In this document: positions 1 through 64,000 of the stretch, one piece after another
How the letters are laid out: each line of letters begins with the position of its first letter
Numbering within the stretch: position 1 is the stretch's first letter
DNA from: Bacteroidota bacterium
Lineage (GTDB): Bacteria; Bacteroidota; Bacteroidia; 2-12-FULL-35-15
DNA: 64,000 nucleotides
Direction: 5' to 3'
Assembly: GCA_025963715.1 (NCBI GenBank)
Contig: JAOQAG010000026.1
Span: forward strand, 80,327 to 144,326
Position numbers and translations under genes: made by a program
The notes under the pieces: generated by a model
What the model saw: the letters and a program-made list of their open reading frames with translations, nothing else
The model's database searches: none
What the model was told of the DNA's origin: nothing

Positions 1-775
1 TTCTGCCGCTCCTCTGGACCCCGCTGATCTTATCGATCTGGCCATTGAAAAGCAAAACGTAAGCTGGGACAAGGAACGCAACATGCTTGTTTCCACGATC
101 GAAAAATGTGTGGGCGGCATTGTACTGGAATCAAAATTAAATCACAAAATAGATGAGCAATTACGCATCAGCGTGATCTGCAGCATGATCCGTGAAAACG
201 GGTTGAAAACACTTAATTGGGACGAGCCGCAGGAACAGCTGCAGGCGCGCATCCTGAGCCTTCAAAAGTGGCGTCCGCAGGAAAACTGGCCCGATGTAAG
301 CAGCGAAAAATTGCTGGAAACACAGGAAGAGTGGCTGGGGCCTTACCTTATTAATATCAATAAGCTTACGGAATTACAAAAGCTGAACCTGAATGAGATC
401 ATCCGCTCTATCCTTCCCTGGGAGCTTTCCCAAAAACTGGATGAGCTGGCACCAGCAAAGCTGGAAGTTCCCACAGGTTCAATGATCCAACTCAAATATT
501 TTAACGACGGCAGTAAAATAGAAATGGCCGTTCGCCTCCAGGAAGTATTCGGGTTATTTGAAACACCTGCCGTAAACGACGGCCGCAACAAAGTGCTCAT
601 GCAGCTGCTTTCGCCCGGCTATAAGCCTGTACAGGTTACACAGGATCTTAACAGCTTCTGGAACAAAACCTATTTTGAAGTTCGTAAAGATTTGCTTTCC
701 CGCTACCCGCGCCATCACTGGCCTGTTGATCCGTTGACAGCAGAAGCTGTACGCGGGCCGAAGAAAAGAAGATGA
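1..775 (+). CDS. hrpB: ATP-dependent helicase HrpB, C-terminal fragment; the 5' part lies upstream of the window
   Basis: The frame is open from base 2 to the window edge with no stop. The translated tail (...LSRYPRHHWPVDPLTAEAVRGPKKRR) looks like the HrpB C-terminal domain. The listed start at 83 is an internal Met. Confidence 0.75.
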   Translation, partial: SAAPLDPADLIDLAIEKQNVSWDKERNMLVSTIEKCVGGIVLESKLNHKIDEQLRISVICSMIRENGLKTLNWDEPQEQLQARILSLQKWRPQENWPDVSSEKLLETQEEWLGPYLININKLTELQKLNLNEIIRSILPWELSQKLDELAPAKLEVPTGSMIQLKYFNDGSKIEMAVRLQEVFGLFETPAVNDGRNKVLMQLLSPGYKPVQVTQDLNSFWNKTYFEVRKDLLSRYPRHHWPVDPLTAEAVRGPKKRR

Positions 776-830
776 TGTGCTGATGTGCAAATTTCTGATG
801 TGCAGATTTGCTGTGTATGCTTAAAAAACT

Positions 831-852
831 AAACCCTTTCAGGGTTTTTTCT
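831..852 (+). terminator. Rho-independent terminator after hrpB
   Basis: Hairpin AAACCCT-ttc-AGGGTTT followed by a T-run. Confidence 0.6.
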
Positions 853-965
853 CCCAAGAAGGTGTAGATAACAAACGTTGGTATGGAAAGCAAATGGATG
901 TGCAGATTACTTAATGATATGATCAATATGCATTTCTTGTTTGTAACAAAATTACATAAAAAACT

Positions 966-1006
966 GTCATCCCGGGCTTGACCCGGGATCTCATGAATGT
1001 TTGCAG
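966..1006. repeat. Intergenic repeat family A: CCCGGG hairpin plus GGATCTCATGAATGTTTGCAG
   Basis: gtcatcccgggcttgacccgggatctcatgaatgtttgcag. Near-identical copy at 8379-8419 and a partial copy at 6899-6919. Confidence 0.7.
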
Positions 1007-1029
1007 CGCCTAAACAGCAATTACGAACT

Positions 1030-1440
1030 ATGTATCGGAACGCGGATCAAAAATGATTTTTATGATGTTAAAAAAGATCGCCTTTGGCGCTTATGATTAA
1101 ATTATGATTTGATCGCAGTCCAAATCCATCATCATGCTCAATATGCATCATCACGCACAGTAAACACGTAGTATGACAATCACAATTAAAAACAAGATTC
1201 TTCCGGGTAGACGCTTTTGGCCTTGTTCAGTAATAGCGGTAAAAAATCGCCCCGTAAACAACCTTAAGAAAATTATTAAATTCATTTTATCCAATGAAGG
1301 GATGATATGTACTGGCGATTATTTATCCGTGGTTCTTCTGAGCGCCAGCGGAAGAAGAAATTACCTTACAAGGCGAATCCCGCACGTGCGGGATTCTAAA
1401 TTTTGCCCGCCCGAATGAACGAATTCATTCGTTCGGGCGG
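1030..1440. repeat. Third, inverted copy of the ~424-bp noncoding element found in tandem at 60432-61279
   Basis: The reverse complement of 1040-1135 aligns with 60728-60830 (atgat.gatttggact.cgatca.atcata...atcataag.cgcca.aggcgatcttttttaacatc). The reverse complement of 1190-1320 aligns with 60600-60690. The 1313-1400 part carries the CCCGCACGTGCGGG palindrome and ttcttcttccgct..cgctcagaagaacc motif. The element ends in a perfect 38-bp palindrome, GCCCGCCCGAATGAACGAATTCATTCGTTCGGGCGGGC, at 1401-1438. Confidence 0.7.
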
Positions 1441-1671
1441 GCCTTCAAAAAGTTAAAATACAGTAAAACACACAGCACACCAATGAACTAGTGAACTGAT
1501 GAACCAATGAACCATCCGGATTCGTAAAATTCGTTCCTGTTCCTGCCCGAATCGTTCAGGCGGACGTTATCCGTATCCCGCTCATCCCATATAACTACCA
1601 CTCATCTACCAACACTTTTTTTATCGCAAATAAATCCTATTTTTAACAAAAATTTAAAACCCATACATTAA

Positions 1672-3045
1672 ATGAAGTTCAGAAGTATAATATTATCCAC
1701 AGCATTGCTTGCCGGCACTACCGTGATGGCGCAAAAACCTGCTGCAAAACCTGCTACAGCAAAGGCTCCGGCCGCAAAAACCGCTGCTGCAAATACCATT
1801 AAATTCACACAATACGACCTGCCGAACGGTTTGCACGTGATCCTGCATGAAGATCACTCCACACCCATCGTAGCTGTTACCGTTCTGTATCACGTGGGAT
1901 CAAAAAATGAAGACCCTAACCGTACCGGGTTCGCTCACTTTTTTGAACATTTAATGTTTGAAGGATCCGATAACATCAAACGCGGCGAATACATGAAATT
2001 AGTACAAAATGCAGGCGGACAATTAAACGCAAATACTTCGTTCGACCGTACTTTTTACTTTGAAGTGATCCCAAGCAATCAGCTGGAACTGGGCTTGTGG
2101 ATGGAATCAGAGCGCATGCTGCATTTAAAGATCGACTCAGCCGGACTGGAAACACAACGCGGAGTGGTGAAAGAAGAATTAAAACAACGCAATGAAAATA
2201 CGCCTTACGGATCCATTTTAAACGAATCCTTCGGACATGCATTTACCGTGCATCCGTATCACTGGACTCCGGGCGGATCTCCGGAATACATCAACAAAGC
2301 TGCGATGCAGGAATTTGTTGATTTCTACAAAACATTTTATGTTCCTAACAATGCCACACTTTCCATTGCCGGTGATATTACCCCTGCACAGGCAAAAGTG
2401 CTGATCGAAAAATATTTCGGCAGCATCCCGAAAGGAACAAAAGCAATTCCGCGCCCTACTGCCGTAGAACCTGTAAAAACAAAAGAAGTACGCGATACCG
2501 TTTACGATAACATCCAATTGCCTGCCGTTGTAATGGCTTACCACACACCGGCACAGGGCACACCTGATTATTATGCAGTGAACATGCTCACCACTTTATT
2601 ATCGCAGGGAAAAAGTTCCCGCATGCAAAAAAACATTGTTGATAAACAGCAAAAAGCAGTGTACGCAGGTGCATTTCCTTTGCCATCAGAAGATCCGGGC
2701 TTAGCGCTGATCTTCGGTATTACCAACATGGGCGTTGCTCCAACTGATCTGGAAGCATCTATGAATGCGGAATTCGACAAAACAAAAAATGAGCTGATCT
2801 CGGAAGAGGAATATCAGAAATTACGCAACCAGGTAGAAAATGATTTTGTGAGCGGCAACGAAAAAATGGCCGGGATTGCCGAAAATCTTGCGAATTATTA
2901 TGTGTATTACAAAGACGCAAACCTGATCAACACGGAAATTGACCGTTACCTGAAAGTAACCCGTGAAGACATTCAGAAAGCAGCTCAAAAATACCTGGTA
3001 AACACCAACCGCGTTGTGCTTTACTATTTACCGAAACAACAGTAA
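1672..3045 (+). CDS. M16 family zinc peptidase (pitrilysin/insulinase-like), secreted, catalytically competent
   Basis: Signal peptide. Inverted zinc-binding motif HFFEH (HxxEH) near the N-terminus plus a downstream Glu. 457 aa, typical M16 architecture. Confidence 0.85.
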   Translation: MKFRSIILSTALLAGTTVMAQKPAAKPATAKAPAAKTAAANTIKFTQYDLPNGLHVILHEDHSTPIVAVTVLYHVGSKNEDPNRTGFAHFFEHLMFEGSDNIKRGEYMKLVQNAGGQLNANTSFDRTFYFEVIPSNQLELGLWMESERMLHLKIDSAGLETQRGVVKEELKQRNENTPYGSILNESFGHAFTVHPYHWTPGGSPEYINKAAMQEFVDFYKTFYVPNNATLSIAGDITPAQAKVLIEKYFGSIPKGTKAIPRPTAVEPVKTKEVRDTVYDNIQLPAVVMAYHTPAQGTPDYYAVNMLTTLLSQGKSSRMQKNIVDKQQKAVYAGAFPLPSEDPGLALIFGITNMGVAPTDLEASMNAEFDKTKNELISEEEYQKLRNQVENDFVSGNEKMAGIAENLANYYVYYKDANLINTEIDRYLKVTREDIQKAAQKYLVNTNRVVLYYLPKQQ

Positions 3046-3111
3046 ACCGGAAATTATAAATTAAAAAAATAATTCCGGTTGAAACCGGGAAATAAATTCA
3101 AGATCTAGAAA

Positions 3112-5223
3112 ATGAAAAAAGTAATAACATCCATAGCAACCGTTTTTATTGCAACAGCAATGTTCGCACAAACAAAACCGGCTCCGAAAGCACCGGCAGC
3201 AAAGCTCGATAGAAGTATCCGTCCTGTGCCTGCTCCTGCTCCCATGATCAAATTAGGCGATATTCAATCGTTTACACTGGCAAACGGCTTAAAAGTATTT
3301 TTGGTGGAAAACCACAAAGCGCCTACCGTTGCTTATTCCATCGCATTGAATATTCATCCTGCACTGGAAGGTGATGCAGCCGGACTGGCAAGCATTACCA
3401 GCGAATTGCTGACAAGCGGAACAAAAACACGCTCGAAAGATCAGCTGGATAACGACATCGATTTTATTGGTGCCACGCTGAGCGCTTCACCAACAGGGCT
3501 TTATGCAGCATCTTTGAAAAAACAAAACATTAAATTACTGGATTTAATGTCGGACGTTTTGTTAAACGCAAACTTCAAACAGGAAGAATTAGATAAGATC
3601 AAAACACAAACATTGTCAGGATTGGCGCAGGAAAAAGACGATCCGGATGCGATCTCCAAAAATGTGATGGCTGTTTTGAACTTCGGTAAAAACCATCCTT
3701 ACGGCGAAAACACTACGGAAGAGAGCGTTGGCAAGATCACCATCGATAAATGCAACAATTATTACAAAACCTATTTCCGTCCGAACGTGGCGTATTTAGC
3801 CATTGTTGGAGATGTTACCCTTGCGGAGATCAAACCATTGATGGAAAAATATTTTGGCGCATGGCAATCCGCTCCTGTTCCTGATGCACAATTTGCACAG
3901 CCTGCAGCTCCCGCAAAAACACGTGTAGCAGTGGTGAACAAAGCGGGTGCAGTTCAATCCGTGATCAATGTTACATACCCTGTTGATTTAAAACCAAACA
4001 GCGACGATGTGATTAAAGCACGCGTGATGAACACCATTTTAGGTGCCGGATTTTCTTCCCGCCTGTTCATGAACCTGCGCGAAAAACACAGCTATACTTA
4101 TGGTTCTTATTCATCATTGAACAACGATGAGCTGGCTGGCCAGTTCAGCGCTTACGCGAAAGTAAGAAATGCCGTAACCGATAGCTCCGTTAACGAGATC
4201 CTGAAAGAATTGAACCGGATCCGTACCGAAAAAGTACCACAGGACGAATTAGACGGCATCAAAAATTACCTGACCGGAAATTTCGCGATCTCCCTGGAAG
4301 ATCCTGAAACCGTTGCACGTTTTGCCATCAACATCGAGCGTTATCATTTACCAAAAGATTATTACGCAAATTATTTGAAAAATTTAGCGGCCGTTACCGT
4401 AGATGATGTATATGCCATGGCGCAAAAATACATCCGCCCGGAAAATGCGACTATCCTTGTAGTAGGCGACAAAGCGGAATTATCTAAAAGACTGGAGCGT
4501 TTCAGCCCGAGCAAAACCATTGAGTTTTATGACAATTATGGAAATGTAACAGTTAATGTAGCTGCGAAAGCAATACCTGCAGGTGTTACTTCTAAAACCG
4601 TGATCGATGCGTACATCAAAGCGATCGGCGGCGATAAGGTAACTGCTATGAAAGACCTGAAAACAGTTTACAGCGCTGAGATCCAGGGACAAAAACTGGA
4701 ACTGACCACCATGCAAAAATCACCAAACAAATACAAAATGATGGTAGGTGCAGGCGCAATGGTTGTTCAGCAAAAAACATACGACGGTGCAAAAGGGAAA
4801 GAGATGAACATGCAAACCGGTAAAAAAGAGGTGACCGGCGACGACCTGGAAGCATTAAAAGCGGATGCAACTCTGAACGAGGAAATGCAATATGAAAAAC
4901 TGGGCTTTACACTTACATTAAAAGGCATCGAGCAGATCAACGGCAGCGATGCTTACATCCTGGAAGTGACCAATGCAAAAGGTAAAAAATTCACAGAATG
5001 GTACGATGTGGCAAGCGGCTTAAAAGTACGCGCATTGCATACCGAAGACACACCACAGGGGCCAATGGTACAAACATCGGATTTCCTTGATTACAAAGAC
5101 ATGGGCGGAATTAAATTCCCTGGCGTGATCGCCACCAACATTGGGCCAATGCCATTAAAATTAACATTGCAATCCGCTGATGTGAATAAAGGCATCAAAG
5201 ACAGCGAATTCAGCGTTGACTAA
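3112..5223 (+). CDS. M16 family peptidase-like protein, probably the non-catalytic partner subunit, with a C-terminal extension
   Basis: Signal peptide. M16 active and inactive domain-like regions but no HxxEH motif. Immediately downstream of the catalytic M16 gene, which is the typical paired arrangement. Confidence 0.75.
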   Translation: MKKVITSIATVFIATAMFAQTKPAPKAPAAKLDRSIRPVPAPAPMIKLGDIQSFTLANGLKVFLVENHKAPTVAYSIALNIHPALEGDAAGLASITSELLTSGTKTRSKDQLDNDIDFIGATLSASPTGLYAASLKKQNIKLLDLMSDVLLNANFKQEELDKIKTQTLSGLAQEKDDPDAISKNVMAVLNFGKNHPYGENTTEESVGKITIDKCNNYYKTYFRPNVAYLAIVGDVTLAEIKPLMEKYFGAWQSAPVPDAQFAQPAAPAKTRVAVVNKAGAVQSVINVTYPVDLKPNSDDVIKARVMNTILGAGFSSRLFMNLREKHSYTYGSYSSLNNDELAGQFSAYAKVRNAVTDSSVNEILKELNRIRTEKVPQDELDGIKNYLTGNFAISLEDPETVARFAINIERYHLPKDYYANYLKNLAAVTVDDVYAMAQKYIRPENATILVVGDKAELSKRLERFSPSKTIEFYDNYGNVTVNVAAKAIPAGVTSKTVIDAYIKAIGGDKVTAMKDLKTVYSAEIQGQKLELTTMQKSPNKYKMMVGAGAMVVQQKTYDGAKGKEMNMQTGKKEVTGDDLEALKADATLNEEMQYEKLGFTLTLKGIEQINGSDAYILEVTNAKGKKFTEWYDVASGLKVRALHTEDTPQGPMVQTSDFLDYKDMGGIKFPGVIATNIGPMPLKLTLQSADVNKGIKDSEFSVD

Positions 5224-5246
5224 TAATTTTAAATTCTAATAAAAAA

Positions 5247-5277
5247 ACCGCTCGATTTTATCTGAGCGGTTTTTTTA
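5247..5277. terminator. Rho-independent terminator after the M16 pair; flanked by an A-run and a T-run, so possibly bidirectional
   Basis: ACCGCTC-gattttatct-GAGCGGT followed by TTTTTTT. Confidence 0.65.
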
Positions 5278-5282
5278 TACTT

Positions 5283-5435
5283 TTTTCAGTTCAAAGTTTA
5301 ATTTCAAAAGTTTAAAGTTTTGCTTCGCGCAGATGCCGCGCTTACTTTAGCCTTTGCGAACTCTGCGCCTCCTTTGCGCCTTTGCGGTTAAACACACGCA
5401 GTACCACACAGCTAACTTTAAACTTTAAACTTCTT
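5283..5435. repeat. Composite intergenic repeat: inverted AACTTTAAACTTT arrays flanking a ctttgcg...ctttgcggttaaacaca module
   Basis: cagttcaaagtttaatttcaaaagtttaaag (5288-5320) and cagctaactttaaactttaaactt (5409-5433) are inverted copies of repeat family C. Between them, gcctttgcgaactctgcgcctcctttgcgcctttgcggttaaacaca is family F, with further copies at 27320-27365 and 30250-30300. Confidence 0.65.
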
Positions 5436-5544
5436 TTTATTAGTTTAGAGGCAAAATAAACCCAAACCGGAGGCAACCGGTTCCAACCTTTTACGTCATA
5501 ATTGCGTAGAAGAGGGTGTTTTTAGCTATAAAGGCGCTGAATTT

Positions 5545-6108
5545 ATGAATGAACACGACATTATTAAAGGCTGTTTGAAGAACGACCGTGCGAGCCAAAA
5601 AGCTTTGTACGAGCAATATTACAGTAAAATGTTAGGCGTTTGTTTGCGCTATTCAAAAGATAAGGACGATGCCAAAGATGTACTTCACGAAGCCTTCCTC
5701 AAAGTTTTTAATAACCTTAAAAACTTTAACGGAACAGGTTCCTTTGAAGGATGGATCCGCCGGATCATGGTCAACACCTCTATCGACAGTTTACGCAAGA
5801 ACAAACAAAATTACCTGATTGTGAGTACCGTGTATGCAAATGAAAAAGCATCCAACCTGGCAGATGAAGTAGAAGAAGATGATCTGATCCTGAACATCAA
5901 CAAAGAAGAGATCTTAAAAGCAGTTCAGGAGCTGACACCCGCATACCGCACGGTTTTTAACTTATACGTGATCGAGGAATTTTCGCACAGGGAAATTGCC
6001 GAAATGCTGGACATAAGCGAAGGAACATCTAAATCGAATTTATCAAAAGCGAAGTTTAACTTGAAAAGGAATTTAATGCACTTAATAAAAGCTACACATG
6101 ACAAGTAA
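5545..6108 (+). CDS. RNA polymerase ECF-type sigma-70 factor
   Basis: 187 aa. Sigma-70 region 2 (…DAKDVLHEAFLKVFNNL…FEGWIRRIMVNTSIDSLRK) and region 4 (HREIAEMLDISEGTSKSNLSKAK) motifs. Confidence 0.85.
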   Translation: MNEHDIIKGCLKNDRASQKALYEQYYSKMLGVCLRYSKDKDDAKDVLHEAFLKVFNNLKNFNGTGSFEGWIRRIMVNTSIDSLRKNKQNYLIVSTVYANEKASNLADEVEEDDLILNINKEEILKAVQELTPAYRTVFNLYVIEEFSHREIAEMLDISEGTSKSNLSKAKFNLKRNLMHLIKATHDK

Positions 6109-6832
6109 CATCCCCGAAAACAGTAAGCTTGACGAAGCAGTTAAAAACACTTTGAACAACTATGAAGCGCCGTTTGATAGTGCCGATTGGTCGCGCATGG
6201 AACGCATACTGGATACAGCGCCAAAATCAAGCAACTTCAACTGGTCATATGCAATTGGCGCGGTGCTTGGCTTAGCTATAATTGGCGGAGGTTATTTTGC
6301 ATATACAAATTACACTTCCAAACACAATGATGCAGTAAGCATTACACCTCCACCGGCACCAAAAACCGAGCAGGTAATTACTCCTTCACCAAAAACAACC
6401 ACCACTACCGCCGCACCTGTAACTACAACACCAGCGGTAACACAACCATCAATCACAGCAACACCTCCTCCTGCGATCACGGATAACCAGGCGAACAAAC
6501 CGGCAGATGCTGCAACTACAAAAACACCGGTTGCGAAAGACGATAAATCAAAAGCAAAAAAACAAAAAACAACAGACATCAGCGCTGATCCGGATGCAAA
6601 TGTAATTGTTCACCAACACGTTGCAGGTATGGGTAACGAGCCTGTGTTCGGTGATATGCTTGATTCATCACGAGGCATTATCGGTGAAACAAAAGAAAAA
6701 GACGAAACTAAAAAAGCCGCAAAAGCTAAAAAAGATGTACCTGTTGGCTGGAATGCATTTATGCTACCCAATGTAAATACCGATAGCCTGCGGAAATACA
6801 AAGACAGAAGAGACTCATTAAAAGTTAATTAG
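6098..6832 (+). CDS. Putative anti-sigma factor: single-pass membrane protein with a Pro/Thr-rich low-complexity periplasmic region
   Basis: Overlaps the sigma gene stop by 11 nt. One predicted TM segment (WSYAIGAVLGLAIIGGGYFAY). Thr/Pro/Ala-rich linker. The position is typical of a cognate anti-sigma factor. Confidence 0.55.
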   Translation: MTSNIPENSKLDEAVKNTLNNYEAPFDSADWSRMERILDTAPKSSNFNWSYAIGAVLGLAIIGGGYFAYTNYTSKHNDAVSITPPPAPKTEQVITPSPKTTTTTAAPVTTTPAVTQPSITATPPPAITDNQANKPADAATTKTPVAKDDKSKAKKQKTTDISADPDANVIVHQHVAGMGNEPVFGDMLDSSRGIIGETKEKDETKKAAKAKKDVPVGWNAFMLPNVNTDSLRKYKDRRDSLKVN

Positions 6833-6860
6833 TTTTTTAAGATATACATCCCCGCTTGGA

Positions 6861-6895
6861 AAAACCCTTCTCTACTCCGGAAGGGTTTTTCATTT
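6861..6895 (+). terminator. Rho-independent terminator after the anti-sigma gene
   Basis: AACCCTTC-tctactccg-GAAGGGTT followed by TTTTTCATTTTT. Confidence 0.65.
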
Positions 6896-6898
6896 TTA

Positions 6899-7003
6899 GG
6901 ATCTCATAAATGTTTGCAGTTACACGTAGGCGCTAGGCTCTGCCTGGTGACAATATATAGTGACAAAACCATAATGTCACTAGGCAGAGCCTAGCGCCTG
7001 CAC
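6899..7003. repeat. Partial family A repeat (GGATCTCATAAATGTTTGCAG) followed by a ~27-bp-arm perfect-ish hairpin
   Basis: The arm gtaggcgctaggctctgcctggtgaca (6926-6952) pairs with tgtcactaggcagagcctagcgcctgc (6975-7001), with about 24 of 25 bases matching. Confidence 0.7.
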
Positions 7004-7165
7004 ATATAATAATAAGTAAAAATAATATGAAGGTTCCAGATTCAATACAAACATCACCACTCTGTTTTATAGAAAATAAAAAGATCTCCAAAAAATTTCA
7101 CCTCCACAGGCAACCCTTCAAAAATTACCCGTCTTTTTATCAGGAAACGCAAATCTAAAAAGCGC

Positions 7166-8125
7166 ATGAAAAAACTTTACACTTTATTAATGTTATCACT
7201 CAGCTTGCTGACATTAAAAACGGCAAAGGCGCAGGATCCGCAATTCACGCAGTTTTACGCCAATCCATTGTATTTGAATCCAGCACTTGCCGGAACAAAC
7301 ATCTGTCCGCGCATCTGCATCAATTACCGGAACCAATGGCCCGGCATTTCCGGAACATACGTTACCACCAGCGCTTCCTTCGATCGCTACATTTACCAGA
7401 TCAAAAGCGGAATTGGCGTATTGGTTACCAACGACAGGGCCGGACAAGGAACACTGAACACAACTAACATCAGCGCTATTTATTCGAAACAGATCCAGAT
7501 CAACCGCAACTTATCCATTAATGGCGGATTTAAAGCAACGTACGGGCAAAAATCCATCGACTGGAGCAAGCTTACCTTTGGTGATCAGATCAACGATCAG
7601 CGTGGATTTATTTACAATACAAATGAAACACACGGCGCTACCACCAAATCATTCGTTGATTTTTCGGCAGGATTGGTTGCCTTTACAAAACGCATGTTTA
7701 TTGGGTTTGCTGCCGATCACCTAACACAACCGGATGAAAGTTTGCTGGGCGGCGGACAAAGCAAACTGCCTGTAAAATTTACCGGCCATGCCGGAGCGAC
7801 TATTCCCATTGGCGGAAAAGAATCGGATGCAACCATTTCACCAAATGTTTTGTATCAGAAACAACAGGATTTTCAACAGCTGAATTTAGGTGTATACTTT
7901 ACAAAAGGTGCCATTGTAGGCGGATTGTGGTATCGCAACAGCGATGCATTTATTGTATTGATCGGCGTGCAGCACGGTATGTTTAAAGTAGGATACAGTT
8001 ACGATGTTACCGTTTCCAAATTAACAAACGCAACTGCAGGCTCACACGAATTATCAGTAGGATTACAATTTACCTGTAAAAAACCAAGACCAAAATATCG
8101 CCCGAGCACCTGCCCGAGCTTTTAA
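7166..8125 (+). CDS. Type IX secretion system membrane protein, PorP/SprF family
   Basis: 319 aa. Signal peptide then the hallmark QDPQFTQFYANPLYLNPALAG N-terminus of PorP/SprF. Predicted outer-membrane beta-barrel. Confidence 0.85.
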   Translation: MKKLYTLLMLSLSLLTLKTAKAQDPQFTQFYANPLYLNPALAGTNICPRICINYRNQWPGISGTYVTTSASFDRYIYQIKSGIGVLVTNDRAGQGTLNTTNISAIYSKQIQINRNLSINGGFKATYGQKSIDWSKLTFGDQINDQRGFIYNTNETHGATTKSFVDFSAGLVAFTKRMFIGFAADHLTQPDESLLGGGQSKLPVKFTGHAGATIPIGGKESDATISPNVLYQKQQDFQQLNLGVYFTKGAIVGGLWYRNSDAFIVLIGVQHGMFKVGYSYDVTVSKLTNATAGSHELSVGLQFTCKKPRPKYRPSTCPSF

Positions 8126-8258
8126 AAATATGGAAGATATCCCGTCGGTAACCGGGAGCTTGTGAGAGGGCAAATGTTACCGGGTTAATTTTAATTTTTT
8201 AGTTTGAGAGAGCGGAAAGTCTTGTCCAGAATAGCGGATAAGGCTTTTTGTTTTTAAG

Positions 8259-8299
8259 GTACGGATAACGAACAGGAACGAATATTACGAATCTGTGTG
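8259..8299. repeat. Repeat family D (reverse orientation): gtacggataacgaacaggaacgaa-tattacgaatctgtgtg
   Basis: Reverse complement of cacacagattcgtaatttcgttcctgttcgttatccgtac at 19247-19285. Related copies at 13988-14030, 31810-31845 and 1500-1560. Confidence 0.65.
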
Positions 8300-8378
8300 T
8301 TACAGATTACCAATAAATACAAATTTACAAATCTGTGTAATACTGTGTTTGATTGGGAATACAATTATTCTACGCATT

Positions 8379-8470
8379 GTCATCCCGGGCCTGACCCGGG
8401 ATCTCATGAATGTTTGCAGAATGTTTTTTCGTTCTTAATTAACAGATCCCGGGTCGGCGCTCGGGATGAC
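8379..8470. repeat. Family A repeat arranged as a ~90-bp inverted-repeat (MITE-like) structure
   Basis: gtcatcccgggcctgacccgggatctcatgaatgtttgcag (8379-8419) pairs with the inverted arm gatcccgggtcggcgctcgggatgac (8445-8470). Confidence 0.65.
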
Positions 8471-8494
8471 GACTTCGAAAGGAGAACACTAACA

Positions 8495-8530
8495 ACAAAA
8501 AAAGCGAAGAATGATTCTTCGCTTTTTTTA
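8495..8530. terminator. Bidirectional Rho-independent terminator; serves glyQS on the minus strand
   Basis: A-run, then GCGAAGAAT-g-ATTCTTCGC, then T-run. Confidence 0.7.
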
Positions 8531-8549
8531 ATACACACAGTAAATACCC

Positions 8550-8588
8550 AGCTAACTTTAAACTTTCCAACTTTAAACTTTGAACTTA
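8550..8588. repeat. Repeat family C: (AACTTTRAA/AACTTTCCA) tandem array
   Basis: cagctaactttaaactttccaactttaaactttgaactt. Copies at 19286-19324, 31766-31800, 31845-31885 and (inverted) 5288-5320. Confidence 0.7.
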
Positions 8589-10127
8589 TTTCAATCCCAT
8601 TAATACTTTTTTGAAGCTCACTTTTTCATCAATGATCGCGGCAAGTGCGTCAATATTGACACGTTCCTGCGTCATTGTATCGCGGTGGCGGATCGTAACC
8701 GTATTATCTTCCAGCGATTGATGATCGATAGTAATGCAAAACGGTGTTCCGATCGCATCCTGGCGGCGGTAACGCTTCCCGATCGTATCTTTTTCATCAT
8801 ACGCAGTTGCATGATCAAATTTCAACAGATCCATGATCTCACGCGCTTTTTCAGGCAAACCGTCTTTTTTTACCAAAGGCAATACTGCCACTTTTATCGG
8901 CGCTAAAAATGCCGGTAAGTTCAACGCTACACGGGTAGTACCGTCTTCCAGCTTTTCTTCAATATATGCTTTCGACATCACCGCTAAAAATAAGCGGTCC
9001 AGTCCTACCGATGTTTCCACCACGTAAGGCACATAATTCTGATTCAGCTCCGGATCAAAATACTGCAATTTTTTACCGGAATGCTGTTCATGTGCTTTCA
9101 GATCGAAATCCGTACGCGAGTGAATTCCTTCCAGCTCTTTAAAGCCAAACGGAAAATTAAATTCAATATCGCAGGCTGCATTTGCATAATGCGCTAATTT
9201 AATATGATCGTGGAAACGGTAGTTTTTTTCTCCAAAACCCAACGAATTATGCCATTTCATACGGGTTTCCTTCCAGTAGTTATACCATTCCATTTCCGTT
9301 CCGGGACGAACAAAATATTGCATTTCCATTTGTTCGAATTCACGCATCCGGAAAATAAACTGGCGTGCAACAATCTCGTTACGGAATGCTTTACCCGTTT
9401 GTGCAATCCCAAACGGCACTTTCATCCGTCCCGATTTTTGCACATTTAAAAAATTCACAAAAATCCCCTGCGCCGTTTCCGGACGAAGATAAATGGTACT
9501 TGCATCTTCGCTCACAGAACCCATTGCCGTGCTGAACATCAGGTTGAACTGACGAACTTCCGTCCAGTTTTTTGTTCCCGAGACCGGGCACACAATTTCC
9601 GCATCTATAATGATCTGGCGAACTTCTTCTAAATTATTTGCTTCCAGCGCCGTTTTAAAACGGTTCAGGATCGCATCCGCTTTCGCCTGGTTTTCCAGTA
9701 CACGCGCATTGGTTGCACGAAATTGCGCTTCGTCAAATGTATCACCAAAACGTTCTTTCGCTTTGTCCACTTCCTTCTGGATCTTCCCCTCTATTTTCGC
9801 TACATGGTCTTCGATCAGCACATCGGCGCGGTATCTTTTTTTACTATCCTTATTATCGATCAGCGGGTCATTAAAAGCATCCACGTGCCCGGATGCCTTC
9901 CAGGTAGTAGGATGCATAAAGATTGCCGCATCAATCCCCACAATATTCTCGTGCATCTGCACCATCGCTTTCCACCAGTAATCACGCAGGTTTTTTTTCA
10001 GCTCCACACCCATCTGGCCGTAATCGTACACAGCGCTTAAACCGTCGTAAATTTCACTGCTTTGAAAAATAAATCCGTACTCTTTTGAGTGCGAAATAAT
10101 GTTCTTAAAAAGATCTTCCTGGTTCAT
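8586..10127 (-). CDS. glyQS: Glycine--tRNA ligase (homodimeric alpha2 type)
   Basis: 513 aa. The N-terminus MNQEDLFKNIISHSKEYGFIFQSSEIYDGLSAVYDYGQMGVELKKNL is characteristic of class II GlyRS (GlyQS). Confidence 0.9.
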   Translation of the reverse strand: MNQEDLFKNIISHSKEYGFIFQSSEIYDGLSAVYDYGQMGVELKKNLRDYWWKAMVQMHENIVGIDAAIFMHPTTWKASGHVDAFNDPLIDNKDSKKRYRADVLIEDHVAKIEGKIQKEVDKAKERFGDTFDEAQFRATNARVLENQAKADAILNRFKTALEANNLEEVRQIIIDAEIVCPVSGTKNWTEVRQFNLMFSTAMGSVSEDASTIYLRPETAQGIFVNFLNVQKSGRMKVPFGIAQTGKAFRNEIVARQFIFRMREFEQMEMQYFVRPGTEMEWYNYWKETRMKWHNSLGFGEKNYRFHDHIKLAHYANAACDIEFNFPFGFKELEGIHSRTDFDLKAHEQHSGKKLQYFDPELNQNYVPYVVETSVGLDRLFLAVMSKAYIEEKLEDGTTRVALNLPAFLAPIKVAVLPLVKKDGLPEKAREIMDLLKFDHATAYDEKDTIGKRYRRQDAIGTPFCITIDHQSLEDNTVTIRHRDTMTQERVNIDALAAIIDEKVSFKKVLMGLK

Positions 10128-10163
10128 AGTGGCGCAAAATTAGAAATAAAATTGAAGAATTTT

Positions 10164-10192
10164 TTGAGGATCGCCTAATTGTTATATATTTG
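10164..10192 (+). promoter_or_regulatory. Bacteroidetes sigma-A type promoter for the collagen-like operon
   Basis: -33 TTG (10164-10166), an 18-nt spacer, then -7 TATATTTG (10185-10192), matching TTG/TAnnTTTG. It lies inside the listed ORF start at 10179, which argues for the ATG at 10215. Confidence 0.45.
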
Positions 10193-10214
10193 GTACAGGA
10201 TCAAACTCATAAAA

Positions 10215-10700
10215 ATGAAACATTATTTCGTACTTTCTATTACCTGCTGCTTGATAGTACTAAGCGCAAAATCGCAGAGTGTTGCACCACAGGTGATTTC
10301 TACTTCGGGCACCAGCTTCAGCAATGCTTCCGGCCAGCTCGACTGGACCATCGGAGAACCCGTAACTTCCGCTTTGAGCGCTTCCGGCAACCAGCTGACC
10401 CAGGGCTTTCATCAGCCCAACCTGGTAATAACCGCGGTGAACGACCTTGCCGCTGATTACTCGGTAAACGTATACCCAAACCCAACCGTTGATTACGTTA
10501 CACTTCACTTCAACAATTTAAAAGAAACGCTTACGATCGAATTATATACAACCGATGGTAAACTATTGGAATCAAAGCAGGTAAACACACTTACAGATCT
10601 GCAGCTGAGCATGGCCGATTATGCTGCCGGAACGTATTTGCTTGCTTTAAGGACAACTAATTCTGCCACTAAAAATTACAAAATAATTAAATCCCATTGA
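10215..10700 (+). CDS. Small secreted protein with a T9SS type-A C-terminal sorting domain (Por_Secre_tail)
   Basis: Signal peptide [22 protein letters not shown]. The C-terminal ~80 aa ([20 protein letters not shown]...[23 protein letters not shown]) fits the type-A CTD. The start was moved to 10215 because of the promoter position. Confidence 0.7.
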
Positions 10701-10719
10701 TCCAAATACCCGTACACAC

Positions 10720-11718
10720 ATGAAAAAACTATACTTATTCCTGATATTCAATTGTTTTATAGCTGTGGTATTTGCACAGGCCCCGCAGGGTTTTAATTAC
10801 CAGGCAGTAGCGCGTGATGCTTCCGGCGTGGCTTTAATCAATCAATCCGTTGGCCTGCAAATAAGTCTGTTACAGGGCAGCGCTACAGGAACAGCCGTTT
10901 ATACCGAAACACATACTCTTACTTCCAGCAACATTGGGTTATTAAACCTGACGATTGGTAACGGAACACCGGTTACAGGCACGTTCAGCAGCATTAATTG
11001 GGCGGCAGGCCCTTATTTTGTTGAGATCAGCATGGATGTTACCGGCGGAACAAGTTATGTGCTGATGGGAACACAACAATTAATGAGCGTACCTTATGCA
11101 TTATTTGCTGCCAACAGTGCCAGCGGAGTTGCAGGAGCAACAGGTGCTACCGGAAACGATGGCGCAACCGGAGCAACAGGCCCAATGGGACCAATGGGCA
11201 TGGGGATGCCAGGCATGCCTGGTAGTAATGGAGCAACAGGAGTTACAGGTGCAACAGGAAATACAGGTACTACAGGAGTTGTAGGAACTACAGGTGTTAC
11301 AGGCGCCACAGGAACTACCGGGGCAACAGGAGTTGCAGGAGTAACCGGTGTAACGGGAACAACAGGAGCTACCGGTGCAACACCAGCTTTTGCTGTTCAG
11401 TTCAATTTAGTGGATAACGGTTCGTTTTCAGCATGGCTGATCGGAAACACTTCCGATTATGTTTCCGGATCCAACTCAAATCCTACACTTACGCTGTACC
11501 GCGGCTTTACTTATTATTTTAATGTAACGATAAGCGGGCACCCTTTCCGGATTGCTTCTACCGCCGCATTCCCGGGAACTCCTTTTAACACAGGCGTTAC
11601 CAACCAGGATGCACAAGGCAGCATACTTATTTTTAAAGTACCGATGGACGCACCTTCCACATTGTATTATCACTGTATTTTTCACAGTGGCATGACCGGC
11701 GTGATCAATATTCTATAA
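10720..11718 (+). CDS. Secreted collagen-like (Gly-X-Y repeat) protein with a C-terminal cupredoxin (amicyanin/plastocyanin-like blue-copper) domain
   Basis: Signal peptide. ~115-aa N-domain shared with the next gene. ~80 uninterrupted G-X-Y triplets ([39 protein letters not shown]...). C-terminal ~110 aa with GHPFRI and [16 protein letters not shown], i.e. His...Cys-x2-His-x2-Met, very close to amicyanin MPHNVHF...YDYHCTPHPFMRGKVVV. Confidence 0.8.
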
Positions 11719-11745
11719 TTAAAATCCTCTAATAAAAAACCGTAC

Positions 11746-13734
11746 ATGAAAAAATTACTTCTACTCCTCCTCTTAAATGGACTTATCATTAATTCATTTG
11801 CACAGGCCCCACAGGGCTTTAACTACCAGGCCGTGGCACGCGATGCTTCCGGTGTGGCGCTTACCAACCAGGCCATTGGCTTACAGATCAGCCTCCGCCA
11901 GGGAACTGCCAGCGGAACCATCGTATATACCGAAACACATGCACTTACTTCCAACAATCTTGGATTATTAAATTTAGTAGTGGGAAACGGAACTCCCGTA
12001 ACCGGCACTTTTAATAGCATCGACTGGGCTGCCGGGTCTTACTTCATTGAAATAAGCATGGATGTAACCGGCGGAACAAGTTATGTGCTGATGGGAACAC
12101 AACAATTAATGAGTGTGCCATACGCATTATATGCAGCAAATGCGGGTAGTTCTGCTGGTGCTACAGGTGCAACTGGAATTACGGGCGCAACAGGAAATAA
12201 CGGAGCAGACGGCGCAACGGGCGCTACAGGAATAGCCGGAGCTACAGGAATGAATGGAACAGATGGTGCCACAGGAAATACAGGCCTTGCCGGAACTACA
12301 GGAGCAACAGGAAACGATGGTGCAACCGGGCCAATGGGCCCAATGGGGATGGGAATGCCAGGCATGCCTGGTAGCAATGGAGCTACCGGTACAACTGGTA
12401 TAACAGGAGCTACCGGAGCAGGAGTTGCAGGAACTACAGGGGCTACAGGAACAACAGGAGCAAATGGAACCACTGGTGCAACAGGTATTACCGGAGCGAC
12501 AGGCGCTGGAGTTGCTGGAACAACCGGTGTAACAGGTACAACAGGTGTGAGTGGAACCACTGGCGCAACAGGTATTACCGGGGCGACAGGTGCAGGTGTA
12601 GCCGGAACAACCGGTGTAACAGGTACAACAGGTGTGAGTGGAACCACTGGGGCTACAGGTATAACAGGAGCTACCGGGGCAGGAGTTGCAGGGGCTGCCG
12701 GAGTAACAGGAACTACAGGAGCAAATGGAACCACTGGGGCTACAGGTATAACAGGAGCAACAGGAACGGGAATTACTGGAGCAACAGGAACTACAGGTAC
12801 GAATGGGAATACTGGTGCAATTGGTATCACAGGAGCTACGGGTGTAGGAATTGCCGGAACTACAGGAGTAACCGGCGCTACAGGTGCGAATGGAACTACC
12901 GGTACTACAGGAGTTTCCGGAACAACGGGTGCAACAGGTATCGGTTACGGCGGCACTTCCAATTCACCAAAAACGCTGGGCACAGGCCCAGGAAAAACAT
13001 ATAGTACACAAGCCGGCCTTGCTTATATCGCAGGAGAGCGCATCAGGTTTGTTGACCAGACAACTTCAACTAACTTTATGGAAGGAACCATTGTTTCTTA
13101 CATTGGCACTACTATAGTCGCTAACATCGATAATGCGGGGGGAGCATTAGGAACAATAGTAAATAACTGGAACCTTAGTGTGGGAGGAAATTTAGGGACT
13201 ACGGGTGTAACGGGTTCAACCGGAGTTGTGGGAAGTGCAGGCGCCACAGGGATTACCGGAGCAACCGGAACCGGAGTTGCCGGAGCGACAGGCTCAACAG
13301 GCGCTACAGGCCCTGCCGGAAGTGCATCCTCCGAATATGCTTACATCTATAATACATCCGCACAATTTGTAACTTTAGGCCAAGCCGTTACATTTGATAC
13401 CAACGGGCCTCTTTCAGCTAACATTACACATAACCCCGGAGTTTCCTATATTTTTATAAATGTATCGGGAGTTTATAAAATTGAATTCTCAGTTTCCGGT
13501 GTTCAAACCAATCAATTCTCCATTTATCAGAATGGCGCATCTGTTGCTGGTGCCAGGTACGGTGCTGCTACCGGGACTACGCAAACTACCGGATTCGTGA
13601 TCATTAATGTTGTTGCAGGTGATGTGATCCAGTTAAACAATACCGGCTCGCCCGGCAGTACAAACCTGTCGGCAAACACAGGCGGGTCACTGGCTGCTGT
13701 AAATGCTTCTATCCTGATCACAAAATTAAATTAA
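11746..13734 (+). CDS. Secreted collagen-like (Gly-X-Y repeat) protein with a C-terminal BclA/C1q-like jelly-roll domain
   Basis: The N-domain is ~85% identical to the previous gene. Long G-X-Y tracts with 27-aa perfect repeats. The C-terminus (…[18 protein letters not shown]...[47 protein letters not shown]) resembles the BclA C-terminal / C1q-TNF fold. Confidence 0.75.
12480..12730. repeat. Near-perfect 81-bp tandem repeats within the collagen-like gene (27-aa [29 protein letters not shown] units)
   Basis: ggaacaaccggtgtaacaggtacaacaggtgtgagtggaaccactgg occurs at 12517-12563 and again exactly 81 bp later at 12598-12644, with further degenerate copies on both sides. Confidence 0.8.
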
Positions 13735-13756
13735 ACAGTTTTTTATAAAAGCCAAT

Positions 13757-13793
13757 ACAGGCGCGGGTATACTATCCGCGCCTGTTTTTATTT
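13757..13793 (+). terminator. Rho-independent terminator at the end of the collagen-like operon
   Basis: ACAGGCGCGG-gtatactat-CCGCGCCTGT followed by TTTTTATTT. Confidence 0.75.
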
Positions 13794-13934
13794 GCCACAG
13801 ATGCACAGATTAAAAAAACAATAAAAAATTGCACAAATTCTTTCAAAATCGCAATGCGATTTTTTTTTCTGTGTAATTTAATCTTAATAAAAAAATCTGT
13901 GAATCTGTGGCATTCCCTTTTACACAAAGCAAAC

Positions 13935-14030
13935 ACACAGATTGGTATATTAGTAAAAATTGGTATTTAGTAGATTTAAATCCGCCTCATCCGCGTTCCA
14001 TCACACAGATTCGTAGTTTGGTTCCTGTTC
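13935..14030. repeat. Repeat family E (cacacagattggtatattagtaaaaattggtatttagtagat) followed by a family D-like module
   Basis: Family E copies also at 20197-20235 and 23508-23553. The D-like part is catcacacagattcgtagtttggttcctgttcgctatctgcac. Confidence 0.6.
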
Positions 14031-14064
14031 GCTATCTGCACCTAAATTTTCGTATTTTTGCAGC

Positions 14065-14628
14065 ATGATAGCAATTGACAACACCATCGTTTCGGAGCAT
14101 TTACTGGAGAAAAAATTTGTTTGCGACCTCAATGCCTGTAAAGGAGAATGTTGTGTAGCAGGTGATTCGGGCGCACCGCTGGATGAAGAAGAGATCGCCA
14201 TCATGGAAGACATCTGGGAAGAGGTAAAACCTTATTTACCCAAAGACGGTGTGAAAGCCATTGAAAAACAAGGTGTTTTTGTGATCGATGATGATGGCGA
14301 TTACACCACGCCCTTAGTAAAAGGCAAACACTGCGCATTCACCATTTTTAATGATGGCATTGCCAAATGCGGCATTGAGCAGGCATATTACGATAAAAAG
14401 ATCAGTTGGAAAAAACCGGTTTCCTGTCATTTATACCCGGTGCGCATTACAAAATACAAAGATTACGATGCCGTAAATTATCACAAATGGGACATCTGTA
14501 AACCTGCCTGCGAGTGTGGCAGCAAGTTGAACGTTCCTGTATATAAATTTTTGCGCGAACCGCTCATTCGTAAATATGGTGAAAATTGGTACAAACAATT
14601 GGAACTTGCCGATAAATTAAAAAAGTAA
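14065..14628 (+). CDS. DUF3109 family protein (Cys-rich, Bacteroidetes-conserved)
   Basis: 187 aa. CDLNACKGECCVAGDSGAPL...CHLYPVRI...CKPACECG cysteine pattern typical of DUF3109. Confidence 0.7.
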   Translation: MIAIDNTIVSEHLLEKKFVCDLNACKGECCVAGDSGAPLDEEEIAIMEDIWEEVKPYLPKDGVKAIEKQGVFVIDDDGDYTTPLVKGKHCAFTIFNDGIAKCGIEQAYYDKKISWKKPVSCHLYPVRITKYKDYDAVNYHKWDICKPACECGSKLNVPVYKFLREPLIRKYGENWYKQLELADKLKK

Positions 14629-15040
14629 TCCCTTCCAAAATATTGATTTTACTACCCTTTTCAGCATACACCAACCCGAAACAGCACTACTTCTAATTGT
14701 GCATTTTTTTCGATTACTGCAAATTTTTTGGAGGATTATTTTTAGTTTTTTTTCCAGTTTTCTTAAACTGCTGTTTTCTAACACATTGGTCAATTTTCAA
14801 CATTCGTCTGTTAATTCTCCGTGTTTATAACTTCGGGCAAATGTTAATTCAATACACTTGACTAGCCAGTTTTTTTTCCAAACATTTGTAGACCACAATT
14901 TCAATAAGCAATACTTTATTAATTAGCTCAAAAAGAAAGAGATAGCCTTTCAGGGGAATTTTTCCCTCTAATTTTAAGGGTTAAGAAATTGTAACGATTT
15001 GAATACCAAAAGATTACACCAGTTTTAAGAGAATATATAA

Positions 15041-16006
15041 ATGGAAGAGCCAATTTTAAAAGAAAATAAAGACCGTTTTGTTTTATTCCCCATAAAACAC
15101 AATGAGATTTGGGAAATGTACAAAAAAGCGGAAGCGAGTTTTTGGACTGCCGAAGAAATTGACCTCGGCCCGGATTTGACTGATTGGGAAAATAAACTGA
15201 ATGATGACGAGAAACATTTCATTAAACATGTGCTTGCTTTTTTTGCTGCAAGCGATGGAATTGTAAATGAAAACCTGGCGATCAATTTCATGAACGAAGT
15301 ACAATATCCGGAAGCACGCTGTTTTTACGGCTTCCAGATCATGATGGAAAATATCCATTCCGAAACCTACTCGTTACTGATCGACACCTACATCAAAGAT
15401 CCGAAAGAAAAAGATATGCTTTTGCACTCCATAGATACATTGCCATGTGTTGGAAAAAAAGCAGACTGGGCACTTAAATGGATCGGTAACGGAACATTTG
15501 CTGAACGTTTAATTGCTTTTGCTGCTGTGGAAGGCATTTTCTTCTCCGGAAGCTTTTGCTCCCTGTTCTGGTTAAAAAAACGCGGATTAATGCCGGGATT
15601 GACCTTCTCTAACGAGCTTATCTCCCGCGATGAAGGATTACATTGCGATTTTGCCTGTTTGCTGTACGCACAGCTTACCAACAAACTGCCAAAAGAAAAA
15701 GTAACCGACATCATTACCAATGCCGTGATGATCGAAAAAGATTTTGTTTCCGATGCATTACCGGTAAGACTCATCGGGATGAACTCCGATATGATGTGCC
15801 AGTACATCGAGTTTGTTGCAGATAGATTGCTCGTAGCACTCGGTTGCCCGAAAGCATACAACGCTACCAACCCTTTCGATTTTATGGAACTGATCTCCCT
15901 GCAGGGAAAAACCAATTTCTTCGAAAAACGCGTGGCAGAATACCAAAAAGCCGGTGTTACCGGAAATAAAGAAGACAATACTTTCAGCCTCGATGCTGAT
16001 TTTTAA
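15041..16006 (+). CDS. nrdB: Ribonucleoside-diphosphate reductase beta subunit (class Ia R2)
   Basis: 321 aa. Di-iron ligand regions (…[12 protein letters not shown]…, [29 protein letters not shown]) and the C-terminal tail are typical of NrdB/R2. Confidence 0.9.
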
Positions 16007-16133
16007 AAAAAGTAATTTGTATTTAGTCATTAGTAATTCAGACTAAATGCCAATAAAAAAGGAAAGAAATTAAAATTAAAAAGAGACTACTCAAACACCA
16101 TACTAATTACTAAATACTTAATACCCACGATAT

Positions 16134-18566
16134 ATGTACGTAATAAAAAGAGACGGTAACCGCGAATCGGTAAAATTCGACAAGATCACAGCACGCATCC
16201 AAAAACTATGCTATGGCCTGGATCCAATCCATGTAACTCCCATCAGCGTTGCCATGAAGGTAATTGAAGGGATTTACGAAGGTGTAACTACCAGCGAACT
16301 GGATAACCTTGCTGCCGAAACTGCTGCTTCGCTTACCACTAAACATCCCGATTACGCGCTTTTAGCAAGCCGCATTGCAGTATCCAACCTGCACAAAAAC
16401 ACCAATAAATCATTCTCGAAAACCATGGATGATCTGTACACCTACATCGATCCGAAAACCGGCAAAAAAGCGCCGCTGATCGCTGACGATGTACACGAGA
16501 TCATTACCAAAAATGCACAGGAGCTGGATTCCACCATCATCTATGACCGCGATTTCGGTTACGATTATTTTGGTTTCAAAACACTGGAGCGTTCGTATTT
16601 ATTGAAACTGAACGGACAAATTGCTGAGCGCCCTCAACACATGATCATGCGCGTTGCCGTAGGCATCCACAAAGATGATATTGCTTCCGCGATTGAAACA
16701 TACAACCTGATGAGCGAGCGTTGGTTCACACACGCTACACCTACATTGTTCAATGCAGGTACACCAAAACCGCAAATGTCGTCCTGCTTTTTATTAACGG
16801 CAAAAGACGATAGCATCGATGGTATTTACGATACATTAAAATCCTGCGCAAAAATTTCACAAAGCGCCGGTGGCATCGGTTTGAGCATTCACAACATCCG
16901 TGCAACGGGATCATACATCCGCGGTACAAACGGTACATCCAACGGAATTGTTCCGATGCTGCGCGTATTCAATGATACTGCACGTTACGTGGATCAGGGC
17001 GGCGGAAAACGCAAAGGTTCCTTTGCAATTTACCTGGAGCCATGGCATGCGGATATCGCTGATTTCCTTGACCTGCGTAAAAACAACGGTAAAGAAGAAA
17101 TGCGTGCCCGCGATTTGTTTACAGCAATGTGGACGCCGGATCTGTTCATGAAACGCGTAGAAGACAATGCTGAATGGAGCTTATTCTGTCCGAACGAAGC
17201 ACCGGGACTGGCAGAATGCTGGGGTGAAGAATTTGAAGCATTGTATACCAGATACGAAAGAGAAGGCAAAGCACGCAAAACCATCCAGGCACGTGATCTT
17301 TGGTCGGCGATCATCCAATCACAGATCGAAACCGGAAACCCATACATGCTTTACAAAGATGCAGCAAACCGTAAATCCAACCAGCAGAATTTAGGTACGA
17401 TCAAATCGTCGAACCTGTGCTGCGAGATCATGGAATATACTGCACCGGACGAGATCGCTGTATGTAACCTGGCTTCTATTGCCTTGAACCGTTTTGTAGA
17501 AGACGGAAAATTCAATCACCAAAAATTATTTGATGTAACGTATGTCATCACCAAAAATTTAAACAAGATCATCGATCGCAATTATTACCCGGTTGCAGAA
17601 GCACGTTATTCCAACATGCGTCACCGCCCGATCGGAATCGGAGTTCAAGGTTTGGCTGATGCCTTTATCCTGATGCGTTTCCCGTTTGATTCTCCGGAAG
17701 CAGCATTATTGAACAAAGAAATTCACGAAACGATCTATTACGCAGCAATGACTGCTTCTAAAGATCTGGCAATGGTAGATGGTGCTTACGAAACATTTGC
17801 AGGTTCACCGGTATCAAAAGGAGTTTTCCAATTCGATATGTGGGGAGTAACACCATCCAACCGTTGGGAATGGGACATTTTAAAAGAAGAAGTGAAAAAA
17901 CACGGCGTGCGTAACTCTTTATTGTTAGCGCCAATGCCAACAGCAAGCACATCGCAGATCCTTGGTAACAACGAGTGTTTTGAACCCTATACATCCAACA
18001 TCTATTCAAGACGCGTATTGTCCGGTGAGTTCATCATCGTAAACAAACACTTATTGAAAGACCTGGTAAAATTAGGGATCTGGAACGATCGTTTAAAAAG
18101 CAAGATCATCGGTGCAAACGGTTCCGTACAAGGCATTGCCGAAATTCCGGACAATATCAAAGCATTGTACAAAACAGTGTGGGAGATCTCTCAGAAAGTG
18201 ATCATCAACATGGCTGCAGATCGTGGCGCTTACATTTGCCAATCGCAATCCCTGAATTTATTTGTACAGGATGCCAACTTTGCAAAATTATCAAGTATGC
18301 ACTTCTACGGTTGGAAAGCCGGTTTAAAAACAGGAATGTATTACTTACGCACCAAAGCTGCTGCTGATGCAATTAAATTTACAGTAGAAGCAGAAACAGC
18401 AACAGAAATTCCTGAAGTATTGGGCAACGAAGATGTGTTGGTGTTAGAGCGCCAGCAACAAATGAGCGCAGAGCGCCAGGCATTGATGGAAGCAGAGGCG
18501 GAAAAAGCAGCACAGATCTCCTGCTCGCTTGATAACCCGGATGCATGCGAAGCGTGTGGAAGTTAA
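16134..18566 (+). CDS. nrdA: Ribonucleoside-diphosphate reductase alpha subunit (class Ia R1) with an N-terminal ATP-cone
   Basis: 810 aa. ATP-cone start ([20 protein letters not shown]). Active-site Cys/Asn/Glu region ([11 protein letters not shown]). C-terminal CxxC tail (DACEACGS). Confidence 0.9.
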
Positions 18567-18596
18567 TACATTAATCATTTGAACATAAGTGAACAA

Positions 18597-18633
18597 AAAC
18601 CCTAGCAAAATTTGCTAGGGTTTTTGTTTTTTT
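18597..18633 (+). terminator. Rho-independent terminator after nrdA
   Basis: AAACCCTAGCAAA-a-TTTGCTAGGGTTT followed by a T-run. Confidence 0.75.
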
Positions 18634-18654
18634 GTAAAATAAATGAAAATTAGT

Positions 18655-18808
18655 TTGCAAATGTCAAAAAAATTCCTTACCTTTGTAAGGAGTTCGAAAG
18701 ATAAGCATTACAAAATAGATTTATCTATTTAAATGATATAGTAAATTACATGAATAAATAAAATTACATAGAAATAAAAAAACCGGAGAGATCCCCGGTT
18801 TTATTGAA
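18655..18808 (+). ncRNA. Candidate small noncoding RNA: promoter, ~115-nt structured region and terminator, with no ORF
   Basis: -33 TTG (18655-57), 20-nt spacer, -7 TACCTTTG (18678-85). Internal hairpin AAATAGAT-tt-ATCTATTT (18712-31). Terminator-like ACCGG-agagatcc-CCGGT plus TTTTATT at 18783-18808. Only ORFs of 2-3 codons. Confidence 0.25.
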
Positions 18809-18998
18809 TTAGAGAAGTTGGAACCTTCTACATATTCGGCAATTAACTCTCCAAATATACTTATTCGATAAAATACCTGCAAGGATTTCTCTTTCATTTT
18901 TTAATCTATGTGCAATTATTTCAAATCGCTTCACTGAAATAATTGTACTCGACAATAAAAATTATTGTGAGATAAACGAGCAGAAAGGAGGTTAAAAA

Positions 18999-19169
18999 AT
19001 GGACAATTTAAAATTAAAAGGTCTTGATGGTAAAAGAATCAATATACATGAACATTATGAAGTAATTTCATGGTGTCAGGCATTTGGTTGCACGCAGGAA
19101 GAACTGAAAAAAGCTGTGGCTGCAGTTGGTACTTCAGCAGAAAGCGTAAGAAAGCACCTTAAAAAATAA
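18999..19169 (+). CDS. DUF3606 family small protein (56 aa), not in the supplied ORF track
   Basis: MDNLKLKGLDGKRINIHEHYEVISWCQAFGCTQEELKKAVAAVGTSAESVRKHLKK matches the DUF3606 signature (...YEV..W...FGCT.EEL..AV.AVG.S...V...L). Preceded by GGAGG. A terminator follows. Confidence 0.65.
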   Translation: MDNLKLKGLDGKRINIHEHYEVISWCQAFGCTQEELKKAVAAVGTSAESVRKHLKK

Positions 19170-19175
19170 GTAAAT

Positions 19176-19207
19176 AAAAAGGCGAGAAATATTCTCGCCT
19201 TTTTATT
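19176..19207. terminator. Bidirectional Rho-independent terminator; serves the DUF3606 gene (+) and the OMP gene (-)
   Basis: A-run, then AGGCGAGAA-ata-TTCTCGCCT, then TTTTTAT. Confidence 0.75.
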
Positions 19208-19246
19208 TAAATTATGCATTCTACTAGTCAAATTACTTAGTGATTC

Positions 19247-19324
19247 ACACAGATTCGTAATTTCGTTCCTGTTCGTTATCCGTACAGCAAACTTTAAACT
19301 TTCCAACTTTGAACTTTGAACTCT
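19247..19324. repeat. Family D module directly abutting a family C AACTTT array
   Basis: cacacagattcgtaatttcgttcctgttcgttatccgtac followed by agcaaactttaaactttccaactttgaactttgaact. The same D+C juxtaposition occurs at 8259-8299/8550-8588 and 31810-31885. Confidence 0.7.
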
Positions 19325-19325
19325 T

Positions 19326-20021
19326 TTAAATCTTCACCGCCAACCCCGCTGCAAAAATATAAGGCCCGCCGTAACCAATTCCCACTTCGGCATTAAAGCC
19401 GATCATTCCATTAAAATAATAATTGAGACCAAAATGCGCCTGCAGGCTCACCGGTGATGGCGTTACATTCAGGCGTGAAGTATAAGTCGGATCATATTGG
19501 GTAGTGGTGGATGTCATTGTATAGTGATTATACCCGATTTTTATTCCTGTATACAAGCTGAGATTCTTTTTGGCAATGATATGATAATCGCCTTTTACTG
19601 CAAAATGGATGCGTTTCCAGGAGTCGGTGCTGGTTATAATATCCGACATTCCGGTATTATTGTTATACTGGTAAGCGCCTAAAATCATTTTTGCCGTTTG
19701 ATACCCGAACGCTACACCGGCAGAAAATTTATCTGACAGTCCGTAATCTACACCCAAATTAAACATAGGCGATTCTTTCGGTTGTATTGATTCGTAATTT
19801 TCGTTGCTCCAGACGCTGCTCAACTGGTACTTTAGCGCCAGGGCAGGCCCCATTAGGTTGAAACCTACACCACCGCTGAACATTATTTTTCCTTTTATTC
19901 CGTCATCACCGGAATCCGTTTTTTTAGTTTGTAAATTCAGATCGGTAAAATTTCCTGCGATCAGGTTAGAGCTTTGTGCGGCTAAAAATAATCCGATGGT
20001 AAGCAATGTGATTTTTTTCAT
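19326..20021 (-). CDS. Outer-membrane beta-barrel protein (OmpW/porin-like family), hypothetical
   Basis: Signal peptide. 231 aa. Alternating aromatic/hydrophobic beta-strand pattern. C-terminal ...AGLAVKI. Confidence 0.55.
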   Translation of the reverse strand: MKKITLLTIGLFLAAQSSNLIAGNFTDLNLQTKKTDSGDDGIKGKIMFSGGVGFNLMGPALALKYQLSSVWSNENYESIQPKESPMFNLGVDYGLSDKFSAGVAFGYQTAKMILGAYQYNNNTGMSDIITSTDSWKRIHFAVKGDYHIIAKKNLSLYTGIKIGYNHYTMTSTTTQYDPTYTSRLNVTPSPVSLQAHFGLNYYFNGMIGFNAEVGIGYGGPYIFAAGLAVKI

Positions 20022-20107
20022 GATTTTGTGGTTTGTGTTTTATAAAGATCAAAGATAAGAAAAAACATCTGAAATGCTTTTGCAGGTGCGGGTTTTAGAC
20101 TATTTAC

Positions 20108-20235
20108 CGCAGAGAGCGCAAAGAAGGCGCAAAGCACACAGAGGTTTTTTCACACACAGATGCGTACATTCGTACTTATTTGTAATTCGTAATCACACAG
20201 ATTAGTATATTCGTACCTATTGGTATTTAGTAGAT
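20108..20235. repeat. Composite repeat: inverted family F (cgcagagagcgcaaagaaggcgcaaag) plus family E (cacacagattagtatattcgtacctattggtatttagtagat) ending at the rlmF start codon
   Basis: Direct comparison with 5349-5400, 13935-13978 and 23508-23553. Confidence 0.6.
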
Positions 20236-21211
20236 GTCCCAGCAATCCAAACAAAACAATTCCGAAAAACAATCGCTTCATCCGCGCAACCGGCAGCGCG
20301 CACGTTACGATTTTGAGCAGCTGATAAAAAGCAGCCCGGAGCTGGCTGCATTTATTACTGAAAATAAATTCAATAATTTATCCATCGATTTTGCCGATCC
20401 GCTGGCAGTAAAAACACTGAACAAAGCATTATTAAAAACATTTTACGGGATCACCGATTGGGATATTCCGGCAAATTATTTATGTCCGCCCATTCCCGGT
20501 CGTGCCGATTACATCCATTACATGGCCGATCTGCTGGCATCCGGCAACAACGGCAGCATCCCGCAGGGGAAATCTATAAAAGTGCTGGATATTGGCGTAG
20601 GTGCCAACTGTGTGTACCCCATCATCGGCAATTATGAATACGGCTGGAGCTTTACCGGTTCCGATGCCGATCCTGTTGCCGTTAGCAATGCAACAAAAAT
20701 AATCCAGGCAAACCACCGGCTTGCTGAAGCAATAGAAATACGATTACAAACCAACGCAAATTTTATTTTTAAAAACATCATTCAAGCCAACGAAGTTTTT
20801 GACCTTACCATTTGTAACCCGCCATTTCATTCATCATTCGCGGAAGCGCAGGAAGGAACATCGCGCAAGCAACGCAACCTTGGGACAAAGAAAAACAATA
20901 AAACGGTATTAAATTTCGGTGGACAAAATGGCGAGCTCTGGTGCAAAGGCGGCGAAAAAGAATTTGTAAGCAATATGATCCGCGAAAGCGCAGAACTGCA
21001 AAAAAATTGTTGCTGGTTCTCGTCACTCGTTTCTAAAAGTGCAAACCTCCAAAGCATTTATTATGCACTCAAACAGGTAAACGCTGCGGATGTAAAAACC
21101 ATTAACATGGCGCAAGGCAGTAAGATCAGCCGGATCGTAGCCTGGACATTCTTAACAAAAACAGAACAGGAAGAATGGCGTTTGAAACGCTGGACAAATC
21201 CATTTGGATAA
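20234..21211 (+). CDS. rlmF: 23S rRNA (adenine1618-N6)-methyltransferase
   Basis: 325 aa. Collinear with E. coli RlmF/YbiN: LHPRNR..RYDF, ANPLAVKALNKALL, DIPANYLCPPIPGRADYIHYMADLL, LDIGVGANCVYPIIG, CNPPFH, NFGGQ..ELWC.GGE, QGSK.SRIVAWTF. Confidence 0.9.
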   Translation: MSQQSKQNNSEKQSLHPRNRQRARYDFEQLIKSSPELAAFITENKFNNLSIDFADPLAVKTLNKALLKTFYGITDWDIPANYLCPPIPGRADYIHYMADLLASGNNGSIPQGKSIKVLDIGVGANCVYPIIGNYEYGWSFTGSDADPVAVSNATKIIQANHRLAEAIEIRLQTNANFIFKNIIQANEVFDLTICNPPFHSSFAEAQEGTSRKQRNLGTKKNNKTVLNFGGQNGELWCKGGEKEFVSNMIRESAELQKNCCWFSSLVSKSANLQSIYYALKQVNAADVKTINMAQGSKISRIVAWTFLTKTEQEEWRLKRWTNPFG

Positions 21212-21262
21212 TTTCTAACAGAAATCCGGAACTTTCTTTTGTAAAGGAATCGCTTTTAAAAA

Positions 21263-21352
21263 ACGTCATTGCGGGGGCTTTTCGCCCGAAGCAATCTCAT
21301 TCCAGTTTTATGCGCTGATGTGAGATTGCTTCGCTAGCGCTCGCAATGACGT
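21263..21352. repeat. ~90-bp nested palindrome (cruciform-capable) between rlmF and the membrane-protein gene
   Basis: Outer arms acgtcattgcg / cgcaatgacgt. Inner arms cgaagcaatctca / tgagattgcttcg. Small hairpin cggg-ggcttttcg-cccg. Confidence 0.65.
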
Positions 21353-21407
21353 GCTAATTAAGCCACAAATTAGTAGAAATTTAAAATCCATTTCATTATA
21401 TTTGATT

Positions 21408-22049
21408 ATGGAAAAACAAATAAGTACTTCGGAAAAATTATTTTTATCCATCATTGTAGTCTTTGGATGGTTTGCACTGATCGCACAATTTTACCTCATT
21501 ATACTTAACAGAACAAGTTCTGTTCCCGAAACCATCGCTCGTTATTTTACGTTTTTTACCATCATCTCCAACTTGTTTGTTGCCCTGTGCAGCACGTATT
21601 TATTACTAAGTCCAACCTCACGCCGCGGGCTCTACTTTTCGAGGCAAAGCGTAATAACCGCCATCACCATTTATATTTTAGTGGTTGGCATTGTGTACAA
21701 TACTGTTTTGCGCAACCTTGTAGAACTGGAAGGATTGCAGCGGATCGTAGATGAATTGTTACACGCAGTTATTCCAACATTATTTGTGTTGTACTGGTTT
21801 ATGTTTGCTGCAAAAAATGAGCTGCAATGGAAAAATATTCTCATGTGGCTGATCTATCCGCTTGTTTATTTTATCGTGATCATTGTTCGCGGTCCATTTG
21901 CCGGTTATTACCCATATCCGTTTGTAAACGTTACCACGCTTGGTTATCCAACCGTGCTTATGAACAGTGCATTACTAACGCTTGCATTTGGCGTCATCTC
22001 GTTATTGTTTGTCGGGATAGGAAAAATGACCGCCAAAAAAACCGCCTGA
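21408..22049 (+). CDS. Integral membrane protein, hypothetical (~6 TM, possibly Pr6Pr/FAR-17a-like)
   Basis: Hydrophobic segments throughout. Start placed at ATG 21408 because the listed GTG at 21351 lies inside the palindrome. Confidence 0.5.
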   Translation: MEKQISTSEKLFLSIIVVFGWFALIAQFYLIILNRTSSVPETIARYFTFFTIISNLFVALCSTYLLLSPTSRRGLYFSRQSVITAITIYILVVGIVYNTVLRNLVELEGLQRIVDELLHAVIPTLFVLYWFMFAAKNELQWKNILMWLIYPLVYFIVIIVRGPFAGYYPYPFVNVTTLGYPTVLMNSALLTLAFGVISLLFVGIGKMTAKKTA

Positions 22050-22062
22050 TAATTTATTCTTT

Positions 22063-23124
22063 ATGACTATTCCTGAAGTTGCCAAACTCCGTTTGATCAA
22101 TCAGCAACTTGCTGCACCCACATTTACTGATCCCGCAAAGCTTGTTTCGTACCTGGGCGCCGTGCAGGCACAGGATTATGCAGGTTCAAAATGGGCGCTC
22201 GGGTTACGCTTAAAAAACAGCAGCGAGATTGCAATTGAAAAAGCCATCAACGATGGAAAAATTATCCGTACACACCTCTTGCGTCCTACCTGGCATTACG
22301 TTGCTGCCGCAGATATTAAATGGATGCTGCAGCTGAGCGCCCCGCGTGTAAATGCATTCAACAGATCCATGTACCGCAAGCACGGGCTGGATGATGCCAT
22401 CTTTAAAAAGACAAATAAAATTCTCATAAAAACATTACAGGGAAACAAACACTTAACACGAACAGAAATTGCAATTGCATTACAGGATGCTAAAATTGTA
22501 ACGGATGAATTACGCCTGATCCTGTTATTAATGCATGCCGAATTAGACGGTATTATTTGCAACGGCATCAAGCAGGAAAAACAATTTACCTACACGCTGC
22601 TGGACGAACGTGTACCCGGAAGCAATCTAATTAAAGGCGATGAAGCATTGGCCGAACTGGCAAAAAAATATTTTATCAGTCGCGGACCGGCAACAGTGCA
22701 GGATTTTATCTGGTGGTCGGGATTAAGTGTTGCCGATGCAAAAAAAGCGGTTGAGATCATTAAACCTGCATTGGTTTCCGAAATAATCGACAGCAAAATC
22801 TATTGGATGAAAAAAGGAATTTCCGTTGTAAACGAAAAATTGACTCGCCCGCAATTGCTTCCTGCATTTGACGAATACACGATCGCTTACAAAGACCGAA
22901 GCGCTGCACTTGATCCGAAACATGCAAAACAAACCGGCAACGGGATTTTTAGTCCACAATTAATTATCGATGGAAAGGTTTCCGGAACCTGGAAACGTAC
23001 ATTAAAAAAAGACAAAGTAAACGTAGAGATCAATCCGTTTATAAAATTAACTAAGGCTCAACAAATGGCGATTGACAAGGAGATTGAGCGTTATGCCGAT
23101 TTTTTAGGATTGACTGCTTTTTAA
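22063..23124 (+). CDS. Winged-helix DNA-binding protein of the YcaQ/AlkZ-like (DUF1006) family, a putative crosslink-repair DNA glycosylase
   Basis: 353 aa. N-terminal ...LRLINQQLAAPTFTDPAKLVSYLGAVQAQDYAGSKWALGLRL... is typical of the YcaQ family. Confidence 0.65.
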   Translation: MTIPEVAKLRLINQQLAAPTFTDPAKLVSYLGAVQAQDYAGSKWALGLRLKNSSEIAIEKAINDGKIIRTHLLRPTWHYVAAADIKWMLQLSAPRVNAFNRSMYRKHGLDDAIFKKTNKILIKTLQGNKHLTRTEIAIALQDAKIVTDELRLILLLMHAELDGIICNGIKQEKQFTYTLLDERVPGSNLIKGDEALAELAKKYFISRGPATVQDFIWWSGLSVADAKKAVEIIKPALVSEIIDSKIYWMKKGISVVNEKLTRPQLLPAFDEYTIAYKDRSAALDPKHAKQTGNGIFSPQLIIDGKVSGTWKRTLKKDKVNVEINPFIKLTKAQQMAIDKEIERYADFLGLTAF

Positions 23125-23126
23125 AA

Positions 23127-23273
23127 ACACACCCCTGGCCCCTCTCAAGAGGGGAATTGATCCTGCTTAATTTAGAAATTATAGTATTAAAGAAAATTAT
23201 CAAAATGATGATGTGTTTATCCTTTTGTGCAGGATGATTCCATTCCCCTCTTGAGAGGGGCCAGGGGTGTGTT
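23127..23273. repeat. MITE-like element: two inverted copies of the 40-bp family B repeat (…CAATTCCCCTCTTGAGAGGGGCCAGGGGTGTGT) flanking ~60 bp of AT-rich DNA
   Basis: Left arm acacacccctggcccctctcaagaggggaattgatcctgc. Right arm gcaggatgattccattcccctcttgagaggggccaggggtgtgtt. It starts 3 nt after the YcaQ-like stop codon. Confidence 0.7.
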
Positions 23274-23456
23274 CAGCATTTAGCAACACACAGATTCGTA
23301 ATATTCTTATTAATTAATAATTAGCAAATACACACAGCATATTACACCCAACTCTTTTGTGTTCTTTTGTTTCTTATGTGGTTGAATTTTTCTTTTTTTA
23401 CAGCGATTAATTTTCATTTTAAGCTTGTCGAAGAACATTCTGTTCATTATTATAAA

Positions 23457-23553
23457 ACACACCCCTGGCCCCTCTTGAGAGGGGAATTGACGCTGCTTAC
23501 ATTTTTAATTGATACACAGATTAGTATATTAGTAAAAAATAAGTATTTAGTAG
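23457..23553. repeat. Solo family B repeat (23457-23496) plus a family E module (23508-23553)
   Basis: acacacccctggcccctcttgagaggggaattgacgctgc, then gatacacagattagtatattagtaaaaaataagtatttagtagat. Confidence 0.65.
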
Positions 23554-23556
23554 ATG

Positions 23557-26500
23557 TTAGAAATATGCCCGCACCTGCGCGCCACCCACATGCACAATCT
23601 TCGTCCCTTCCGATTTACGCCCGTCATACGTAATGCTCAATTGTAAATTATTCGAAAGGTTCCGCTGATAAGCCGCGCCCCAGGTTATATTTTGCCCTAT
23701 CTTCAGGGCTTCCAGCATCTCAAATGCAAGCGATGTATTTTGCTCCCCGTTATATGTGATCTGGATAAAATCCGCTTTCAAATTCAAGCTTCCTTTGTTC
23801 AACACATTGTATTTTATCTCCGCACCGTAATCCTGCAACACCGCACGTTGTCCGCCAAACTCACCCGCATTTTTCTTATCCGTATACTTGAACGAAACCG
23901 TTGCACGGAAAGCGGTATTCGGCTGGTACGATACTTTTGGCTCTGCCGAATAATACAGGATCGAGTAATCGCGTGATGAAAAAAACTGCGAAGCACTTGC
24001 TTTTCTTCCCTGGATACAATCCACATTCAGACTCAGTTGCTGAATTACATTCCAGCGCAAACGCGCTTCCTTCGAAACATTCAAACGTGAATCGATCCCG
24101 TTTACCAGCAGCACTTTATTCCGCACATCCTGGTAGGTAAGGTCAAGCCCGAATACCGTTCCCGATTGGTTAATGAACAATGTATTCCTGAACGATGAAT
24201 TTAACGTTACCAGCGTACTGTCATTCGTTCCGCTCAAAAAAGGATTGTACGCTTTGGAAAGGTCACTGTCCGTGGATTTGCGGTCCACACGGTACGACGC
24301 CTGATCCGAAAAACGCGATACAAATTGTTTGAAGCCTTTCTTGTTCGACCACAATGCTGCGGGTTTCAGCATCACACTCTGACTGAATTGATTGGTATAC
24401 GTGCGGATGTAATCACTCGTAGGCGTGTATACTTTTATGTACGTTGCCTGATCCGGAAATGCAGAAATTTCAAATTCATTCAACTCTTTTACATCATTAT
24501 GATTATAATCGATCCAGGTGTAAACGCCCTGCCCCGGCGCCACTTCAATGTAGGAGAATTCTTTTTTTACTTCCAGTCCCGATCCTATTTCATAATATGA
24601 ATTGGAGTAAAGTAATCCTTTCCACACGCGAAAATTATATTCGATCCGCGCAACCAAACTGTTATCAGGCTTTTGCACCGTAAGCGCTGTGTCCACAATT
24701 TGTAACCGGCGATACGCCGCATTTACTTTCAATTGATTGTTCGGATTTTTAATCAGGTCGAAAAAACCACCATAGCTTTCTGCATACGCAGCTTTGTTTA
24801 ACCGGCTGAGTCCCGGTTTTACAGCATAATCCGTCCGTTGTTTGTAATTGATCCCGTAACGGTTTTTGGTCGTATCGGCATTCTGCGCATACGCTTCCCA
24901 TTCCCAAAACTGGTAACTGTTGGATAACAATGAATCACTTGATGCACTCTTGAATTTATTCTGTTCAAACTCATCGCGCAGCCCCACCGTGATCCATTTA
25001 ATGGTTTGCGAAACGCCGCTCTTGTGCCTGTAAAAATTAGTATTGGTGGTACTTTGCGAGTTCAGCAAACTTCCGTCGTACGATAGAATAAACCCTTTTT
25101 TATTCAACATTACCGTTGCATTGTGCTTGGTCGCATCGTAATTTTTTCCTTCTAAAAAAGCATTGAATTTATACGCCACCGTTCCCAATCCTTTTTTTGT
25201 CAATCCTACCGAAGCACCCACAATGTGCTGATCATCAACAATAGTGGTACTGCTGCGGTTCCAGTCGCGCTCAAACTCCACACTCCGGTAGCGCTCTATC
25301 GGCGAAAAATATTTTTGCGTGTACTCATAATTCACATTTGTGATCATCGTCAGCGGCCCGCTGGTGCTGTCTTTTCCTTTTACATAACGCAAAGGTTTCG
25401 CGTTATCAAAATTCAGTTTCAATGCATACCCCACATCATCATTGCTGTTCGCAGCCGAAAACGTATTAATATCATTATTGCTTGCCGCTCCTTCCACCGT
25501 TATTTTCGAATGTTTACTCAACGCATATTCCGCACCCACGGTCAGCATTTGCTTTTTCTTTGGCGCCACCAGCTGGATCACCGGTTCAAAATTTCCCCGC
25601 GGTAAATGCGTCACCGTATCCGGCACGATCCACTGAAAAACTTTCCCGTTCGCTGCCGATGTGATCTGTATATAATTTCCGTAACCCTGCCCCACATTGC
25701 TGTACGTTACCCGGTAATGCGCACTGTCCGCATTGGTGCTGTAAACATAAATATGCCTGAACACATGTGTGCCAACAGTTGTATCGGCCCTGCGGTACAG
25801 CACTTCACTGTTGGAAAACGGCACACTGTCCACACTTGGCGTCACCGCCAGCGAAAGCGTATCTCCAATGCGCGACAATAACCGTTTCTGATCATCCGTC
25901 AGTTCCTGCTGCAGCGGCTGGTTTTTACTATCCTGCTCGGAATACACATTCACATGCACTTTTAATTTCCCTTGTGTGTAATCATTCCCAAAATGCACCA
26001 GCGAGCGCGCATAATTTTTATCGGAATACTGAAATTCCACCACGATCCGCTTATCTTTTGTGATCTGCTGTTTAGCCGTAAATGTAATTTCCGATGTATT
26101 GTAATTGATCACATAATCATTCTCCTGCCCGCGCTCCATCAGCCTTCCGTCGATGTACACTTTTTCTGTTCCCGACAGCACAATGATGAACGGCTCGTTT
26201 TCAGCTCCCGTCAAGCGATACGGACCCTGGTTGCTCTCCACTCCCTGGATCTGGTTCCGCGCAAATTTTCCTCTCGAAACTGCTGCACTTAAAGATGTTG
26301 CATACAAGCCTTGTTTCTTCGGATCTTTCTCCTCCTTATTGGTTTTCACCATCGTGCTAAAGCTCAATCCCTGCGCTTTTTTATTAAAATTCATAAAATA
26401 ACTGTCCGGCCGGTTCAGCTGAAAATCGCCTGCAATAAGCTTTGTAGTAGAATTGGAAAGCTGGATAAATACTTTGTCAAACTCCTGCAAACGCTGCGTA

Positions 26501-27117
26501 TTTCCATCCGGTTGTACCGGGATGTTGTTATCGGTAGCCGCCATCAGGATGTCAATATTATTGCTCAAATGCCCCGACAGCTGTAAATTTAAATTTGAAT
26601 TTACTACCACATCCTGATTGTTCCCAAATGTAACCCCGCGCGAAATACTTCCCGTCTTGTTCAACCCGTCCATTTTAAAAATATCGTCGTTCTTTCCTTC
26701 AATATTGTAACTAAAAGGATTGGCTTTACCCGACAGGTCGGCCTTTACACGCTCAATGTCTTTGTGTTTTGTTTCCTCTGAAAATAAATACGGGAATGTT
26801 TGATAGGAAGTTTTTAAGCTATCGGCAACAATACCCTGTTGCTTCATTTTTGCACGGTCAAGTATTAATTGCCCTGTCACGTAATTGATCCGGTACAAGG
26901 CAGTATCCAGCTGTTCGCCATTGGTTGTTGTAAGTAAAAACGAGCCGGGAACCAAACTCAGCGTATCCAGCTGAACAGTATCCGATGTAAAATGCAGCGC
27001 TTTTGTATGAACATTCCCATTCCCCTGGGCAAAGCTCATCCCCGCCCGGGCAAACAAAAATACAAGTACAACGATAATGCTTTTAATTTTCACTTCAATA
27101 GATGCTAAAAAGGCCAA
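23557..27117 (-). CDS. Large (1186 aa) predicted outer-membrane beta-barrel protein of unknown family
   Basis: Signal peptide (…FARAGMSFAQ). Long run of beta-strand-like amphipathic segments. C-terminal …GGAQVRAYF ending in Phe, as OMP barrels do. Too short for SprA. No TonB box or POTRA recognised. Confidence 0.5.
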   Translation of the reverse strand: MAFLASIEVKIKSIIVVLVFLFARAGMSFAQGNGNVHTKALHFTSDTVQLDTLSLVPGSFLLTTTNGEQLDTALYRINYVTGQLILDRAKMKQQGIVADSLKTSYQTFPYLFSEETKHKDIERVKADLSGKANPFSYNIEGKNDDIFKMDGLNKTGSISRGVTFGNNQDVVVNSNLNLQLSGHLSNNIDILMAATDNNIPVQPDGNTQRLQEFDKVFIQLSNSTTKLIAGDFQLNRPDSYFMNFNKKAQGLSFSTMVKTNKEEKDPKKQGLYATSLSAAVSRGKFARNQIQGVESNQGPYRLTGAENEPFIIVLSGTEKVYIDGRLMERGQENDYVINYNTSEITFTAKQQITKDKRIVVEFQYSDKNYARSLVHFGNDYTQGKLKVHVNVYSEQDSKNQPLQQELTDDQKRLLSRIGDTLSLAVTPSVDSVPFSNSEVLYRRADTTVGTHVFRHIYVYSTNADSAHYRVTYSNVGQGYGNYIQITSAANGKVFQWIVPDTVTHLPRGNFEPVIQLVAPKKKQMLTVGAEYALSKHSKITVEGAASNNDINTFSAANSNDDVGYALKLNFDNAKPLRYVKGKDSTSGPLTMITNVNYEYTQKYFSPIERYRSVEFERDWNRSSTTIVDDQHIVGASVGLTKKGLGTVAYKFNAFLEGKNYDATKHNATVMLNKKGFILSYDGSLLNSQSTTNTNFYRHKSGVSQTIKWITVGLRDEFEQNKFKSASSDSLLSNSYQFWEWEAYAQNADTTKNRYGINYKQRTDYAVKPGLSRLNKAAYAESYGGFFDLIKNPNNQLKVNAAYRRLQIVDTALTVQKPDNSLVARIEYNFRVWKGLLYSNSYYEIGSGLEVKKEFSYIEVAPGQGVYTWIDYNHNDVKELNEFEISAFPDQATYIKVYTPTSDYIRTYTNQFSQSVMLKPAALWSNKKGFKQFVSRFSDQASYRVDRKSTDSDLSKAYNPFLSGTNDSTLVTLNSSFRNTLFINQSGTVFGLDLTYQDVRNKVLLVNGIDSRLNVSKEARLRWNVIQQLSLNVDCIQGRKASASQFFSSRDYSILYYSAEPKVSYQPNTAFRATVSFKYTDKKNAGEFGGQRAVLQDYGAEIKYNVLNKGSLNLKADFIQITYNGEQNTSLAFEMLEALKIGQNITWGAAYQRNLSNNLQLSITYDGRKSEGTKIVHVGGAQVRAYF

Positions 27118-27319
27118 CCCAATACAATTTAAAAGTACAAATAATGGTTATACAAAGCGTCCGCTAAATTCATCACCTCCACTCTTTCCTCTATCAGCGC
27201 TTCCGCGATGCTTGTCTTAAAAGGCGACACACAGCCTTGCGGAATTGCGCCTTTGCCAGGAAAAGCATACGGCTTGCGGGAAAATATACACAGAATATCA
27301 CACACAGCATTTAAAAAAC

Positions 27320-27365
27320 CTCTGCGAACACTGCGCCTTCTCCGCGCTCTTTGCGGTTAAACACA
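27320..27365. repeat. Family F repeat (ctctgcgaacactgcgccttctccgcgctctttgcggttaaacaca)
   Basis: Collinear with 5349-5400 and 30250-30300. Confidence 0.6.
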
Positions 27366-27427
27366 TGAAATTTAACAATCTCAAAAGCATTTTATACATT
27401 TGTTCAACCTGATATATACGCAAAAAC

Positions 27428-28195
27428 ATGACAAAAATTATAACCTACAACGTAAATGGCATTCGCTCCGCAATGAGCAAGGGATTATTGGACTGGATCA
27501 AAGCTGCAAACCCCGATGTACTTTGTTTCCAGGAGTTAAAAGCCGATCCTTCCCAGATAGATGTTACACTTTTTGAGCAAATGGGCTATCATCACTACTG
27601 GTATCCTGCACAAAAAAAGGGATACAGCGGCGTAGGCATCCTTACCAAACAAAAACCAACACACGTGGAATACGGCTGCGGAATGGATAAATATGATTTT
27701 GAAGGCCGTGTGATCCGCGCAGATTACGGCGATGTATCCGTCATGAGCGTGTATCACCCCAGTGGCAGCAGCGGAGAAGACCGCCAGGCATTTAAGATCC
27801 AGTGGCTATCTGATTTTCAGAAATACATCAACACATTAAAAAAAGAACGCACCAAGCTCATCATTTGCGGCGATTACAACATCTGTCACCAGCCCATAGA
27901 CATCCACAATCCCAAAAGCAACGCCAACAGCAGCGGCTTTTTACCGGAAGAACGCGAGTGGATCGACTCATTCTTAAAATCGGGCTTTGTCGACAGTTTC
28001 CGTCATTTTAACAAAGAACCGCACAATTACAGCTGGTGGAGCTTCCGGGCAGGTTCCAGGGGTAAAAATCTTGGTTGGCGCATCGATTACAACCTCGTAA
28101 GCAGCAACCTCGAATCAAAGATGAAACATGCGCTATTGCTGCCGGAGGCAAAGCATTCCGACCATTGCCCCGTTGTACTCGACATCGATTTATAA
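27428..28195 (+). CDS. xth: Exodeoxyribonuclease III (AP endonuclease)
   Basis: 255 aa. MTKIITYNVNGIRSA...DVLCFQELKA...WRIDY...SDHCPV motifs of the ExoIII/APE1 family. Confidence 0.9.
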   Translation: MTKIITYNVNGIRSAMSKGLLDWIKAANPDVLCFQELKADPSQIDVTLFEQMGYHHYWYPAQKKGYSGVGILTKQKPTHVEYGCGMDKYDFEGRVIRADYGDVSVMSVYHPSGSSGEDRQAFKIQWLSDFQKYINTLKKERTKLIICGDYNICHQPIDIHNPKSNANSSGFLPEEREWIDSFLKSGFVDSFRHFNKEPHNYSWWSFRAGSRGKNLGWRIDYNLVSSNLESKMKHALLLPEAKHSDHCPVVLDIDL

Positions 28196-28336
28196 CACCG
28201 CCCGCAACCTCAAACGAAAGATTATAAAAGAATTCAGCCTTTTTTAGCTTTAAAAAATAGCGCCCGATTCTGATACGAAATAAATTTTAATCTATATATT
28301 TGTGCCTCAATGAATTTTAACCATTACAAATTGAAT

Positions 28337-30091
28337 ATGAAAAAAGCAATTTACTCTTTATTGGTTGCTGGTCTTTTAGCATCATGCGGTGGCAACAACA
28401 ACTCAACCGGAGAAGCCCGCAAAGCAAAAGGTGGCGTATTTTACGGCGGTGTTTTCAGAACAAATGAAGTAGAGGATTTCCGTAACTTGTTTCCATTAAA
28501 TATTTTAGAGGTAACCTCCCACCGCATTGCCAACCAGGTGTACGAAGGGCTTGTAAAGCTTAAACAGGATGACCTGAGCGTTATTCCCGGACTTGCTGAA
28601 AAATGGGACAGAAATGCAGATGCCAGCCAATGGACATTCTCCATCCGTAAAGGTGTAAAATTCCATGATGACGCTTGTTTCCCTGATGGAAAAGGCCGCG
28701 AAGTTACTGCTAAAGATTTCAAATATTGCTTCGATCAGCTCTGTACCTCTTTCCCTGAAAATCAACATTTTATTGATACATTCAAAGACCGCGTAATGGG
28801 CGCCAATGATTACTACCAGGCTTCCATCGATAAAAAAGCGCTTCCTGCCGGTGGCGTATCAGGTGTAAAATTAATCGACGACTATACCATTCAAATCACC
28901 CTGGTACACCCTTTTGCCGGGTTCTTAAACATTTTAAGCACTCCGGGCTGCTGGGTTTATCCAAAAGAAGCATTCGACAAATATGGTGTTGAAATGCGTG
29001 CAAAATGCGTTGGTACTGGTCCTTTCCAGGTAAAAAGCATTAAAGAAGGCGATGCTGTGATCCTGGAGCGTAATCCTAACTACTGGAACGTGGATCAGTT
29101 CGGAAACCAGTTGCCTTACCTGGATGCCGTTAAATACACGTTCATCAAAGAGAAAAAATCCGAATTATTGGAATTCAAACGCGGTAACCTCGACATGATC
29201 TTCCGCTTACCGATCGAAATGATCCCGGACATCCTGGGAGAACTTGACCATGCAAAAGAAGGCAACCAGGCATTCGAAATGCAGGTTGTTCCTGCCATGA
29301 GCATCTTCTACTATGGTTTCCAGTGCCAAAGCGACATCTTCAGCAAAAAAGAAGTACGCCTGGCATTTAACTACGCCATCGATCGCGAAAAAATTGTGAA
29401 CTACACTCTGCAGGGCGAAGGAATCCCGGGAACATTCGGTATCATTCCTCCATCTTTCAAAAAATACGATAACAAAGCACTGAAAGGCTATACATTTGAT
29501 GTGGACAAAGCCCGCAAATACATGGCTGCTGCAGGTTACCCTGATGGAAAAGGTTTCCCGAGATTAACACTGGAGATCAACAGCGGCGGTGGCGACAGAA
29601 ACATCCAAACAGCCGAAGTAGTTCAGAAAATGCTGAAAGAAAACTTAAACATTGATGTAGAGATCAACGTAATGCCTTTCGCAGAAAACATCGAAAGCGT
29701 TGCAACCGGTAAAGCACAATTGTGGAGAGCAGGCTGGAGTGCCGATTACCCGGATCCTGAAACATTCTTAACATTATTGTACAGCAAGCACATCCCGGAT
29801 AAAGCAGCTGATAAATCATACCTGAACACGTCCCGTTACAAAAGCGCACGTTTCGATTCATTATTCAATGCAGCATTGCAGGAAGTGGACGAAGCAAAAC
29901 GCATGGATCTTTACCGTCAGGCAGATCAGCAACAAATCGACGATGGCGCTATCATGCCGATCTTCTATGATGAGAACTACCGTTTAGTACAAAAAAATGT
30001 GAAAAATTTCCCTGCAAATGCAATGGAATACCGCGATTTCACAAGCGTATACATTGAGCCTCAGGCAGAAAAAACAGAAGCAAAAAAATAA
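28337..30091 (+). CDS. ABC transporter substrate-binding lipoprotein, family 5 (peptide/nickel, OppA/DppA-like)
   Basis: Lipoprotein signal MKKAIYSLLVAGLLASCGG. ~580 aa SBP_bac_5-like. -7 TATATTTG at 28295-28302 upstream favours the 28337 ATG over the listed 28310. Confidence 0.75.
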   Translation: MKKAIYSLLVAGLLASCGGNNNSTGEARKAKGGVFYGGVFRTNEVEDFRNLFPLNILEVTSHRIANQVYEGLVKLKQDDLSVIPGLAEKWDRNADASQWTFSIRKGVKFHDDACFPDGKGREVTAKDFKYCFDQLCTSFPENQHFIDTFKDRVMGANDYYQASIDKKALPAGGVSGVKLIDDYTIQITLVHPFAGFLNILSTPGCWVYPKEAFDKYGVEMRAKCVGTGPFQVKSIKEGDAVILERNPNYWNVDQFGNQLPYLDAVKYTFIKEKKSELLEFKRGNLDMIFRLPIEMIPDILGELDHAKEGNQAFEMQVVPAMSIFYYGFQCQSDIFSKKEVRLAFNYAIDREKIVNYTLQGEGIPGTFGIIPPSFKKYDNKALKGYTFDVDKARKYMAAAGYPDGKGFPRLTLEINSGGGDRNIQTAEVVQKMLKENLNIDVEINVMPFAENIESVATGKAQLWRAGWSADYPDPETFLTLLYSKHIPDKAADKSYLNTSRYKSARFDSLFNAALQEVDEAKRMDLYRQADQQQIDDGAIMPIFYDENYRLVQKNVKNFPANAMEYRDFTSVYIEPQAEKTEAKK

Positions 30092-30111
30092 TTCAATCAT
30101 ACCCTTTTTCA

Positions 30112-30144
30112 AAAGCCTGCCCGGATCTCCGAAGCGGGCTTTTT
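30112..30144 (+). terminator. Possible, imperfect Rho-independent terminator after the SBP gene
   Basis: aaagcc..cgg-atct-ccg..ggcttttt. Confidence 0.35.
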
Positions 30145-30196
30145 AACGCAGAGAACACTGAGTTAAAAGAGTTTCACAGAGAATGCAACACTCCGC

Positions 30197-30320
30197 GTTC
30201 TCTGCGCCTCTGCGAGAAATAAATACACAGCACCGCGAAAAACAGCATAGTCCTTCGCGAACTTTGCGTCTTCTCCCCGCCCTTTGCGGTTAAAAACACA
30301 CAGCATCACACAGCAAACCA
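30197..30320. repeat. Family F repeat cluster (ctctgcgcctctgcg...ccttcgcgaactttgcgtcttctccccgccctttgcggttaaaaacacacagc)
   Basis: Shares the ctttgcggttaaa(a)acaca core and gcgaac..tgcg. upstream part with 5349-5400 and 27320-27365. Confidence 0.6.
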
Positions 30321-30438
30321 ATGAACCATTGAGCAAGTAAACCAATGAACAAACGTTTGTGCAAAAACTTTACAAATCCTCCGCACACAAGGGTTGGAAT
30401 TCAATAATTTTGTTCCTATAAATTCAAAACGTTTTTAA

Positions 30439-31443
30439 ATGAAAAAAATCAGTTATGTATTAGGATTAACAATAGCAATGTCTTTGTTTTCCTGCGTTCC
30501 ACAACGAAAACTGGAAGAAGAACAGGCAAAACGTAAAAGCTGCGAAAGCGAACTGGCCGACTTAAAAACAAAAAGCCAGGATTGCGATACACAGCTCACC
30601 GAAGCAAAAAAACAAATGGCGGATGATCAAAAGTCGATCAACGGATTACAAAAAGATACCTCCATTACCGGAACCAGCTACAGAAGTCTTACTTCCAAAT
30701 ACGACAAGCTGAACCAGATCAACGAACAATTACTGGATAAATACAACCGCTTGCTCGAAGGCAATATCGCCGATACAAAAAAATTATCCGGCGAGCTGCA
30801 AATGACACAGGAACAGCTTTTGAAAAAACAGGACGAGCTAAAAGCTCTTTCGGATCAGCTGGATGCAAAAAAGAAAGACCTCGATGCATTGACCGAAGAA
30901 CTTAAAAAACGTGAAGCGCGCGTTGCTGAACTGGAAGCCGTTTTAAAACAAAAAGACGATGCCACCAACGATCTGAAGAAAAAATTATCCGACGCATTGC
31001 TTGGCTTTGAAGGCAAAGGATTGACCATCACCCAGAAGAACGGGAAAGTATACGTTTCCATGGATGAGAGTTTATTGTTTGCATCCGGCAGCACTACGGT
31101 AGAAGCAAAAGGTGTGGAAGCACTAAAAAAAGTAGCAAAAGTATTGGAACAAAACACCGATATCAATGTAATGATTGAAGGACATACCGATGATATACCC
31201 ATGGCTGGGAAAGGCGACATCAAGGACAATTGGGACCTGAGCGTGATGCGCGCTACTTCCATTGTAAAGATCATTACCAAAAACAGTTCGGTAGATCCGA
31301 AACGCTTAACTGCATCCGGCCGCGGAGAATACTTCCCGGTTGATCCTGCAAAAACTGCAGAAGCACGTAAGAAAAACCGCCGTACAGAGATCATCCTGAC
31401 ACCTAAACTGGACGAGCTTTTCAAAGTGCTCGAAACAAATTAG
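30439..31443 (+). CDS. OmpA-family lipoprotein with an N-terminal coiled-coil region
   Basis: Lipobox …MSLFSC. Long heptad-like charged region. C-terminal OmpA-like peptidoglycan-binding domain (…TDDIP…NWDLSVMRATS…NRRTEIIL). Confidence 0.75.
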   Translation: MKKISYVLGLTIAMSLFSCVPQRKLEEEQAKRKSCESELADLKTKSQDCDTQLTEAKKQMADDQKSINGLQKDTSITGTSYRSLTSKYDKLNQINEQLLDKYNRLLEGNIADTKKLSGELQMTQEQLLKKQDELKALSDQLDAKKKDLDALTEELKKREARVAELEAVLKQKDDATNDLKKKLSDALLGFEGKGLTITQKNGKVYVSMDESLLFASGSTTVEAKGVEALKKVAKVLEQNTDINVMIEGHTDDIPMAGKGDIKDNWDLSVMRATSIVKIITKNSSVDPKRLTASGRGEYFPVDPAKTAEARKKNRRTEIILTPKLDELFKVLETN

Positions 31444-31540
31444 GATTTTGGATTTTGTTATTAAGGATTAAGGATTGGTGCTGCCCCTGAAACGTTTAAA
31501 TGCTAAAAAATTATTATTTAGAATTTAAATCTTAAAGTGT

Positions 31541-31885
31541 GCAGGATCAATTCCCCTCTTGAGAGGGGCCAGGGGTGTGTTCTGCGAGAAGCATAACAAC
31601 TATTAAACTTAAATAAAAGCATCATCATAAAATTAACCGTCATCCCGCACGTGTTGCGGGATCGGTTATTTAAAAGCAGTTCAACATTTGTATTAATTTG
31701 TAGCCAGTAGATGTAACATTTTAAAAAAATTACGTTATCCTCTTAAAACAGCATCTGCGTGCAGCAAACTTTAAACTTTTGAACTTTAAACTTTGAACTA
31801 ATTTTTAGCAAATCCACAGATTCGTTCCTGTTCGTTATCCGTATAGTAAACTTTTGAACTTTAAACTTTGAACTTTGAACTTATT
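31541..31885. repeat. Dense composite repeat region: family B copy, a CCCGCACGTG..GCGGGA palindrome variant, two family C arrays and a family D module
   Basis: gcaggatcaattcccctcttgagaggggccaggggtgtgtt (31541-81). aaccgtcatcccgcacgtgttgcgggatcggtt (31636-68). gcagcaaactttaaacttttgaactttaaactttgaact (31763-800). atccacagattcgttcctgttcgttatccgtatagtaaacttttgaactttaaactttgaactttgaactt (31810-85). Confidence 0.7.
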
Positions 31886-31889
31886 TATA

Positions 31890-33620
31890 ATGAAAAAAAT
31901 CCTCTTTCTTTTATCCATTCTTCTCCTCACAAAAATGTCGGTGGCACAGCTCGTAACCGAATACTGGGACATTGCCCAAACAAAAAAGAAAAGTGAGCAG
32001 AACATGAAAAACGGGATGCAGGACGGAAAATACATCGCCTGGTACGAAAACGGAGAAGTTGCCAAAGAAGGAATATTCGACAACGGAAAAGAGAACGGTA
32101 AATTTATTTCCTATTATCCCGGCAAAAAACCAAAATCAGAGGAAAATTATGTGAAGGGGGAAAAAGATGGCGCATGGAAATACTGGTACATCAATGGAAA
32201 CAAAGCACAGGAAACATTTTTTAAAGCAGATAAAGCAGATAGCACCTGGACCGGCTGGTACGAGAACGGAAAAGTAAAAAGCGTTGAAAATTACAGCAAA
32301 GGCAAAAAAGAAGGCAAATGGACCTACTACTTCGAGAACGGACAAAAAGAAAGCGAAGGCACCTTTACCAATAACCTCGAAGAAGGTAATTATACCGGCT
32401 GGCATAAAAATGGTAACAAGCAGCGCTCCGGGTCCTACTTAGCCGATAAAAAAACCGGCAGTTGGTACGAATGGTTTTCCGATGGAAAAATGAAGGAAGA
32501 GTTACTTTACAAAGACGATGAAGTGCTCATTATGAACCTTTGGCTGGAAAGCGGGCAACAGATGATCACCAACGGCAACGGCACCTTCACCATCGTTTAT
32601 GATACCGGCAAAAAGAAAGGCGAAGGAACCTACAAAGATGGCCGAATGGACGGCGAATGGAATTTCGTCCTCCCTTCCGGAGAAAAAGATTACACTATAA
32701 TTTACGCCCACGGAAAAAAGAACGGCATGTGTACCAATTGGTTTCCTAACGGTAAAACAAAAAGCGAAGGTCCGTTTGTAAATGATAAAAAGAACGGCTA
32801 CTGGAAATGGTATAAAGATGATGGAAAGATCGCAATGGAGGGAACACTCGCCGATAACCTCCGCACCGGAAAATGGATGTACTGGTTTGCAAACGGAACA
32901 AAAGAATCCGAGGGATATTATAAAAACGATTTAATGGACAGCCTCTGGGTCTATTCCTACAACACCGGAATCAAGTGGAAAGAAGGCATGTACAGGGAAA
33001 ATTTCAAAGAAGGTACCTGGACCGTTTGGTATGAAAGCGGACAAAAATTACAGGAAGGCAGCTATACAAAAGGGAAAGAAGAAGGAACCTGGCAATCATG
33101 GTACGACGGCGGCATCCTCAAAGATGAAGGTACTTTCAAAGCCGGTATCATGAACGGAAAATGGACTGGCTGGTTTCCTACTACAAAACCCAACTACGAA
33201 GGATCATTCAAAGACGGATTGAAAGACGGTGCCTGGAAATATTATTTCGATAAAGGCATGGTAAAAGAAGAAGGTTTTTACAAAGAAGGCAGAAAGGACG
33301 GACACTGGATCTTCTGGACGCCCTATAAATTTAAGGATAGCGAAGGAGATTATAAAGAAGAGAAACCGGATGGCTTGTGGACCTATTATTATGAAACCGG
33401 TGTAAAATCAATGGAACAAACATTTAAAGATGGTAAATTGAGTGGCCCCTGCAGTTCCTGGTACGAAAATGCCCAGCTGAAAAGCACCACATCCTACACA
33501 CTCGTCAAAGAAAAAAGCGGGCGCATGGAAAGTAAGCCCAACGGAAAGTGGAGCTATTTTGACAAAAATGGCAAATTAATGATGGAAACAACCTATAAAA
33601 AGGGTGTAAAAGTCGAATAA
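31890..33620 (+). CDS. Secreted MORN-repeat protein (YwqK-like repeats), 20+ repeats
   Basis: Signal peptide MKKILFLLSILLLTKMSVAQ. Repeated G.W..WYENG..K.EG.Y..GK..G.W..Y..NG motif throughout. The listed start at 31875 is a TTG inside the repeat array; the ATG is at 31890. Confidence 0.7.
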   Translation: MKKILFLLSILLLTKMSVAQLVTEYWDIAQTKKKSEQNMKNGMQDGKYIAWYENGEVAKEGIFDNGKENGKFISYYPGKKPKSEENYVKGEKDGAWKYWYINGNKAQETFFKADKADSTWTGWYENGKVKSVENYSKGKKEGKWTYYFENGQKESEGTFTNNLEEGNYTGWHKNGNKQRSGSYLADKKTGSWYEWFSDGKMKEELLYKDDEVLIMNLWLESGQQMITNGNGTFTIVYDTGKKKGEGTYKDGRMDGEWNFVLPSGEKDYTIIYAHGKKNGMCTNWFPNGKTKSEGPFVNDKKNGYWKWYKDDGKIAMEGTLADNLRTGKWMYWFANGTKESEGYYKNDLMDSLWVYSYNTGIKWKEGMYRENFKEGTWTVWYESGQKLQEGSYTKGKEEGTWQSWYDGGILKDEGTFKAGIMNGKWTGWFPTTKPNYEGSFKDGLKDGAWKYYFDKGMVKEEGFYKEGRKDGHWIFWTPYKFKDSEGDYKEEKPDGLWTYYYETGVKSMEQTFKDGKLSGPCSSWYENAQLKSTTSYTLVKEKSGRMESKPNGKWSYFDKNGKLMMETTYKKGVKVE

Positions 33621-33638
33621 ACGGAAATAAAGGAGAAT

Positions 33639-34037
33639 TTATCTTCTCGCTTTTATACCGTGTCCGTGAGCAGCATGTCCGGCATGGCCGTGATTATGGT
33701 GTTTCTTCAACTCCTGCTGCTTCAGAATATAACGTTGCTTCTCTTCGAGTTCGCGCTTATTGCGCTTACGAGCCATCACAGTAGTACTCCAGGCAATAGC
33801 AATTACAACGGCAAACCCAAATGCCATGTACACGTAGCTCATGATCTCGTCATGCCTGTCTTGCTCCAGCTGTTTCGCATTCGCAGACATATTATTTTTA
33901 AAATTGTCGATAGAGGGACCATCGCTTTGTGCAAACAGCTGGTTTCCAAACGATAGTACGAAAAGGAGAGATAACGAACAAACGTATGAGATCTTTGTTA
34001 AACCATTGTTTACGGAGTTTTTAAGTGAGTTTTCCAT
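33639..34037 (-). CDS. Small hypothetical membrane protein with a His-rich C-terminal tail (HHNHGHAGHAAHGHG)
   Basis: 132-aa ORF. One or two hydrophobic segments (SYVYMAFGFAVVIAIAWSTTV). Possible -7 TACATTTG on the minus strand at 34118-34125. True start uncertain. Confidence 0.4.
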   Translation of the reverse strand: MENSLKNSVNNGLTKISYVCSLSLLFVLSFGNQLFAQSDGPSIDNFKNNMSANAKQLEQDRHDEIMSYVYMAFGFAVVIAIAWSTTVMARKRNKRELEEKQRYILKQQELKKHHNHGHAGHAAHGHGIKARR

Positions 34038-34202
34038 AACATGTATTTTTTAGATAAAACATTCGGGGACGGGTATTATTGCTAACATTTATTAGATTAA
34101 GCCAAATTTTGTTCCGACAAATGTAATGCATTTACCTATTAAGACGAAAACTTATGCTGAATAGTTGCCAGAATTATTTTTTTTTATTAACAAAGTTTTA
34201 CG

Positions 34203-34269
34203 TATATTTGCATCCGAAATTATTTAGAAGCGAATTTTAAGAGGGGACCACAGTCCCCTCTTTCTTTTG
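34203..34269 (+). promoter_or_regulatory. rimP-nusA-infB operon promoter (-7 TATATTTG at 34203-34210) followed by a leader hairpin and U-run (34239-34269); possible attenuator
   Basis: AAGAGGGGA-ccacag-TCCCCTCTT followed by TCTTTTG lies between the predicted transcription start site (TSS) and the rimP ATG (34281). Confidence 0.4.
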
Positions 34270-34280
34270 TCACCATTGAA

Positions 34281-34745
34281 ATGATCAAAGCAGATACCAT
34301 ACAAAAACTGGCAGAAACAAAGCTTGCCGAAGGTACCAACTTCATTGTTGATATCGTAGTGAAGCCCGGTAATAAAATTACCATTTTGCTGGATAACGAC
34401 AATGGCGTTTCCATTAATGATTGTATTGCCATGAGCCGCCATGTGGAAGCGGGACTGGACAGGGAAGTAGAAGATTTTGAATTGAATGTGATGTCGCCCG
34501 GATTATCCGAGCCATTCAAGATCCTGCGCCAGTATCAAAAAAATATCGGCAAGCAGGTAGATGTAGTTACCACCGAAAGCGGAAAGCTCAGTGGAAAATT
34601 ACTTTCGGCTACTCAAAAAGGTATTGAGCTGGAAATCAAATCGAAAGAAAAAACGGATCCTAAAAAAGGAAAACAAGTAGTAATAAATAATATCAGTTTA
34701 ACATTTAATCAAATAAAAAAAACGACAGTTGTAATATCATTTTAA
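34281..34745 (+). CDS. rimP: Ribosome maturation factor RimP
   Basis: 154 aa, immediately upstream of nusA. The N-terminal half is typical of RimP. Confidence 0.85.
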   Translation: MIKADTIQKLAETKLAEGTNFIVDIVVKPGNKITILLDNDNGVSINDCIAMSRHVEAGLDREVEDFELNVMSPGLSEPFKILRQYQKNIGKQVDVVTTESGKLSGKLLSATQKGIELEIKSKEKTDPKKGKQVVINNISLTFNQIKKTTVVISF

Positions 34746-34757
34746 CACTTAAACAAA

Positions 34758-36008
34758 ATGGAAAGTATCAATTTAATTGAATCCTTCTCGGAATTCAAAG
34801 AGATTAAAAACATCGACAGAGCTACATTAATGAGCATTATTGAAGATGTATTTCGCAGTATGCTATTAAAAAAATATGGTTCGGACGATAACTTCGATAT
34901 CATTGTAAACCCTGACCGGGGAGATATAGAGATCTGGCATAACCGCGAGGTAGTAGATGATGAGTTTGCTGAAGACAGCTTTGATTTTGAAGAAGCAAAA
35001 CACATCGGTTTAACTGCTGCTCAAAAAATTGATGCGGACCTGGAGATCGGCGAAGAGATTACTACTCCTGTTAAGTTGGATGATTTTGGAAGACGTGCAG
35101 TACTTGCTGTTCGCCAGAATTTGGTTTCCAAGATTTTAGAACTGGAGAAAGACAGTATCTACAAAAAATACAAAGAGCGTGTGGGTGAGATCATGACCGG
35201 TGAAGTGTACCAGATCTGGAAAAAAGAATTACTGATCCTGGATGAGGATGGCAACGAATTATTATTGCCGAAATCAGAGCAGATCCCTTCCGATTTTTTC
35301 AAAAAAGGAGATACCATCCGTGCCGTTGTGCAACGTGTGGATATGAAAAACAATTCACCGATCATCGTATTATCGCGTACCTCTTCTGCATTTCTCGAGC
35401 GTTTGTTCGAGCTGGAAGTGCCGGAAGTATTCGACGGTTTGATCACCATCAAAAAAATTGTGCGTGAACCGGGCGAAAGAGCAAAAGTTGCTGTTGAGTC
35501 TTATGACGATCGTATCGATCCTGTTGGAGCCTGCGTTGGAATGAAAGGTTCCCGGATCCACGGAATTGTACGTGAGTTGCGTAACGAGAATATTGACGTG
35601 ATCAACTACACCAGCAATGCGCAATTGTTCATTACCCGTGCATTAAGCCCGGCTAAGATCACTTCGGTGAAAATCGATGATGAGAACAAACGTGCAGAAG
35701 TCTTTTTAAAACCAGACCAGGTGTCGTTGGCAATTGGCAAAGGCGGACACAACATTAAACTGGCCGGAAAATTAACCGGTTATGAAATTGATGTATACCG
35801 CGATACCGATGTAGATGTGGAAGATGTGGATCTGGAAGAATTTGCAGATGAGATCGAAAGCTGGATTTTGGATGAATTAAAATCCGTTGGCTGCGATACT
35901 GCAAAATCTGTATTGGAGCTTTCTATTGATGAGCTTGTAAAACGTACCGACCTGGAAGAAGAAACTGTGAAAGAAGTTCGCAGCATTTTACAGGCGGAAT
36001 TTGAGTAA
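34758..36008 (+). CDS. nusA: Transcription termination/antitermination factor NusA (short form without AR repeats)
   Basis: 416 aa. N-terminal domain, S1 and two KH domains (…GEVYQIWKKELLILDEDGNELLLPKSEQIP…, …CVGMKGSRIHGIVREL…). Conserved rimP-nusA-infB synteny. Confidence 0.9.
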   Translation: MESINLIESFSEFKEIKNIDRATLMSIIEDVFRSMLLKKYGSDDNFDIIVNPDRGDIEIWHNREVVDDEFAEDSFDFEEAKHIGLTAAQKIDADLEIGEEITTPVKLDDFGRRAVLAVRQNLVSKILELEKDSIYKKYKERVGEIMTGEVYQIWKKELLILDEDGNELLLPKSEQIPSDFFKKGDTIRAVVQRVDMKNNSPIIVLSRTSSAFLERLFELEVPEVFDGLITIKKIVREPGERAKVAVESYDDRIDPVGACVGMKGSRIHGIVRELRNENIDVINYTSNAQLFITRALSPAKITSVKIDDENKRAEVFLKPDQVSLAIGKGGHNIKLAGKLTGYEIDVYRDTDVDVEDVDLEEFADEIESWILDELKSVGCDTAKSVLELSIDELVKRTDLEEETVKEVRSILQAEFE

Positions 36009-36114
36009 ATTGTGCTTGCCGTTAACATGTATCCGTGCAGGTATTAATTTTGAGTGGATACATGTTAACAATTAGCCTGTCTGTGTTAGACAGGTAACGA
36101 TCTTAAAAAATAAT

Positions 36115-38997
36115 ATGTCAGAAAACAAAGTACAGAAGTTAAGTAAAGTTGCTAAAGAATTCAACGTTAGTATTGGGACTATCGTGGATTTCCTGAAAGG
36201 CAAAGACATTGCTATTGAGAACAGCCCGATGGCCAAAGTGCCGGATGAGGTTTATAGTGTTCTGCTGAAAGAGTACCAGTCGGAAAAAGCCGCGAAAGAA
36301 GAAGCGGAAAAGGTTTCCAACAGTACCAAAGCTAAGAAAGAAAGCATTTCCCTGGATCTTGATGCCAAAAAACCGGAAACGAAAAAAGAGGAAGAAGAGA
36401 TCATCATTAAAAATGTTCAACCTGTTGAAGTTGCTGCACCCAAAGAAAAAGCAGTAGTGAAAGAGGTGAAAAAAGAGGAAGAGCCCAAAAAAGAAGAAGT
36501 TGCCGATGAGGTCATTAAAGCCAAAACGGAGTCGGATGTAAAAGTAAAAGTGGTTTCAAAGATCGATCTTGATGCATTGAACACCAAAACCAAACCCGAC
36601 AAAAAAACCAAAGCTGAAAAGGACGAAGAGAAAAAAACAACCGCAAAAGGAAAAACAAAAGCTTCGAAAGAAAAAGAAGAAGTAATTGAAACGCCGGTTG
36701 TTGTTGAACCACCGGTTGTGGAAAAAACGCCGGTTGTGGAACAACCAACTACGCCGGAACCGCCAAAAGTAGATTTCTACGAAACAAAAGTAGAAAAGCT
36801 GGAAGGTCCTAAAATTATGGGTAGAATTGAATTACCTGTAAAAGAAGAACGTAAAAAACCGGTTGCCTCCTCCTCTGCTGCTAACAGCAACGATAAGAAA
36901 AAACGCAAACGTATTAAGAAAAGCTTTGGCGGCACCACCATTGGTGATGCATTACAGCCAAAAACCGGCGCTGGTACAGGTGTACCGCTGAGCCAGGAAA
37001 GCAAAGAAAAAAAATACGGCGACCGTCCGTTAGGAACAGGCGCTTACAATAAAAACAGGAGCACAAGCGGCAACGCACGCGGACCTAAAGTAGAGCTTAC
37101 GCCGGAGCAAATCCAGGCGCAGATCAAAGAAACGCTTGCACGCTTGAGCGGAGCAGGAAAATCAAAAGCATCCAAACACCGTAAGTCGAAACGCGACATG
37201 GTGAGCGACAGGATCCAGGAAGCAGCGGATCAGACAGAAGCAGACAAAAAGATCATTAAAGTAACCGAGTTCGTTTCTGCGAACCAGTTAGCACAAATGA
37301 TGAACGTACAGGTGAACGAGATCATTTCGACCTGTATGAGCTTAGGTATGTTTGTTTCCATCAATCAGCGACTGGATGCCGAAACCATTGCCATTGTTGC
37401 AGAAGAGTTTGGTTACCAGCTGGAATTTGTGAGCGTTGAAGTACAGGAAGCCATCAAGGAAGAAGAAGATACCGAAGATCAGTTGGTATCCCGTTCACCG
37501 ATCGTAACCGTAATGGGTCACGTCGATCACGGTAAAACATCCTTGCTGGATTACATCCGTAAAGCCAATGTAATTGCAGGTGAAGCCGGTGGTATCACGC
37601 AGCACATCGGTGCATACAATGTAACACTCGAAAACGAAAAAACCATTACCTTCCTCGATACACCGGGCCACGAAGCGTTTACCGCGATGCGTGCACGTGG
37701 TGCGCAGGTAACGGATATCGCTATCATTGTGGTAGCGGCCGACGACAGCGTAATGCCTCAAACCATTGAAGCGATCAATCACGCACAGGCTGCGGGAGTT
37801 CCGATCGTTATTGCGATAAATAAAATTGACAAACCCGGTGCAAACCCGGATAAGATCCGCGAAGCATTATCACAAATGAACATCCTTGTGGAAGAGTGGG
37901 GCGGAAAATATCAGTGCCAGGAGATCTCTGCAAAACAAGGGCTCAACATCGATGCTTTATTGGATAAAGTATTGCTGGAAGCAGAAATGCTGAACCTCAA
38001 AGCAAATCCTGATAAAAATGCAACCGGAACTGTTATTGAATCCGAGCTGGATAAAGGACGCGGTTATGTAAGTACTATTCTTGTGGAAGCTGGAACACTG
38101 CACGTTGGAGATACGGTGTTAGCAGGTTGTTTCAGCGGTAAAGTAAAAGCGCTGAACAATGAGCGCGGACAGGTTGTAAAAGATGCAGGCCCTGCAATGC
38201 CGGTGATCTTGCTTGGTTTAAGCGGTGCGCCACAGGCAGGTGATAAATTCCATGTGATGAGTGATGAGCGTGAAGCCCGCGAAATTGCTGCAAAACGTTT
38301 GCAGTTACAACGCGAGCAAGGTATCCGTACTCAAAAACACATTACACTGGATGAGATCGGAAGACGTTTGGCGATTGGTGATTTCAAAGAATTGAACGTG
38401 ATCGTAAAAGGTGACGTGGATGGATCAGTGGAAGCATTAGCCGATTCATTACAAAAATTATCTACTGAAAAAGTACAGGTAAAGATCATTCACAAATCCG
38501 TGGGTGCCATCAGCGAATCCGACGTATTGTTAGCTTCGGCTTCCAATGCGATTATTATCGGTTTCCAGGTTCGTCCTTCCGGAAGTGCGCGTAAATTAGC
38601 AGAAGTAGAACAGATCGATATCCGCTTATATTCTATTATCTACAAAGCGATCGACGAGATCAAAGCTGCAATGGAAGGTATGTTAGCGCCTGAATTTGAA
38701 GAGAAAATTGTTTGCAACATCGAAGTGCGTGATGTGTTCAATATCACCAAAGTGGGAACAATTGCAGGCTGTTTTGTACTCGACGGAAAAGTTACCCGCA
38801 ACACCAAAGTACGCGTAGTACGCGATGGTATTGTAGTGCACGATGGCTCACTGGGTTCATTGAAACGTTTCAAAGATGATGTGAAAGAAGTGAACAGAGG
38901 ATTTGAGTGCGGATTGAACATCGACGGTTTCAACGACATCAAAGTAAACGATATCATTGAAGGTTACGAAATGGTGGAGATCAAAGCGAAATTGTAA
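36115..38997 (+). CDS. infB: Translation initiation factor IF-2
   Basis: 960 aa. Lys/Glu-rich N-terminal region. G-domain motifs [25 protein letters not shown]-terminal beta-barrel domains. Confidence 0.95.
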
Positions 38998-39024
38998 TTT
39001 TTTGTTTTGAAAAATAAATTAAAA

Positions 39025-39056
39025 ATGCCTTGCAGATTGCAGGGCATTTTTTGTTT
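39025..39056. terminator. Rho-independent terminator after infB; with an A-run upstream it also fits the convergent minus-strand lipoprotein gene
   Basis: ATGCCTTGCA-gat-TGCAGGGCAT followed by TTTTTTGTTTT. Confidence 0.7.
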
Positions 39057-39066
39057 TAAATTCTCA

Positions 39067-39669
39067 TTATTCTACTGGTCGTTTATAATCGATGCCAAAT
39101 TTTTTTGCATATATTTCAAGCGACTCCAGCCCTACCTGAGCTCTTCGTTTATTTACAGTTGCTTCATTTTGTATCGGAGCTATTCTGTTTAAACCGGTAG
39201 TTTCATCTTTTATGACCTGGCTTCCGTAGATCTGCCTCCCAGTCTGTACTAAAGTAACCCGGTCCTCCAGCAAAGCCCACTGCGCTCCTTTTGCTTTGTG
39301 GTTCATCACCGCCTGCGTCATCATCGGTAAATATTTTTCCTGCGTGCGGAGATCTGCGTGCTGGATCACTAAAAACAAAGCGGTATTCCCTTCTTCACCC
39401 ACTTCATCAACACCAAGCCAGCCATATTTATCAAGTATTGCTTCCACTTTTATTAAATTAAAATAATCATTTTTCCCCATTTGAGATGCATCGTCCATTG
39501 ATCCCTGTCGATATTCCTGATCGCTTTTTAAAATTGCATTTAGTTGAACACTTAACGTTTCGTTTAATTTTGTGACAGGCTGTTGTTCTGTAACAACAGG
39601 ATTCCTGGGTGCTGCATTACAGCCAAAAAGAAATGCAATTAAAATGAATGCGGATAATTTTTTCATCAC
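39067..39669 (-). CDS. Hypothetical lipoprotein
   Basis: Lipobox MMKKLSAFILIAFLFGCNA. 200 aa. No recognised catalytic motif. Confidence 0.55.
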   Translation of the reverse strand: MMKKLSAFILIAFLFGCNAAPRNPVVTEQQPVTKLNETLSVQLNAILKSDQEYRQGSMDDASQMGKNDYFNLIKVEAILDKYGWLGVDEVGEEGNTALFLVIQHADLRTQEKYLPMMTQAVMNHKAKGAQWALLEDRVTLVQTGRQIYGSQVIKDETTGLNRIAPIQNEATVNKRRAQVGLESLEIYAKKFGIDYKRPVE

Positions 39670-39752
39670 GGTTTCATTGAATTTATACTTTTCAGAAAGT
39701 TACGAAAAACAAAAACGCATTTAAAATAAGATCGAACAAATACTTTTGTAAA

Positions 39753-40427
39753 TTGCCTTTCATGAAACTAAAACTGAGATTCTTCCGCATCATCCTCGTC
39801 ATTATCCTGTCAGGATTTATTTTCGGGACCATCCATTTTTATTACAATGCCATTTACATTCCAAAACAATTATATTCACAAGCACTGATCGCCGAACCGG
39901 TTGATGTGATCATTATTCCGGGTGTCCCGTACGATGGCGGCAAATGGGGATTTATCATGAGATGGCGCGTATACTGGTCGGTATATCTGTACAAAACCGG
40001 CCGCGCAAAAAACATCATTTATTCCGGATCGGCCGTGTACACGCCCTATACCGAAGCAACCATCATGGCCTTGTACGCCGAAAAGATGGGCGTTCCCAAA
40101 GCGCACATTTTTACCGAAACAAAGGCACAGCACACCACTGAAAACTTATACTATTCGTGGCAGATAGCACAGAAACAAGGGTTTAAGACGGTTGCATTTG
40201 CTACTGATCCTTTTCAATCCTACAAAATAGCACCTTATATTCCAAAATTCAACCTGAATGTAACCCTTATCCCTATGGTCATTCCGATCATGGAGCAGCT
40301 AAAAATGCAGGATTATGAAATTGAATCTGCGAAAGCCTATCAGCTGCATTTTGTTTCTATCCGGGAGCGGGAAACGCCCGAACAGCAGGAGTTTTACTCA
40401 AAGGGTGGAAGAATAAAAACTAATTAA
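39753..40427 (+). CDS. YdcF/ElyC/SanA-like (DUF218) family membrane-associated protein
   Basis: N-terminal TM helix. DUF218 core (VDVIIIPG…TENLYYSWQIAQKQGFKTVAFATDPFQ). Confidence 0.7.
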   Translation: MPFMKLKLRFFRIILVIILSGFIFGTIHFYYNAIYIPKQLYSQALIAEPVDVIIIPGVPYDGGKWGFIMRWRVYWSVYLYKTGRAKNIIYSGSAVYTPYTEATIMALYAEKMGVPKAHIFTETKAQHTTENLYYSWQIAQKQGFKTVAFATDPFQSYKIAPYIPKFNLNVTLIPMVIPIMEQLKMQDYEIESAKAYQLHFVSIRERETPEQQEFYSKGGRIKTN

Positions 40428-40469
40428 AAGCGGATTTCGGAAGTTCAAATTCGGAAGTGTGTGAACCGG

Positions 40470-40505
40470 CTCAATTCCCCTCTTGAGAGGGGCTAGGGGT
40501 GTGTT
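40470..40505. repeat. Solo family B repeat (ctcaattcccctcttgagaggggctaggggtgtgtt)
   Basis: Fifth copy of the CCCCTCTTGAGAGGGG-containing 40-mer. Confidence 0.65.
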
Positions 40506-40530
40506 TTGAATTTCAATAGCGTGACAAAGC

Positions 40531-40968
40531 TTATTTTTTATCCGCAGGAACCGGCGTATCCAGATCCGGGAACTCAATATCATCCACCACAATAAAGGCA
40601 GCAGGAAATTCCGTCTGCACTTCTTTTAAAAATTTATAGGCTTCCAGCTTGGTCCTGAAATCGCCTACGCGGATGTTAAAATTCGGCTGATCATATTTTT
40701 CATAAGCAGGCACACTCGCAAAACGTGCAATGAATTTTGCTTTCACCTCTTTTGCTCTTGCCTTGTCGGTTCCCGAATGGATCTTGATCCTGTACCCTTT
40801 GATGTTTGCTTTGGAATTGATCTCCACTTGCTTGTCCAGCAATTCCCTGATGCGCTGATCCTGCACCAGCTCTATCTTTCCGGTATCCGTTACAGGCGTT
40901 TGCGCGAACGAGAACGTGCGGAAAACACATAAAAAAAAGAGGAAAAAGGAGGTCCGGATAATGGTCAT
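40531..40968 (-). CDS. Secreted SPOR-domain (peptidoglycan-binding) protein
   Basis: Signal peptide MTIIRTSFFLFFLCVFRTFSFAQ. C-terminal GYRIKIHSGTDKARAKEVKAKFIARFASVPAYEKYDQPNFNIRVGDFRTKLEAYKFLKEV... fits the SPOR fold. Start trimmed from the listed 41154 to the Met preceding the signal peptide. Confidence 0.6.
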   Translation of the reverse strand: MTIIRTSFFLFFLCVFRTFSFAQTPVTDTGKIELVQDQRIRELLDKQVEINSKANIKGYRIKIHSGTDKARAKEVKAKFIARFASVPAYEKYDQPNFNIRVGDFRTKLEAYKFLKEVQTEFPAAFIVVDDIEFPDLDTPVPADKK

Positions 40969-41191
40969 AATTTTAAAACTGGAACAAAGGTAATTTAATA
41001 AGCAATTCGGATGTTTGATTTTTATCAAAAAAATAAATTTTTGGTCATTATAAAAGTTCGACAAAATATTGATTTTACTGGACAAACCATCCTTTTTAAT
41101 TGCCGGTTCCAGAGCGGGGATTACATAAAAAACATGCCACTTATTTAGAATCAATATAAATTAAATGATTTTTATAAAATTTTGGCTTTTT

Positions 41192-41224
41192 TTGAATCAG
41201 CAATAAGTCTTTCTTATAAATTTG
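41192..41224 (+). promoter_or_regulatory. Bacteroidetes-type promoter of the act (alternative complex III) operon
   Basis: -33 TTG (41192-94), 22-nt spacer, -7 TAAATTTG (41217-24), ~65 nt upstream of the actA ATG. Confidence 0.4.
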
Positions 41225-41291
41225 TCCGCGAGTAAAAATACTCCCCCGGCTAATCGGGCCATTCAACGGAGCTAAATAGTTAAAAATCAAT

Positions 41292-42563
41292 ATGGATACA
41301 TTGTTCAACAAGCCGCAAAAACAAATTTTCGCGATTTTTTCCTTCCTTTTTTTATCAATTGTTTTTAGTAGTAACCACGCTTTCGCTCAAGGGGGCGACA
41401 AAATATTCAAGCAAAATTGTGCTGTTTGCCACAGTTTAGGTTCGAATACGGTTACCGGTCCGGGTCTGAAAGATGTGTTCACACGCGTCCCAAGCGAAGA
41501 GTGGATGCACAAATGGATCAAGAACAACAACGCGCTGATCGCTGCAGGAGAACCTTATGCAGTAAAAATATTTAACGATAACAAAAAAACAGCAATGACC
41601 GTTTTTGCTTCCAGCTTAAGCGATGACGATATCACTGCCGTGATGAAATACATCAAAGATTACAAAGAACCTGCTCCTCAAAACCCAACATCAGTAGCCG
41701 GTGGAGCTGCTGCTCCTGCAGAAGAAGGCCTTAATCCACTAGCGATCTTAATCGGTGTTATTGCATTTTTAATCATAATCGTAGCGGTGTTACGCGGTGT
41801 ACGCCACTCTCTTAAAAATTTACAAAACGAAAAACAAGGATTACCGGAAGAAGAATCGGTTAGTGCATGGACAGAATTAAAACAATGGATCTACGGGCAC
41901 AAACGCACAACTGTTGTGATCATCCTGATCATTCTTGGCGGATTGCTTACATCCGGCTGGTATGCATTAAAAGATATCGGTGTGTATGAAGGTTACCATC
42001 CGGAACAACCAATCGCATTCTCACATAAGATCCACGCTGGCGACAATGCCATCAATTGCCAGTATTGCCACTCCGGTGTTGAAAGAAGTAAAGTTGCCGG
42101 AATCCCAACAGTGAACGTTTGTATGAACTGTCACAAAGGAATTACAAAAGGTCCAACTACCGGAACAACCGAAATTGCCAAGATCTACGAAGCGGCAGGT
42201 TGGGATCCTGAAAAAGGCGAATACAACAAACCACAAAAACCTATCAAATGGATCAAAGTTCACAACTTACAGGACTTTGTATTTTTCTCCCACCAGCAAC
42301 ACGTAAAAGTAGGTAAACAAGAGTGTGCTACCTGCCACGGTGAAGTAAAAGAAATGACTACCGTTCACCAGGATAAACAATTAACAATGGCCTGGTGTAT
42401 CGATTGCCACAGAAAGACAGAAGTACCGGGCATGAAAAACAATCCTTACTACGAAAGCATGCACAAAAAATTAGCTGAACAATACAAAAATTTACCTAAA
42501 GAAGAGCAAGTGATCACCGTTGCTAAAATGGGTGGAATTGAGTGTGGAAAATGTCACTACTAA
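41292..42563 (+). CDS. actA: Alternative complex III subunit ActA: multihaem cytochrome c with six CxxCH (N-terminal mono-haem domain fused to a penta-haem domain)
   Basis: CxxCH motifs CAVCHS, CQYCHS, CMNCHK, CATCHG, CIDCHR, CGKCHY. TM helix after the first haem domain. First gene of actABCDEF. Confidence 0.85.
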   Translation: MDTLFNKPQKQIFAIFSFLFLSIVFSSNHAFAQGGDKIFKQNCAVCHSLGSNTVTGPGLKDVFTRVPSEEWMHKWIKNNNALIAAGEPYAVKIFNDNKKTAMTVFASSLSDDDITAVMKYIKDYKEPAPQNPTSVAGGAAAPAEEGLNPLAILIGVIAFLIIIVAVLRGVRHSLKNLQNEKQGLPEEESVSAWTELKQWIYGHKRTTVVIILIILGGLLTSGWYALKDIGVYEGYHPEQPIAFSHKIHAGDNAINCQYCHSGVERSKVAGIPTVNVCMNCHKGITKGPTTGTTEIAKIYEAAGWDPEKGEYNKPQKPIKWIKVHNLQDFVFFSHQQHVKVGKQECATCHGEVKEMTTVHQDKQLTMAWCIDCHRKTEVPGMKNNPYYESMHKKLAEQYKNLPKEEQVITVAKMGGIECGKCHY

Positions 42564-42681
42564 AAAGGAATTACAAATAATAAATTAAGAATTATAAAAT
42601 TTTTAATTAACCGAACAAAGAGTATAACGCTGGATAAAATTCATAATTTATAATTCAGCATTTATAATACAAATTAAAGAT

Positions 42682-45600
42682 ATGGCAACAAAAAAATACT
42701 GGAAAGGGCTTGATGAATTAAGTAACAGTCCTGAGTTTGTTCAAAACGCGAATAATGAATTTGCAGAACAACCACCTGTAGAAAAATTCCTGGAAAGCAA
42801 AAACCTCGGAAATGAAGGAACTAACCGCAGAGATTTTCTTAAGTTCTTAGGATTCAGCGTAACCGCTGCATCATTAGCTGCATGCGAAACTCCTGTAAAT
42901 AAAGCGATCCCTTACGTTATGAAACCCGAAGAAATTACTCCGGGTGTTGCAAACTGGTACGCTTCTACTTATTTTGACGGAAGAGATTACGCAGCTGTTT
43001 TGGTAAAAACACGTGAAGGCCGCCCTATCAAATTGATGGGAAACAACCTTTCTAAAGTAAGTTCCGCTACCAATGCACGGATCCAGGCTTCTGTACTTTC
43101 ATTATATGATTCTTCCCGCTTAAGCGGACCAATTGCAAACGGCAGCGCTTCTTCATGGAGCACTGTTGATAAAGAGATTGGACAAAAATTAAGCGCAATT
43201 GCTGCAAAAGGCGGTGCTATCCGTATCCTATCCTCTACCATTATCAGCCCTTCTACAAAAGCGGCGATCGCAGATTTTTCTGCTAAATATCCTACTACCA
43301 AGCTTGTAACATACGATGCGGTTTCTTATTCAGGGATCACAAAAGCAAACGAACAAACATTCGGACAAGCAGTAATTCCTACTTATTATTTTGATAAAGC
43401 ACAGATAGTAGTCAGCATCGGTGCGGATTTCCTTGCTAACTGGATCGAAGATTACTCTGTTGGATTTGCCAAAAACAGAAGAGTAAGCAAAGAGAATGCA
43501 ACAATGTCCAAACATTACCAGTTCGAATCCAACTTATCATTGACTGGTGCTAATGCAGATGAACGCACACCGGTTAAAGTTTCCGAACAAGGTAAAGTAG
43601 TTGTGAACTTATACAATGCAGTTGCTAAGATCGTTGGTGGTTCTTCCATCCCTTCTTCAGCATTGCCTTACGATGAAGAGATCGCAAAAGCAGCAAAAGA
43701 CTTAGCTGCTAACAAAGGAAAATCACTGGTTGTTGCGGGTTCAAACGATGTGAACGTTCAATTGGTAGTAAACGCCATCAATAAAATGCTGGACAACTAC
43801 GGAAAAACAATTGACCTGGAAAATCCAAGCTTCTTAAATCAAAGTGATGATAAAGCTTTTGCTGATTTGGTTACCGATATGGCTTCCGGAAAAGTAGATG
43901 CACTGATCACATACAATACAAACCCTGTATACACAGCACCCGCTTCTTTAAAATTTGCGGATGCATATAATAAAGTAGGTTTGCGGATCTCATTTGCCGA
44001 TAAAGCAGATGAAACGGCATCCATGGCAAATTATATCTGTCCTGATCACCATTACCTGGAATCATGGAACGATTTTAACCCACGCATAGCGCACTACAGT
44101 TTATCACAGCCAACTATTTCTCCTTTATATTCTACACGCCAGGCACAGGAAACATTGTTGAAATGGAGCGGTAACACTACCGATTTCCATTCTTACATGC
44201 AAAAAGTATGGCAGGAGCGCGTATTCCCGATGCAGGGAAAATACATGGCATTCCCTGAATTCTGGAACCACTCCTTACAGGATGGCGCTATTGAAGTTGG
44301 TAAAGGCGAAGAAATAACAATGGCTTCGGGAGCCGACAGCTTAAAAGCTGCACCGGTAGCTGTGAAAGGTGCTAAAAAAGAAGAAAAACCAAAAGAAGAG
44401 CCTAAAGCTCCGGTTGCTGCAGTTGACCTGAATAGTGCGGCACAAAAAATAAACGCTGCAAAAAGCGCTGGAAACGGCAACTTTGAGTTAGCGATCTACG
44501 AAAAAGTAGGGATTGGTAACGGTAACCAGGCAAACAACCCCTGGCTGCAGGAATTACCGGATCCTATCACTAAAATTACCTGGGACAATTACGTAACGAT
44601 GTCGCCTGCCGACATGGTAGATGAAAAAGGAGAGCCGATCTATGACCTGATGAAACGCCAGGACAGAACAGCAAGTCTTGTGAACGTTACTGTAAACGGA
44701 CAAACTATTAAATTACCTGTAGTTCCTCAACCGGGACAAGCACGCGGTACCATCGGTATTGCATTGGGTTACGGAAGAGATAAAGCAGGTTCATTAAGCG
44801 AGCGCGTTGGAACCGTGATCGGTAAAAACGTATATCCGTTCACACAAATGGCGGATGGTACTATTATTTACGCAGCACTGGATGCAAAAGTAGAGAGCGC
44901 TAACGAAACCACTCAAATTGCAGGAACGCAGGTTCACCATACATTAATGGGCCGCGAGATCGTGAAAGAAACTGTTCTTTCTGAATATCAGAAAAATCAA
45001 AAAGCAGGTAATGCGGATGATATGCTGACCACCAATTCCGGCAAAATAAAAGCTGCCGATGTTGATTTGTGGGATGCATTTCCGCGTCCGGGCCATGTAT
45101 GGGGAATGACCATCGACTTGAACTCTTGTTTTGGTTGTGGTGCCTGTGTTGTGAGCTGTACTGCTGAAAACAACGTTGCTGTTGTAGGTAAAGAACAAGT
45201 AATGAAAACACGCGAAATGCACTGGTTGCGGATCGATCGTTATTATACTACCAACTGGCCGAACGAAGGAAAAGAAGCGAAAGACCTGGCAAAAGAAAAA
45301 CACGAAGGTGCAATTGCCATGTACCTGGATATGGAAAATCCGGAAGCAATCAATCCGAAAGTAGTTTTCCAGCCAATGATGTGTCAGCACTGTAACCACG
45401 CACCCTGCGAAAACGTTTGCCCTGTATTGGCTACCAACCACAGCTCCGACGGATTAAATACAATGGCTTACAACCGCTGCGTTGGTACCCGTTACTGCGC
45501 AAATAACTGTCCTTTTAAAGTAAGACGTTTCAACTGGTTCAACTACAACGGAAACGCTGATTTCACATTCAACCCTTCACAGGACGATTTAGGACGTATG

Positions 45601-45960
45601 GTTTTAAACCCGGACGTAGTAGTTCGTTCCCGTGGTGTAATGGAAAAATGCTCTATGTGCGTTCAACGCATCCAGGCTGGTAAATTAGAAGCGAAAAAAG
45701 CAGAACGCGTATTGGTGGATGCTGATGTAAATACTGCTTGTGCTGATGCTTGTCCTACCAACGCAATTGTGTTTGGTGACTTAAGTAATCCGGATAGCGC
45801 AATCAGCAAATTGAGAGCTCAGGAAAAAGACGGACGTAATTACTTTGTATTGGAAGAACTCGGTATAAAACCAACAGTATCTTACTTAACAAAAGTGAGA
45901 AACTGCGAAGAAACCGTATACAAAGGAGCAGAAGAAAAATCGGAGAAAGCGGAAGCTTAA
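42682..45960 (+). CDS. actB: Alternative complex III subunit ActB (molybdopterin-oxidoreductase-like plus 4Fe-4S ferredoxin-like domains)
   Basis: 1092 aa. Tat signal RRDFLKFLGFSVTAAS. Multiple Cys clusters (CFGCGACVVSC, CQHCNHAPCENVCP, CVGTRYCANNCP, CSMCVQR..., CADACPTNA). Confidence 0.9.
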   Translation: MATKKYWKGLDELSNSPEFVQNANNEFAEQPPVEKFLESKNLGNEGTNRRDFLKFLGFSVTAASLAACETPVNKAIPYVMKPEEITPGVANWYASTYFDGRDYAAVLVKTREGRPIKLMGNNLSKVSSATNARIQASVLSLYDSSRLSGPIANGSASSWSTVDKEIGQKLSAIAAKGGAIRILSSTIISPSTKAAIADFSAKYPTTKLVTYDAVSYSGITKANEQTFGQAVIPTYYFDKAQIVVSIGADFLANWIEDYSVGFAKNRRVSKENATMSKHYQFESNLSLTGANADERTPVKVSEQGKVVVNLYNAVAKIVGGSSIPSSALPYDEEIAKAAKDLAANKGKSLVVAGSNDVNVQLVVNAINKMLDNYGKTIDLENPSFLNQSDDKAFADLVTDMASGKVDALITYNTNPVYTAPASLKFADAYNKVGLRISFADKADETASMANYICPDHHYLESWNDFNPRIAHYSLSQPTISPLYSTRQAQETLLKWSGNTTDFHSYMQKVWQERVFPMQGKYMAFPEFWNHSLQDGAIEVGKGEEITMASGADSLKAAPVAVKGAKKEEKPKEEPKAPVAAVDLNSAAQKINAAKSAGNGNFELAIYEKVGIGNGNQANNPWLQELPDPITKITWDNYVTMSPADMVDEKGEPIYDLMKRQDRTASLVNVTVNGQTIKLPVVPQPGQARGTIGIALGYGRDKAGSLSERVGTVIGKNVYPFTQMADGTIIYAALDAKVESANETTQIAGTQVHHTLMGREIVKETVLSEYQKNQKAGNADDMLTTNSGKIKAADVDLWDAFPRPGHVWGMTIDLNSCFGCGACVVSCTAENNVAVVGKEQVMKTREMHWLRIDRYYTTNWPNEGKEAKDLAKEKHEGAIAMYLDMENPEAINPKVVFQPMMCQHCNHAPCENVCPVLATNHSSDGLNTMAYNRCVGTRYCANNCPFKVRRFNWFNYNGNADFTFNPSQDDLGRMVLNPDVVVRSRGVMEKCSMCVQRIQAGKLEAKKAERVLVDADVNTACADACPTNAIVFGDLSNPDSAISKLRAQEKDGRNYFVLEELGIKPTVSYLTKVRNCEETVYKGAEEKSEKAEA

Positions 45961-46017
45961 CCAGGCAACGAATAAAAAAGAACGAATAACATAATTTTAT
46001 AATTTCAAAAGTATAAT

Positions 46018-47415
46018 ATGCAGCACGAATCGGAAATTAGAGAGCCGTTAATCCTTGGTAAAAAATCGTATCATCAAATTACTGAAGATATCGTAAGGCC
46101 AATTGAGGGCAAAGCTACAAAGTATTGGTACATGCTTCTTACTGTATCCATCATCTGCTTTTTATGGGGGATCATGTGTTTGTGCTACACCATCGGAACA
46201 GGTATTGGTGTTTGGGGATCCAATAACGGTGTTGACTGGGCCTGGGATATCACCAACTTTGTATGGTGGATCGGTATCGGTCACGCCGGAACATTGATCT
46301 CTGCGGTATTATTACTGTTCCGCCAGAAATGGAGAATGGCCATCAACCGCTCTGCGGAAGCGATGACGATTTTCGCCGTAATGTGTGCTGCCATTTTCGT
46401 ATTGTTACACACCGGCCGTCCATGGTTGGATTATTTCTTATTTCCATTGCCAAATCAATTCGGCTCACTATGGGTTAACTTTAACTCGCCGTTGATGTGG
46501 GACGTGTTTGCGGTATCTACTTATTTCTCTGTATCCTTAGTATTCTGGTATACTGGCTTGGTTCCTGATTTTGCGATGATCCGCGACAGGGCAGTGAAAC
46601 CAATGGCTAAAAAAATGTATGGCCTGTTAAGTATGGGTTGGGGCGGAAGTGCCCGTCACTGGAGCCGTTTTGAAGAAGTATCGCTGGTACTTGCAGGTTT
46701 ATCCACACCACTTGTATTTTCGGTTCACTCGATCGTATCCACCGACTTTGCTACATCCGTTGTACCGGGCTGGCACACCACAATCTTCCCTCCTTATTTC
46801 GTTGCCGGAGCGGTATTCTCAGGTTTTGCAATGGTATTAACACTGTTGCTCATCATGCGTAAGATCTACCGTTTGGAAAACTACATTACTATCAAACACA
46901 TCGAGTACATGAACATTGTAATCATTGTTACAGGTTCTATCGTAGGTGTGGCTTACTTAACTGAGTTATTTATTTCCTGGTATTCAGGAGTGGAATACGA
47001 ACAATATGCATTCCTTAACCGTGCAACCGGTCCATACTGGTGGGCATACGCAATGATGATGACCTGTAACGTGGTTTCACCTCAGCTGTTCTGGTCTAAA
47101 AAGTTACGTACAAACTTAATGTTCACCTTCGTGATGTCCATCATCGTGAACATCGGTATGTGGTTCGAGCGTTTTGTAATCATCGTGCCTACATTATGCC
47201 GTACATTCCTTCCATCTACCTGGAACATGTATCATCCAACGTTTGTGGACATCGGGATCTATACCGGAACAATCGGAATGTTCTTTACATTCTTCCTGTT
47301 GTTTACCCGTTATTTCCCTGTGATCGCGCAAGCGGAGTTGAAATCAATTATGAAATCATCCGGACAGGAATACAAAGAAAAAGCGGCTCATTCACATGAT
47401 GAGGCACAGCACTAA
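46018..47415 (+). CDS. actC: Alternative complex III subunit ActC (NrfD/PsrC-like polytopic membrane subunit)
   Basis: 465 aa, ~10 TM helices. Position in the cluster. Confidence 0.85.
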   Translation: MQHESEIREPLILGKKSYHQITEDIVRPIEGKATKYWYMLLTVSIICFLWGIMCLCYTIGTGIGVWGSNNGVDWAWDITNFVWWIGIGHAGTLISAVLLLFRQKWRMAINRSAEAMTIFAVMCAAIFVLLHTGRPWLDYFLFPLPNQFGSLWVNFNSPLMWDVFAVSTYFSVSLVFWYTGLVPDFAMIRDRAVKPMAKKMYGLLSMGWGGSARHWSRFEEVSLVLAGLSTPLVFSVHSIVSTDFATSVVPGWHTTIFPPYFVAGAVFSGFAMVLTLLLIMRKIYRLENYITIKHIEYMNIVIIVTGSIVGVAYLTELFISWYSGVEYEQYAFLNRATGPYWWAYAMMMTCNVVSPQLFWSKKLRTNLMFTFVMSIIVNIGMWFERFVIIVPTLCRTFLPSTWNMYHPTFVDIGIYTGTIGMFFTFFLLFTRYFPVIAQAELKSIMKSSGQEYKEKAAHSHDEAQH

Positions 47416-47444
47416 TTAGAATTATTTTATAGAAAAATACAGAT

Positions 47445-47963
47445 ATGAGCAAAGTAGTAATACATGCAATTTATGACGATGAAGAGCCTTTAATGGCGAG
47501 CGTAAAAAGCCTTCGTTCAAATGGTTTTCAAATCAAGGATGCATTTACTCCATTCCCTGTGCATGGTTTAGATGTGGCAATGGGTGTTCCAAGAACACGT
47601 ATTGCAATCTGTGCCTTTATTTATGGGATCACCGGAACCTGTTTAGCTACATTAATGATGTGGTACATGATGGTTCACGACTGGCCGACAGATGTGGGTG
47701 GTAAACCAAGCTTTGCGTATTACATGAACGTACCGGCATTTATTCCTATTACATTCGAATCAACAGTACTTTGCGCTGCACATGGTATGGCCATCACTTT
47801 TTATTTAAGAAGCTGGCTGGTACCGGGAGCAAAAGCAAAAAACCCGGATCCACGCACGACTGACGATAAATTTATGATGGTTGTGGAAACAAAAGAAGAA
47901 AACAAAGCGAACCTGGAATCTTTATTAAGAACTGGCGGAGCTTCTGAAATTCACTACAAATAG
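47445..47963 (+). CDS. actD: Alternative complex III subunit ActD
   Basis: 172 aa, two TM helices. Conserved position between actC and actE. Confidence 0.75.
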   Translation: MSKVVIHAIYDDEEPLMASVKSLRSNGFQIKDAFTPFPVHGLDVAMGVPRTRIAICAFIYGITGTCLATLMMWYMMVHDWPTDVGGKPSFAYYMNVPAFIPITFESTVLCAAHGMAITFYLRSWLVPGAKAKNPDPRTTDDKFMMVVETKEENKANLESLLRTGGASEIHYK

Positions 47964-48016
47964 TTAAAAGGTTTATCTGAAGATTATAAAAAATTGCTAA
48001 AGAATACGATATTAAG

Positions 48017-48679
48017 ATGAATAAAAAAGCAACAAAAATTATTACATTAATGGCAGTTTTCGGCTGTGTTGCCATAGCGTTTACGTCATGTGATAAAAAA
48101 GATGCAAACAGTCCGGGTGTAGAGTATATGCCAGATATGTACCGCTCTCCTTCCCTGGAAAGTAACATGGCTTATGTAACCATTAAAAACGGAAAAGAAA
48201 CCGGTGATACATTGCAGGTAAACAGAATGCCGGTTGCAGGAACAATTGCAAGAGGGTTTCTTCCCTACGCATTTGCAGACACTCCGGAAGGTTATGAAGC
48301 AGCAAAAGTTGGCGCTCACAATCCATTGGAAAGAAATGATAAAAATGTAGCGGAAGGAAAAGAATTATACGGTAAATTTTGTATTCACTGTCACGGGGAA
48401 TCCGGACAAGGCGATGGCCCTGTAGGTTTGAAATTACCGGGTGCTCCTCCTGCGTATACTGCAGCTGATAAGATCAATATGACCGAAGGCGAGCTTTTCC
48501 AGATCATCACTTACGGAAAAGGATTAATGGGACCACACAAACCATTGGTATCACAGGAAGAAAGATGGAAACTGGTATTGTATGTTCAGCATTTACAACA
48601 TCCGAACGGCGTAACTGCTCCGGCTGCTGATTCTGCTGCTGTTAAACCGGCTCCAAAAATGGAAGCAAAGAAAAAATAA
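48017..48679 (+). CDS. actE: Alternative complex III subunit ActE (mono-haem cytochrome c lipoprotein)
   Basis: Lipobox …AFTSC. Single CIHCHG haem site. Met-containing distal region. Confidence 0.8.
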   Translation: MNKKATKIITLMAVFGCVAIAFTSCDKKDANSPGVEYMPDMYRSPSLESNMAYVTIKNGKETGDTLQVNRMPVAGTIARGFLPYAFADTPEGYEAAKVGAHNPLERNDKNVAEGKELYGKFCIHCHGESGQGDGPVGLKLPGAPPAYTAADKINMTEGELFQIITYGKGLMGPHKPLVSQEERWKLVLYVQHLQHPNGVTAPAADSAAVKPAPKMEAKKK

Positions 48680-48730
48680 TTGAAGAGTAGAAAAGTATAT
48701 CCGAGATAAAAAGAAAAACTTACAATTGAT

Positions 48731-49972
48731 ATGACTAATTTAAACTATACGTTTACAAGCAGAACCAGGAACATTACTTTTGGTTTAATGGCTATAGGCT
48801 TAATTACTATAATTGCAGCATTCGCTACGGATACTGTTGCACCGGATGGTTTTACTGCCGACACATACCATCATACCCGCACATGGGCAAACTTGCTTGT
48901 AAATAGTTATTTCTTCATGGGCATCGCCTTATTGTCAACCTTCTTTATGGCTTTGCAATATGTAGCGGAAGTTGCCTGGTCGGTTGCTGTAAAACGTGTA
49001 TACGAAGCCATCTCCAGTTTTTTACCTATCGGTGCTACCATAATGTTCCTGATCCTTTTAGCCGGGCAGGTTCATTTGCACGATATGTATAAATTCATGG
49101 ATAATGATATTATTACACCGGGAAATCCTAAATACGATGAAGTAATTGCAAACAAACATGGTTATTTTGGCGCGGGCGACTGGTTTTTCTGGTTGAGAAC
49201 TGTTGGTTATTTAGTGGTTTGGTGCCTGTTTCAGCGCGGTTTTATTAAACGCTCATTACAACAGGATATTGAAGGTGGAACAACGCTCCACTTCAAACAA
49301 ATGGGAAAAGCAGCTGCATTCCTTGTATTTTTTGCAGTAACTTCTTCCACTTCTGCATGGGACTGGATGATGTCACTGGATATTCACTGGTTTAGCACGA
49401 TGTACGGCTGGTATTCATTTGCCGGACTGTGGATCTCTGCAATGATCACTATCATTTTATTCGTACTTTATTTAAAACGCAGAGGTTACCTGGAGCAGGT
49501 AAACGACAGCCATATTCACGATTTGGGTAAATGGGTGTTCGCGATCAGCTTCCTGTGGAGTTACTTATGGTTCATGCAGTATATGCTGATCTGGTACACA
49601 AATATTCCGGAAGAGATCATTTATTTCCAGGAACGTTTACATGATTTCCATTACATGGGATTAATGTGGACCGTATTTGCCTTAAACTTTGTATTCCCAA
49701 TGATCTTGCTGATGAGCCGTGATGCTAAACGTAATTATTTTTTCCTGACGTTTGTAGGTTGTATCATCTTCATCGGCCACTGGCTGGATGTATTTATGAT
49801 GGTAATGCCTTCTACTGTTCACGGACAATGGCACCTTACTTGGGTAGAGATCGGAACGGCACTGGGATTCCTTGGATTATTCCTGTTCATCGTTCACAAA
49901 GCATTAACAAAAGCACCGTTGATGATCCAGAAACACCCTTATCTCGACGAAACATTACATCATCACTATTAA
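48731..49972 (+). CDS. actF: Alternative complex III subunit ActF (NrfD-like membrane subunit)
   Basis: 413 aa polytopic membrane protein, paralogous in topology to ActC. Confidence 0.8.
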   Translation: MTNLNYTFTSRTRNITFGLMAIGLITIIAAFATDTVAPDGFTADTYHHTRTWANLLVNSYFFMGIALLSTFFMALQYVAEVAWSVAVKRVYEAISSFLPIGATIMFLILLAGQVHLHDMYKFMDNDIITPGNPKYDEVIANKHGYFGAGDWFFWLRTVGYLVVWCLFQRGFIKRSLQQDIEGGTTLHFKQMGKAAAFLVFFAVTSSTSAWDWMMSLDIHWFSTMYGWYSFAGLWISAMITIILFVLYLKRRGYLEQVNDSHIHDLGKWVFAISFLWSYLWFMQYMLIWYTNIPEEIIYFQERLHDFHYMGLMWTVFALNFVFPMILLMSRDAKRNYFFLTFVGCIIFIGHWLDVFMMVMPSTVHGQWHLTWVEIGTALGFLGLFLFIVHKALTKAPLMIQKHPYLDETLHHHY

Positions 49973-50028
49973 TAGTTCCTTTTTTAGAGAAGAAAGAAAA
50001 ACAATAACGAATAACAATTCAATATACT

Positions 50029-51165
50029 ATGATAAAGTTTTTAGTTTACATTGCCATTATTCTGACAGTTCTTGCAGTTGGCTATTTAGTTCGTGTGTTT
50101 GAACTTGCATCCAGTTTAAAAGGCAAAAAACCGGAAGAGGTAACAGAAAAAGACAATCGTTTGATGGGCCGGATCATGCTTGCATTCGTGATTGCTTTGT
50201 TCTGTTTTGTAGGATGGCAATTAAAAAGCTACGGCTGGAGAACACTTCCTGAAGCGGCTTCTGCTCATGGTAAAGATCTTGACTGGCTGTTTAATTTCAA
50301 CATGGCCATCCTGTGGTTTGTATTTGTTGTTACTCACATCTTATTGTTCTATTTCGCTTACAAATATTACGGTAAAAAAGATAACCGCGCTACTTATTTC
50401 CCGCATGATAACCGTTTAGAGATGATCTGGACTGTGATCCCTGCAATTGTATTAGCGGTGATCGTGATCTACGGTATTAAAACATGGAACACCATTACAG
50501 CTGTTGCTGATCCTAACTCACAGGTGATCGAGCTGTATGCAAAACAATTTGACTGGACAGCCCGTTACTCCGGAACAGACAATACACTGGGTGATGCTAA
50601 TTACAAACTGATCACTTCTACTAATGACCTTGGTATGGATTCTACCAGCAAAGCTGGTCAGGATGATTTTATTGTGAAAAACGAATTGCATCTTGTTGTA
50701 AACAAAGAAGTGGAATTTAAATTCAGATCACGCGATGTTATTCACAGCGCTTATTTCCCTCACTTCCGTGCACAAATGAACTGTGTACCGGGTATGACCA
50801 CCATGTTGCACTTCACTCCTACGATTACTACTGCGGACATGCGTAAAAATCCGGAAGTGATGAAACAAATGGCGGCAATCAATGCTATAAGAAAACAACG
50901 CGTAATCGGAGATGCTGATTACAAACCGGGAGACGATAAACCTGTAGAATTTGATTACATCTTATTGTGTAACAAAATCTGTGGAAACAGTCACTATAAC
51001 ATGCAAATGACTGTTATTGTAGAGACTCAGGCTGAATACGATGCATGGGTAAAAAAACATCCACCGTTCTATGCAAAAGAAGCAGCTCCTGCTCCGGCAA
51101 CACCTGCAGCTCCGGCAGCAGCATCGGCTGATCAGAAAGCAGAAAAAGCAGTTGCAAGCAAATAA
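50029..51165 (+). CDS. coxB: Cytochrome c oxidase subunit II (CuA), with no fused cytochrome c domain
   Basis: Two N-terminal TM helices. CuA motif HSAYFPHF...CNKICGNSHYNM. Ala/Pro-rich C-terminal tail. No CxxCH. Confidence 0.85.
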   Translation: MIKFLVYIAIILTVLAVGYLVRVFELASSLKGKKPEEVTEKDNRLMGRIMLAFVIALFCFVGWQLKSYGWRTLPEAASAHGKDLDWLFNFNMAILWFVFVVTHILLFYFAYKYYGKKDNRATYFPHDNRLEMIWTVIPAIVLAVIVIYGIKTWNTITAVADPNSQVIELYAKQFDWTARYSGTDNTLGDANYKLITSTNDLGMDSTSKAGQDDFIVKNELHLVVNKEVEFKFRSRDVIHSAYFPHFRAQMNCVPGMTTMLHFTPTITTADMRKNPEVMKQMAAINAIRKQRVIGDADYKPGDDKPVEFDYILLCNKICGNSHYNMQMTVIVETQAEYDAWVKKHPPFYAKEAAPAPATPAAPAAASADQKAEKAVASK

Positions 51166-51218
51166 TTGAGATTGAGAATAAAACGTAAAAATTAACAAAC
51201 AACAATAAAGTATAAAAT

Positions 51219-53045
51219 ATGTCAATGGAGAATCACGGTCATCAGGAACATCACGGAAGCCAAGAACATCATGGAGACCACGATGAGCATCATCATGAAG
51301 AATCTTTTGTGAGCAAATACATTTTTAGTATGGATCACAAAACCATTTCACGCCAGTTTTTAGTAACTGCCGTGATCATGGCCACATTTGCAATGATCAT
51401 GTCAATGCTATTCCGTTTACAATTAGCATGGCCGAGCCATCACTTTGCTTTTATCAACTGGATCTTAGGTGATAAAATGGGTAAAGACGGAGTATTGGAG
51501 CCGGGAATGTACATGGCATTGGTAACTATCCACGGTACAGTAATGGTGTTTATGGTATTAACAGGCGGATTGAGCGGTACGTTCAGTAACCTGCTGATCC
51601 CTTACCAGATCGGTGCACGTGATATGGCATCCGGATTTTTGAATATGTTATCTTACTGGTTCTTCTTCTTATCAAGTGCAGTGATGATGGCTTCGTTCTT
51701 TATTGAAACAGGCCCTGCATCCGGTGGTTGGACGGTTTACCCTCCATTAAGCGCATTACCGCAGGCAATGGACGGATCTAAATTAGGGATGACTTTCTGG
51801 TTGGTATCCATGACATTGTTCATTGTATCTTCTTTATTGGGTGGATTGAACTACATCATCACGATCCTGAACTTACGTACGAAAGGGATGACGATGACAC
51901 GCCTGCCATTAACGATCTGGGCATTCTTTGTTACTGCGATCTTAGGTGTTTTATCTTTCCCTGTATTGTTATCTGCTGCGCTGTTGCTGATCTTCGACAG
52001 AAGCTTTGGTACATCGTTCTACTTATCTGATATTTACATTGGCGGACAAGCCCTGGAACAAACCGGTGGTAGCCCGATCCTGTATCAGCATTTATTCTGG
52101 TTCTTAGGTCACCCGGAGGTATACATCATCATCTTACCTGCATTGGGTTTAACATCAGAGATCATTTCTGTAAATGCCCGCAAGCCGATCTTCGGTTACC
52201 GCGCGATGATCGGTTCGATCATGGCCATCGGTTTCTTATCGTTCATCGTTTGGGGTCACCACATGTTCATTACCGGTATGAATCCGTTCTTAGGGTCTGT
52301 ATTCGTATTTACAACATTATTGATCGCGATCCCATCTGCTGTAAAAGCATTTAACTACATCACTACATTATGGAAAGGTAACATCCGTTTTACACCGGCA
52401 ATGCTGTTTGCGATCGGTTTGGTTTCTACCTTTATCTCCGGTGGTTTAACCGGGATCATCCTTGCGGATTCTGCACTGGATATTCCAATCCACGATACGT
52501 ATTTTGTGGTTGCTCACTTCCACATTGTAATGGGTGTGTCGGCGATCCTGGGAATGTTGGCGGGTGTTTATCACTGGTTCCCAAAAATGTTCCTGCGCCA
52601 CATGAATAAAAAATTAGGTTATGTTCACTTCTGGTTAACGTTTGTATCTGCTTACGGGGTATTCTTTCCGATGCACTTCTTAGGATTGGCCGGTGTACCA
52701 CGCCGTTATTATTCAAACACTGCGTTCCCGATGTTCGATAACTTGATCGACATTAATATTCTGATCACTTGTTTCGCGATATTGGGTGGTTTGGCACAGT
52801 TGATCTTCCTGTTCAACTTCTTCTATTCGATGTTCCGCGGACCAAAATCGGAACAAAACCCCTGGAATGCAAATACATTGGAATGGACAACACCAATGGC
52901 GCATACACACGGAAACTGGCCTGGTGCATTACCGGTAGTTCACCGCTGGCCATACGATTACAGCAAGCCTGGCAAAGAGCTTGATTACGTTCCACAAACG
53001 GTTCCGTTAGCGGAAGGTGAAGTGGACGGCGGAGGCCACCACTAA
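51219..53045 (+). CDS. ctaD: Cytochrome c oxidase subunit I (haem-copper oxidase, aa3 type) with a His-rich N-terminal extension
   Basis: 608 aa, 12+ TM helices. Conserved His ligands (…WFLGHPEVYII…, …HHMF…, …HDTYFVVAHFH…). The N-terminus is MSMENHGHQEHHGSQEHHGDHDEHHHEE. Confidence 0.9.
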   Translation: MSMENHGHQEHHGSQEHHGDHDEHHHEESFVSKYIFSMDHKTISRQFLVTAVIMATFAMIMSMLFRLQLAWPSHHFAFINWILGDKMGKDGVLEPGMYMALVTIHGTVMVFMVLTGGLSGTFSNLLIPYQIGARDMASGFLNMLSYWFFFLSSAVMMASFFIETGPASGGWTVYPPLSALPQAMDGSKLGMTFWLVSMTLFIVSSLLGGLNYIITILNLRTKGMTMTRLPLTIWAFFVTAILGVLSFPVLLSAALLLIFDRSFGTSFYLSDIYIGGQALEQTGGSPILYQHLFWFLGHPEVYIIILPALGLTSEIISVNARKPIFGYRAMIGSIMAIGFLSFIVWGHHMFITGMNPFLGSVFVFTTLLIAIPSAVKAFNYITTLWKGNIRFTPAMLFAIGLVSTFISGGLTGIILADSALDIPIHDTYFVVAHFHIVMGVSAILGMLAGVYHWFPKMFLRHMNKKLGYVHFWLTFVSAYGVFFPMHFLGLAGVPRRYYSNTAFPMFDNLIDINILITCFAILGGLAQLIFLFNFFYSMFRGPKSEQNPWNANTLEWTTPMAHTHGNWPGALPVVHRWPYDYSKPGKELDYVPQTVPLAEGEVDGGGHH

Positions 53046-53067
53046 GGTTTAAAAAATATTTTAAGAG

Positions 53068-53099
53068 ATCCCTGAGCAGTAATGTTCGGGGATTTTTGT
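53068..53099 (+). terminator. Probable Rho-independent terminator after ctaD
   Basis: ATCCCTGAGC-agtaat-GTTCGGGGAT (with G-U pairs) followed by TTTTTG. Confidence 0.45.
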
Positions 53100-53139
53100 T
53101 TTCCGCGGGGTTGTGTTTACTGTATGTTGTTTCTCTCGG

Positions 53140-53340
53140 AGACGCGGAGAATGCGGAGACGGATGAATGCTGTATTTATTCTGTGTGCTTGTTTCTTGCA
53201 AAGGCCGCAAAGAACACAGAGGTTATACAGATGCTGCGTGTATAATCTCGCGGAGACGCAGAGAACGCGGAGACGGGTGTAAGCTATATAATTAATTTTC
53301 TCGCAAAGGCGCTAAGAACGCAAAGGCTGTGTAATTGTTT
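53140..53340. repeat. Cluster of family F-related short repeats (cgcggagacgcagagaacgcggagacgg; gcaaaggccgcaaagaacacagagg; ctcgcaaaggcgctaagaacgcaaagg)
   Basis: The same words (cgcagag, cgcaaag, cacagag) recur as in 5349-5400, 20108-20165, 27320-27365 and 30197-30320. There is an internal direct repeat of ctcg/ggagacgc(g/a)gagaa(t/c)gcggagacgg at 53147-53176 and 53252-53278. Confidence 0.6.
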
Positions 53341-53421
53341 TTTTAGATTATCCTCTGTGAAACTCCTTTTACTCTGCATACTCTGTGTTAAATCCTGAAT
53401 TGATATCGTTATCTTTGTACT

Positions 53422-54099
53422 GTGGGAAAACAAAAATTCATACTTCTGCTTTTTTTCTTTGCGTTGGTTTACAGCCAATCCAAAGCGCAACCCACACTGG
53501 ACACGATCAAATTTTGTTTGAAACAAAAACCGCATTTATTTGCGAAGCTGGATTCCCGCAACTCCTTTATTGATAATAGCCTGGTAAATGTATTTGGCCT
53601 AAAGGCCGGGATTCGTTATTATAAAAGGCTGAGTTTTAGTTTAGGTTATTACCAATTGTACAATCCACCAAAAAGTTTTAGTGAAGATGTGCATTACATC
53701 AATTCTCACGGAAGTGAATACATTATCCGGAAGGGATTGAAGATGTATTATTTTTCGGCGAACATGGAGTATGCGTTTTACCAGACAAAACACTGGGAGC
53801 TAAGTATGCCGCTGCAGATCGGGATCGGAAAAACGTATTATCAATACAGCGCAGAAGGAACAAAATACAAAACCAACGAGCTTATTAATTTTATTTACGA
53901 ACCAACGATCGCGATCGATTATAAAATTATCAAATGGGTGGGCGTGAATGCAGCATTTGGTTATCGCTTTATGGTGGCGCAAAACGGGCGGTTTAACACG
54001 GAGTTTAATTCGCCGATCGTTACGTTTGGGATCTCTATTTATTACAGTGAGATCGTGAAATCACTTTTTCCAAAAAGTAAGATCGCGAAGAGGATGTAG
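53422..54099 (+). CDS. Hypothetical secreted protein (possible small outer-membrane beta-barrel); GTG start
   Basis: Signal peptide …LVYSQSKAQ. Tyr-rich alternating pattern. 225 aa. Confidence 0.45.
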   Translation: MGKQKFILLLFFFALVYSQSKAQPTLDTIKFCLKQKPHLFAKLDSRNSFIDNSLVNVFGLKAGIRYYKRLSFSLGYYQLYNPPKSFSEDVHYINSHGSEYIIRKGLKMYYFSANMEYAFYQTKHWELSMPLQIGIGKTYYQYSAEGTKYKTNELINFIYEPTIAIDYKIIKWVGVNAAFGYRFMVAQNGRFNTEFNSPIVTFGISIYYSEIVKSLFPKSKIAKRM

Positions 54100-54109
54100 C
54101 TTTACCACC

Positions 54110-54311
54110 GAACTGTGCGTTTTTGAACCACAAAAGGAAACAAAAAAAGCAAAAGGCGTGACTCAATGCTGGCGATTGCTATGTGTAAAATATTTCCTGA
54201 GCTGTGTGTTTTTTGAACCACAAAGAAAACAAAAAGGCATGGCTGATCTTATAGTATGTATAACGGATTTCCTGTGCTGCATTCGCACGAACCCTGTCAG
54301 GGTATTTTTTT
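54110..54311 (+). repeat. Two ~45-bp direct repeats (CTGTG.GTTTTTGAACCACAAA.GAAAACAAAAA.GGC.TG at 54110-54158 and 54202-54245), then a terminator hairpin (54291-54311)
   Basis: Terminator is ACCCTG-tc-CAGGGT followed by ATTTTTTT. No ORF. Confidence 0.5.
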
Positions 54312-54345
54312 AAATGGAGTTATTAAATAATATTGAATGATCCGG

Positions 54346-56552
54346 TTAGATCTTAATTCCGATAACGAGCACATCATCCACCTGCTCGATGGTTCCGCGC
54401 CAGTTTTCAAACAGATCGTAAAGGTCTTGTTTTTGTTTTTCAGGTGAATGAACTGATCCATTCAATAAAGTTTCCTTAAAGTTTTTGCTCATCAATTTTT
54501 TTCCCTTGTCGCCCCCGAACTGATCGGAAAAGCCATCGGTAAATGTGTACACCCTATCGCCTTTTTGCAGTTGAACGGTTTGAAGCCGGAACGGTTTTAA
54601 TTCGCCCTGGTGTATACCCACAGGAAATTTATCGGCTTTATATTCGATCACTTCGTCGTTGCGGATGATGATGAGCGGATTATTTGCGGCAGCAAACTGC
54701 AGTATCAATGAATCAAAATCAAAGAGGCACAATACGGCATCCATTCCGTCTCTTGCTGTGTTATCGGTTCCATCGGGATTTAACGCTTTGATAATTTCTG
54801 TGCGCACTTCCCGGAAGATCAGATCGGGTTGTGTAATTCTGCGTTCGTTCACGGTTTCGTTGAGCTTGGAAATATTGAGCAAACTCATGAATGCCCCGGG
54901 AACACCATGCCCGGTACAATCGCAGGTGGCCAATAAAAATTTATTATCAGTTGTTTTTTGCGCCCAGTAAAAATCGCCGCTAACAATGTCCTTCGGTTTA
55001 TACAGCACAAAATGTTCGGGCAGGTTATTTTTTAATGTATTCGCGGAAGCGAGCAATGCACCCTGGATACGCTTTGCATAATGAATGGAATCGAGGATCT
55101 CTTTGTTTTTTTCTTCGATGATTTCTTTCTGTTGTGTGATCTCGATGTTTGCTTTTTTCTTTTCGCGGTAACGCCTGAACGAAATAAAGGCAAGCACCAA
55201 TACGAGCAGTAAACCTGCAATGGCGGTGTAATTAACAATGCGCTGGCGCACAATTTTTGCATCTTTTAATTCCTGATCTTTCGTAAGAATGTCGATCTCA
55301 TTTTGTTTTTTATCAGCATCGTACATGGCCTGCATTTGGCCAATACGCTTATTGATGGCATCGTTGTTAAGTGAATCGGAAAGCTCCTGTATTTTTTTCT
55401 GATATAAAAATGCATTTTCATAATCTTTGGAAGCGGAATAAACAGTTGCAAGCGTGGTATAGCTGTTCTTCAACTCGTCCATATCACCGGAATCCTTGCT
55501 GAGCGCTAATCCTTTCAGAGCTGATTCTTTGGCTTGTGCATATTTTCCCTGCAGGGTATAAATGTCTGCAATAGACATATAACAGCGGGATGCGTAATCG
55601 TTATTTTGGCCTTTTAGTGCGGCATTAAGCGCCACAGTTTCGTATTGAAGGGCTTTATCATATTCTTTTTTACTGGTATAAACGATCCCAATATTGTGCA
55701 ATACCATAAAGGTGGAAGGTTCCATCCCGATTGTTTTGTACAGCCGTAAGGATTGATTATAGAATTCCAATGCACGATCCAGGTTTTTCAATTCCCTGTT
55801 AACAATGCCAAGATTATTATATATGTTGGCAAGCATCTCATCTCTTTTTGCGGTTTTAAAAATACCGAGTGCTTTTAAATAATATTCTTCGGCCAATTTA
55901 TTTTGTGCCTGATCCTGGTATACCTGCCCGATATTGACATAGATATAACCGTCCTGTACATTGTCTTTGAGCTGCTTATTGGCCTGGAGCGCATCAAATA
56001 AATAATCGAGTGATTTGCTGTAATCACTCAGATTCTGATAGACGACTGCTAAATTTGTTTGTGCTGTAATTTCGGCGGCGTATAAATTGGTTTCTTTTGC
56101 TTTCTCGATGCCGATCTTATAGTAGCGTTCAGCCTTTGCATAATCTGCCATATCGAGGTACACGTTGGCAAGGTTGATGTATGTTTTTGCCTGCCCGGCG
56201 GTTTGTCCAAGCTGGATGCGGATCTGCAGGTTCTTTTTAAAATAACCGATGGCCTTATCAAAATTCCCGGAACTCCTGTTGATGATGCCAAACAAGCTGT
56301 ATGCAGAGCAATACCTTCGGTATAATTTATTTTTTGAGCAAGGGATAATGCATCTCCTGCGTATTTTTCGGATAGCTGCAGGTCGGAGTACGAATACTCC
56401 CAGCCAATATCGATCATGGTATTGATGCGCGCCGTATCCTGTGTTTCTGCCTTGAGCACGTGCAGCAAACTATCCACTACTTGTGCATTGGCAATGTGCA
56501 TACAGAAGAAGGTGAATAAAATAAATCCTGTTTTTTTAGCGACGTTTTTCAA
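54346..56552 (-). pseudogene. TPR-repeat / TM / SpoIIE(PP2C) phosphatase gene interrupted by a 1-nt frameshift near 56296-56310; pseudogene or sequencing error
   Basis: The N-terminal 83 codons (signal peptide plus first TPR, ORF 56552-56304) are in one frame. The rest (54346-56295: TPRs, TM helix, SpoIIE domain with CDCTGHGVPGAFMS) is in the +2 frame. Both parts are collinear with the intact paralogue at 61296-63416. Confidence 0.6.
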
Positions 56553-56576
56553 TTCTATTGTTTAGTATTATCAAAT

Positions 56577-56607
56577 ATAAAAAATCCCGATGACATAAGC
56601 ACCGGGA
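56577..56607 (-). terminator. Rho-independent terminator of the adhesin gene; a -7 TATATTTG (minus strand, 56572-56579) for the downstream TPR-SpoIIE gene follows it
   Basis: Minus-strand hairpin TCCCGGTGCTTATGTCATCGGGA followed by TTTTTT. Confidence 0.6.
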
Positions 56608-56641
56608 CTTTTACAATCAAAAACTCAAATCAAACCTTAAC

Positions 56642-59600
56642 TTATTGTTGCGCTAACAGGGTAACGTGTCCCGTGTAATCGTGCAATCGCTGTTCGAAAT
56701 CACGCACGGTTATTTTGTAAACATAAACGCCATTTTCGGAGATCTTGCTGCCGTTCTTTACAGTTCCGTTCCAACCGTTCTTTATATCGTTGGTTTGGAA
56801 GATCAATTCGCCCCAGCGATCAAAGATCATCATTTTAAATTCGGAGATCTGGTCGCCTTTGGCTGTAAAATAATCGTTGGTACCGTTTTCATCCGGCGTA
56901 AACGCGTTTGGAATGTACAGTGTAAACAATGGTTTTATTTGTACGACCTCCGAAACCGAATCGAGGCAACCGGCGCTGCTGGCGGTAAAAAGTTTTACTT
57001 TGTAATCACCTTGCTGCGCATACGTATGCTCCGGATCATTATCGGTGGATGTGGCACCATCGCCAAAATCCCATTGATACGTAGCTGCATTCACCGAGAT
57101 ATTATTGAATTTATACACAGGGCTGATAGTTGTTCCATCCATTGCTTCCGATGTAAATTGTGCCAGGGAACCGGCATTAACAGTTACATTGTTTGCCACG
57201 CTTGCCGTATTCACACATCCGAAAAGCGACGTAACAATTACTGTAACATTATACACGCCGGTGGTGGTGTAGCCATGAACGGGGCTTGCAATACTGGCTG
57301 TGGCGCCATCGCCAAAATCCCAATTGTAAGCAGCACCTGTGTTGGTGGGAGAATGATCTGTAAAATTCAATTGCACTTCTTTACAACCAACTGCAGCCTG
57401 GGGCACTATATCGATCACCGGCAAAGGGTTTACTGTGACCGGAACAGATCCGGTCACTGCATTTCCACATGCATCGGTAACGGTAACAATATAGTTGGTT
57501 GAATTGGCCGGAGAAACTGTGAACGGCCCGTTTCCGCCGCCAAGACTATTGCTCCAGCTGACGGTAACCGGGCCGGTTTGCCCGGCTACGGCCGAACCAA
57601 TAACTGCAGCATTTCCATAACAGATGGCTGTAGCACCTGTAACGGTAAGGTTTGCAGCAGTTAAAGAAGTAACTGTAATGGCAAGTGTTGCTGTGTTGCT
57701 GGTGCAGCCGTTTGCATCGGTTGCTGTAACATTGTACACGGAAGAGCTAACCGGGCTAACGGTTTGCGTTGCGCCCGCTCCTACTCCGGTCCAGTTGTAG
57801 GAATATCCGGGATTACCGCCGGAAGCTGCCGCTGCGATGGTTGTGTTTTGTCCGAGGCAAATGGTGGTGCCGCCTGTTGCAGTAACCACAACCGGTGCAG
57901 GTTGTGTAACTGCCAGTGTTGAGCTGGCGCTGCAACCATTTGCATCGGTTACATTGATGGTGTATGTACCCGGGCACAAGCCGTTTGCAGCCGGGCTGGT
58001 ACCGCCATCGGGCAACCATTGATAGGAGTAAGAGGGTGAACCACCTGCGGGAATAACAACGGTTTGTCCGTTACAGGCACCGTTACAGGTGACAGGAAAT
58101 GCCGCTGTTGAGAGTGTTAAAGCAGGTGGTTCTGTGATGGTCACAAACGATGTGGCGATACAACTATTCGCATCTGTGACGGTTACAAAATAATTTCCGG
58201 GAGCCAATGCGTTTACAGATTGTGTACTTGTGGCCGGGCTGGTGGTCCAGTTATAACTGTATGCTCCGGTTCCGCCGGATGCACCCACGGTTGCAAATCC
58301 ATCGGCGAGGCCGTTACAAGTTACATTGTGAACGATCATGGCATTGGCATTTAATGCGGCAGGCTGTGTGATTGTAATGCCTGTTACGGCAGCATTACAG
58401 CCGTTTGCATCGGTAATTGTTGCCGTATAATTTGCTGCATTTAAATTGGTTGCCGTAGGCGTGATTTGCACCGGCGTTGTATTCCACGCGTACGTGTATG
58501 GAGCTGTACCACCTGTAGTGGCAATGCTTGCAGAACCATTGGCTGATCCATTGCAGGAAACATTTACCTGCGAAGTGGAATAAGTTATTGGCGCAAGCGG
58601 TTGTGTAATGCTTACTGAACTGTTGGTAACGCAGCCATTGCCGGTAGTTACAGAAAAGTTGTATGTGCCGGGAGTCAGGCTGGTAATGGATGATGTGGTA
58701 GCACCGTTTGACCAGTGATAAATATACGGTGCTAATCCACCTGTAACGTTTGCAGTAGCAACACCTGTTCCTGCTCCAAAACAGCTTACGTTGGTAGAAT
58801 TGATGACAACATTTGCAGGCGCTGCACCGCTTGCTACTAGTATACTTGCAGAGCCTGTGCAGCCACCGGAACCTGTTACGTTAATGGTATAAATACCTGC
58901 GGCAAGCGTTCCCGCCGTGATGCCGGTTCCGCCGGAAGGCAGCCATTGGTAGGTATAAGGGCCACTTCCTGAAAGAATTTGAACAGTGGCTGTACCATTG
59001 GATGCGTTGCAATTATCGGGGGTTGAAACGGTATTTAAGATGACGCCTGTGACGCTGATGCAAAATGAAAATGTTTGACTTCCGTTAAAAGGACAATTAT
59101 CATCGCGGACGGTAACGGTAAAACAATTGGATGCGTTACCGATATCGGTGATGGATGGTGTCCAGCTGAAAGTACCGGTTGGACGGGCGCCACCGCTGGA
59201 AGTAAATGTTCCGGCTGCGATACCGCTGTTCCAGGTAATGGTTACATTTTGAGTAGAATCAAGATCATAGGTTGGTATATTAAAATTGATAGGTACGCCT
59301 GCGCAGGCGGTTAATGAATATTGACCGGAGTTGTTAATGCCGTTCACATACGGATTATTGTTGGTGCAGGTCATGGTTCGCAATTGAATATCGCGCATGA
59401 CGCTGCCGACAAGAACTTCCTGGCGCCATTCTTTTACGAGAACTGTAAATACGGTTACTTCTAATTGTGTTGGTGTCATGCACATATCACCGGTTAAGGG
59501 ATTGAATGCAACTGCGGGCGAAGAGAGTAATGGTTGTGTTGCAGAATAGGGTGCAATGTAAGAAACGGTTGAAGTAGCACTGGTTTCGGGCGTAATGAGT

Positions 59601-60208
59601 GTATAGGATAATGAGTCGCCATCAATATCGGATGAACCGTTGTTAAAACAATACGGCTGGCCGATACAGACAAAGGGGATTGGCGGATTAGAAAATGTGG
59701 GAGAGCTGTTGCAGGGGAAATCCAGGTTATTTAAGAATGCTTCGATGTACATGTTTTCGGACGATGGGTTGAGGATGGTTCCGATGGATGTATTACGGCA
59801 GCAGATGCTGAAACTAAAATGCCAGTCGCTGCAGGCCATGGGTAACGTAGTAACTCCTGTGTATTTATATTCCTGTACGCCGGGATAAACACCTCCGGCA
59901 CAAACTGAGGTTAGTGATGAACAGATGGGGGATACATCCGTTCCGGTTCCGGGAATTTGATTGAGCGTAAGGTCGAAGTTTGGTCCGCAGGAAGCAGACG
60001 AAATATTTATGGTAACAGTATTGGGAGCGGCAACTCCCGCACAGTCGCGGTAGAAGGAGAGATTGATGCGGTATTGATTTCCGCCGAGGCATTGGTAAGT
60101 GATATCTGCGCTTTGAGCATGTGATGCAAAGGCCTCATTTTGTGATTGGATAAACATTAAAATGAAACTGATCCAAAAGAAAACTTTGTGTTTTAAATGC
60201 GTATTCAT
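56642..60208 (-). CDS. Large secreted adhesin-like protein with SprB repeats and PKD domains, ending in a T9SS type-B C-terminal domain (gliding-motility-associated CTD)
   Basis: 1188 aa. Signal peptide. Cys-rich N-domain. ~8 SprB-type repeats (…PYTYQWLPSGGTG…GIYTINVTGSGGCTGSA…). Two PKD-like segments (YNWDFGDGAT…, YQWDFGDGAT…). C-terminus LYIPNAFTPDENGTNDYF…IFDRWGELIF…GVYVYKI…GHVTLLAQQ. Confidence 0.85.
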   Translation of the reverse strand: MNTHLKHKVFFWISFILMFIQSQNEAFASHAQSADITYQCLGGNQYRINLSFYRDCAGVAAPNTVTINISSASCGPNFDLTLNQIPGTGTDVSPICSSLTSVCAGGVYPGVQEYKYTGVTTLPMACSDWHFSFSICCRNTSIGTILNPSSENMYIEAFLNNLDFPCNSSPTFSNPPIPFVCIGQPYCFNNGSSDIDGDSLSYTLITPETSATSTVSYIAPYSATQPLLSSPAVAFNPLTGDMCMTPTQLEVTVFTVLVKEWRQEVLVGSVMRDIQLRTMTCTNNNPYVNGINNSGQYSLTACAGVPINFNIPTYDLDSTQNVTITWNSGIAAGTFTSSGGARPTGTFSWTPSITDIGNASNCFTVTVRDDNCPFNGSQTFSFCISVTGVILNTVSTPDNCNASNGTATVQILSGSGPYTYQWLPSGGTGITAGTLAAGIYTINVTGSGGCTGSASILVASGAAPANVVINSTNVSCFGAGTGVATANVTGGLAPYIYHWSNGATTSSITSLTPGTYNFSVTTGNGCVTNSSVSITQPLAPITYSTSQVNVSCNGSANGSASIATTGGTAPYTYAWNTTPVQITPTATNLNAANYTATITDANGCNAAVTGITITQPAALNANAMIVHNVTCNGLADGFATVGASGGTGAYSYNWTTSPATSTQSVNALAPGNYFVTVTDANSCIATSFVTITEPPALTLSTAAFPVTCNGACNGQTVVIPAGGSPSYSYQWLPDGGTSPAANGLCPGTYTINVTDANGCSASSTLAVTQPAPVVVTATGGTTICLGQNTTIAAAASGGNPGYSYNWTGVGAGATQTVSPVSSSVYNVTATDANGCTSNTATLAITVTSLTAANLTVTGATAICYGNAAVIGSAVAGQTGPVTVSWSNSLGGGNGPFTVSPANSTNYIVTVTDACGNAVTGSVPVTVNPLPVIDIVPQAAVGCKEVQLNFTDHSPTNTGAAYNWDFGDGATASIASPVHGYTTTGVYNVTVIVTSLFGCVNTASVANNVTVNAGSLAQFTSEAMDGTTISPVYKFNNISVNAATYQWDFGDGATSTDNDPEHTYAQQGDYKVKLFTASSAGCLDSVSEVVQIKPLFTLYIPNAFTPDENGTNDYFTAKGDQISEFKMMIFDRWGELIFQTNDIKNGWNGTVKNGSKISENGVYVYKITVRDFEQRLHDYTGHVTLLAQQ

Positions 60209-60431
60209 AACACACCTCCTGTTTCTTTAAAAGCGTTTAACAATAAATTAAGAACTGAGTGGTTTAACGCCTCAATAAAACAAAGGGTTACAGAAATGAG
60301 GATAAAAGTGGTGGATTTTATTTTGGGAGAGATGAAATTGAGGAATGAATGGATGAAAGGGGAGGGTTTAAAATAGGCCGCAGACAAGGAAAAAAAGAAA
60401 TAGGCAAAGGGCAGTTGGCAGTAGACAAAAA

Positions 60432-61279
60432 TAATTTGAATGAATTTATCTTCTAACTTTTTGAAGGCAAAATTTACAATCCCGCACGTGCGGGACGACC
60501 TTGTAAGGTAATTTCTTCTTCCGCTATCGCTCAGAAGAACCGCGGATAAATAATCGCCAGTACACGTCATTCTTAATTTGATAAAATTAAATGTTACTTT
60601 TCTCAATATTGATCACGGGGCGATTTTTTACCGCTATTACTGAAGAAGGCCAAAAGCGCCAACCCGGGTAAGTATTTTTTTTAATAATGATTGCTGTGCC
60701 GTGGGTTTACAGTGCGTGATAACGCACATAAACGAAATGATAAATTTGGACTATGATCAGATCATAACAAAATCATAAGTCGCCACAGGCGATCTTTTTT
60801 ACATCGTAAAAATCATTTTTGATCTGCGTTCCAATACACAGCATTTAAATGCAGATTACTATTCATTTTTTCTTCTAACTTTTTGGCGGCCAAAAAGTAA
60901 CAATCCCGCACGTGCGGGACGATCTTGTAATGCAATTTCTTCTTCCGCTAACGCTCAGAAGAACCGCGGTGAATGATCGCCAATTAATTCTCGGTATTGA
61001 TTGGATACATGCGAAAACATTTTTTTGTTTCTGGAATATTCGTCCGGCGATCTTTCCCGCTATTGCTGCACAAGATCAAAAACGTCAACCCGGGTGAACA
61101 TTGTTTTTAATAATGATTGCAGTTCTGCGGGTTTACAGTGCGTGATAACGCACATAAACTAAATGATAAATTTGGACTATGATCAAATCATAACAAAATC
61201 ATAAGTCGCCACAGGCAATCTCTTTGAGCATCATAAAAATCATGTTTGATCTGCGTTCCGATACACAGCATGGAACGTT
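60432..61279 (+). repeat. Two tandem copies (60432-60855, 60856-61279) of a ~424-bp noncoding element, with a third, inverted copy at 1030-1440
   Basis: Collinear, ~85-90% identical units. Each holds a CCCGCACGTGCGGG palindrome, ttcttcttccgct..cgctcagaagaacc, a GTGCGTGATAACGCAC hairpin, a -7-like TAAATTTG (60741-48; 61167-74), a TATGATC-a-GATCATA hairpin, and a TCGCC-aca-GGCGA + TCTTTTTT terminator (intact in copy B at 60780-60800, decayed in copy C). Confidence 0.8.
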
Positions 61280-61295
61280 CTTACGGAGATGCAAA

Positions 61296-63416
61296 TTAAA
61301 CGCGGACGCCGATCACAACTACATCGTCGATTTGTTCCAATCCGCCTTTCCAGGTATCGAATGCATTTTCGATGACGTTGCGTTGTTCTTCAACCGGGAG
61401 CTGAGCTACATCCAGCAGCAATTCTTTGAGCTTGTTGTATTTGAATTTTTTCCCTTTGGAACCGCCAAACTGATCGGCATAACCATCGCTGTATAAATAA
61501 ATGCAATCGCCTTTTTGAAGCTGAATGGTGTGGTTGGTGTATTCATCCACTTTGTCATCAATGTTGACCCCGATCGGAAATTTATCGGCTTTTATTTCTT
61601 TTAAAATTCCATTGCTTACATAATACAAGGAATTAAATGCACCTGCATATTGCAGCTCTAATGTTTTTTTGTTGAGTGAACAAAGCGAAAGATCCATTCC
61701 GTCCTTCACTCCTTTTCCTTCTTCCGACTGGCGCAATGTTTTGGTAACGCCTGCATCAAGGTGTTTTAAGATCTCGGATGGTTTTACCAAATTGACTTCA
61801 TTGATGGCTTGTGTCAATAAATTAAACCCGACCACACTCATTAAGGCTCCGGGTACACCGTGGCCGGTACAATCAACGGCGGCAAAACATACGATGTCGT
61901 TTTTTTGTTCGATCCAGTAAAAATCGCCGCTGACAATATCCTTTGGCCGGTAAAAAATAAAGCTGTCGGGTAATAATTTATTCCATGTTTCAGTTGGCGG
62001 AAGAATGGATTCCTGGATGCGTTTCGCGTAATTAATACTGTCGGTGATCTCTTTTTTCTGTTGCGTGATCTCGGTATTGCGATGCTCCAGTAACTGATTT
62101 GTTTTTTGCTTTAAGCGGGAACGGTTGTAAAACAAAATAGCGATCGCGAAGATCAATAAAATGGCAATACCCAATACACTCATCCACAATTTAAATTCAG
62201 TACGGTTTTTTGTGATCTGCAACGACTGGATCTCTCCATTTTTATTCAGTAATTCAATTTCCTTTTGTTTTTTATCACTTTCGTATTTTGTTTGCATTTC
62301 ATTCAGCTGCTGTGAAGTTGCCACATTGAGGATCGAATCTTTTACCTGGATCAGCAGGTTTTGATATTCGTATGCTTTTTCATAATTTTTTTGTGCGGCA
62401 TAGATCAATGCCAGCGCTTCGTAGCCATTCCTGATCAGGTCTTTTGTACCCATCTTCTTAGACATCTCCAGCGCCTTGTTGATATTCTCGATTCCCTGCG
62501 CGTATAATTTGCGGTTGTAATAATTTGTACCCAGACTGTAAAGACTGATGCACAAATTATAATTATCTTTCATGTTCTCTCTCAGCTTCAGCGCTTCTAC
62601 AAAATAAGGAAATGCCTTATCGTAAAGATGCTCCGCTTCGTACACATTACCAATGTTATTTAATGTAAGCGATTCTCCGGTAATGTCATTATTCGCTTTT
62701 CTTACTTCGAGCGCTTTTGAATAATATTCCAAACTTTTTTCATAATCGCCTTTGAGCTTGTACACCATGGCAATGTTGTGCAGCGAATTTCCAACACCTT
62801 TTTTATTACCTACTTCTTCCTTTATTTTCATGGAACGATTGTAATACTCAAGCGCCTGATCGTACTGGTTTAAATTTTTATAGATCAGTCCTACATTGTT
62901 CAATGTGCTCGCGAGCTGCCATTTATTTCCGCCCGCTTCTTCGGAAAGTTTCAGGGCTTTGAGATAATAACCAAGCGCTTTCTGATAATCCGCTCTGTCG
63001 TCGTAAACTAAGCCAATGTTGTTAAGCGTTTTTGCTAATTTTTCTTTGTTGTGCGTTTTTGTTGCCAGGTCAAATGATTTTGCATATAGTGCTAACGCCT
63101 GATCATAATGCGCCTGGTAATATTGTGCAAGCCCAAGCAGCAGGTACGAGCTCATTTCTTCGACTGTATCATTTAATTTGATGGCCTGGCCCAGGGCCTG
63201 GTTTGCATATTGTGTTGCTTTATCGGGAGCATCGGAAGTATACTCGGATGCGATCACATTGAGGATGCGGATACGTGTGGTATCAACGGTAACAGTAGGT
63301 AATAATTTTTGGAGGCTGTCGATTATTTTATCTGACTTTTGCGCAGCGGAAGGTGTGCTCCAAAGAAGAACCGTGCAAATAAAAAATAATAAATAGTTGT
63401 ATTTATTCCGCATCAT
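61296..63416 (-). CDS. TPR-repeat / single TM / SpoIIE-family (PP2C) protein phosphatase
   Basis: 706 aa. Signal peptide. ~8 TPRs. TM helix (WMSVLGIAILLIFAIAILFY). C-terminal PP2C/SpoIIE domain with DCTGHGVPGALMS and the …DGYADQFGG… aspartates. Confidence 0.85.
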   Translation of the reverse strand: MMRNKYNYLLFFICTVLLWSTPSAAQKSDKIIDSLQKLLPTVTVDTTRIRILNVIASEYTSDAPDKATQYANQALGQAIKLNDTVEEMSSYLLLGLAQYYQAHYDQALALYAKSFDLATKTHNKEKLAKTLNNIGLVYDDRADYQKALGYYLKALKLSEEAGGNKWQLASTLNNVGLIYKNLNQYDQALEYYNRSMKIKEEVGNKKGVGNSLHNIAMVYKLKGDYEKSLEYYSKALEVRKANNDITGESLTLNNIGNVYEAEHLYDKAFPYFVEALKLRENMKDNYNLCISLYSLGTNYYNRKLYAQGIENINKALEMSKKMGTKDLIRNGYEALALIYAAQKNYEKAYEYQNLLIQVKDSILNVATSQQLNEMQTKYESDKKQKEIELLNKNGEIQSLQITKNRTEFKLWMSVLGIAILLIFAIAILFYNRSRLKQKTNQLLEHRNTEITQQKKEITDSINYAKRIQESILPPTETWNKLLPDSFIFYRPKDIVSGDFYWIEQKNDIVCFAAVDCTGHGVPGALMSVVGFNLLTQAINEVNLVKPSEILKHLDAGVTKTLRQSEEGKGVKDGMDLSLCSLNKKTLELQYAGAFNSLYYVSNGILKEIKADKFPIGVNIDDKVDEYTNHTIQLQKGDCIYLYSDGYADQFGGSKGKKFKYNKLKELLLDVAQLPVEEQRNVIENAFDTWKGGLEQIDDVVVIGVRV

Positions 63417-64000
63417 ATTTTTATTCCTATTACTAAAATATCATCTACCTGCTCTGCATTTCCCTGCCATTTTTCGATCGCCGTTTTTAATGTATCGCCT
63501 TGTTGCTCCATTGGCTGATCCTGAATTTGCATGAGCAAGTCCTGGAAACGTTTTACCATGAATTTTTTTCCTTTTTCACCGCCAAACTGATCGGCATAAC
63601 CATCGGTTGACATATAAATACAATCACCTTTGAGTATTTTAATTTCGTTATTAATAAATTTCCGTTCCGATTCCTGATCGCCTCCGATCGGTGATTTCGT
63701 TGGCTTGATCTCCTCCAGCACATTATTCCTGACAAGGTACAAGGGCCGGTTGGCACCTGCAAATTCCAGGATCCCGTTTGGCAGGTCAATCGAGCAAAGC
63801 GCAATATCCATCCCGTCATGTGTTTCTGTTTGTTCAAGATCCTGCTTTAACGATTGACGTACACGTTCGTGTAACAAATTTAATACATCTGATGGTTTCC
63901 TGATGCCTTTTTCGTTCACAATTTCATTCAAAATCGTGTTTCCGATCATGCTCATAAAAGCTCCGGGTACACCGTGACCGGTACAATCCACGCAGGCAAT
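63413..64000 (-). CDS. SpoIIE-family (PP2C) phosphatase domain protein, 3' portion; the gene continues beyond the window end
   Basis: The frame is open to the window edge (…IACVDCTGHGVPGAFMSMIGN…). The PP2C domain is homologous to the two neighbours. The stop overlaps the start of the next gene by 4 nt (ATGA). Confidence 0.8.
   Translation of the reverse strand: MACVDCTGHGVPGAFMSMIGNTILNEIVNEKGIRKPSDVLNLLHERVRQSLKQDLEQTETHDGMDIALCSIDLPNGILEFAGANRPLYLVRNNVLEEIKPTKSPIGGDQESERKFINNEIKILKGDCIYMSTDGYADQFGGEKGKKFMVKRFQDLLMQIQDQPMEQQGDTLKTAIEKWQGNAEQVDDILVIGIKI

Follow-up and report, generated by a model that had tools for sequence, protein, structure and literature searches.

We analyzed a 64,000-nucleotide stretch of contig JAOQAG010000026.1 from a Bacteroidota bacterium (hereafter, "the window"), in which a complete gene on the forward strand encodes a secreted collagen-like protein with a predicted cupredoxin-fold head. 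The open reading frame at 10720-11718 runs from an ATG start to a TAA stop (11716-11718) and encodes 332 aa, as an earlier sequence-only reading of the same DNA had reported from the list of open reading frames and their translations. That reading had also described the protein as secreted, with a collagen-like region of ~80 G-X-Y triplets followed by a C-terminal globular domain of ~110 aa. The signal peptide (residues 1-19, before QAPQG) is indeed present at the start, and the C-terminal domain spans ~111 aa and bears the quoted SGHPFRI and the Cys/His/Met motif. The collagen-plus-head outline therefore stands; the triplet number does not, since we count 28 triplets and ~86 residues in all, and a further domain at residues 20-135 had been overlooked. 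The protein thus has four parts: a signal peptide (1-19), an N-terminal domain (20-135), a collagen-like region (136-221), and a C-terminal domain (222-332). The features of the locus, in window coordinates, are:

10720-11718, forward strand: complete gene for the 332-aa secreted collagen-like protein with cupredoxin head (open reading frame list, translation)
10720-10776, forward strand: signal peptide, residues 1-19 (read from the sequence; presumed cleavage site)
10777-11124, forward strand: N-terminal beta-sandwich domain, residues 20-135 (116 aa), presumed base or anchor of the fibre
11125-11382, forward strand: collagen-like stalk, residues 136-221, with 28 G-X-Y triplets (9 + 19), mostly G-x-T (triplet count, PF01391)
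11179-11220, forward strand: Met-rich stretch holding the sole break in triplet register (identical in the paralogue)
11383-11715, forward strand: predicted cupredoxin-fold head at the C-terminus, residues 222-332 (111 aa) (AF2, Foldseek, profile against PDB, phrog_677)
11746-13734, forward strand: adjacent paralogue of 662 aa, with the same signal peptide and N-terminal domain, a collagen stalk of greater length, a globular insert inside the protein and, in place of a cupredoxin, a C-terminal head of BclA/C1q type
13757-13785, forward strand: strong terminator-like hairpin after the paralogue, with a 13-bp stem (8 G-C pairs) and a T-run

Across 33 homologues, positions Q1, P3 and Q9 of the mature chain do not vary, so that the mature N-terminus is an invariant Gln. 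Display of the protein at the cell surface is an assumption on our part, because it carries no T9SS C-terminal sorting domain, lipobox or recognised anchor. An exact-match look-up of the 332-aa protein in public assemblies returned no record, and a Pfam scan recognised only its collagen repeats (PF01391).

The N-terminal domain is modelled by AF2 as a beta-sandwich (pLDDT 90) and is well conserved; the homologue search for it gave only short fragments (at most 202 aa), and these formed the alignment for the prediction. It occurs in the adjacent gene at 11746-13734, with 84.5% identity, and in eight Bacteroidota genomes, always after a signal peptide and before collagen repeats. The Sec signal peptide and QAPQ mature end are found in both window proteins and in all eight of these orthologues. 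Fold searches with the domain returned generic Ig-like sandwiches only. We rejected assignment to the Bdellovibrio MAT family and kept it as an analogy: the NCBIfam model Bdello_MAT_N (NF053851) matches residues 10-86 (E 2e-8), but its 34 bits lie under the cutoff of 60, the match overlaps the signal peptide, and it is absent in the 84.5%-identical paralogue.

The collagen-like region that the sequence-only reading had proposed passes the Pfam family threshold (PF01391, 47.1 bits versus a cutoff of 27.2). Its triplets form two runs, residues 136-162 (9 triplets) and 165-221 (19 triplets), separated by the two-residue break "MP". This break lies in the Met-rich stretch, around which a 21-residue string is found in both window collagen proteins; the stretch is absent in four orthologues (L001, L002, L004, L005). 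Models for the Scl1, Scl2 and Lcl adhesins (NCBIfam NF038329, NF038330, NF046116) reach only 37-40 bits against cutoffs of 325-500, and what they match is the collagen repeats alone. Bacterial collagens such as BclA and Scl require a globular nucleation domain. By analogy with these, the 332-aa protein most likely forms a homotrimer with a triple-helical stalk. If the triple helix forms, its 86 residues would extend over ~24 nm at the rise of 0.28-0.29 nm per residue used for collagen in PMC12357932.

The C-terminal 137 aa of the paralogue match PDB 9H38 (E 4.4e-20), the C-terminal domain of F-BclA, which is the trimeric C1q-like head of a Bacillus collagen-like tip protein (PMC12357932). The paralogue also matches phrog_30509, "collagen like minor tail" (E 2e-63). 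The tandem genes have base and stalk in common and differ in their heads, and the heads look interchangeable, because the paralogue combines the same N-terminal domain with a BclA/C1q head. There is no hairpin comparable to the one at 13757-13785 between the two collagen genes. The pair is flanked by glyS, DUF3109 and the ribonucleotide reductase subunit genes nrdB and nrdA; the locus is chromosomal, with housekeeping flanks. Orthologues of the same layout occur in five Bacteroidota genomes. In the related genome L001, two genes of the collagen-cupredoxin type occupy the place between glyS and DUF3109-nrdB-nrdA, and one of them has lost the first candidate His ligand alone. A second genome thus has collagen-cupredoxin genes between glyS and DUF3109, with a head just 75% identical.

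The cupredoxin-fold head and its candidate copper site

The AF2 model of the head, built from an alignment of 25 homologues, has eight strands (pLDDT 88.2, pTM 0.80) and corresponds to the Greek-key beta-sandwich of 7-8 strands that defines the cupredoxin fold. A Foldseek search of the PDB with this model gives 42 matches at E <= 1e-3, and all 50 of the listed matches are cupredoxin-fold proteins, among them rusticyanin (best, 1.5e-5), AcoP, pseudoazurin (TM 0.59), plastocyanin, amicyanin, laccase, and nitrite-reductase domains. The sequence-only reading had named structure prediction as a way in which its proposal could fail, and what the prediction returned is a cupredoxin beta-sandwich.

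Sequence comparison points the same way when a profile of the family is used. All ten matches of this profile to PDB sequences are cupredoxins, with plastocyanin best (E 0.011) and the Cys/His/Met loop aligned. The single sequence, searched against the PDB, instead gave a GH18 match at E 0.33, which we discarded as spurious. In hhalign comparisons with amicyanin and plastocyanin, the Cys, His and Met columns coincide exactly; the N-terminal His is displaced by two residues relative to amicyanin, and the alignment with plastocyanin extends over no more than 29 columns at the C-terminal end. The motif alignment to amicyanin claimed at the outset is thus reproduced for the C-x2-H-x2-M loop.

Existing family models do not capture the head. 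The Pfam model PF00127 (Copper-bind, gathering threshold 21.2 bits) has no match in the window protein at E <= 1 and matches 7 of 26 family members weakly (best E 0.0096), with the distant relative P0027 scoring 23.5 bits. No Pfam or NCBIfam model in the copies searched reaches threshold in the head, although a few of its relatives pass PF25489 or PF00127, and a profile search of PDB sequences found no solved structure within the family. The head lacks the H-C-H and H-x-H motifs of the type-2/type-3 sites of multicopper oxidases and nitrite reductases, and we therefore ruled out a multicopper-oxidase-type domain. His318, which precedes Cys319 (H318-C319-I320), is not conserved, being V, M, Y, I, R or N in homologues, and the domain has three His only.

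The candidate ligands map to two short segments:

11539-11541, forward strand: codon CAC for His274, candidate N-terminal type-1 Cu ligand in G-H-P-F (in the loop before model strand 56-59; His in 90.5% of 189 copies)
11674-11694, forward strand: Cys319-Ile-Phe-His322-Ser-Gly-Met325, candidate C-x2-H-x2-M ligand loop (AF2 topology, hhalign, coupled conservation)

His274 lies within SGHPFRI, and Cys319, His322 and Met325 are the further candidate ligands, so that the four type-1 positions named by the sequence-only reading are all present. Cys319 is the sole Cys of the mature protein. In the AF2 model it ends the penultimate strand (94-99), and the loop that leads into the last strand contains His322 and Met325; the ligand set His ... 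Cys-xn-His-xn-Met is thus predicted to sit at the canonical topology. The loop matches amicyanin CTPHPFM residue for residue, as well as the plastocyanin loop. What follows His274 is less typical. In classical cupredoxins, an Asn or Ser after the first His ligand provides a second-sphere hydrogen bond (the residue is Ser in rusticyanin). The head has Pro in this place (G-H-P-F), invariant in the close family and present in 90% of the wider set. With Pro in this place, a hydrogen bond that blue copper sites typically have, from a backbone N-H to S(Cys), is lost.

Loss of the ligands among homologues had been named as the other way in which the proposal could fail, and they are in fact largely kept. 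All four positions are invariant in 25 of 25 homologues of the head (47-70% identity). In a wider set of 189 near-complete domain copies, taken from clusters outside the profile seed, the frequencies (in domain numbering) are 90.5% for His53, 86% for Cys98, 86% for His101 and 91% for Met104. The full H/C/H/M pattern is found in 158 copies; four have H/C/H with Leu, Gln or Phe in place of Met, and 27 lack at least two ligands. As axial residues, Leu, Gln and Phe have precedents in laccases, stellacyanin and proteins like them. Cys and His101 occur together in 162 copies, are jointly missing from 26 and disagree in one (Fisher p = 4e-31, a value that overstates independence because the sequences are related); for other equally conserved columns, p ranges between 1e-4 and 1. 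Copies that retain the ligands are found in Bacteroidota, Alphaproteobacteria, Bdellovibrionales, Planctomycetota, archaea and phages.

At the level of sequence comparison, this pattern bears the mark of selection on a single functional unit, because ligand loss is nearly all-or-none and the ligands persist across bacteria, archaea and phages; it argues that the copper site is retained and functional. We consider it probable, on this evidence, that the head binds copper. The fold can apparently also serve without copper, because ~14% of domain copies have lost the ligands and kept the fold and because several structural columns (Tyr, Gly, Pro) outrank the ligands in conservation among the 189 copies.

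The head family in cells and phages

A profile search of 1.84 billion representatives recovered 7,496 clusters (at 50% identity) with E <= 1e-3, of which 3,621 reach E <= 1e-10. Collagen runs lie beside the domain in 43 of the 172 best cluster representatives from cellular and metagenomic sources. The same combination is found in 39 of the 82 viral ORFs examined, where the number of G-X-Y triplets lies between 20 and 359 and the longest protein has 3,484 aa. To judge from these sequences, collagen plus cupredoxin is a recurrent natural architecture and no one-off, because it appears in both sets. The sequence-only reading had suggested a search for other such fusions and had taken the architecture to be undescribed. 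In open-access papers, we found nothing relevant on cupredoxins or blue copper in connection with collagen-like, tail-fibre, baseplate or phage structural proteins, so the second point holds for that literature; in sequence databases, on the other hand, collagen-cupredoxin proteins are common. Source names obtained by cluster look-up for ten relatives are "collagen-like protein" and "hypothetical protein" only, while P0023, a collagen-linked family member, carries the automated annotation "plastocyanin."

The domain is also abundant in viruses. At least 560 stretches in IMG/VR match it, and one viral ORF (L051) sits amid tail-fibre and tail-fibre-assembly genes. The copper site is intact in 93 of 94 members of the viral set, a biased figure because the retrieval patterns contained Cys or GHPF. 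By tblastn, the domain is present in 348 GenBank phage records, nearly all of them Synechococcus and Prochlorococcus myoviruses. In S-RIM2, it forms the C-terminus of a gp9-like protein, encoded between gp7-like and gp8-like baseplate genes, with the ligands intact. The match of the window protein to phrog_677 ("baseplate wedge tail fiber protein connector"; E 6.6e-24) is confined to its head, which aligns to positions 250-408 of the 412 in the profile. The collagen regions, for their part, match many tail-fibre PHROGs.

The family further includes CHRD-repeat lipoproteins with a recurrent HPAHIH motif in Flavobacteriia, lipoproteins in Bdellovibrionales that consist of the domain alone (135-146 aa), proteins with two domains in the PS1 clade, and very large archaeal surface proteins. 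Fold and ligand chemistry are of the classical kind, in contrast to the architecture and to the setting in fibres and virions.

Proposed function of the fibre

The window protein can be compared with four kinds of known systems. Amicyanin, plastocyanin, pseudoazurin, rusticyanin and AcoP have the same ligand order as the head, His and then Cys-x2-His-x2-Met, and amicyanin has exactly its loop length. However, these single-domain blue copper proteins are free soluble carriers, whereas the head forms the C-terminal tip of a collagen stalk with a second domain at the far end, has an invariant Pro (G-H-P-F) where the classical proteins have Asn, and has no partner redox enzyme in its gene neighborhood. 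Sequence similarity between them is marginal (PDB E 0.011, under the PF00127 threshold).

In overall plan, the protein resembles the BclA and F-BclA fibres, in which a part for attachment at the N-terminus is likewise followed by a collagen stalk rich in G-x-T and a globular head at the C-terminus; the window paralogue itself carries this head. By analogy, a BclA-like role in surface contact or aggregation is to be expected for the window fibre (PMC12357932). The two differ in that the BclA head is a C1q/TNF jelly roll and the window head a predicted cupredoxin; in that BclA belongs to a Firmicute spore and the window protein to a Gram-negative Bacteroidota bacterium; and in that BclA begins with an exosporium leader peptide, in place of which the window protein has a 116-aa beta-sandwich after its Sec signal.

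The gp9-like protein of T4-like cyanophages (such as S-RIM2 YP_007675551, phrog_677) shares the head: its C-terminal ~110 residues belong to the same family and have the four ligands, GGHPFRIQS...YYQCTLHAQMQG. Identity between the head query and S-RIM2 R1_1999 is 53.5% over residues 29-112, and it reaches 54.7% in the best S-RIM2 records. The S-RIM2-type protein contains T4_gp9_10_N (PF07880, E 1.3e-10) and has neither collagen nor a signal peptide, whereas the window protein has no phage context and no T4_gp9_10_N domain (PF07880 gave no match in the Pfam scan). Finally, the MAT fibres of Bdellovibrio combine an invariant N-terminal domain, a trimeric stalk and variable C-terminal tips encoded by paralogous genes (PMC10769870). 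The concept of a constant N-terminal domain with swappable heads from paralogous genes is that of the window pair, but the MAT paper mentions collagen 0 times and reports no cupredoxin or copper tip, unlike the collagen stalk and cupredoxin head described here.

The reading that we favor, with about even confidence, is the following: a Sec-exported fibre with a contact-making cupredoxin head, in which the copper site is retained in a non-respiratory capacity. The Bacteroidota protein would be exported by Sec and would most likely assemble as a homotrimer, with the conserved N-terminal beta-sandwich as its base and the 28 G-X-Y triplets as a triple-helical stalk of ~24 nm. Each chain would end in a cupredoxin head that may hold one copper ion in a type-1-like site formed by His274, Cys319, His322 and Met325. 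This head, a module that is widespread in phage tail fibres and also occurs in the cyanophage gp9-like baseplate protein, would be one of several interchangeable fibre-head modules and would form the distal end of the fibre for contact or recognition. The copper site would be a retained functional feature, for fold stabilisation or for redox or copper sensing, and would play no part in respiratory electron transfer. By analogy with the BclA-type and MAT fibres, the simplest reading is a fibre of three chains with an exchangeable head at its far end, although the window protein qualifies as a member of neither family. We favor the fibre-head role because the gene has no links to respiratory or copper genes, the stalk is no electron conduit, the module occurs on virions, and the sister protein has an adhesion-type head. 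A more specific version, in which a type-1 copper centre, kept all the way from Bacteroidota surface fibres to the tail fibres of phages and the baseplate of cyanophages, serves as a sensor or trigger in fibre heads, so that redox state or copper occupancy gates adhesion, conformation or the start of infection, is improbable in our view.

The sequence-only reading had suggested, as one possibility, an extracellular "antenna" for electron transfer or copper handling. Under this reading, three blue-copper centres held out by the stalk would move electrons between the envelope of the cell and donors or acceptors outside it, or would act as oxidants of Cu(I) or Fe(II). The intact type-1 ligand set with its short amicyanin-type loop would suit this role, as would the resemblance of the stand-alone Bdellovibrionales lipoproteins to ordinary periplasmic cupredoxins and the presence in the family of CHRD fusions with the HPAHIH motif. 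CueO, PcoC and CusF bind Cu(I) through motifs rich in Met, and the Met-rich stretch of the stalk could be counted on the same side; yet this stretch is also present in the cupredoxin-less paralogue and absent in the four orthologues listed above. Moreover, the genes that flank 10720-11718 include none for a cytochrome, an oxidase, a multicopper oxidase or copper handling, and no redox or copper partner genes were found beside the stand-alone relatives L023 and L024. An insulating stalk of ~24 nm would offer no electron path to the cell, and the same domain is found in virion baseplate and tail-fibre proteins, for which we can name no plausible electron-transfer partner. With a BclA/C1q head on the paralogue in addition, we regard the antenna as unsupported and improbable. 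The alternative that the earlier reading had also raised, a cupredoxin fold reused for binding, fits the evidence better, although the ligand pattern argues that the site itself has been kept and is functional.

In a further rival reading, the head would be a copper-free structural domain, either a knob for trimerisation and registration or a binding domain, with the ligands as relics. The ligand-less copies that keep the fold, the conservation of structural Tyr, Gly and Pro above that of the ligands, the need of bacterial collagens for a nucleation domain and the invariant His-Pro in place of the classical His-Asn are all consistent with it. A relic, however, would be expected to decay site by site, whereas 188 of the 189 copies either have both Cys and the loop His or lack both. 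In addition, the site is intact in 86% of copies, with bacteria, archaea and phages all represented; where the other three ligands remain, the axial residue has changed only to Leu, Gln or Phe, which real type-1 sites tolerate; and there is hardly another explanation for an invariant Cys that stands alone and unpaired in a secreted domain. We judge a copper-free head unlikely. Far less probable still is that both collagen genes are phage tail-fibre genes, left by a prophage or serving as a tailocin fibre. The matches of the heads to phrog_677 and phrog_30509, the tail-fibre PHROGs matched by the collagen regions and the great abundance of the domain in viral contigs would agree with such an origin. 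But both proteins and the eight orthologues have the Sec signal peptide and QAPQ mature end, and phage tail fibres, to our knowledge, have no signal peptides. No phage structural, integrase or lysis gene was seen within 10 kb, and we reject a prophage origin on the signal peptides, the housekeeping flanks and the conserved synteny of the glyS-DUF3109 slot.

Cupredoxins are textbook soluble electron carriers or domains of catalytic enzymes. Here one caps a collagen stalk, and its copper site appears to be intact. The significance rests less on the single gene than on the family it exposes, with its thousands of clusters and its members in phage fibres and the baseplate of cultured marine cyanophages. 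The annotation of viromes would also be concerned: "plastocyanin" calls such as that of P0023 could be misread as auxiliary metabolic genes, when the domains in question belong to structural proteins. Even if the head does not bind copper, the family shows with rare clarity how a fold known from electron transfer has been taken over for use in fibres. If copper is bound, a redox-active metal centre would be present on virions and on the surface fibres of bacteria; and if the sensor or trigger reading were true, this would be a role for a cupredoxin metalloprotein outside electron-transport chains and a previously unrecognised virion cofactor.

The adjacent paralogue and a shared methionine-rich segment

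The gene next to that of the collagen-cupredoxin protein encodes a paralogue with the same N-domain, and the two proteins have one stretch of stalk in common:

11746-13734, + strand: BclA-like collagen protein, 662 aa, paralogue of the window protein
11179-11220 and 12328-12372: Met-rich collagen segment, identical in both paralogues, which continues as SNGATG

The C-terminal 137 aa of the paralogue resemble the C1q-like head of F-BclA (PDB 9H38, E 4.4e-20) and also match the phage protein family phrog_30509 (E 2e-63); the stalk of this protein is broken by a non-collagen insert of ~80 residues (roughly residues 401-480). The Met-rich segment has 5 Met in 15 residues, contains the sole register break, and was not found in the orthologues at L001, L002, L004 and L005. 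It could have originated by gene conversion, or could be a flexible kink or a Cu(I)-binding Met motif.

Secretion and the neighboring genes

The gene at 10179-10700 (+), 20 bp upstream of the window protein gene on the same strand, encodes a small secreted protein (~160-173 aa) that bears a C-terminal sorting domain of the T9SS type (PF18962, E 6e-11); at the syntenic locus of the related genome L001, this slot instead holds a second collagen-cupredoxin gene. Elsewhere in the window are genes for a 1,188-aa protein that combines SprB repeats and PKD with a T9SS signal of the CHU_C type (56642-60208, -) and for a PorP/SprF protein (7166-8125, +); together they show that the genome has a type IX secretion and gliding apparatus.

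Phage relatives

In T4-like cyanophages, the cupredoxin domain forms the C-terminal end of a gp9-like connector and carries all four ligands, an occurrence of which we found no mention in the literature searched; phage records with the domain number 348 in all. The example from S-RIM2 is:

L131 5023-6255 (NC_020859.1 74302-75534): gp9-like baseplate wedge tail-fibre connector

At another locus, a viral collagen-cupredoxin ORF of 1,134 aa is directly preceded by a gene for a 2OG-Fe(II) oxygenase (L065 3077-5089, +; phrog_61, E 2e-98), an enzyme that could hydroxylate prolyl or lysyl residues of collagen.

Variants and architectures in the cupredoxin family

Some members of the cupredoxin family (P0026, P0027, P0033) pass or approach Pfam PF25489, whose name, “At5g54830-like domain”, comes from a plant protein, and these matches suggest that PF25489 is a relative of the family. 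Two members from Bacteroidota are:

L001 3254-3862, + strand: 202-aa collagen-repeat protein with a signal peptide and a cupredoxin head
L024 4449-5249: CHRD-cupredoxin lipoprotein, Polaribacter irgensii

The former is a natural three-ligand variant, in which Phe replaces the first His ligand (VAGFPFRIQ) and C-x2-H-x2-M is retained. In some Bacteroidota proteins (L007 79-1911; L008-L010), the cupredoxin domain is internal, with collagen runs on either side. The C-terminal sequence of L007 79-1911 resembles a T9SS sorting domain; such an end would give these relatives a defined export route, which the window protein lacks. In Flavobacteriia (L016, L017, L019, L024), lipoproteins carry 1-4 CHRD domains followed by a cupredoxin domain, and each CHRD domain contains an HPAHIH motif. 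The combination of CHRD and cupredoxin may be a metal-related pairing.

Follow-up and report, generated by a model that had tools for sequence, protein, structure and literature searches.

A collagen-like fibre gene of Bacteroidota with a MAT-related base domain and a BclA-type head, next to a gene for a T9SS-secreted protein

The gene at positions 11746..13734 of the forward strand (gene B, 662 amino acids) most likely encodes a fibre protein made of three kinds of modules known from other systems: a base domain remotely related to that of the Bdellovibrio mosaic adhesive trimer (MAT) fibres, a long collagen-like stalk, and a C-terminal head of the BclA type. The limits of the reading frame are exactly those given in an earlier note on this DNA. 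The base domain belongs to a very large family in which it is joined to many different stalks and heads, and a small gene for a protein secreted by the type 9 secretion system (T9SS) recurs directly upstream of its members. We read gene B, with moderate confidence, as a Sec-exported, homotrimeric, collagen-like surface adhesin fibre whose base is either docked on this upstream partner or exported together with it. Collagen stalk, BclA/C1q head, and MAT-like base are each known, and our literature searches found no published counterpart of their combination, nor anything relevant to a Bacteroidota counterpart of the gene B fibre.

Results

Organization of the locus

Gene B is preceded by a paralogous gene for a shorter fibre (gene A, 10720..11718, forward strand), whose 332 residues comprise a signal peptide, the same N-terminal domain (hereafter N-domain), 28 Gly-X-Y triplets, and a head of 112 residues with an H...C-x2-H-x2-M motif. 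Directly upstream of gene A lies the small partner gene (10215..10700, forward strand; 161 amino acids from MKHYF). The intergenic gaps measure 19 nt between the partner gene and gene A, and 27 nt between genes A and B. A terminator-like hairpin follows 23 nt past the stop codon of gene B (13757..13795, forward strand), with a 13-bp stem that includes 8 G-C pairs and is followed by a run of T. The short gaps and the terminator after gene B make it probable that the three genes are a single operon. The locus is flanked by housekeeping genes (GlyRS, DUF3109, ribonucleotide reductase). The slot between GlyRS and DUF3109 is syntenic in close relatives, whose flanking genes are ~90% identical, and there it holds just one fibre gene, whose head is of another kind. 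The full architecture of gene B is repeated in L083, and gene A has orthologues in L002, L003, P0196, and P0215.

The window, i.e. the whole stretch of 64,000 nucleotides analyzed here, contains only two copies of the N-domain according to tblastn, those of genes A and B. Their mature forms (residues 20-133) are 84% identical and the first 140 residues of the two proteins are 79% identical, in line with the ~85% given previously for the N-terminal ~120 residues. The earlier note also described the DNA at 10780-11110 and 11806-12136 as nearly duplicated. This was overstated, as the two segments are 76.7% identical in an ungapped alignment. The differences fall at codon positions 1/2/3 in numbers of 15/10/57, which gives dN=0.10, dS ~2.1 (saturated), and dN/dS=0.05. 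Given the saturated synonymous sites and this low ratio, the two genes are old paralogues whose protein has been conserved, and not a near-duplicate of DNA. The N-terminal match is clear in a direct alignment and in tblastn, but was missed when the two proteins were compared by BLASTP, probably because the program corrects for composition and filters low-complexity segments, which matters in these collagen-rich sequences.

The N-domain family

Read from its sequence, gene B starts with a signal peptide of 19 residues (11746..11802, forward strand) that ends in SFA and leaves Gln20 as the mature N-terminus. This glutamine is invariant across 85 family members, and a Gln at position +1 fits the Q-rule for signal peptidase I substrates of Bacteroidetes (PMC5837995, PMC10653852). 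The N-domain follows immediately (11803..12150, forward strand; residues 20-135), and its AF2 model is a 7-strand beta-sandwich (pLDDT 88.6). No Pfam model matches it. The NCBIfam model NF053851 (Bdello_MAT_N) gives 36.2 bits for gene B (E=5e-9) and 34.2 bits for gene A, under the cut-off of 60, which places both genes outside the subfamily. Since the same model is matched by 53 of the 53 family members tested, all below the cut-off (best E=3.7e-15), the N-domain is, as judged from profile matches, a remote homologue of the MAT base domain that lies outside the subfamily. Foldseek searches of the N-domain returned nothing below E=1e-3 in the PDB and only marginal matches in BFVD, to phage minor tail proteins (E=4e-4, TM ~0.5).

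The family is vast, with 34,197 cluster representatives at 50% identity, nearly all from Bacteroidota. The domain begins at residues 1-15 in all 148 representatives. Together with the 7-strand model, this is the arrangement of MAT-type fibres, in which a beta-rich domain of ~130 residues comes straight after the signal peptide. The second trait of such fibres, C-terminal tips that vary and are interchangeable above an unchanging base, is also found: 85 N-domain proteins contain 33 Pfam families, including Fib_succ_major, MopE-type, Collagen, Phage_T7_tail, Lcl_C, PKD, YadA_head, CBM, and LamG, and heads are swapped within the one syntenic slot described above. The N-domain of MAT fibres has been proposed to lie adjacent to the cell surface (Caulton et al. 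2024, PMC10769870). A few members of the family have tandem N-domains (2-6 copies), and in one of them the C-terminal tail looks, by eye, like a T9SS sorting domain. Because such tandem copies exist, the N-domain is not strictly a terminal anchor. The domain had been presented as novel, which is true in so far as Pfam has no model for it, but it has tens of thousands of relatives and is akin to the MAT base. Its predicted fold and the low dN/dS both speak against a generic signal or pro-region, the outcome that the earlier note had named as contrary to its reading.

The stalk and its bead

Gene B has 98 Gly-X-Y triplets in ten runs, against the 28 of gene A, which agrees with the much longer tracts reported before. 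Its match to the Pfam Collagen model (PF01391; E=5e-34, 116 bits for a cut-off of 27.2) places it among collagen-repeat proteins. The stalk is in two parts. Stalk 1 (12157..12945, forward strand; residues 138-400) is made mostly of G-X-Thr triplets and would span ~74 nm if triple-helical, and stalk 2 (13186..13326, forward strand; residues 481-527) would add ~13 nm, on a scale of 196 nm for 701 residues (PMC12357932). Stalk 1 has eight regularly placed register breaks of one residue, as well as a periodic unit of 29 residues, and its DNA contains an 87-bp tandem repeat in 4.3 copies (12392-12765). A Met-rich register break ([15 protein letters not shown]) is common to genes A and B, with DNA that is 89% identical over 65 nt. 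Threonine occupies the Y position in 64 of the 98 triplets, and the stalk is almost devoid of proline and charged residues. A stable triple helix is for this last reason an assumption, one that perhaps requires glycosylation. Neither fibre contains the O-glycosylation motif of Bacteroidetes, D-(S/T)-(A/I/L/V/M/T).

The two stalks are separated by a bead domain of ~80 residues (12946..13185, forward strand; residues ~401-480), for which searches of Pfam, NCBIfam, and PDB sequences gave no match. A word-indexed search found no homologue of the bead, but relatives came to light when contigs from metagenomes and viruses were scanned for its pattern. Set between collagen tracts, 1-7 such modules are present in each of 48 metagenome ORFs and of 34 ORFs from contigs that are viral by the classification of IMG/VR alone. 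A PHROG scan of the neighbours of the bead ORFs on these contigs showed no hallmark virion genes within 3 kb. The bead, the regular register breaks, and the T9SS gene upstream were all three absent from the earlier description of the locus, as was the Met-rich break that the two genes share.

The heads of the two fibres

The head of gene B (13327..13734, forward strand; residues 528-662 plus the stop codon) is C-terminal and comes directly after the Gly-X-Y repeats, which run to residue 527. It had been thought to resemble the BclA/C1q domains, with a profile search suggested as a check. When the domain is scanned in isolation (residues ~525-662), the Pfam model BclA_C (PF18573) matches with E=7e-13 and 49.0 bits, above its cut-off of 38 bits; the scan of the full-length protein listed Collagen alone. 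The C1q model (PF00386) reaches 16.3 bits (E=0.011) for a cut-off of 23.7 bits, so that the profile scores put the similarity to C1q at the level of the clan only. The head also matches the C-terminal domain of F-BclA in a crystal structure from B. thuringiensis (9H38_A; E=4.7e-20, residues 8-138 against 12-145, 131 residues), and its relatives carry BclA_C. Homology to 9H38 predicts a trimeric jelly-roll of the BclA type. The same head matches the phage family phrog_30509, annotated 'collagen like minor tail', at 7e-36, and two Bacillus cereus phages carry a head of this type at 41-43% identity.

The claim that one N-module and collagen stalk bear two unrelated heads also holds, as BLASTP detected no similarity between them. 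The head of gene A matches phrog_677 at 6e-29. It had been called a cupredoxin, for which there is a His-Cys-His-Met motif like that of copper ligands (H...C-x2-H-x2/3-M) that is invariant in gene A, P0196, and P0215 and can be seen by eye in the L002 and L003 orthologues. However, no cupredoxin model of Pfam matches at E<=10, and Foldseek against the PDB gave no cupredoxin (best E=0.018), the query being a poor AF2 model built on three sequences (pLDDT 51.9). Of these observations, only the motif supports the candidate cupredoxin identity.

The upstream partner gene

The partner protein consists of a signal peptide, a conserved mini-domain of ~45-50 residues (consensus ...W/F-T-I/L-G-E...L-T-Q-G-F-H-Q-P), and a T9SS type A C-terminal sorting domain, which is matched by Por_Secre_tail of Pfam (E=6e-11) and by TIGR04183 (42 bits for a cut-off of 23). 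A homologue lies immediately upstream and on the same strand for 49 of the 93 N-domain genes that could be assessed. No other gene recurs next to N-domain genes, and this one does so at 57 of 82 loci; none of the 88 control loci without an N-domain contains it. Within 6 kb, a partner gene is missing from ~30% of the N-domain loci. In locus L037 of the cultured Edaphocola flava HME-24, the partner gene is followed by two fibre genes, as it is here. The distances between mini-domains track those between the adjacent base domains (r=0.65; partial r=0.54 once the C-terminal domain of the partner itself is accounted for; permutation p=5e-4), a correlation that can be explained by joint inheritance of the two genes. 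Genes A and B themselves have no T9SS C-terminal domain (TIGR04183, PF18962, CHU_C) at E<=1 in Pfam and E<=10 in NCBIfam. We infer that the partner may dock the base domain at the cell surface or assist its export, an arrangement that resembles that of Bacillus fibres of the BclA type, which are held by dedicated anchor proteins.

Discussion

Comparison with known fibres

Gene B shares with BclA and F-BclA of the Bacillus cereus group, found in the exosporium nap and in the F-ENA tip fibrillum, a collagen-like G-X-T stalk with a C-terminal C1q/TNF-like knob. The stalk of F-BclA is rich in Ser/Thr, and that of gene B in Thr. As in these fibres, a separate N-terminal anchoring element would be at work in gene B. 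The host, however, is a Gram-negative and non-sporulating member of Bacteroidota, the N-terminus is a Sec signal peptide with a MAT_N-like beta-sandwich instead of an exosporium leader or F-ENA hook peptide, the stalk has a bead, and its repeats are G-(A/T/I/V)-T and not GPT. Gene B thus lacks both the exosporium leader and the spore-forming host of BclA proper, and phmmer with its head found F-BclA but not BclA itself.

The resemblance to the MAT fibres of Bdellovibrio bacteriovorus includes the beta-rich domain after the signal peptide, the variable tips, the several paralogues per genome, the presence of some phage-like modules, and a base domain without homologue in the PDB. Gene B differs from them by its phylum, by a score for NF053851 that stays below threshold (34.2-36.2 against 60 bits), by a stalk that is predicted to be a collagen triple helix and not an intertwined beta-prism, and by its link to the gene of a T9SS-dependent partner. 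A Pfam scan of gene B also showed no S74 chaperone-protease domain, in contrast with MAT. Collagen-repeat stalks are also found in Scl1/Scl2 of Streptococcus and Lcl of Legionella, and other members of the N-domain family have heads of the Lcl_C type. Yet, the NCBIfam matches of gene B to these proteins are driven by the repeats (98 bits for an equivalog cut-off of 500), there is no LPXTG, and the N- and C-terminal domains are different. Finally, collagen-like minor tail and tail-fibre proteins of phages (phrog_30509) have in common with gene B the head, the bead, and collagen tracts set between globular beads; unlike them, gene B has a signal peptide, a cellular base domain, and a housekeeping context with no virion genes nearby.

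Proposed fibre and alternative explanations

As a surface adhesin, gene B would form a fibre of ~90 nm, with a base of MAT_N lineage, a kinked and Thr-rich G-X-T stalk, one bead, and at the tip a trimeric BclA/C1q knob that is the putative binding head. Genes A and B would present their dissimilar heads at two heights, ~25 nm and ~90 nm, in a family where the base stays constant and stalks and heads are exchanged. Both fibres are probably co-transcribed with the small T9SS-secreted protein. Our analysis establishes the identity of the domains, the size and mosaic nature of the family, and the recurrent gene pairing; that the protein trimerizes, lies at the surface, and adheres, and what the partner does, are inferences. 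Counting against this explanation are the lack of a T9SS domain in the fibres, whose passage across the outer membrane is hypothetical, the sub-threshold score for MAT_N, the ~30% of loci without partner, the tandem N-domains of a few family members, and the scarcity of proline and charged residues in the stalk.

The matches of the two heads to PHROG families, the presence of the gene B head in Bacillus cereus phages, and the recurrence of the bead on IMG/VR contigs would all be expected if gene B were a phage or prophage collagen-like tail-fibre gene, or its remnant, and made no cellular surface structure. We regard this as very improbable: there are no phage genes nearby, the housekeeping slot is syntenic in relatives, the Sec signal peptide obeys the Q-rule, the partner gene encodes a T9SS cargo, and the N-domain occurs in just 2 of 2.9 million viral contigs and in 0 of 50,697 phage genomes. 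The link with phages is probably one of module exchange, concerning bead and head, and not of origin. Another explanation accepts a cellular protein but gives its N-domain a different task, as a nucleus for the folding and trimerization of the stalk or as a generic Ig-like spacer, the T9SS protein being an independent cargo that shares the operon. Bacterial collagens of the Scl type do trimerize via a non-collagen N-terminal domain, the fold of the N-domain is like that of generic beta-sandwiches, some proteins have it in 2-6 tandem copies, and partnerless loci are not rare. We nevertheless find this account rather unlikely, as most family members have stalks or heads other than collagen and still keep the N-domain right after the signal peptide, the BclA_C head is already a trimerizing unit, and the partner, which control loci lack, is the sole neighbour conserved across orders of Bacteroidota.

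The fibre could also be something other than a cell-anchored adhesin, namely a released component of the matrix or biofilm, a cargo of outer-membrane vesicles, or a periplasmic protein. It has no outer-membrane anchor, lipobox, or T9SS domain, and BclA-type fibres of Bacillus promote clustering between particles. Against this, the heads found in the family are typical modules of surface adhesins or of carbohydrate binding, and the homologous MAT base belongs to fibres that have been shown on the surface of Bdellovibrio. A released or periplasmic fibre thus seems unlikely to us, and the surface adhesin with a partner-docked or co-exported base is the explanation that we retain.

Implications for Bacteroidota

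A broader and more tentative proposal, which we hold to be possible but doubtful, is that the T9SS-secreted partner and the MAT_N-like base constitute a two-component system of fibre display that is widespread in Bacteroidota. The module of ~45 residues would be exported by the T9SS, and perhaps fixed to the outer membrane via its type A sorting domain. It would then serve as a docking site for the base of fibres with no sorting domain of their own, or else as a carrier that ferries such fibres as passengers through the T9SS translocon; on passenger export of this kind, our literature searches found nothing relevant. If true, the proposal would account for the arrival at the surface of more than 10,000 mosaic fibres without a known outer-membrane targeting signal, and would link them in evolution to the fibres with which Bdellovibrio recognizes its prey.

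With ~34,000 clusters at 50% identity, the family defined by the base domain ranks among the largest of those that are still uncurated in the secreted proteins of Bacteroidota. The phage-like shuffling of heads, with different ones in the same slot of close relatives, suggests a rapid diversification of adhesion targets. The conserved T9SS partner is a concrete candidate answer to the question of how these fibres are mounted, and it also suggests a candidate kind of anchor that might be sought for the base of the MAT fibres in Bdellovibrio.

Architecture of the fibre protein

Gene B (11746..13734, +, 662 aa) encodes a secreted precursor whose +1 residue is Gln, in agreement with the Q-rule (PMC5837995, PMC10653852). 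Its signal peptide (residues 1-19) is followed by the N-domain (residues 20-135), a first collagen stalk (residues 138-400), a non-collagen domain that we call the bead (residues about 401-480), a second collagen stalk (residues 481-527), and a globular head (residues 528-662). Gene A (10720..11718, +, 332 aa), a shorter paralogous fibre, lies directly before it, and in both proteins the signal peptide ends in ...FAQ, followed by APQGF. As the earlier note had remarked, the Gly-X-Y tracts are much longer in gene B (98 triplets) than in gene A (28 triplets). The stalk of gene B is of the G-X-Thr type, with Thr at Y in 64 of the 98 triplets, mostly Ala, Thr, Ile or Val at X, and only 4 Pro. It has eight one-residue register breaks, several of them at 29-residue intervals, a spacing mirrored by an 87-bp repeat in the DNA (4.3 copies, 12392-12765). 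One break is a Met-rich block ending in (P/N)G, which is common to the two genes (89% DNA identity over 65 nt, 11170-11234 vs 12319-12383) and present three times in the orthologue of locus L083 (L083 1846-3720). This conserved break would serve as a kink or as a recognition element. At a rise of ~0.28 nm per residue (701 residues for 196 nm, PMC12357932), the stalks would measure ~74 + 13 nm in gene B and ~24 nm in gene A.

The earlier note had predicted a BclA/C1q-like C-terminal domain, and the HMM search bears this out: residues 522-662, scanned alone, match Pfam BclA_C above its cut-off of 38 bits (E=7e-13, 49 bits), with a sub-threshold match to Pfam C1q. Over 131 residues the head also matches PDB 9H38 (E=4.7e-20). 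This structure is the C1q-like C-terminal domain from F-BclA, a collagen-like tip fibrillum on the F-ENA appendages of Bacillus thuringiensis (PMC12357932). The closest relatives of the head are metagenomic proteins (62-73% identity) and Bacillales BclA_C proteins (45-50%). It is also present in two B. cereus phages (41-43%) and matches phrog_30509, annotated as 'collagen like minor tail'. The head of gene A (aa 221-332) has the motif H...C-x2-H-x2/3-M, which does not vary between the window protein and its homologues P0196 and P0215, and was recognised by eye in the gene A orthologues of loci L002 and L003. The spacing of this motif resembles type-1 copper sites. For the cupredoxin head put forward in the earlier note, however, the searches gave neither a profile match nor a fold match, and the AF2 model of this head reached a pLDDT of only 52. 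The head matches phrog_677 at 6e-29, a phage family annotated as 'baseplate wedge tail fiber protein connector'.

Genes A and B are old paralogues

The two proteins are 84% identical over residues 20-133, close to the ~85% noted earlier for the first ~120 aa, and 79% identical over the first 140 residues. These are the only two copies of the N-domain detected by tblastn in the 64-kb window. The corresponding DNA (10780-11110 vs 11806-12136) had been described as nearly duplicated, which goes too far: the ungapped identity is 76.7%, and synonymous sites are saturated. Differences number 15/10/57 at codon positions 1/2/3, with dN=0.10, dS ~2.1 (saturated) and dN/dS=0.05. These values indicate that genes A and B are an old pair of paralogues in which selection has preserved the N-domain, and a recent DNA duplication is rejected. 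A run of ~45 identical nt coding for 15 residues (11076-11122 vs 12102-12148) contrasts with the saturation of synonymous sites elsewhere, and could stem from gene conversion within this stretch or from a nucleotide-level constraint.

The N-domain defines a large family in Bacteroidota

A Pfam scan returned no model for the N-domain, and relatives consisting of this domain only lack any Pfam annotation in the precomputed set. AF2, run with 53 sequences, confidently predicts a 7-strand beta-sandwich (pLDDT 88.6, pTM 0.80), which has no match below E=1e-3 among PDB structures and resembles predicted minor tail proteins of phages only marginally. When 1.84 billion cluster representatives were searched with a profile of the domain, 34,197 proteins matched at E<=1e-3 (16,797 at E<=1e-30), and in the best 148 of these it always starts at residues 1-15. 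The matches in genomes are almost all in Bacteroidota (Flavobacteriales, Chitinophagales, Saprospiraceae, Bacteroidales, Cytophagales, Sphingobacteriales). The domain is found in none of 50,697 phage genomes and in 2 among 2.9 million viral contigs. These two IMG/VR contigs (L081 and L082, 54 kb and 88 kb) also have the partner gene described below directly upstream, and could be cellular DNA that was wrongly classed as viral, or regions that flank a prophage.

Gene B matches NCBIfam NF053851 (E=5e-9, 36 bits), the N-domain of the mosaic adhesive trimer (MAT) fibres of Bdellovibrio, as do gene A and each of the 53 family members tested (best E=3.7e-15). All of these scores lie under the 60-bit cut-off of that model. 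The MAT base is invariable and has no homologue in the PDB; it presumably binds some element of the cell surface, and the C-terminal tips vary (PMC10769870). The Bacteroidota family likewise joins a constant base to varying C-terminal parts: Pfam scans of 85 members revealed Fib_succ_major (21 members), MopE-type motifs (18), Collagen (15), Phage_T7_tail (12) and Lcl_C (11), as well as PKD, DUF285, fn3, YadA_head, LamG, CBM_4_9 and others. Two homologues depart from the single copy: P0145 (916 aa) has five or six tandem divergent N-domains, then a tail resembling by eye a T9SS sorting domain, and P0146 (548 aa) has two, then a C-terminal region. In such tandem copies the N-domain can also serve as a repeated spacer.

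A conserved partner with a T9SS sorting domain

The partner gene (10215..10700, +, 161 aa) stops 19 nt short of gene A and encodes a signal peptide, a conserved mini-domain of ~45-50 aa (consensus ...W/F-T-I/L-G-E...L-T-Q-G-F-H-Q-P) and a type A C-terminal sorting domain (CTD) of the type IX secretion system (T9SS). Of the 93 assessable N-domain genes, 49 have a homologue of the partner's non-CTD part directly upstream on the same strand; where fibre genes stand in tandem, this homologue comes before the first of them. All-against-all clustering of ORFs gives the partner as the only recurrent neighbour (57 of 82 loci, the next cluster being found in 10 loci). It is absent from 88 control loci lacking the N-domain, and among 91 loci selected for the bead (446 kb) it occurs only in L083, beside an N-domain fibre gene. 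Pairwise distances of the mini-domain correlate better with those of the adjacent N-domain (r=0.65) than with those of the partner's own CTD (r=0.45; partial r 0.54 for mini-domain and N-domain, permutation p=5e-4). This tracking is suggestive of a link between the two domains, and inheritance as a cassette would give the same pattern.

Pfam and NCBIfam scans identified no T9SS domain in genes A and B. Since a strong terminator-like hairpin follows gene B (13757-13785), partner, gene A and gene B probably form one operon. The window also has a PorP/SprF family gene (7166-8125) and a gene (56642-60208, -) whose 1188-aa product carries SprB repeats, PKD domains and a T9SS sorting domain of type B (CHU_C), which indicates that the organism has a T9SS, with cargo of both sorting-domain types. 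Elsewhere, 42682-47415 (+) encodes a 1092-aa protein with 4Fe-4S dicluster domains, then an NrfD-family membrane protein, an arrangement that resembles an alternative complex III type operon. A CTD-bearing partner also lies directly upstream of an N-domain fibre gene on contigs of MAGs assigned to Candidatus Competibacteraceae (L025) and Bifidobacteriaceae (L041); both contigs probably come from Bacteroidota and were misbinned.

A variable slot with shuffled modules

Two related loci share the flanks of the window (GlyRS 92%, DUF3109 88-90% identity). In the same slot, L001 carries a single fibre of 740 aa, whose C-terminal region is unrelated, and L002 a single gene A orthologue of 337 aa. 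Gene B is thus an extra tandem paralogue in a variable fibre slot. L083 repeats the whole gene B architecture (624 aa), and L003, in another genomic setting, joins a gene A-type head to a bead-like domain, the latter assigned by eye and in an alignment (A4) and missed by the HMM.

The head of gene B is itself a shuffled module, because in its closest Bacteroidota-looking relatives it follows N-terminal regions of at least two other types (P0122-P0128 and P0126). In P0122, P0123, P0125 and P0128, a module of the form SAMLDV.ST.KG.L.PRMT..QR (precomputed Pfam PF26696) precedes a short collagen tract and the same BclA_C head; a module of this type also lies 3' of the bead in the L065 fibre (L065 4846-6261). 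These placements are further evidence of shuffling among Bacteroidota fibres. The bead has no family match and no PDB sequence match. Pattern scans recovered it at 54 loci from metagenomes and 37 from IMG/VR. It is present in 48 ORFs of metagenomes and 34 'viral' ORFs, where each protein has 1-7 copies, mostly between collagen tracts, and only 3 of these ORFs have the N-domain. The immediate neighbours of the bead ORFs on IMG/VR contigs gave no confirmation of a viral nature, and curated phage genomes yielded no bead.

A candidate mosaic surface fibre

Gene B combines a MAT_N-like base, a collagen stalk and a BclA_C head, within a mosaic family with a conserved T9SS partner. Its head and stalk would trimerise, like those of BclA and F-BclA, and the fibre would project from the cell surface, its head pointing outward and binding a ligand. 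The base may dock on the partner's mini-domain, or the fibre may be exported together with the partner; the crossing of the outer membrane is the weakest step of this proposed mechanism. Gene B is not an orthologue of BclA, because its host is no spore-former and its N-terminus differs, and it falls below the profile cut-off of the Bdellovibrio MAT subfamily. The literature searched holds no description of the N-domain family or of its linkage to the partner. The most fitting description of gene B is that of a BclA-type stalk and head on a MAT-type base in a T9SS-bearing phylum, which would be a new combination.

Follow-up and report, generated by a model that had tools for sequence, protein, structure and literature searches.

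Three copies of a structured non-coding element and a candidate interspersed repeat family in Bacteroidota

Repeat copies in the window and their surroundings

The gap between the stop codon of a TPR-SpoIIE gene and the candidate promoter of a large SprB/PKD/CHU_C adhesin gene is filled by two tandem copies, A and B, of a non-coding repeat, and a third copy, C, is found elsewhere in the window (the whole 64-kb stretch of DNA analyzed here; Table 1). An earlier note, made from the letters of the window, had claimed three copies. BLASTN and nhmmer recover all of them, with A and B in tandem on the plus strand and C inverted, and no fourth copy was found in the 64 kb. By BLASTN, A and B are 82.4% identical over 410 nt (E 2e-110), A and C 82.2% over 382 nt (E 3e-101), and B and C 75%, and the offset from A to B is 424-427 nt. 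The tandem pair is not reported by TRF, because it consists of only two, diverged units. The CCCGCACGTGCGGG palindrome that had been described for every copy is found in all three. Copy C further carries an insert in the loop of its first helix, GCCCGCCCGAACGAATGAATTCGTTCATTCGGGCGGGC, whose counterpart at a metagenome locus (L021) differs from it in a compensatory manner.

Table 1. Positions of the repeat units, their parts and the candidate adhesin promoter in the window
Feature	Position	Strand	Details and basis
Repeat unit A	60432-60855	+	Core and 3' module, subtype 1; nhmmer envelope, BLASTN
Core of A	60450-60660		Covariance-model match 60485-60660, 144.5 bits
Helices of core A	P1 ~60457-60473; P2 60480-60495; P3 60499-60512 with 60636-60649; P4 60513-60539; P5 60542-60558 with 60619-60634		P2 is a GC hairpin
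P2 GC hairpin and T-rich tail, A	60479-60496	-	Terminator scan: GTCCCGCACGTGCGGGAT then TGTAAATTTT
3' module of A	60700-60848	+	Hairpin 60712-60727; TAAATTTG 60741-60748; palindrome 60752-60766; hairpin and T-run 60779-60800; conserved terminal block 60802-60843
Repeat unit B	60856-61279	+	Core and 3' module, subtype 2; nhmmer (envelope 60854-61279)
Core of B	60870-61086		Covariance-model match 60909-61086, 172.5 bits
Helices of core B	P1 60878-60898; P2 60904-60919; P3 60922-60936 with 61062-61076; P4 60937-60963; P5 60966-60981 with 61046-61060		
P2 GC hairpin and T-rich tail, B	60903-60920	-	Terminator scan: GTCCCGCACGTGCGGGAT then TGTTACTTTT
3' module of B	61125-61275	+	Hairpin 61138-61153; TAAATTTG 61167-61174; hairpin 61205-61219, broken T-run; terminal block ~61230-61270
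Repeat unit C	1017-1457	-	Core and 3' module, subtype 1, 36-nt extra hairpin in P1 loop; nhmmer, BLASTN
Core of C	1210-1450		Reverse complement of A/B orientation; covariance-model match 1210-1387, minus strand, 152.4 bits
P2 GC hairpin and T-rich tail, C core	1375-1396	+	Terminator scan: GAATCCCGCACGTGCGGGATTC then TAAATTTTGC
Candidate adhesin promoter	60426-60433	-	-7 box TATTTTTG, outside the repeat; pattern search, consensus match only

The copies had been thought to hold no plausible open reading frame, and our comparison agrees with this. No frame is open in all of them, the strand and frame of the longest open one vary among the copies, and the hypothesis that the repeat is coding was rejected. 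The peptide CTGDYLS.VLLS.SGRRNYLTR is common to the translations of A and C, as had been pointed out, and the repeat thus yields spurious ORFs with a common peptide. A search of the window against Rfam 15, which the earlier note had proposed, gave zero matches at the gathering threshold, and permissive thresholds (E up to 10), applied to the window and to six loci, returned sub-threshold noise only.

The tandem pair had been assigned to the promoter region of the adhesin gene. It does lie between the TPR-SpoIIE gene and the adhesin gene, but it is upstream of TATTTTTG, the one consensus -7 box of the Bacteroidota type that separates the repeats from the start codon of the adhesin gene. Because the pair lies upstream of this box and starts 17 nt past the TPR-SpoIIE stop codon, we regard it as the 3' flank of the upstream gene and not as the adhesin promoter. 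The adhesin leader, which is 99% conserved, is also outside the repeat. The tandem pair is no promoter array, and a false lead, that of a tandem sRNA or promoter array before the adhesin gene, is removed. At the site of copy C, the Logan contig that bears the neighboring gene begins in the repeat-rich spacer beside the copy.

Distribution, divergence, and mode of spread

The repeat extends well beyond the window. A pattern scan of metagenomes gave 17 matches, three of which were rejected as chance occurrences inside GC-rich coding DNA; the remaining 14 are true loci, including both orthologous loci of the sister genome OLLL01. A diverged copy is present in a Bacteroidota MAG. The covariance model recovers about 21 cores in all, with nine in OLLL01, at eight loci on seven contigs of one assembly. 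Tandem arrays are frequent (L015, L016, L017, L019), and we also find fragments (L007, L015, L020) and short forms without helix halves (L019_2, L015_2). Among species-representative genomes, a set without a representative of the source lineage, a 20-base motif gave two matches (Brachybacterium and Anaerolineae), which we attribute to chance. In viral contigs the scans picked up nothing but the bare GC palindrome, which is unrelated to the element, and no phage or plasmid sequence was matched by BLASTN. When the covariance model was run on the loci of six relatives (~20 kb each), it found the L027 copy alone, and the orthologous HrpB-M16 spacer, 94-222 nt long, is empty in five to six more distant relatives (L027, L028, L029, L031, L032, L034). 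Weak matches of about 20 bits, at 23127-23269 of the window and 15012-15148 of L027, were set aside as other hairpin repeats.

The neighbors of the family are unrelated housekeeping genes, including groEL, recN, ribH, ispF, and an ECF sigma factor gene. The flanking gene pairs are co-directional in seven cases, convergent in three, and divergent in none, and at L012, copy B, and L022 the element starts 13-22 nt past a stop codon, in either orientation. The 3' flanks of genes are where the family is located, whichever way its copies point.

Positional orthologs were also compared. Core A is 84% identical to core C but shares only 67% with the OLLL01 core at the orthologous position, and core C is 63.5% identical to its own ortholog. 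The subtypes at orthologous loci have thus been exchanged, a sign of gene conversion, and because of gene conversion a comparison of orthologous intergenic regions can be misled by the repeat. Core B, on the other hand, is 87% identical to the orthologous core of L017_2, compared with 63-76% (about 65%) at the 4-fold sites of the flanking genes. Taken together, tandem duplication and recombination between copies (gene conversion) multiply and homogenize the family within genomes, and the family decays through deletion of its modules, the 3' modules in particular having been lost in this way.

Signs of transposition were sought at several levels. Whether the whole unit, the core, or the 3' module is taken, its two ends match each other no better than shuffled sequence does, giving no terminal inverted repeats above chance, and no target-site duplication was seen. 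The direct repeat GTGTTT(T)ACTG that flanks the core of C is accounted for by what remains of a deleted 3' module. An insertion with target-site duplication was sought at the C/L008 locus, where deletions explain the differences instead; likewise, the window and OLLL01 show no unambiguous insertion polymorphism, with deletions accounting for what differs between them. None of the flanks examined contains a transposase, reverse transcriptase, or recombinase gene. Since no mobilizing enzyme was identified, we can only infer the means of spread.

A covarying core and a decaying 3' module

The part of the repeat that is always present is the 5' core of ~180-250 nt, made of a P1 hairpin, a variable P2 hairpin, and a long-range helix, P3, which closes a three-way junction holding the P4 hairpin and the long stem P5 with its variable distal insert. 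Single-sequence minimum free energy folding of core B recovers P1-P5 on both strands (z -3.66 and -4.02). In two MAFFT-only alignments, 93.6% of the cells are paired with 10 pairs changed on both sides (A4), and 90.3% are paired with 17 such changes (A5). Shuffled versions of A5 average 7.7 both-side changes, none of 500 reaching 17, and slid controls are 35-53% paired. P1, assessed separately, also covaries. In the diverged L027 copy most letters of P3, P4, and P5 differ, yet these helices are kept. The loop of P4 and two junctions, ACC(R)CGG and CUAUU, form invariant unpaired blocks in the family, though the loop is not kept in L027. Cells compatible with G-U pairing number 18 on one strand and 10 on the other (counts of G-U against A-C), a difference too weak to decide the strand. 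The pairing of the core is supported by covariation. A covariation analysis across copies had been suggested earlier, and the compensatory pairs that it brings out lie in the core: the RNA-level structure expected by the earlier note is real, but it lies elsewhere in the unit than had been proposed.

The variable P2 helix deserves separate mention. In all three cores of the window it is predicted to be terminator-like on the gene-sense strand, and the tandem pair A/B would probably act as a putative double insulator or terminator. This variant of P2 is genome-specific. A terminator-like P2 hairpin was not found in the OLLL01 orthologs or in L012, and for this reason termination cannot be the general role of the family.

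The 3' module, of ~150 nt, is loosely constrained and holds a TAAATTTG box, two hairpins, and a terminator. It was here that the earlier note had seen the layout of a ~45-nt sRNA, with a -7-type box in each copy and a two-hairpin module with a terminator at 60752-60800 of copy B. That interval belongs to the first tandem copy, A, and the canonical TAAATTTG is present in A and B only, C having TGGATTTG. The hairpin with its terminator does exist in A, where 60779-60793 is the sole plus-strand call in a terminator scan of the tandem pair, whereas in B the T-run is broken (GGCAATCTCTTTGAGC). Its terminal block aside, the module lacks conservation in the family as a whole. It is confined to copies of the window and of OLLL01, in many of which it is deleted or degenerate: it is cleanly deleted in L016 and in L017_2, the positional ortholog of copy B (a deletion of 57 nt relative to the B module), degenerate in L008, L007, and L022, and absent from all Ga0247741, Ga0164241, and L027 copies. 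A Bacteroidota -7 box was not found as a feature of the family, TAnnTTTG occurring in A and B only when either strand is searched, and sigma-70-type promoter scans were at or below shuffle expectation. Nor is an intrinsic terminator conserved at the 3' end across the family, the module hairpin and T-run being lost in most copies. The module is an appendage that can be dispensed with and is decaying, and a 45-nt sRNA does not characterize the family, the box being limited to two copies and the module lost elsewhere.

Interpretation, alternatives, and known repeat families

On balance, and with some reserve, we favor the view that the copies are part of an interspersed repeat family, modular and non-coding, that is carried by an uncultured Bacteroidota lineage. 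The best reading is that of a structured interspersed intergenic repeat of the BOX/ERIC/bcr1 kind: its copies are dispersed between genes, near unrelated neighbors; they are non-coding, with compensatory structure; they are modular and mosaic, with truncated and tandem forms; and they are patchy, lineage-restricted, and present or absent at orthologous sites. The earlier note had left a choice among an sRNA family, a regulatory protein-binding array, and a decaying mobile element. The last of these, taken as a decaying mobile element or repeat family, is the closest, while the sRNA detail does not hold at the family level. Such a repeat would be co-transcribed with its neighbors and would fold as RNA, and the fold itself may be the feature under selection, which could act through a need for the fold in propagation or through the shaping of the 3' ends of host transcripts.

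A five-helix fold with many compensatory changes, maintained over genus-level divergence, is under more constraint than most selfish repeats, and this degree of constraint fits a functional RNA equally well. A possible but doubtful alternative is that the core encodes a structured ncRNA of ~200-250 nt, trans-acting or protein-scaffolding, in a multi-copy paralogous family whose tandem arrays are gene duplications and whose 3' modules are flanking signals. The covariation of all five helices, the retention of structure with different sequence in L027, the conservation of the orthologous core B above the neutral level, and the invariant unpaired blocks speak for such a gene, as do the random orientation relative to neighbors, expected of independent genes, and the lean of G-U-compatible cells to one strand. 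However, a promoter motif is conserved on neither strand, the terminator is not conserved, truncated or half-helix copies are numerous, the subtype is replaced at orthologous loci, and the same loci in close relatives are without the element. In addition, the loop of P4 is not kept in L027, and the signal for one strand is weak, both strands folding equally well. A second reading, which we hold just as tentatively, sees in the core a new multi-copy class of structured RNA with a three-way junction and a length of ~200 nt, having either a cellular function (with protein scaffold, sponge, or 3'-end processing signal as candidates) or a role as the recognition structure of an unknown mobile element. 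The latter would be non-autonomous, without terminal inverted repeats or target-site duplications, and would pass through a single-stranded intermediate.

It is very unlikely that each unit encodes a ~45-nt sRNA, running on the plus strand in A and B from the TAAATTTG -7 box to the GTCGCCACAGGCGAT hairpin and T-run. Copy A does have the canonical TAnnTTTG box and, on the same strand, a terminator-like hairpin with a T-run, but the restriction of the canonical box to A and B, the interrupted T-run of B, the loss of the module from other members, and the lack of an Rfam match weigh against it. Slightly less probable still is an element acting at the level of DNA, either as an array of binding sites for an adhesin regulator or as an invertible promoter segment flanked by inverted repeats. 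The many palindromes (CACGTG-centered, ATGAT/ATCAT, CCCGGG) and the position upstream of the adhesin gene would suit such an element, and inverted repeats homogenized by recombination could mimic covariation. Yet the repeat also adjoins groEL, recN, ribH, ispF, and other genes in either orientation, pairing is kept while the palindrome letters change, and the nested helices, three-way junction, and conserved bulges are unlike a single flanking pair of inverted repeats; a recombinase gene is absent from the examined flanks, and neither the candidate promoter nor the conserved leader of the adhesin gene falls within the repeat. Plain segmental duplication of neutral intergenic DNA in this genome only, which the earlier note had tied to strain-restricted copies that do not covary, has next to no probability: although two of the three copies are adjacent and their divergence of 18-25% resembles that of old duplicates, the family occurs in at least four other sequence sets, its core is conserved above the neutral level, and the further metagenome loci and the covariation in A5 refute it.

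For an interspersed repeat of the kind that we favor, several known systems offer comparison. BOX elements of Streptococcus pneumoniae, described together with RUP and SPRITE, are modular, non-coding, interspersed intergenic repeats with variable modules and tandem sub-units, and they combine extensive predicted secondary structure with co-transcription with neighbors, a narrow lineage, and slow turnover (PMC3049150). Our family resembles BOX in its modular non-coding intergenic copies, tandem units, predicted structure, and lineage restriction. It differs in being unrelated in sequence, in belonging to another phylum, and in having a three-way junction closed by a long-range helix, where BOX has boxA-boxB(n)-boxC hairpins. 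The repeats bcr1 (Bacillus cereus group) and ERIC (Enterobacteriaceae) are interspersed intergenic elements of ~127-155 nt that are transcribed with neighboring genes, with compensatory base changes that maintain their structure at the RNA level (PMC3184786). An interspersed intergenic position and structure kept by compensatory changes are shared with our family. However, bcr1 and ERIC end in inverted repeats and/or are flanked by short direct repeats, and they form essentially one long hairpin or cruciform, whereas in our repeat no terminal inverted repeats were found and no target-site duplication was seen, and its unit is larger (~250-430 nt) and multi-branched.

REP/BIME elements of E. 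coli and Pseudomonas are hairpin-forming extragenic sequences in mosaic tandem clusters that affect mRNA 3' ends and lie between co-directional or convergent genes, without terminal inverted repeats or target-site duplications (PMC3184786). Our family is similar in its hairpins, its tandem mosaics, its place in gaps between co-directional or convergent genes, and in that neither terminal inverted repeats nor target-site duplications were found. REPs, though, are GC-rich palindromes of 20-40 nt in hundreds of copies and are linked to RAYT transposases, while the present repeat is AT-rich (36-47% GC), about 10 times longer, and occurs in tens of copies at most in the sequence read. The Bacteroidota RNAs of Rfam (Flavo-1 and Bacteroides sRNAs) are also small and structured, come from the same phylum, and are multi-copy in some cases, but their gathering thresholds are not reached anywhere in the window. 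The repeat family is undescribed.

Its description adds a structured element, supported by covariation, to a phylum whose interspersed repeats and non-coding RNAs are poorly cataloged, in host organisms known from metagenomes only. If the fold were to prove a functional RNA, or if it served a new kind of mobile element as its handle, the family would be of wider interest. In practical terms, the repeat breaks short-read assemblies, and the covariance model built here (R1) can be used for annotating the family.

Modular repeat units in the window

The three-copy noncoding element described in an earlier note on this DNA is borne out: BLASTN and nhmmer place the tandem pair A and B and the inverted copy C where the note had put them, at more than chance similarity (pairwise identity 82.4% for A/B, 82.2% for A/C and 75% for B/C; BLASTN E-values 1e-62 to 1e-110). 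The offset from A to B is 424-427 nt, and this tandem, an array of two units 82% identical, was missed by TRF. BLASTN, nhmmer and a covariance model all found no fourth copy in the window, and the Rfam check that had been proposed returned no match in the window at gathering or permissive thresholds.

Coordinates of the repeat copies, their surroundings and other repeats in the window
Feature	Position	Strand	Remark
Repeat copy A	60432-60855	+	unit ~420-440 nt
Repeat copy B	60856-61279	+	unit ~420-440 nt
Repeat copy C	~1017-1457	-	unit ~420-440 nt
P2 GC hairpin and T-rich tail of A	60496-60479	-	terminator-like (terminator scan)
P2 GC hairpin and T-rich tail of B	60920-60903	-	terminator-like (terminator scan)
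P2 GC hairpin and T-rich tail of C	1375-1396	+	terminator-like (terminator scan)
P1-loop insert of C	1397-1440		
Sole consensus -7 box for adhesin gene, TATTTTTG	60433-60426	-	outside repeat
Adhesin leader	60209-60308	- (sense)	directly upstream of start codon
Adhesin gene SprB/PKD/CHU_C	56642-60208	-	start faces A/B pair
TPR-SpoIIE gene	61296-63416	-	stop faces A/B pair
TPR-SpoIIE paralog	54346-56295	-	
TPR-SpoIIE paralog	63413-63991	-	
HrpB helicase C-terminus	83-775	+	one side of C
M16 peptidase gene	1672-3045	+	other side of C
67-nt repeat	940-1006, 8353-8419		81% identity
Terminator-like hairpin of 67-nt repeat	989-969	-	ATCCCGGGyyTGACCCGGGAT
AAACTTTAAACTTTGAACT word arrays	8526-8592, 19262-19328, 31739-31887		
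CACACAGATTCGTA...GTTCCTGTTCG blocks	13931-14041, 19245-19285, 20150-20235, 23510-23554, 31804-31844		
CCCCTCTTGAGAGGGG hairpin element	23121-23198, 23239-23290, 23454-23510, 31509-31598, 40460-40522	both	
CTTTGCG...GCGGTTAAACACA blocks	5351-5397, 27319-27365, 30252-30298		
Adjacent ORFs, 332 and 662 aa	10720-13734		9-nt-period GGNxxxxxx repeats

When all intergenic regions are laid out in one orientation, the unit is seen to be modular. Its 5' part, the core, is found at all loci, starting at TCTTCT(T)ACTTTTTG and ending at ...ACAAGAyCAAAAG, beyond which a weaker conserved tail runs to ...TTTTTAAT..TGATTG. The 3' part is restricted to copies in the window and in OLLL01, a metagenome assembly holding a sister genome, and contains the hairpins of the earlier note, an ATTTG box, a hairpin followed by a T-run and, as its terminal block, the well-conserved ATCATAAAAATCATTTTTGATCTGCGTTCCGATACACAG. 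Within this part, the segment made up of the two hairpins and the terminator is unstable, being cleanly deleted in L017_2 (the OLLL01 positional ortholog of B) and at locus L016, and degenerate at L008 (the OLLL01 ortholog of the C locus), L007 and L022. Thus, the ~45-nt sRNA that had been suggested, started by a -7-type box and ended by a terminator hairpin, would sit where the unit is least constrained. A comparison of the C locus with L008 shows that deletions have removed entire 3' modules to either side of a core that is itself intact. The -7-type box, said to be in each copy, is canonical (TAAATTTG) in A and B and reads TGGATTTG in C; the hairpin of the proposed terminator is present in B without its T-run, and the interval 60752-60800, assigned to B, actually lies in A. 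The sRNA and promoter interpretation of the unit is not supported.

Core fold and covariation

Five helices can be made out in the core. P1 pairs ACTTTTTGG with CCAAAAAGT; P2 is TCCCGCACGTGCGGGA in the window and at loci L015 and L019, and AAAAGCCTTTT elsewhere; P3 is long-range (aTCTTGTAAkGyAAT / ATTrCTGnACAAGAt), its two strands separated by ~130-150 nt and its internal loop conserved; P4 is TTCTTCT/AGAAGAA; and P5, GCGG(t)GAATGATCGCC / GGCGATCATTC-CCGC, includes a conserved bulge and, distally, an insert that varies (35-65 nt). Folded by itself, copy B takes exactly this architecture at minimum free energy on both strands (z-scores -3.66 and -4.02), and none of 200 shuffles folded as well.

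Covariation across copies, which the earlier note had proposed to examine, is present. It was counted on sequence-only MAFFT alignments. In alignment A4 (19 copies), 93.6% of cells are paired (shuffles 89.2%), 10 pairs are changed on both sides, a count reached by 1/500 shuffles, and the covariation score is 0.127 vs 0.067. Alignment A5 (17 copies, including the diverged L027) has 90.3% of cells paired, 17 pairs changed on both sides vs 7.7 (0/500 shuffles) and a score of 0.184 vs 0.093. For example, at one position of P3 eight copies have C-G, six U-A and one A-U, and at one of P5 ten have U-A and six G-C. P1 covaries as well: at one of its pairs ten copies have U-A and four C-G, at another six have A-U, six U-A and one C-G. 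In P4 of L027, both partners differ at five of seven pairs, and pairing is kept at every one. Kinship alone can let sequences beat shuffles without structure; in the tool's own trials, the measures that count pairs, not cells, gave false positives at a rate of 0-1%, and slid controls, which preserve relatedness by moving partners 1-3 columns, pair in just 35-53% of cells. These comparisons indicate that the pairing matters when the element is single-stranded, with RNA as the simplest case.

Neither strand folds better than the other. There are 10 G-U cells on the plus strand of A/B, and 18 would be G-U on the complement. At two positions the plus strand shows the series G-C, A·C, A-U, which on the complement would be the classic G-C, G-U, A-U path. 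In the first hairpin of the 3' module, it is on the plus strand that G-U maintains the pairing, the opposite lean to that of the core.

An extra 36-40-nt GC hairpin, GCCCGCCCGAACGAATGAATTCGTTCATTCGGGCGGGC, lies inside the P1 loop of C and of L021 (14499-14540), in two different genomes, with compensatory differences between them (AATG/CATT vs ACTG/CAGT); this may be a stem extension that varies between copies, or else a nested mini-palindrome.

Distribution, turnover and kind of element

The search probe was an invariant stretch of 20 bases within hairpin P4. It gave only chance matches in species-representative genomes, none in viral contigs, and 17 loci in metagenome contigs, 14 of them the true element; the other three are chance matches inside coding DNA. 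Eight of the metagenome loci come from OLLL01, whose contig 233 is colinear with both window ends (84-90% DNA identity); L008 and L017 are the orthologs of the C and A/B loci. The search of related genomes that had been called for thus recovers the element in OLLL01 and, as further copies, in Ga0247741 and Ga0164241, with one diverged core elsewhere in L027 (GCA_029237775.1, 15181-15356), for ~21 cores in total by covariance model. Homologs of the M16 peptidase beside C place the source among uncultured Bacteroidota (MAG labels 'Bacteroidota', 'Bacteroidia' or 'Chitinophagaceae bacterium'). In six more distant relatives, L027 among them, the syntenic HrpB-M16 spacer is 94-222 nt long and the element is absent.

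Neighbours at family loci include groEL, DUF4835/recN, ribH, ispF, a redoxin, an ECF sigma factor, a beta-lactamase-fold protein and an MFS transporter, among others, with no transposase, reverse transcriptase or recombinase among them. At the loci with two known neighbours, these genes are co-directional in 7 cases, convergent in 3 and never divergent, so each copy lies behind the end of at least one gene. The element lies in either orientation relative to the preceding gene, and starts 13-22 nt past the stop codon at L012, copy B and L022.

Between the window genome and OLLL01, identity is 63-76% at 4-fold degenerate sites of flanking genes and 68% in unconstrained spacer. Core B is 87% identical to its ortholog L017_2, core A 67% to its positional ortholog L017_1, and core C 63.5% to L008, while A and C of the same genome share 84%, as do B and the L008 core. 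There are therefore two core subtypes, which have moved between loci after the separation of the two genomes. Each genome has its own P2 variant (GC hairpin in 3/3 window copies, A/T version in 9/9 OLLL01 copies), and with the subtype exchange this indicates copy-to-copy recombination, i.e. concerted evolution of the family.

Among described elements, structured interspersed intergenic repeats come closest. BOX elements have a modular make-up, are transcribed and lineage-restricted, and are regarded as parasitic (PMC3049150); in bcr1 and ERIC, compensatory changes maintain a structure at the RNA level, and REP/BIME clusters, lacking TIRs and TSDs, lie at gene 3' ends (PMC3184786). Of the traits that define such repeats, our family shows all those open to test here: it has multiple, patchily distributed copies, is intergenic and non-coding, and is structured and modular. 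However, it is larger, multi-branched and from a different phylum, and has no sequence or Rfam relative that we could find. The TIRs specific to MITEs are missing, with no terminal inverted repeats above chance, and target-site duplications were not seen either. On balance and with modest confidence, our best explanation is that the copies belong to a new family of structured interspersed repeat. A true multi-copy ncRNA gene family is a serious if rather unlikely rival, and the two readings are not mutually exclusive. Elements of this kind are already known; what is new is the family and how strongly its structure is conserved in an uncultured lineage.

Local setting and other repeats

The predicted P2 terminators of A, B and C all lie on the sense strand of the flanking genes, and the candidate adhesin promoter and the leader lie outside the repeat. 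The A/B pair would thus likely terminate or insulate TPR-SpoIIE read-through ahead of the adhesin promoter. Such a role is not general to the family, because the OLLL01 orthologs and L012 gave no terminator-like call.

The 100-nt adhesin leader is 99% identical to OLLL01, against ~86% for adjacent coding DNA and 68% for the next spacer, and ends in a strong Shine-Dalgarno-like AGGAGGTG, unusual for Bacteroidota; this block could be a conserved 5' leader or a regulatory element of the gene. The three paralogous TPR-SpoIIE (PP2C phosphatase) genes around the adhesin share DNA-level repeat blocks (families D8, D10, D16, D19), and the two upstream of it show an apparent 4-nt overlap.

At least four more families of short interspersed repeats occur in the intergenic DNA of the window, and similar word-like arrays flank the element at related loci; intergenic repeats seem unusually abundant in this lineage. 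One copy of the 67-nt repeat directly adjoins C. In L027, a second repeat (GGAGAGGAGCGAAGrATTGGTTCTGGCTTGAACTTTTGCTTCTTTTCTTTTAAGAGAAAAGAAG) lies on both sides of the diverged core (15012-15148 and 15530-15600), forms long hairpins and is the source of sub-threshold miRNA-like Rfam noise. The sole public contig with the exact M16 peptidase of the window (Logan SRR13312996_475338, our L003, window 1576-5317) begins 96 nt upstream of that gene, within the repeat-rich spacer beside C, and the TPR-SpoIIE protein of the window has no public record; repeats probably break short-read assemblies of the source organism. The two adjacent ORFs made mostly of 9-nt-period repeats look like collagen-like G-X-Y triplets in sequence, and the syntenic gene of relatives is annotated Collagen plus BclA_C.
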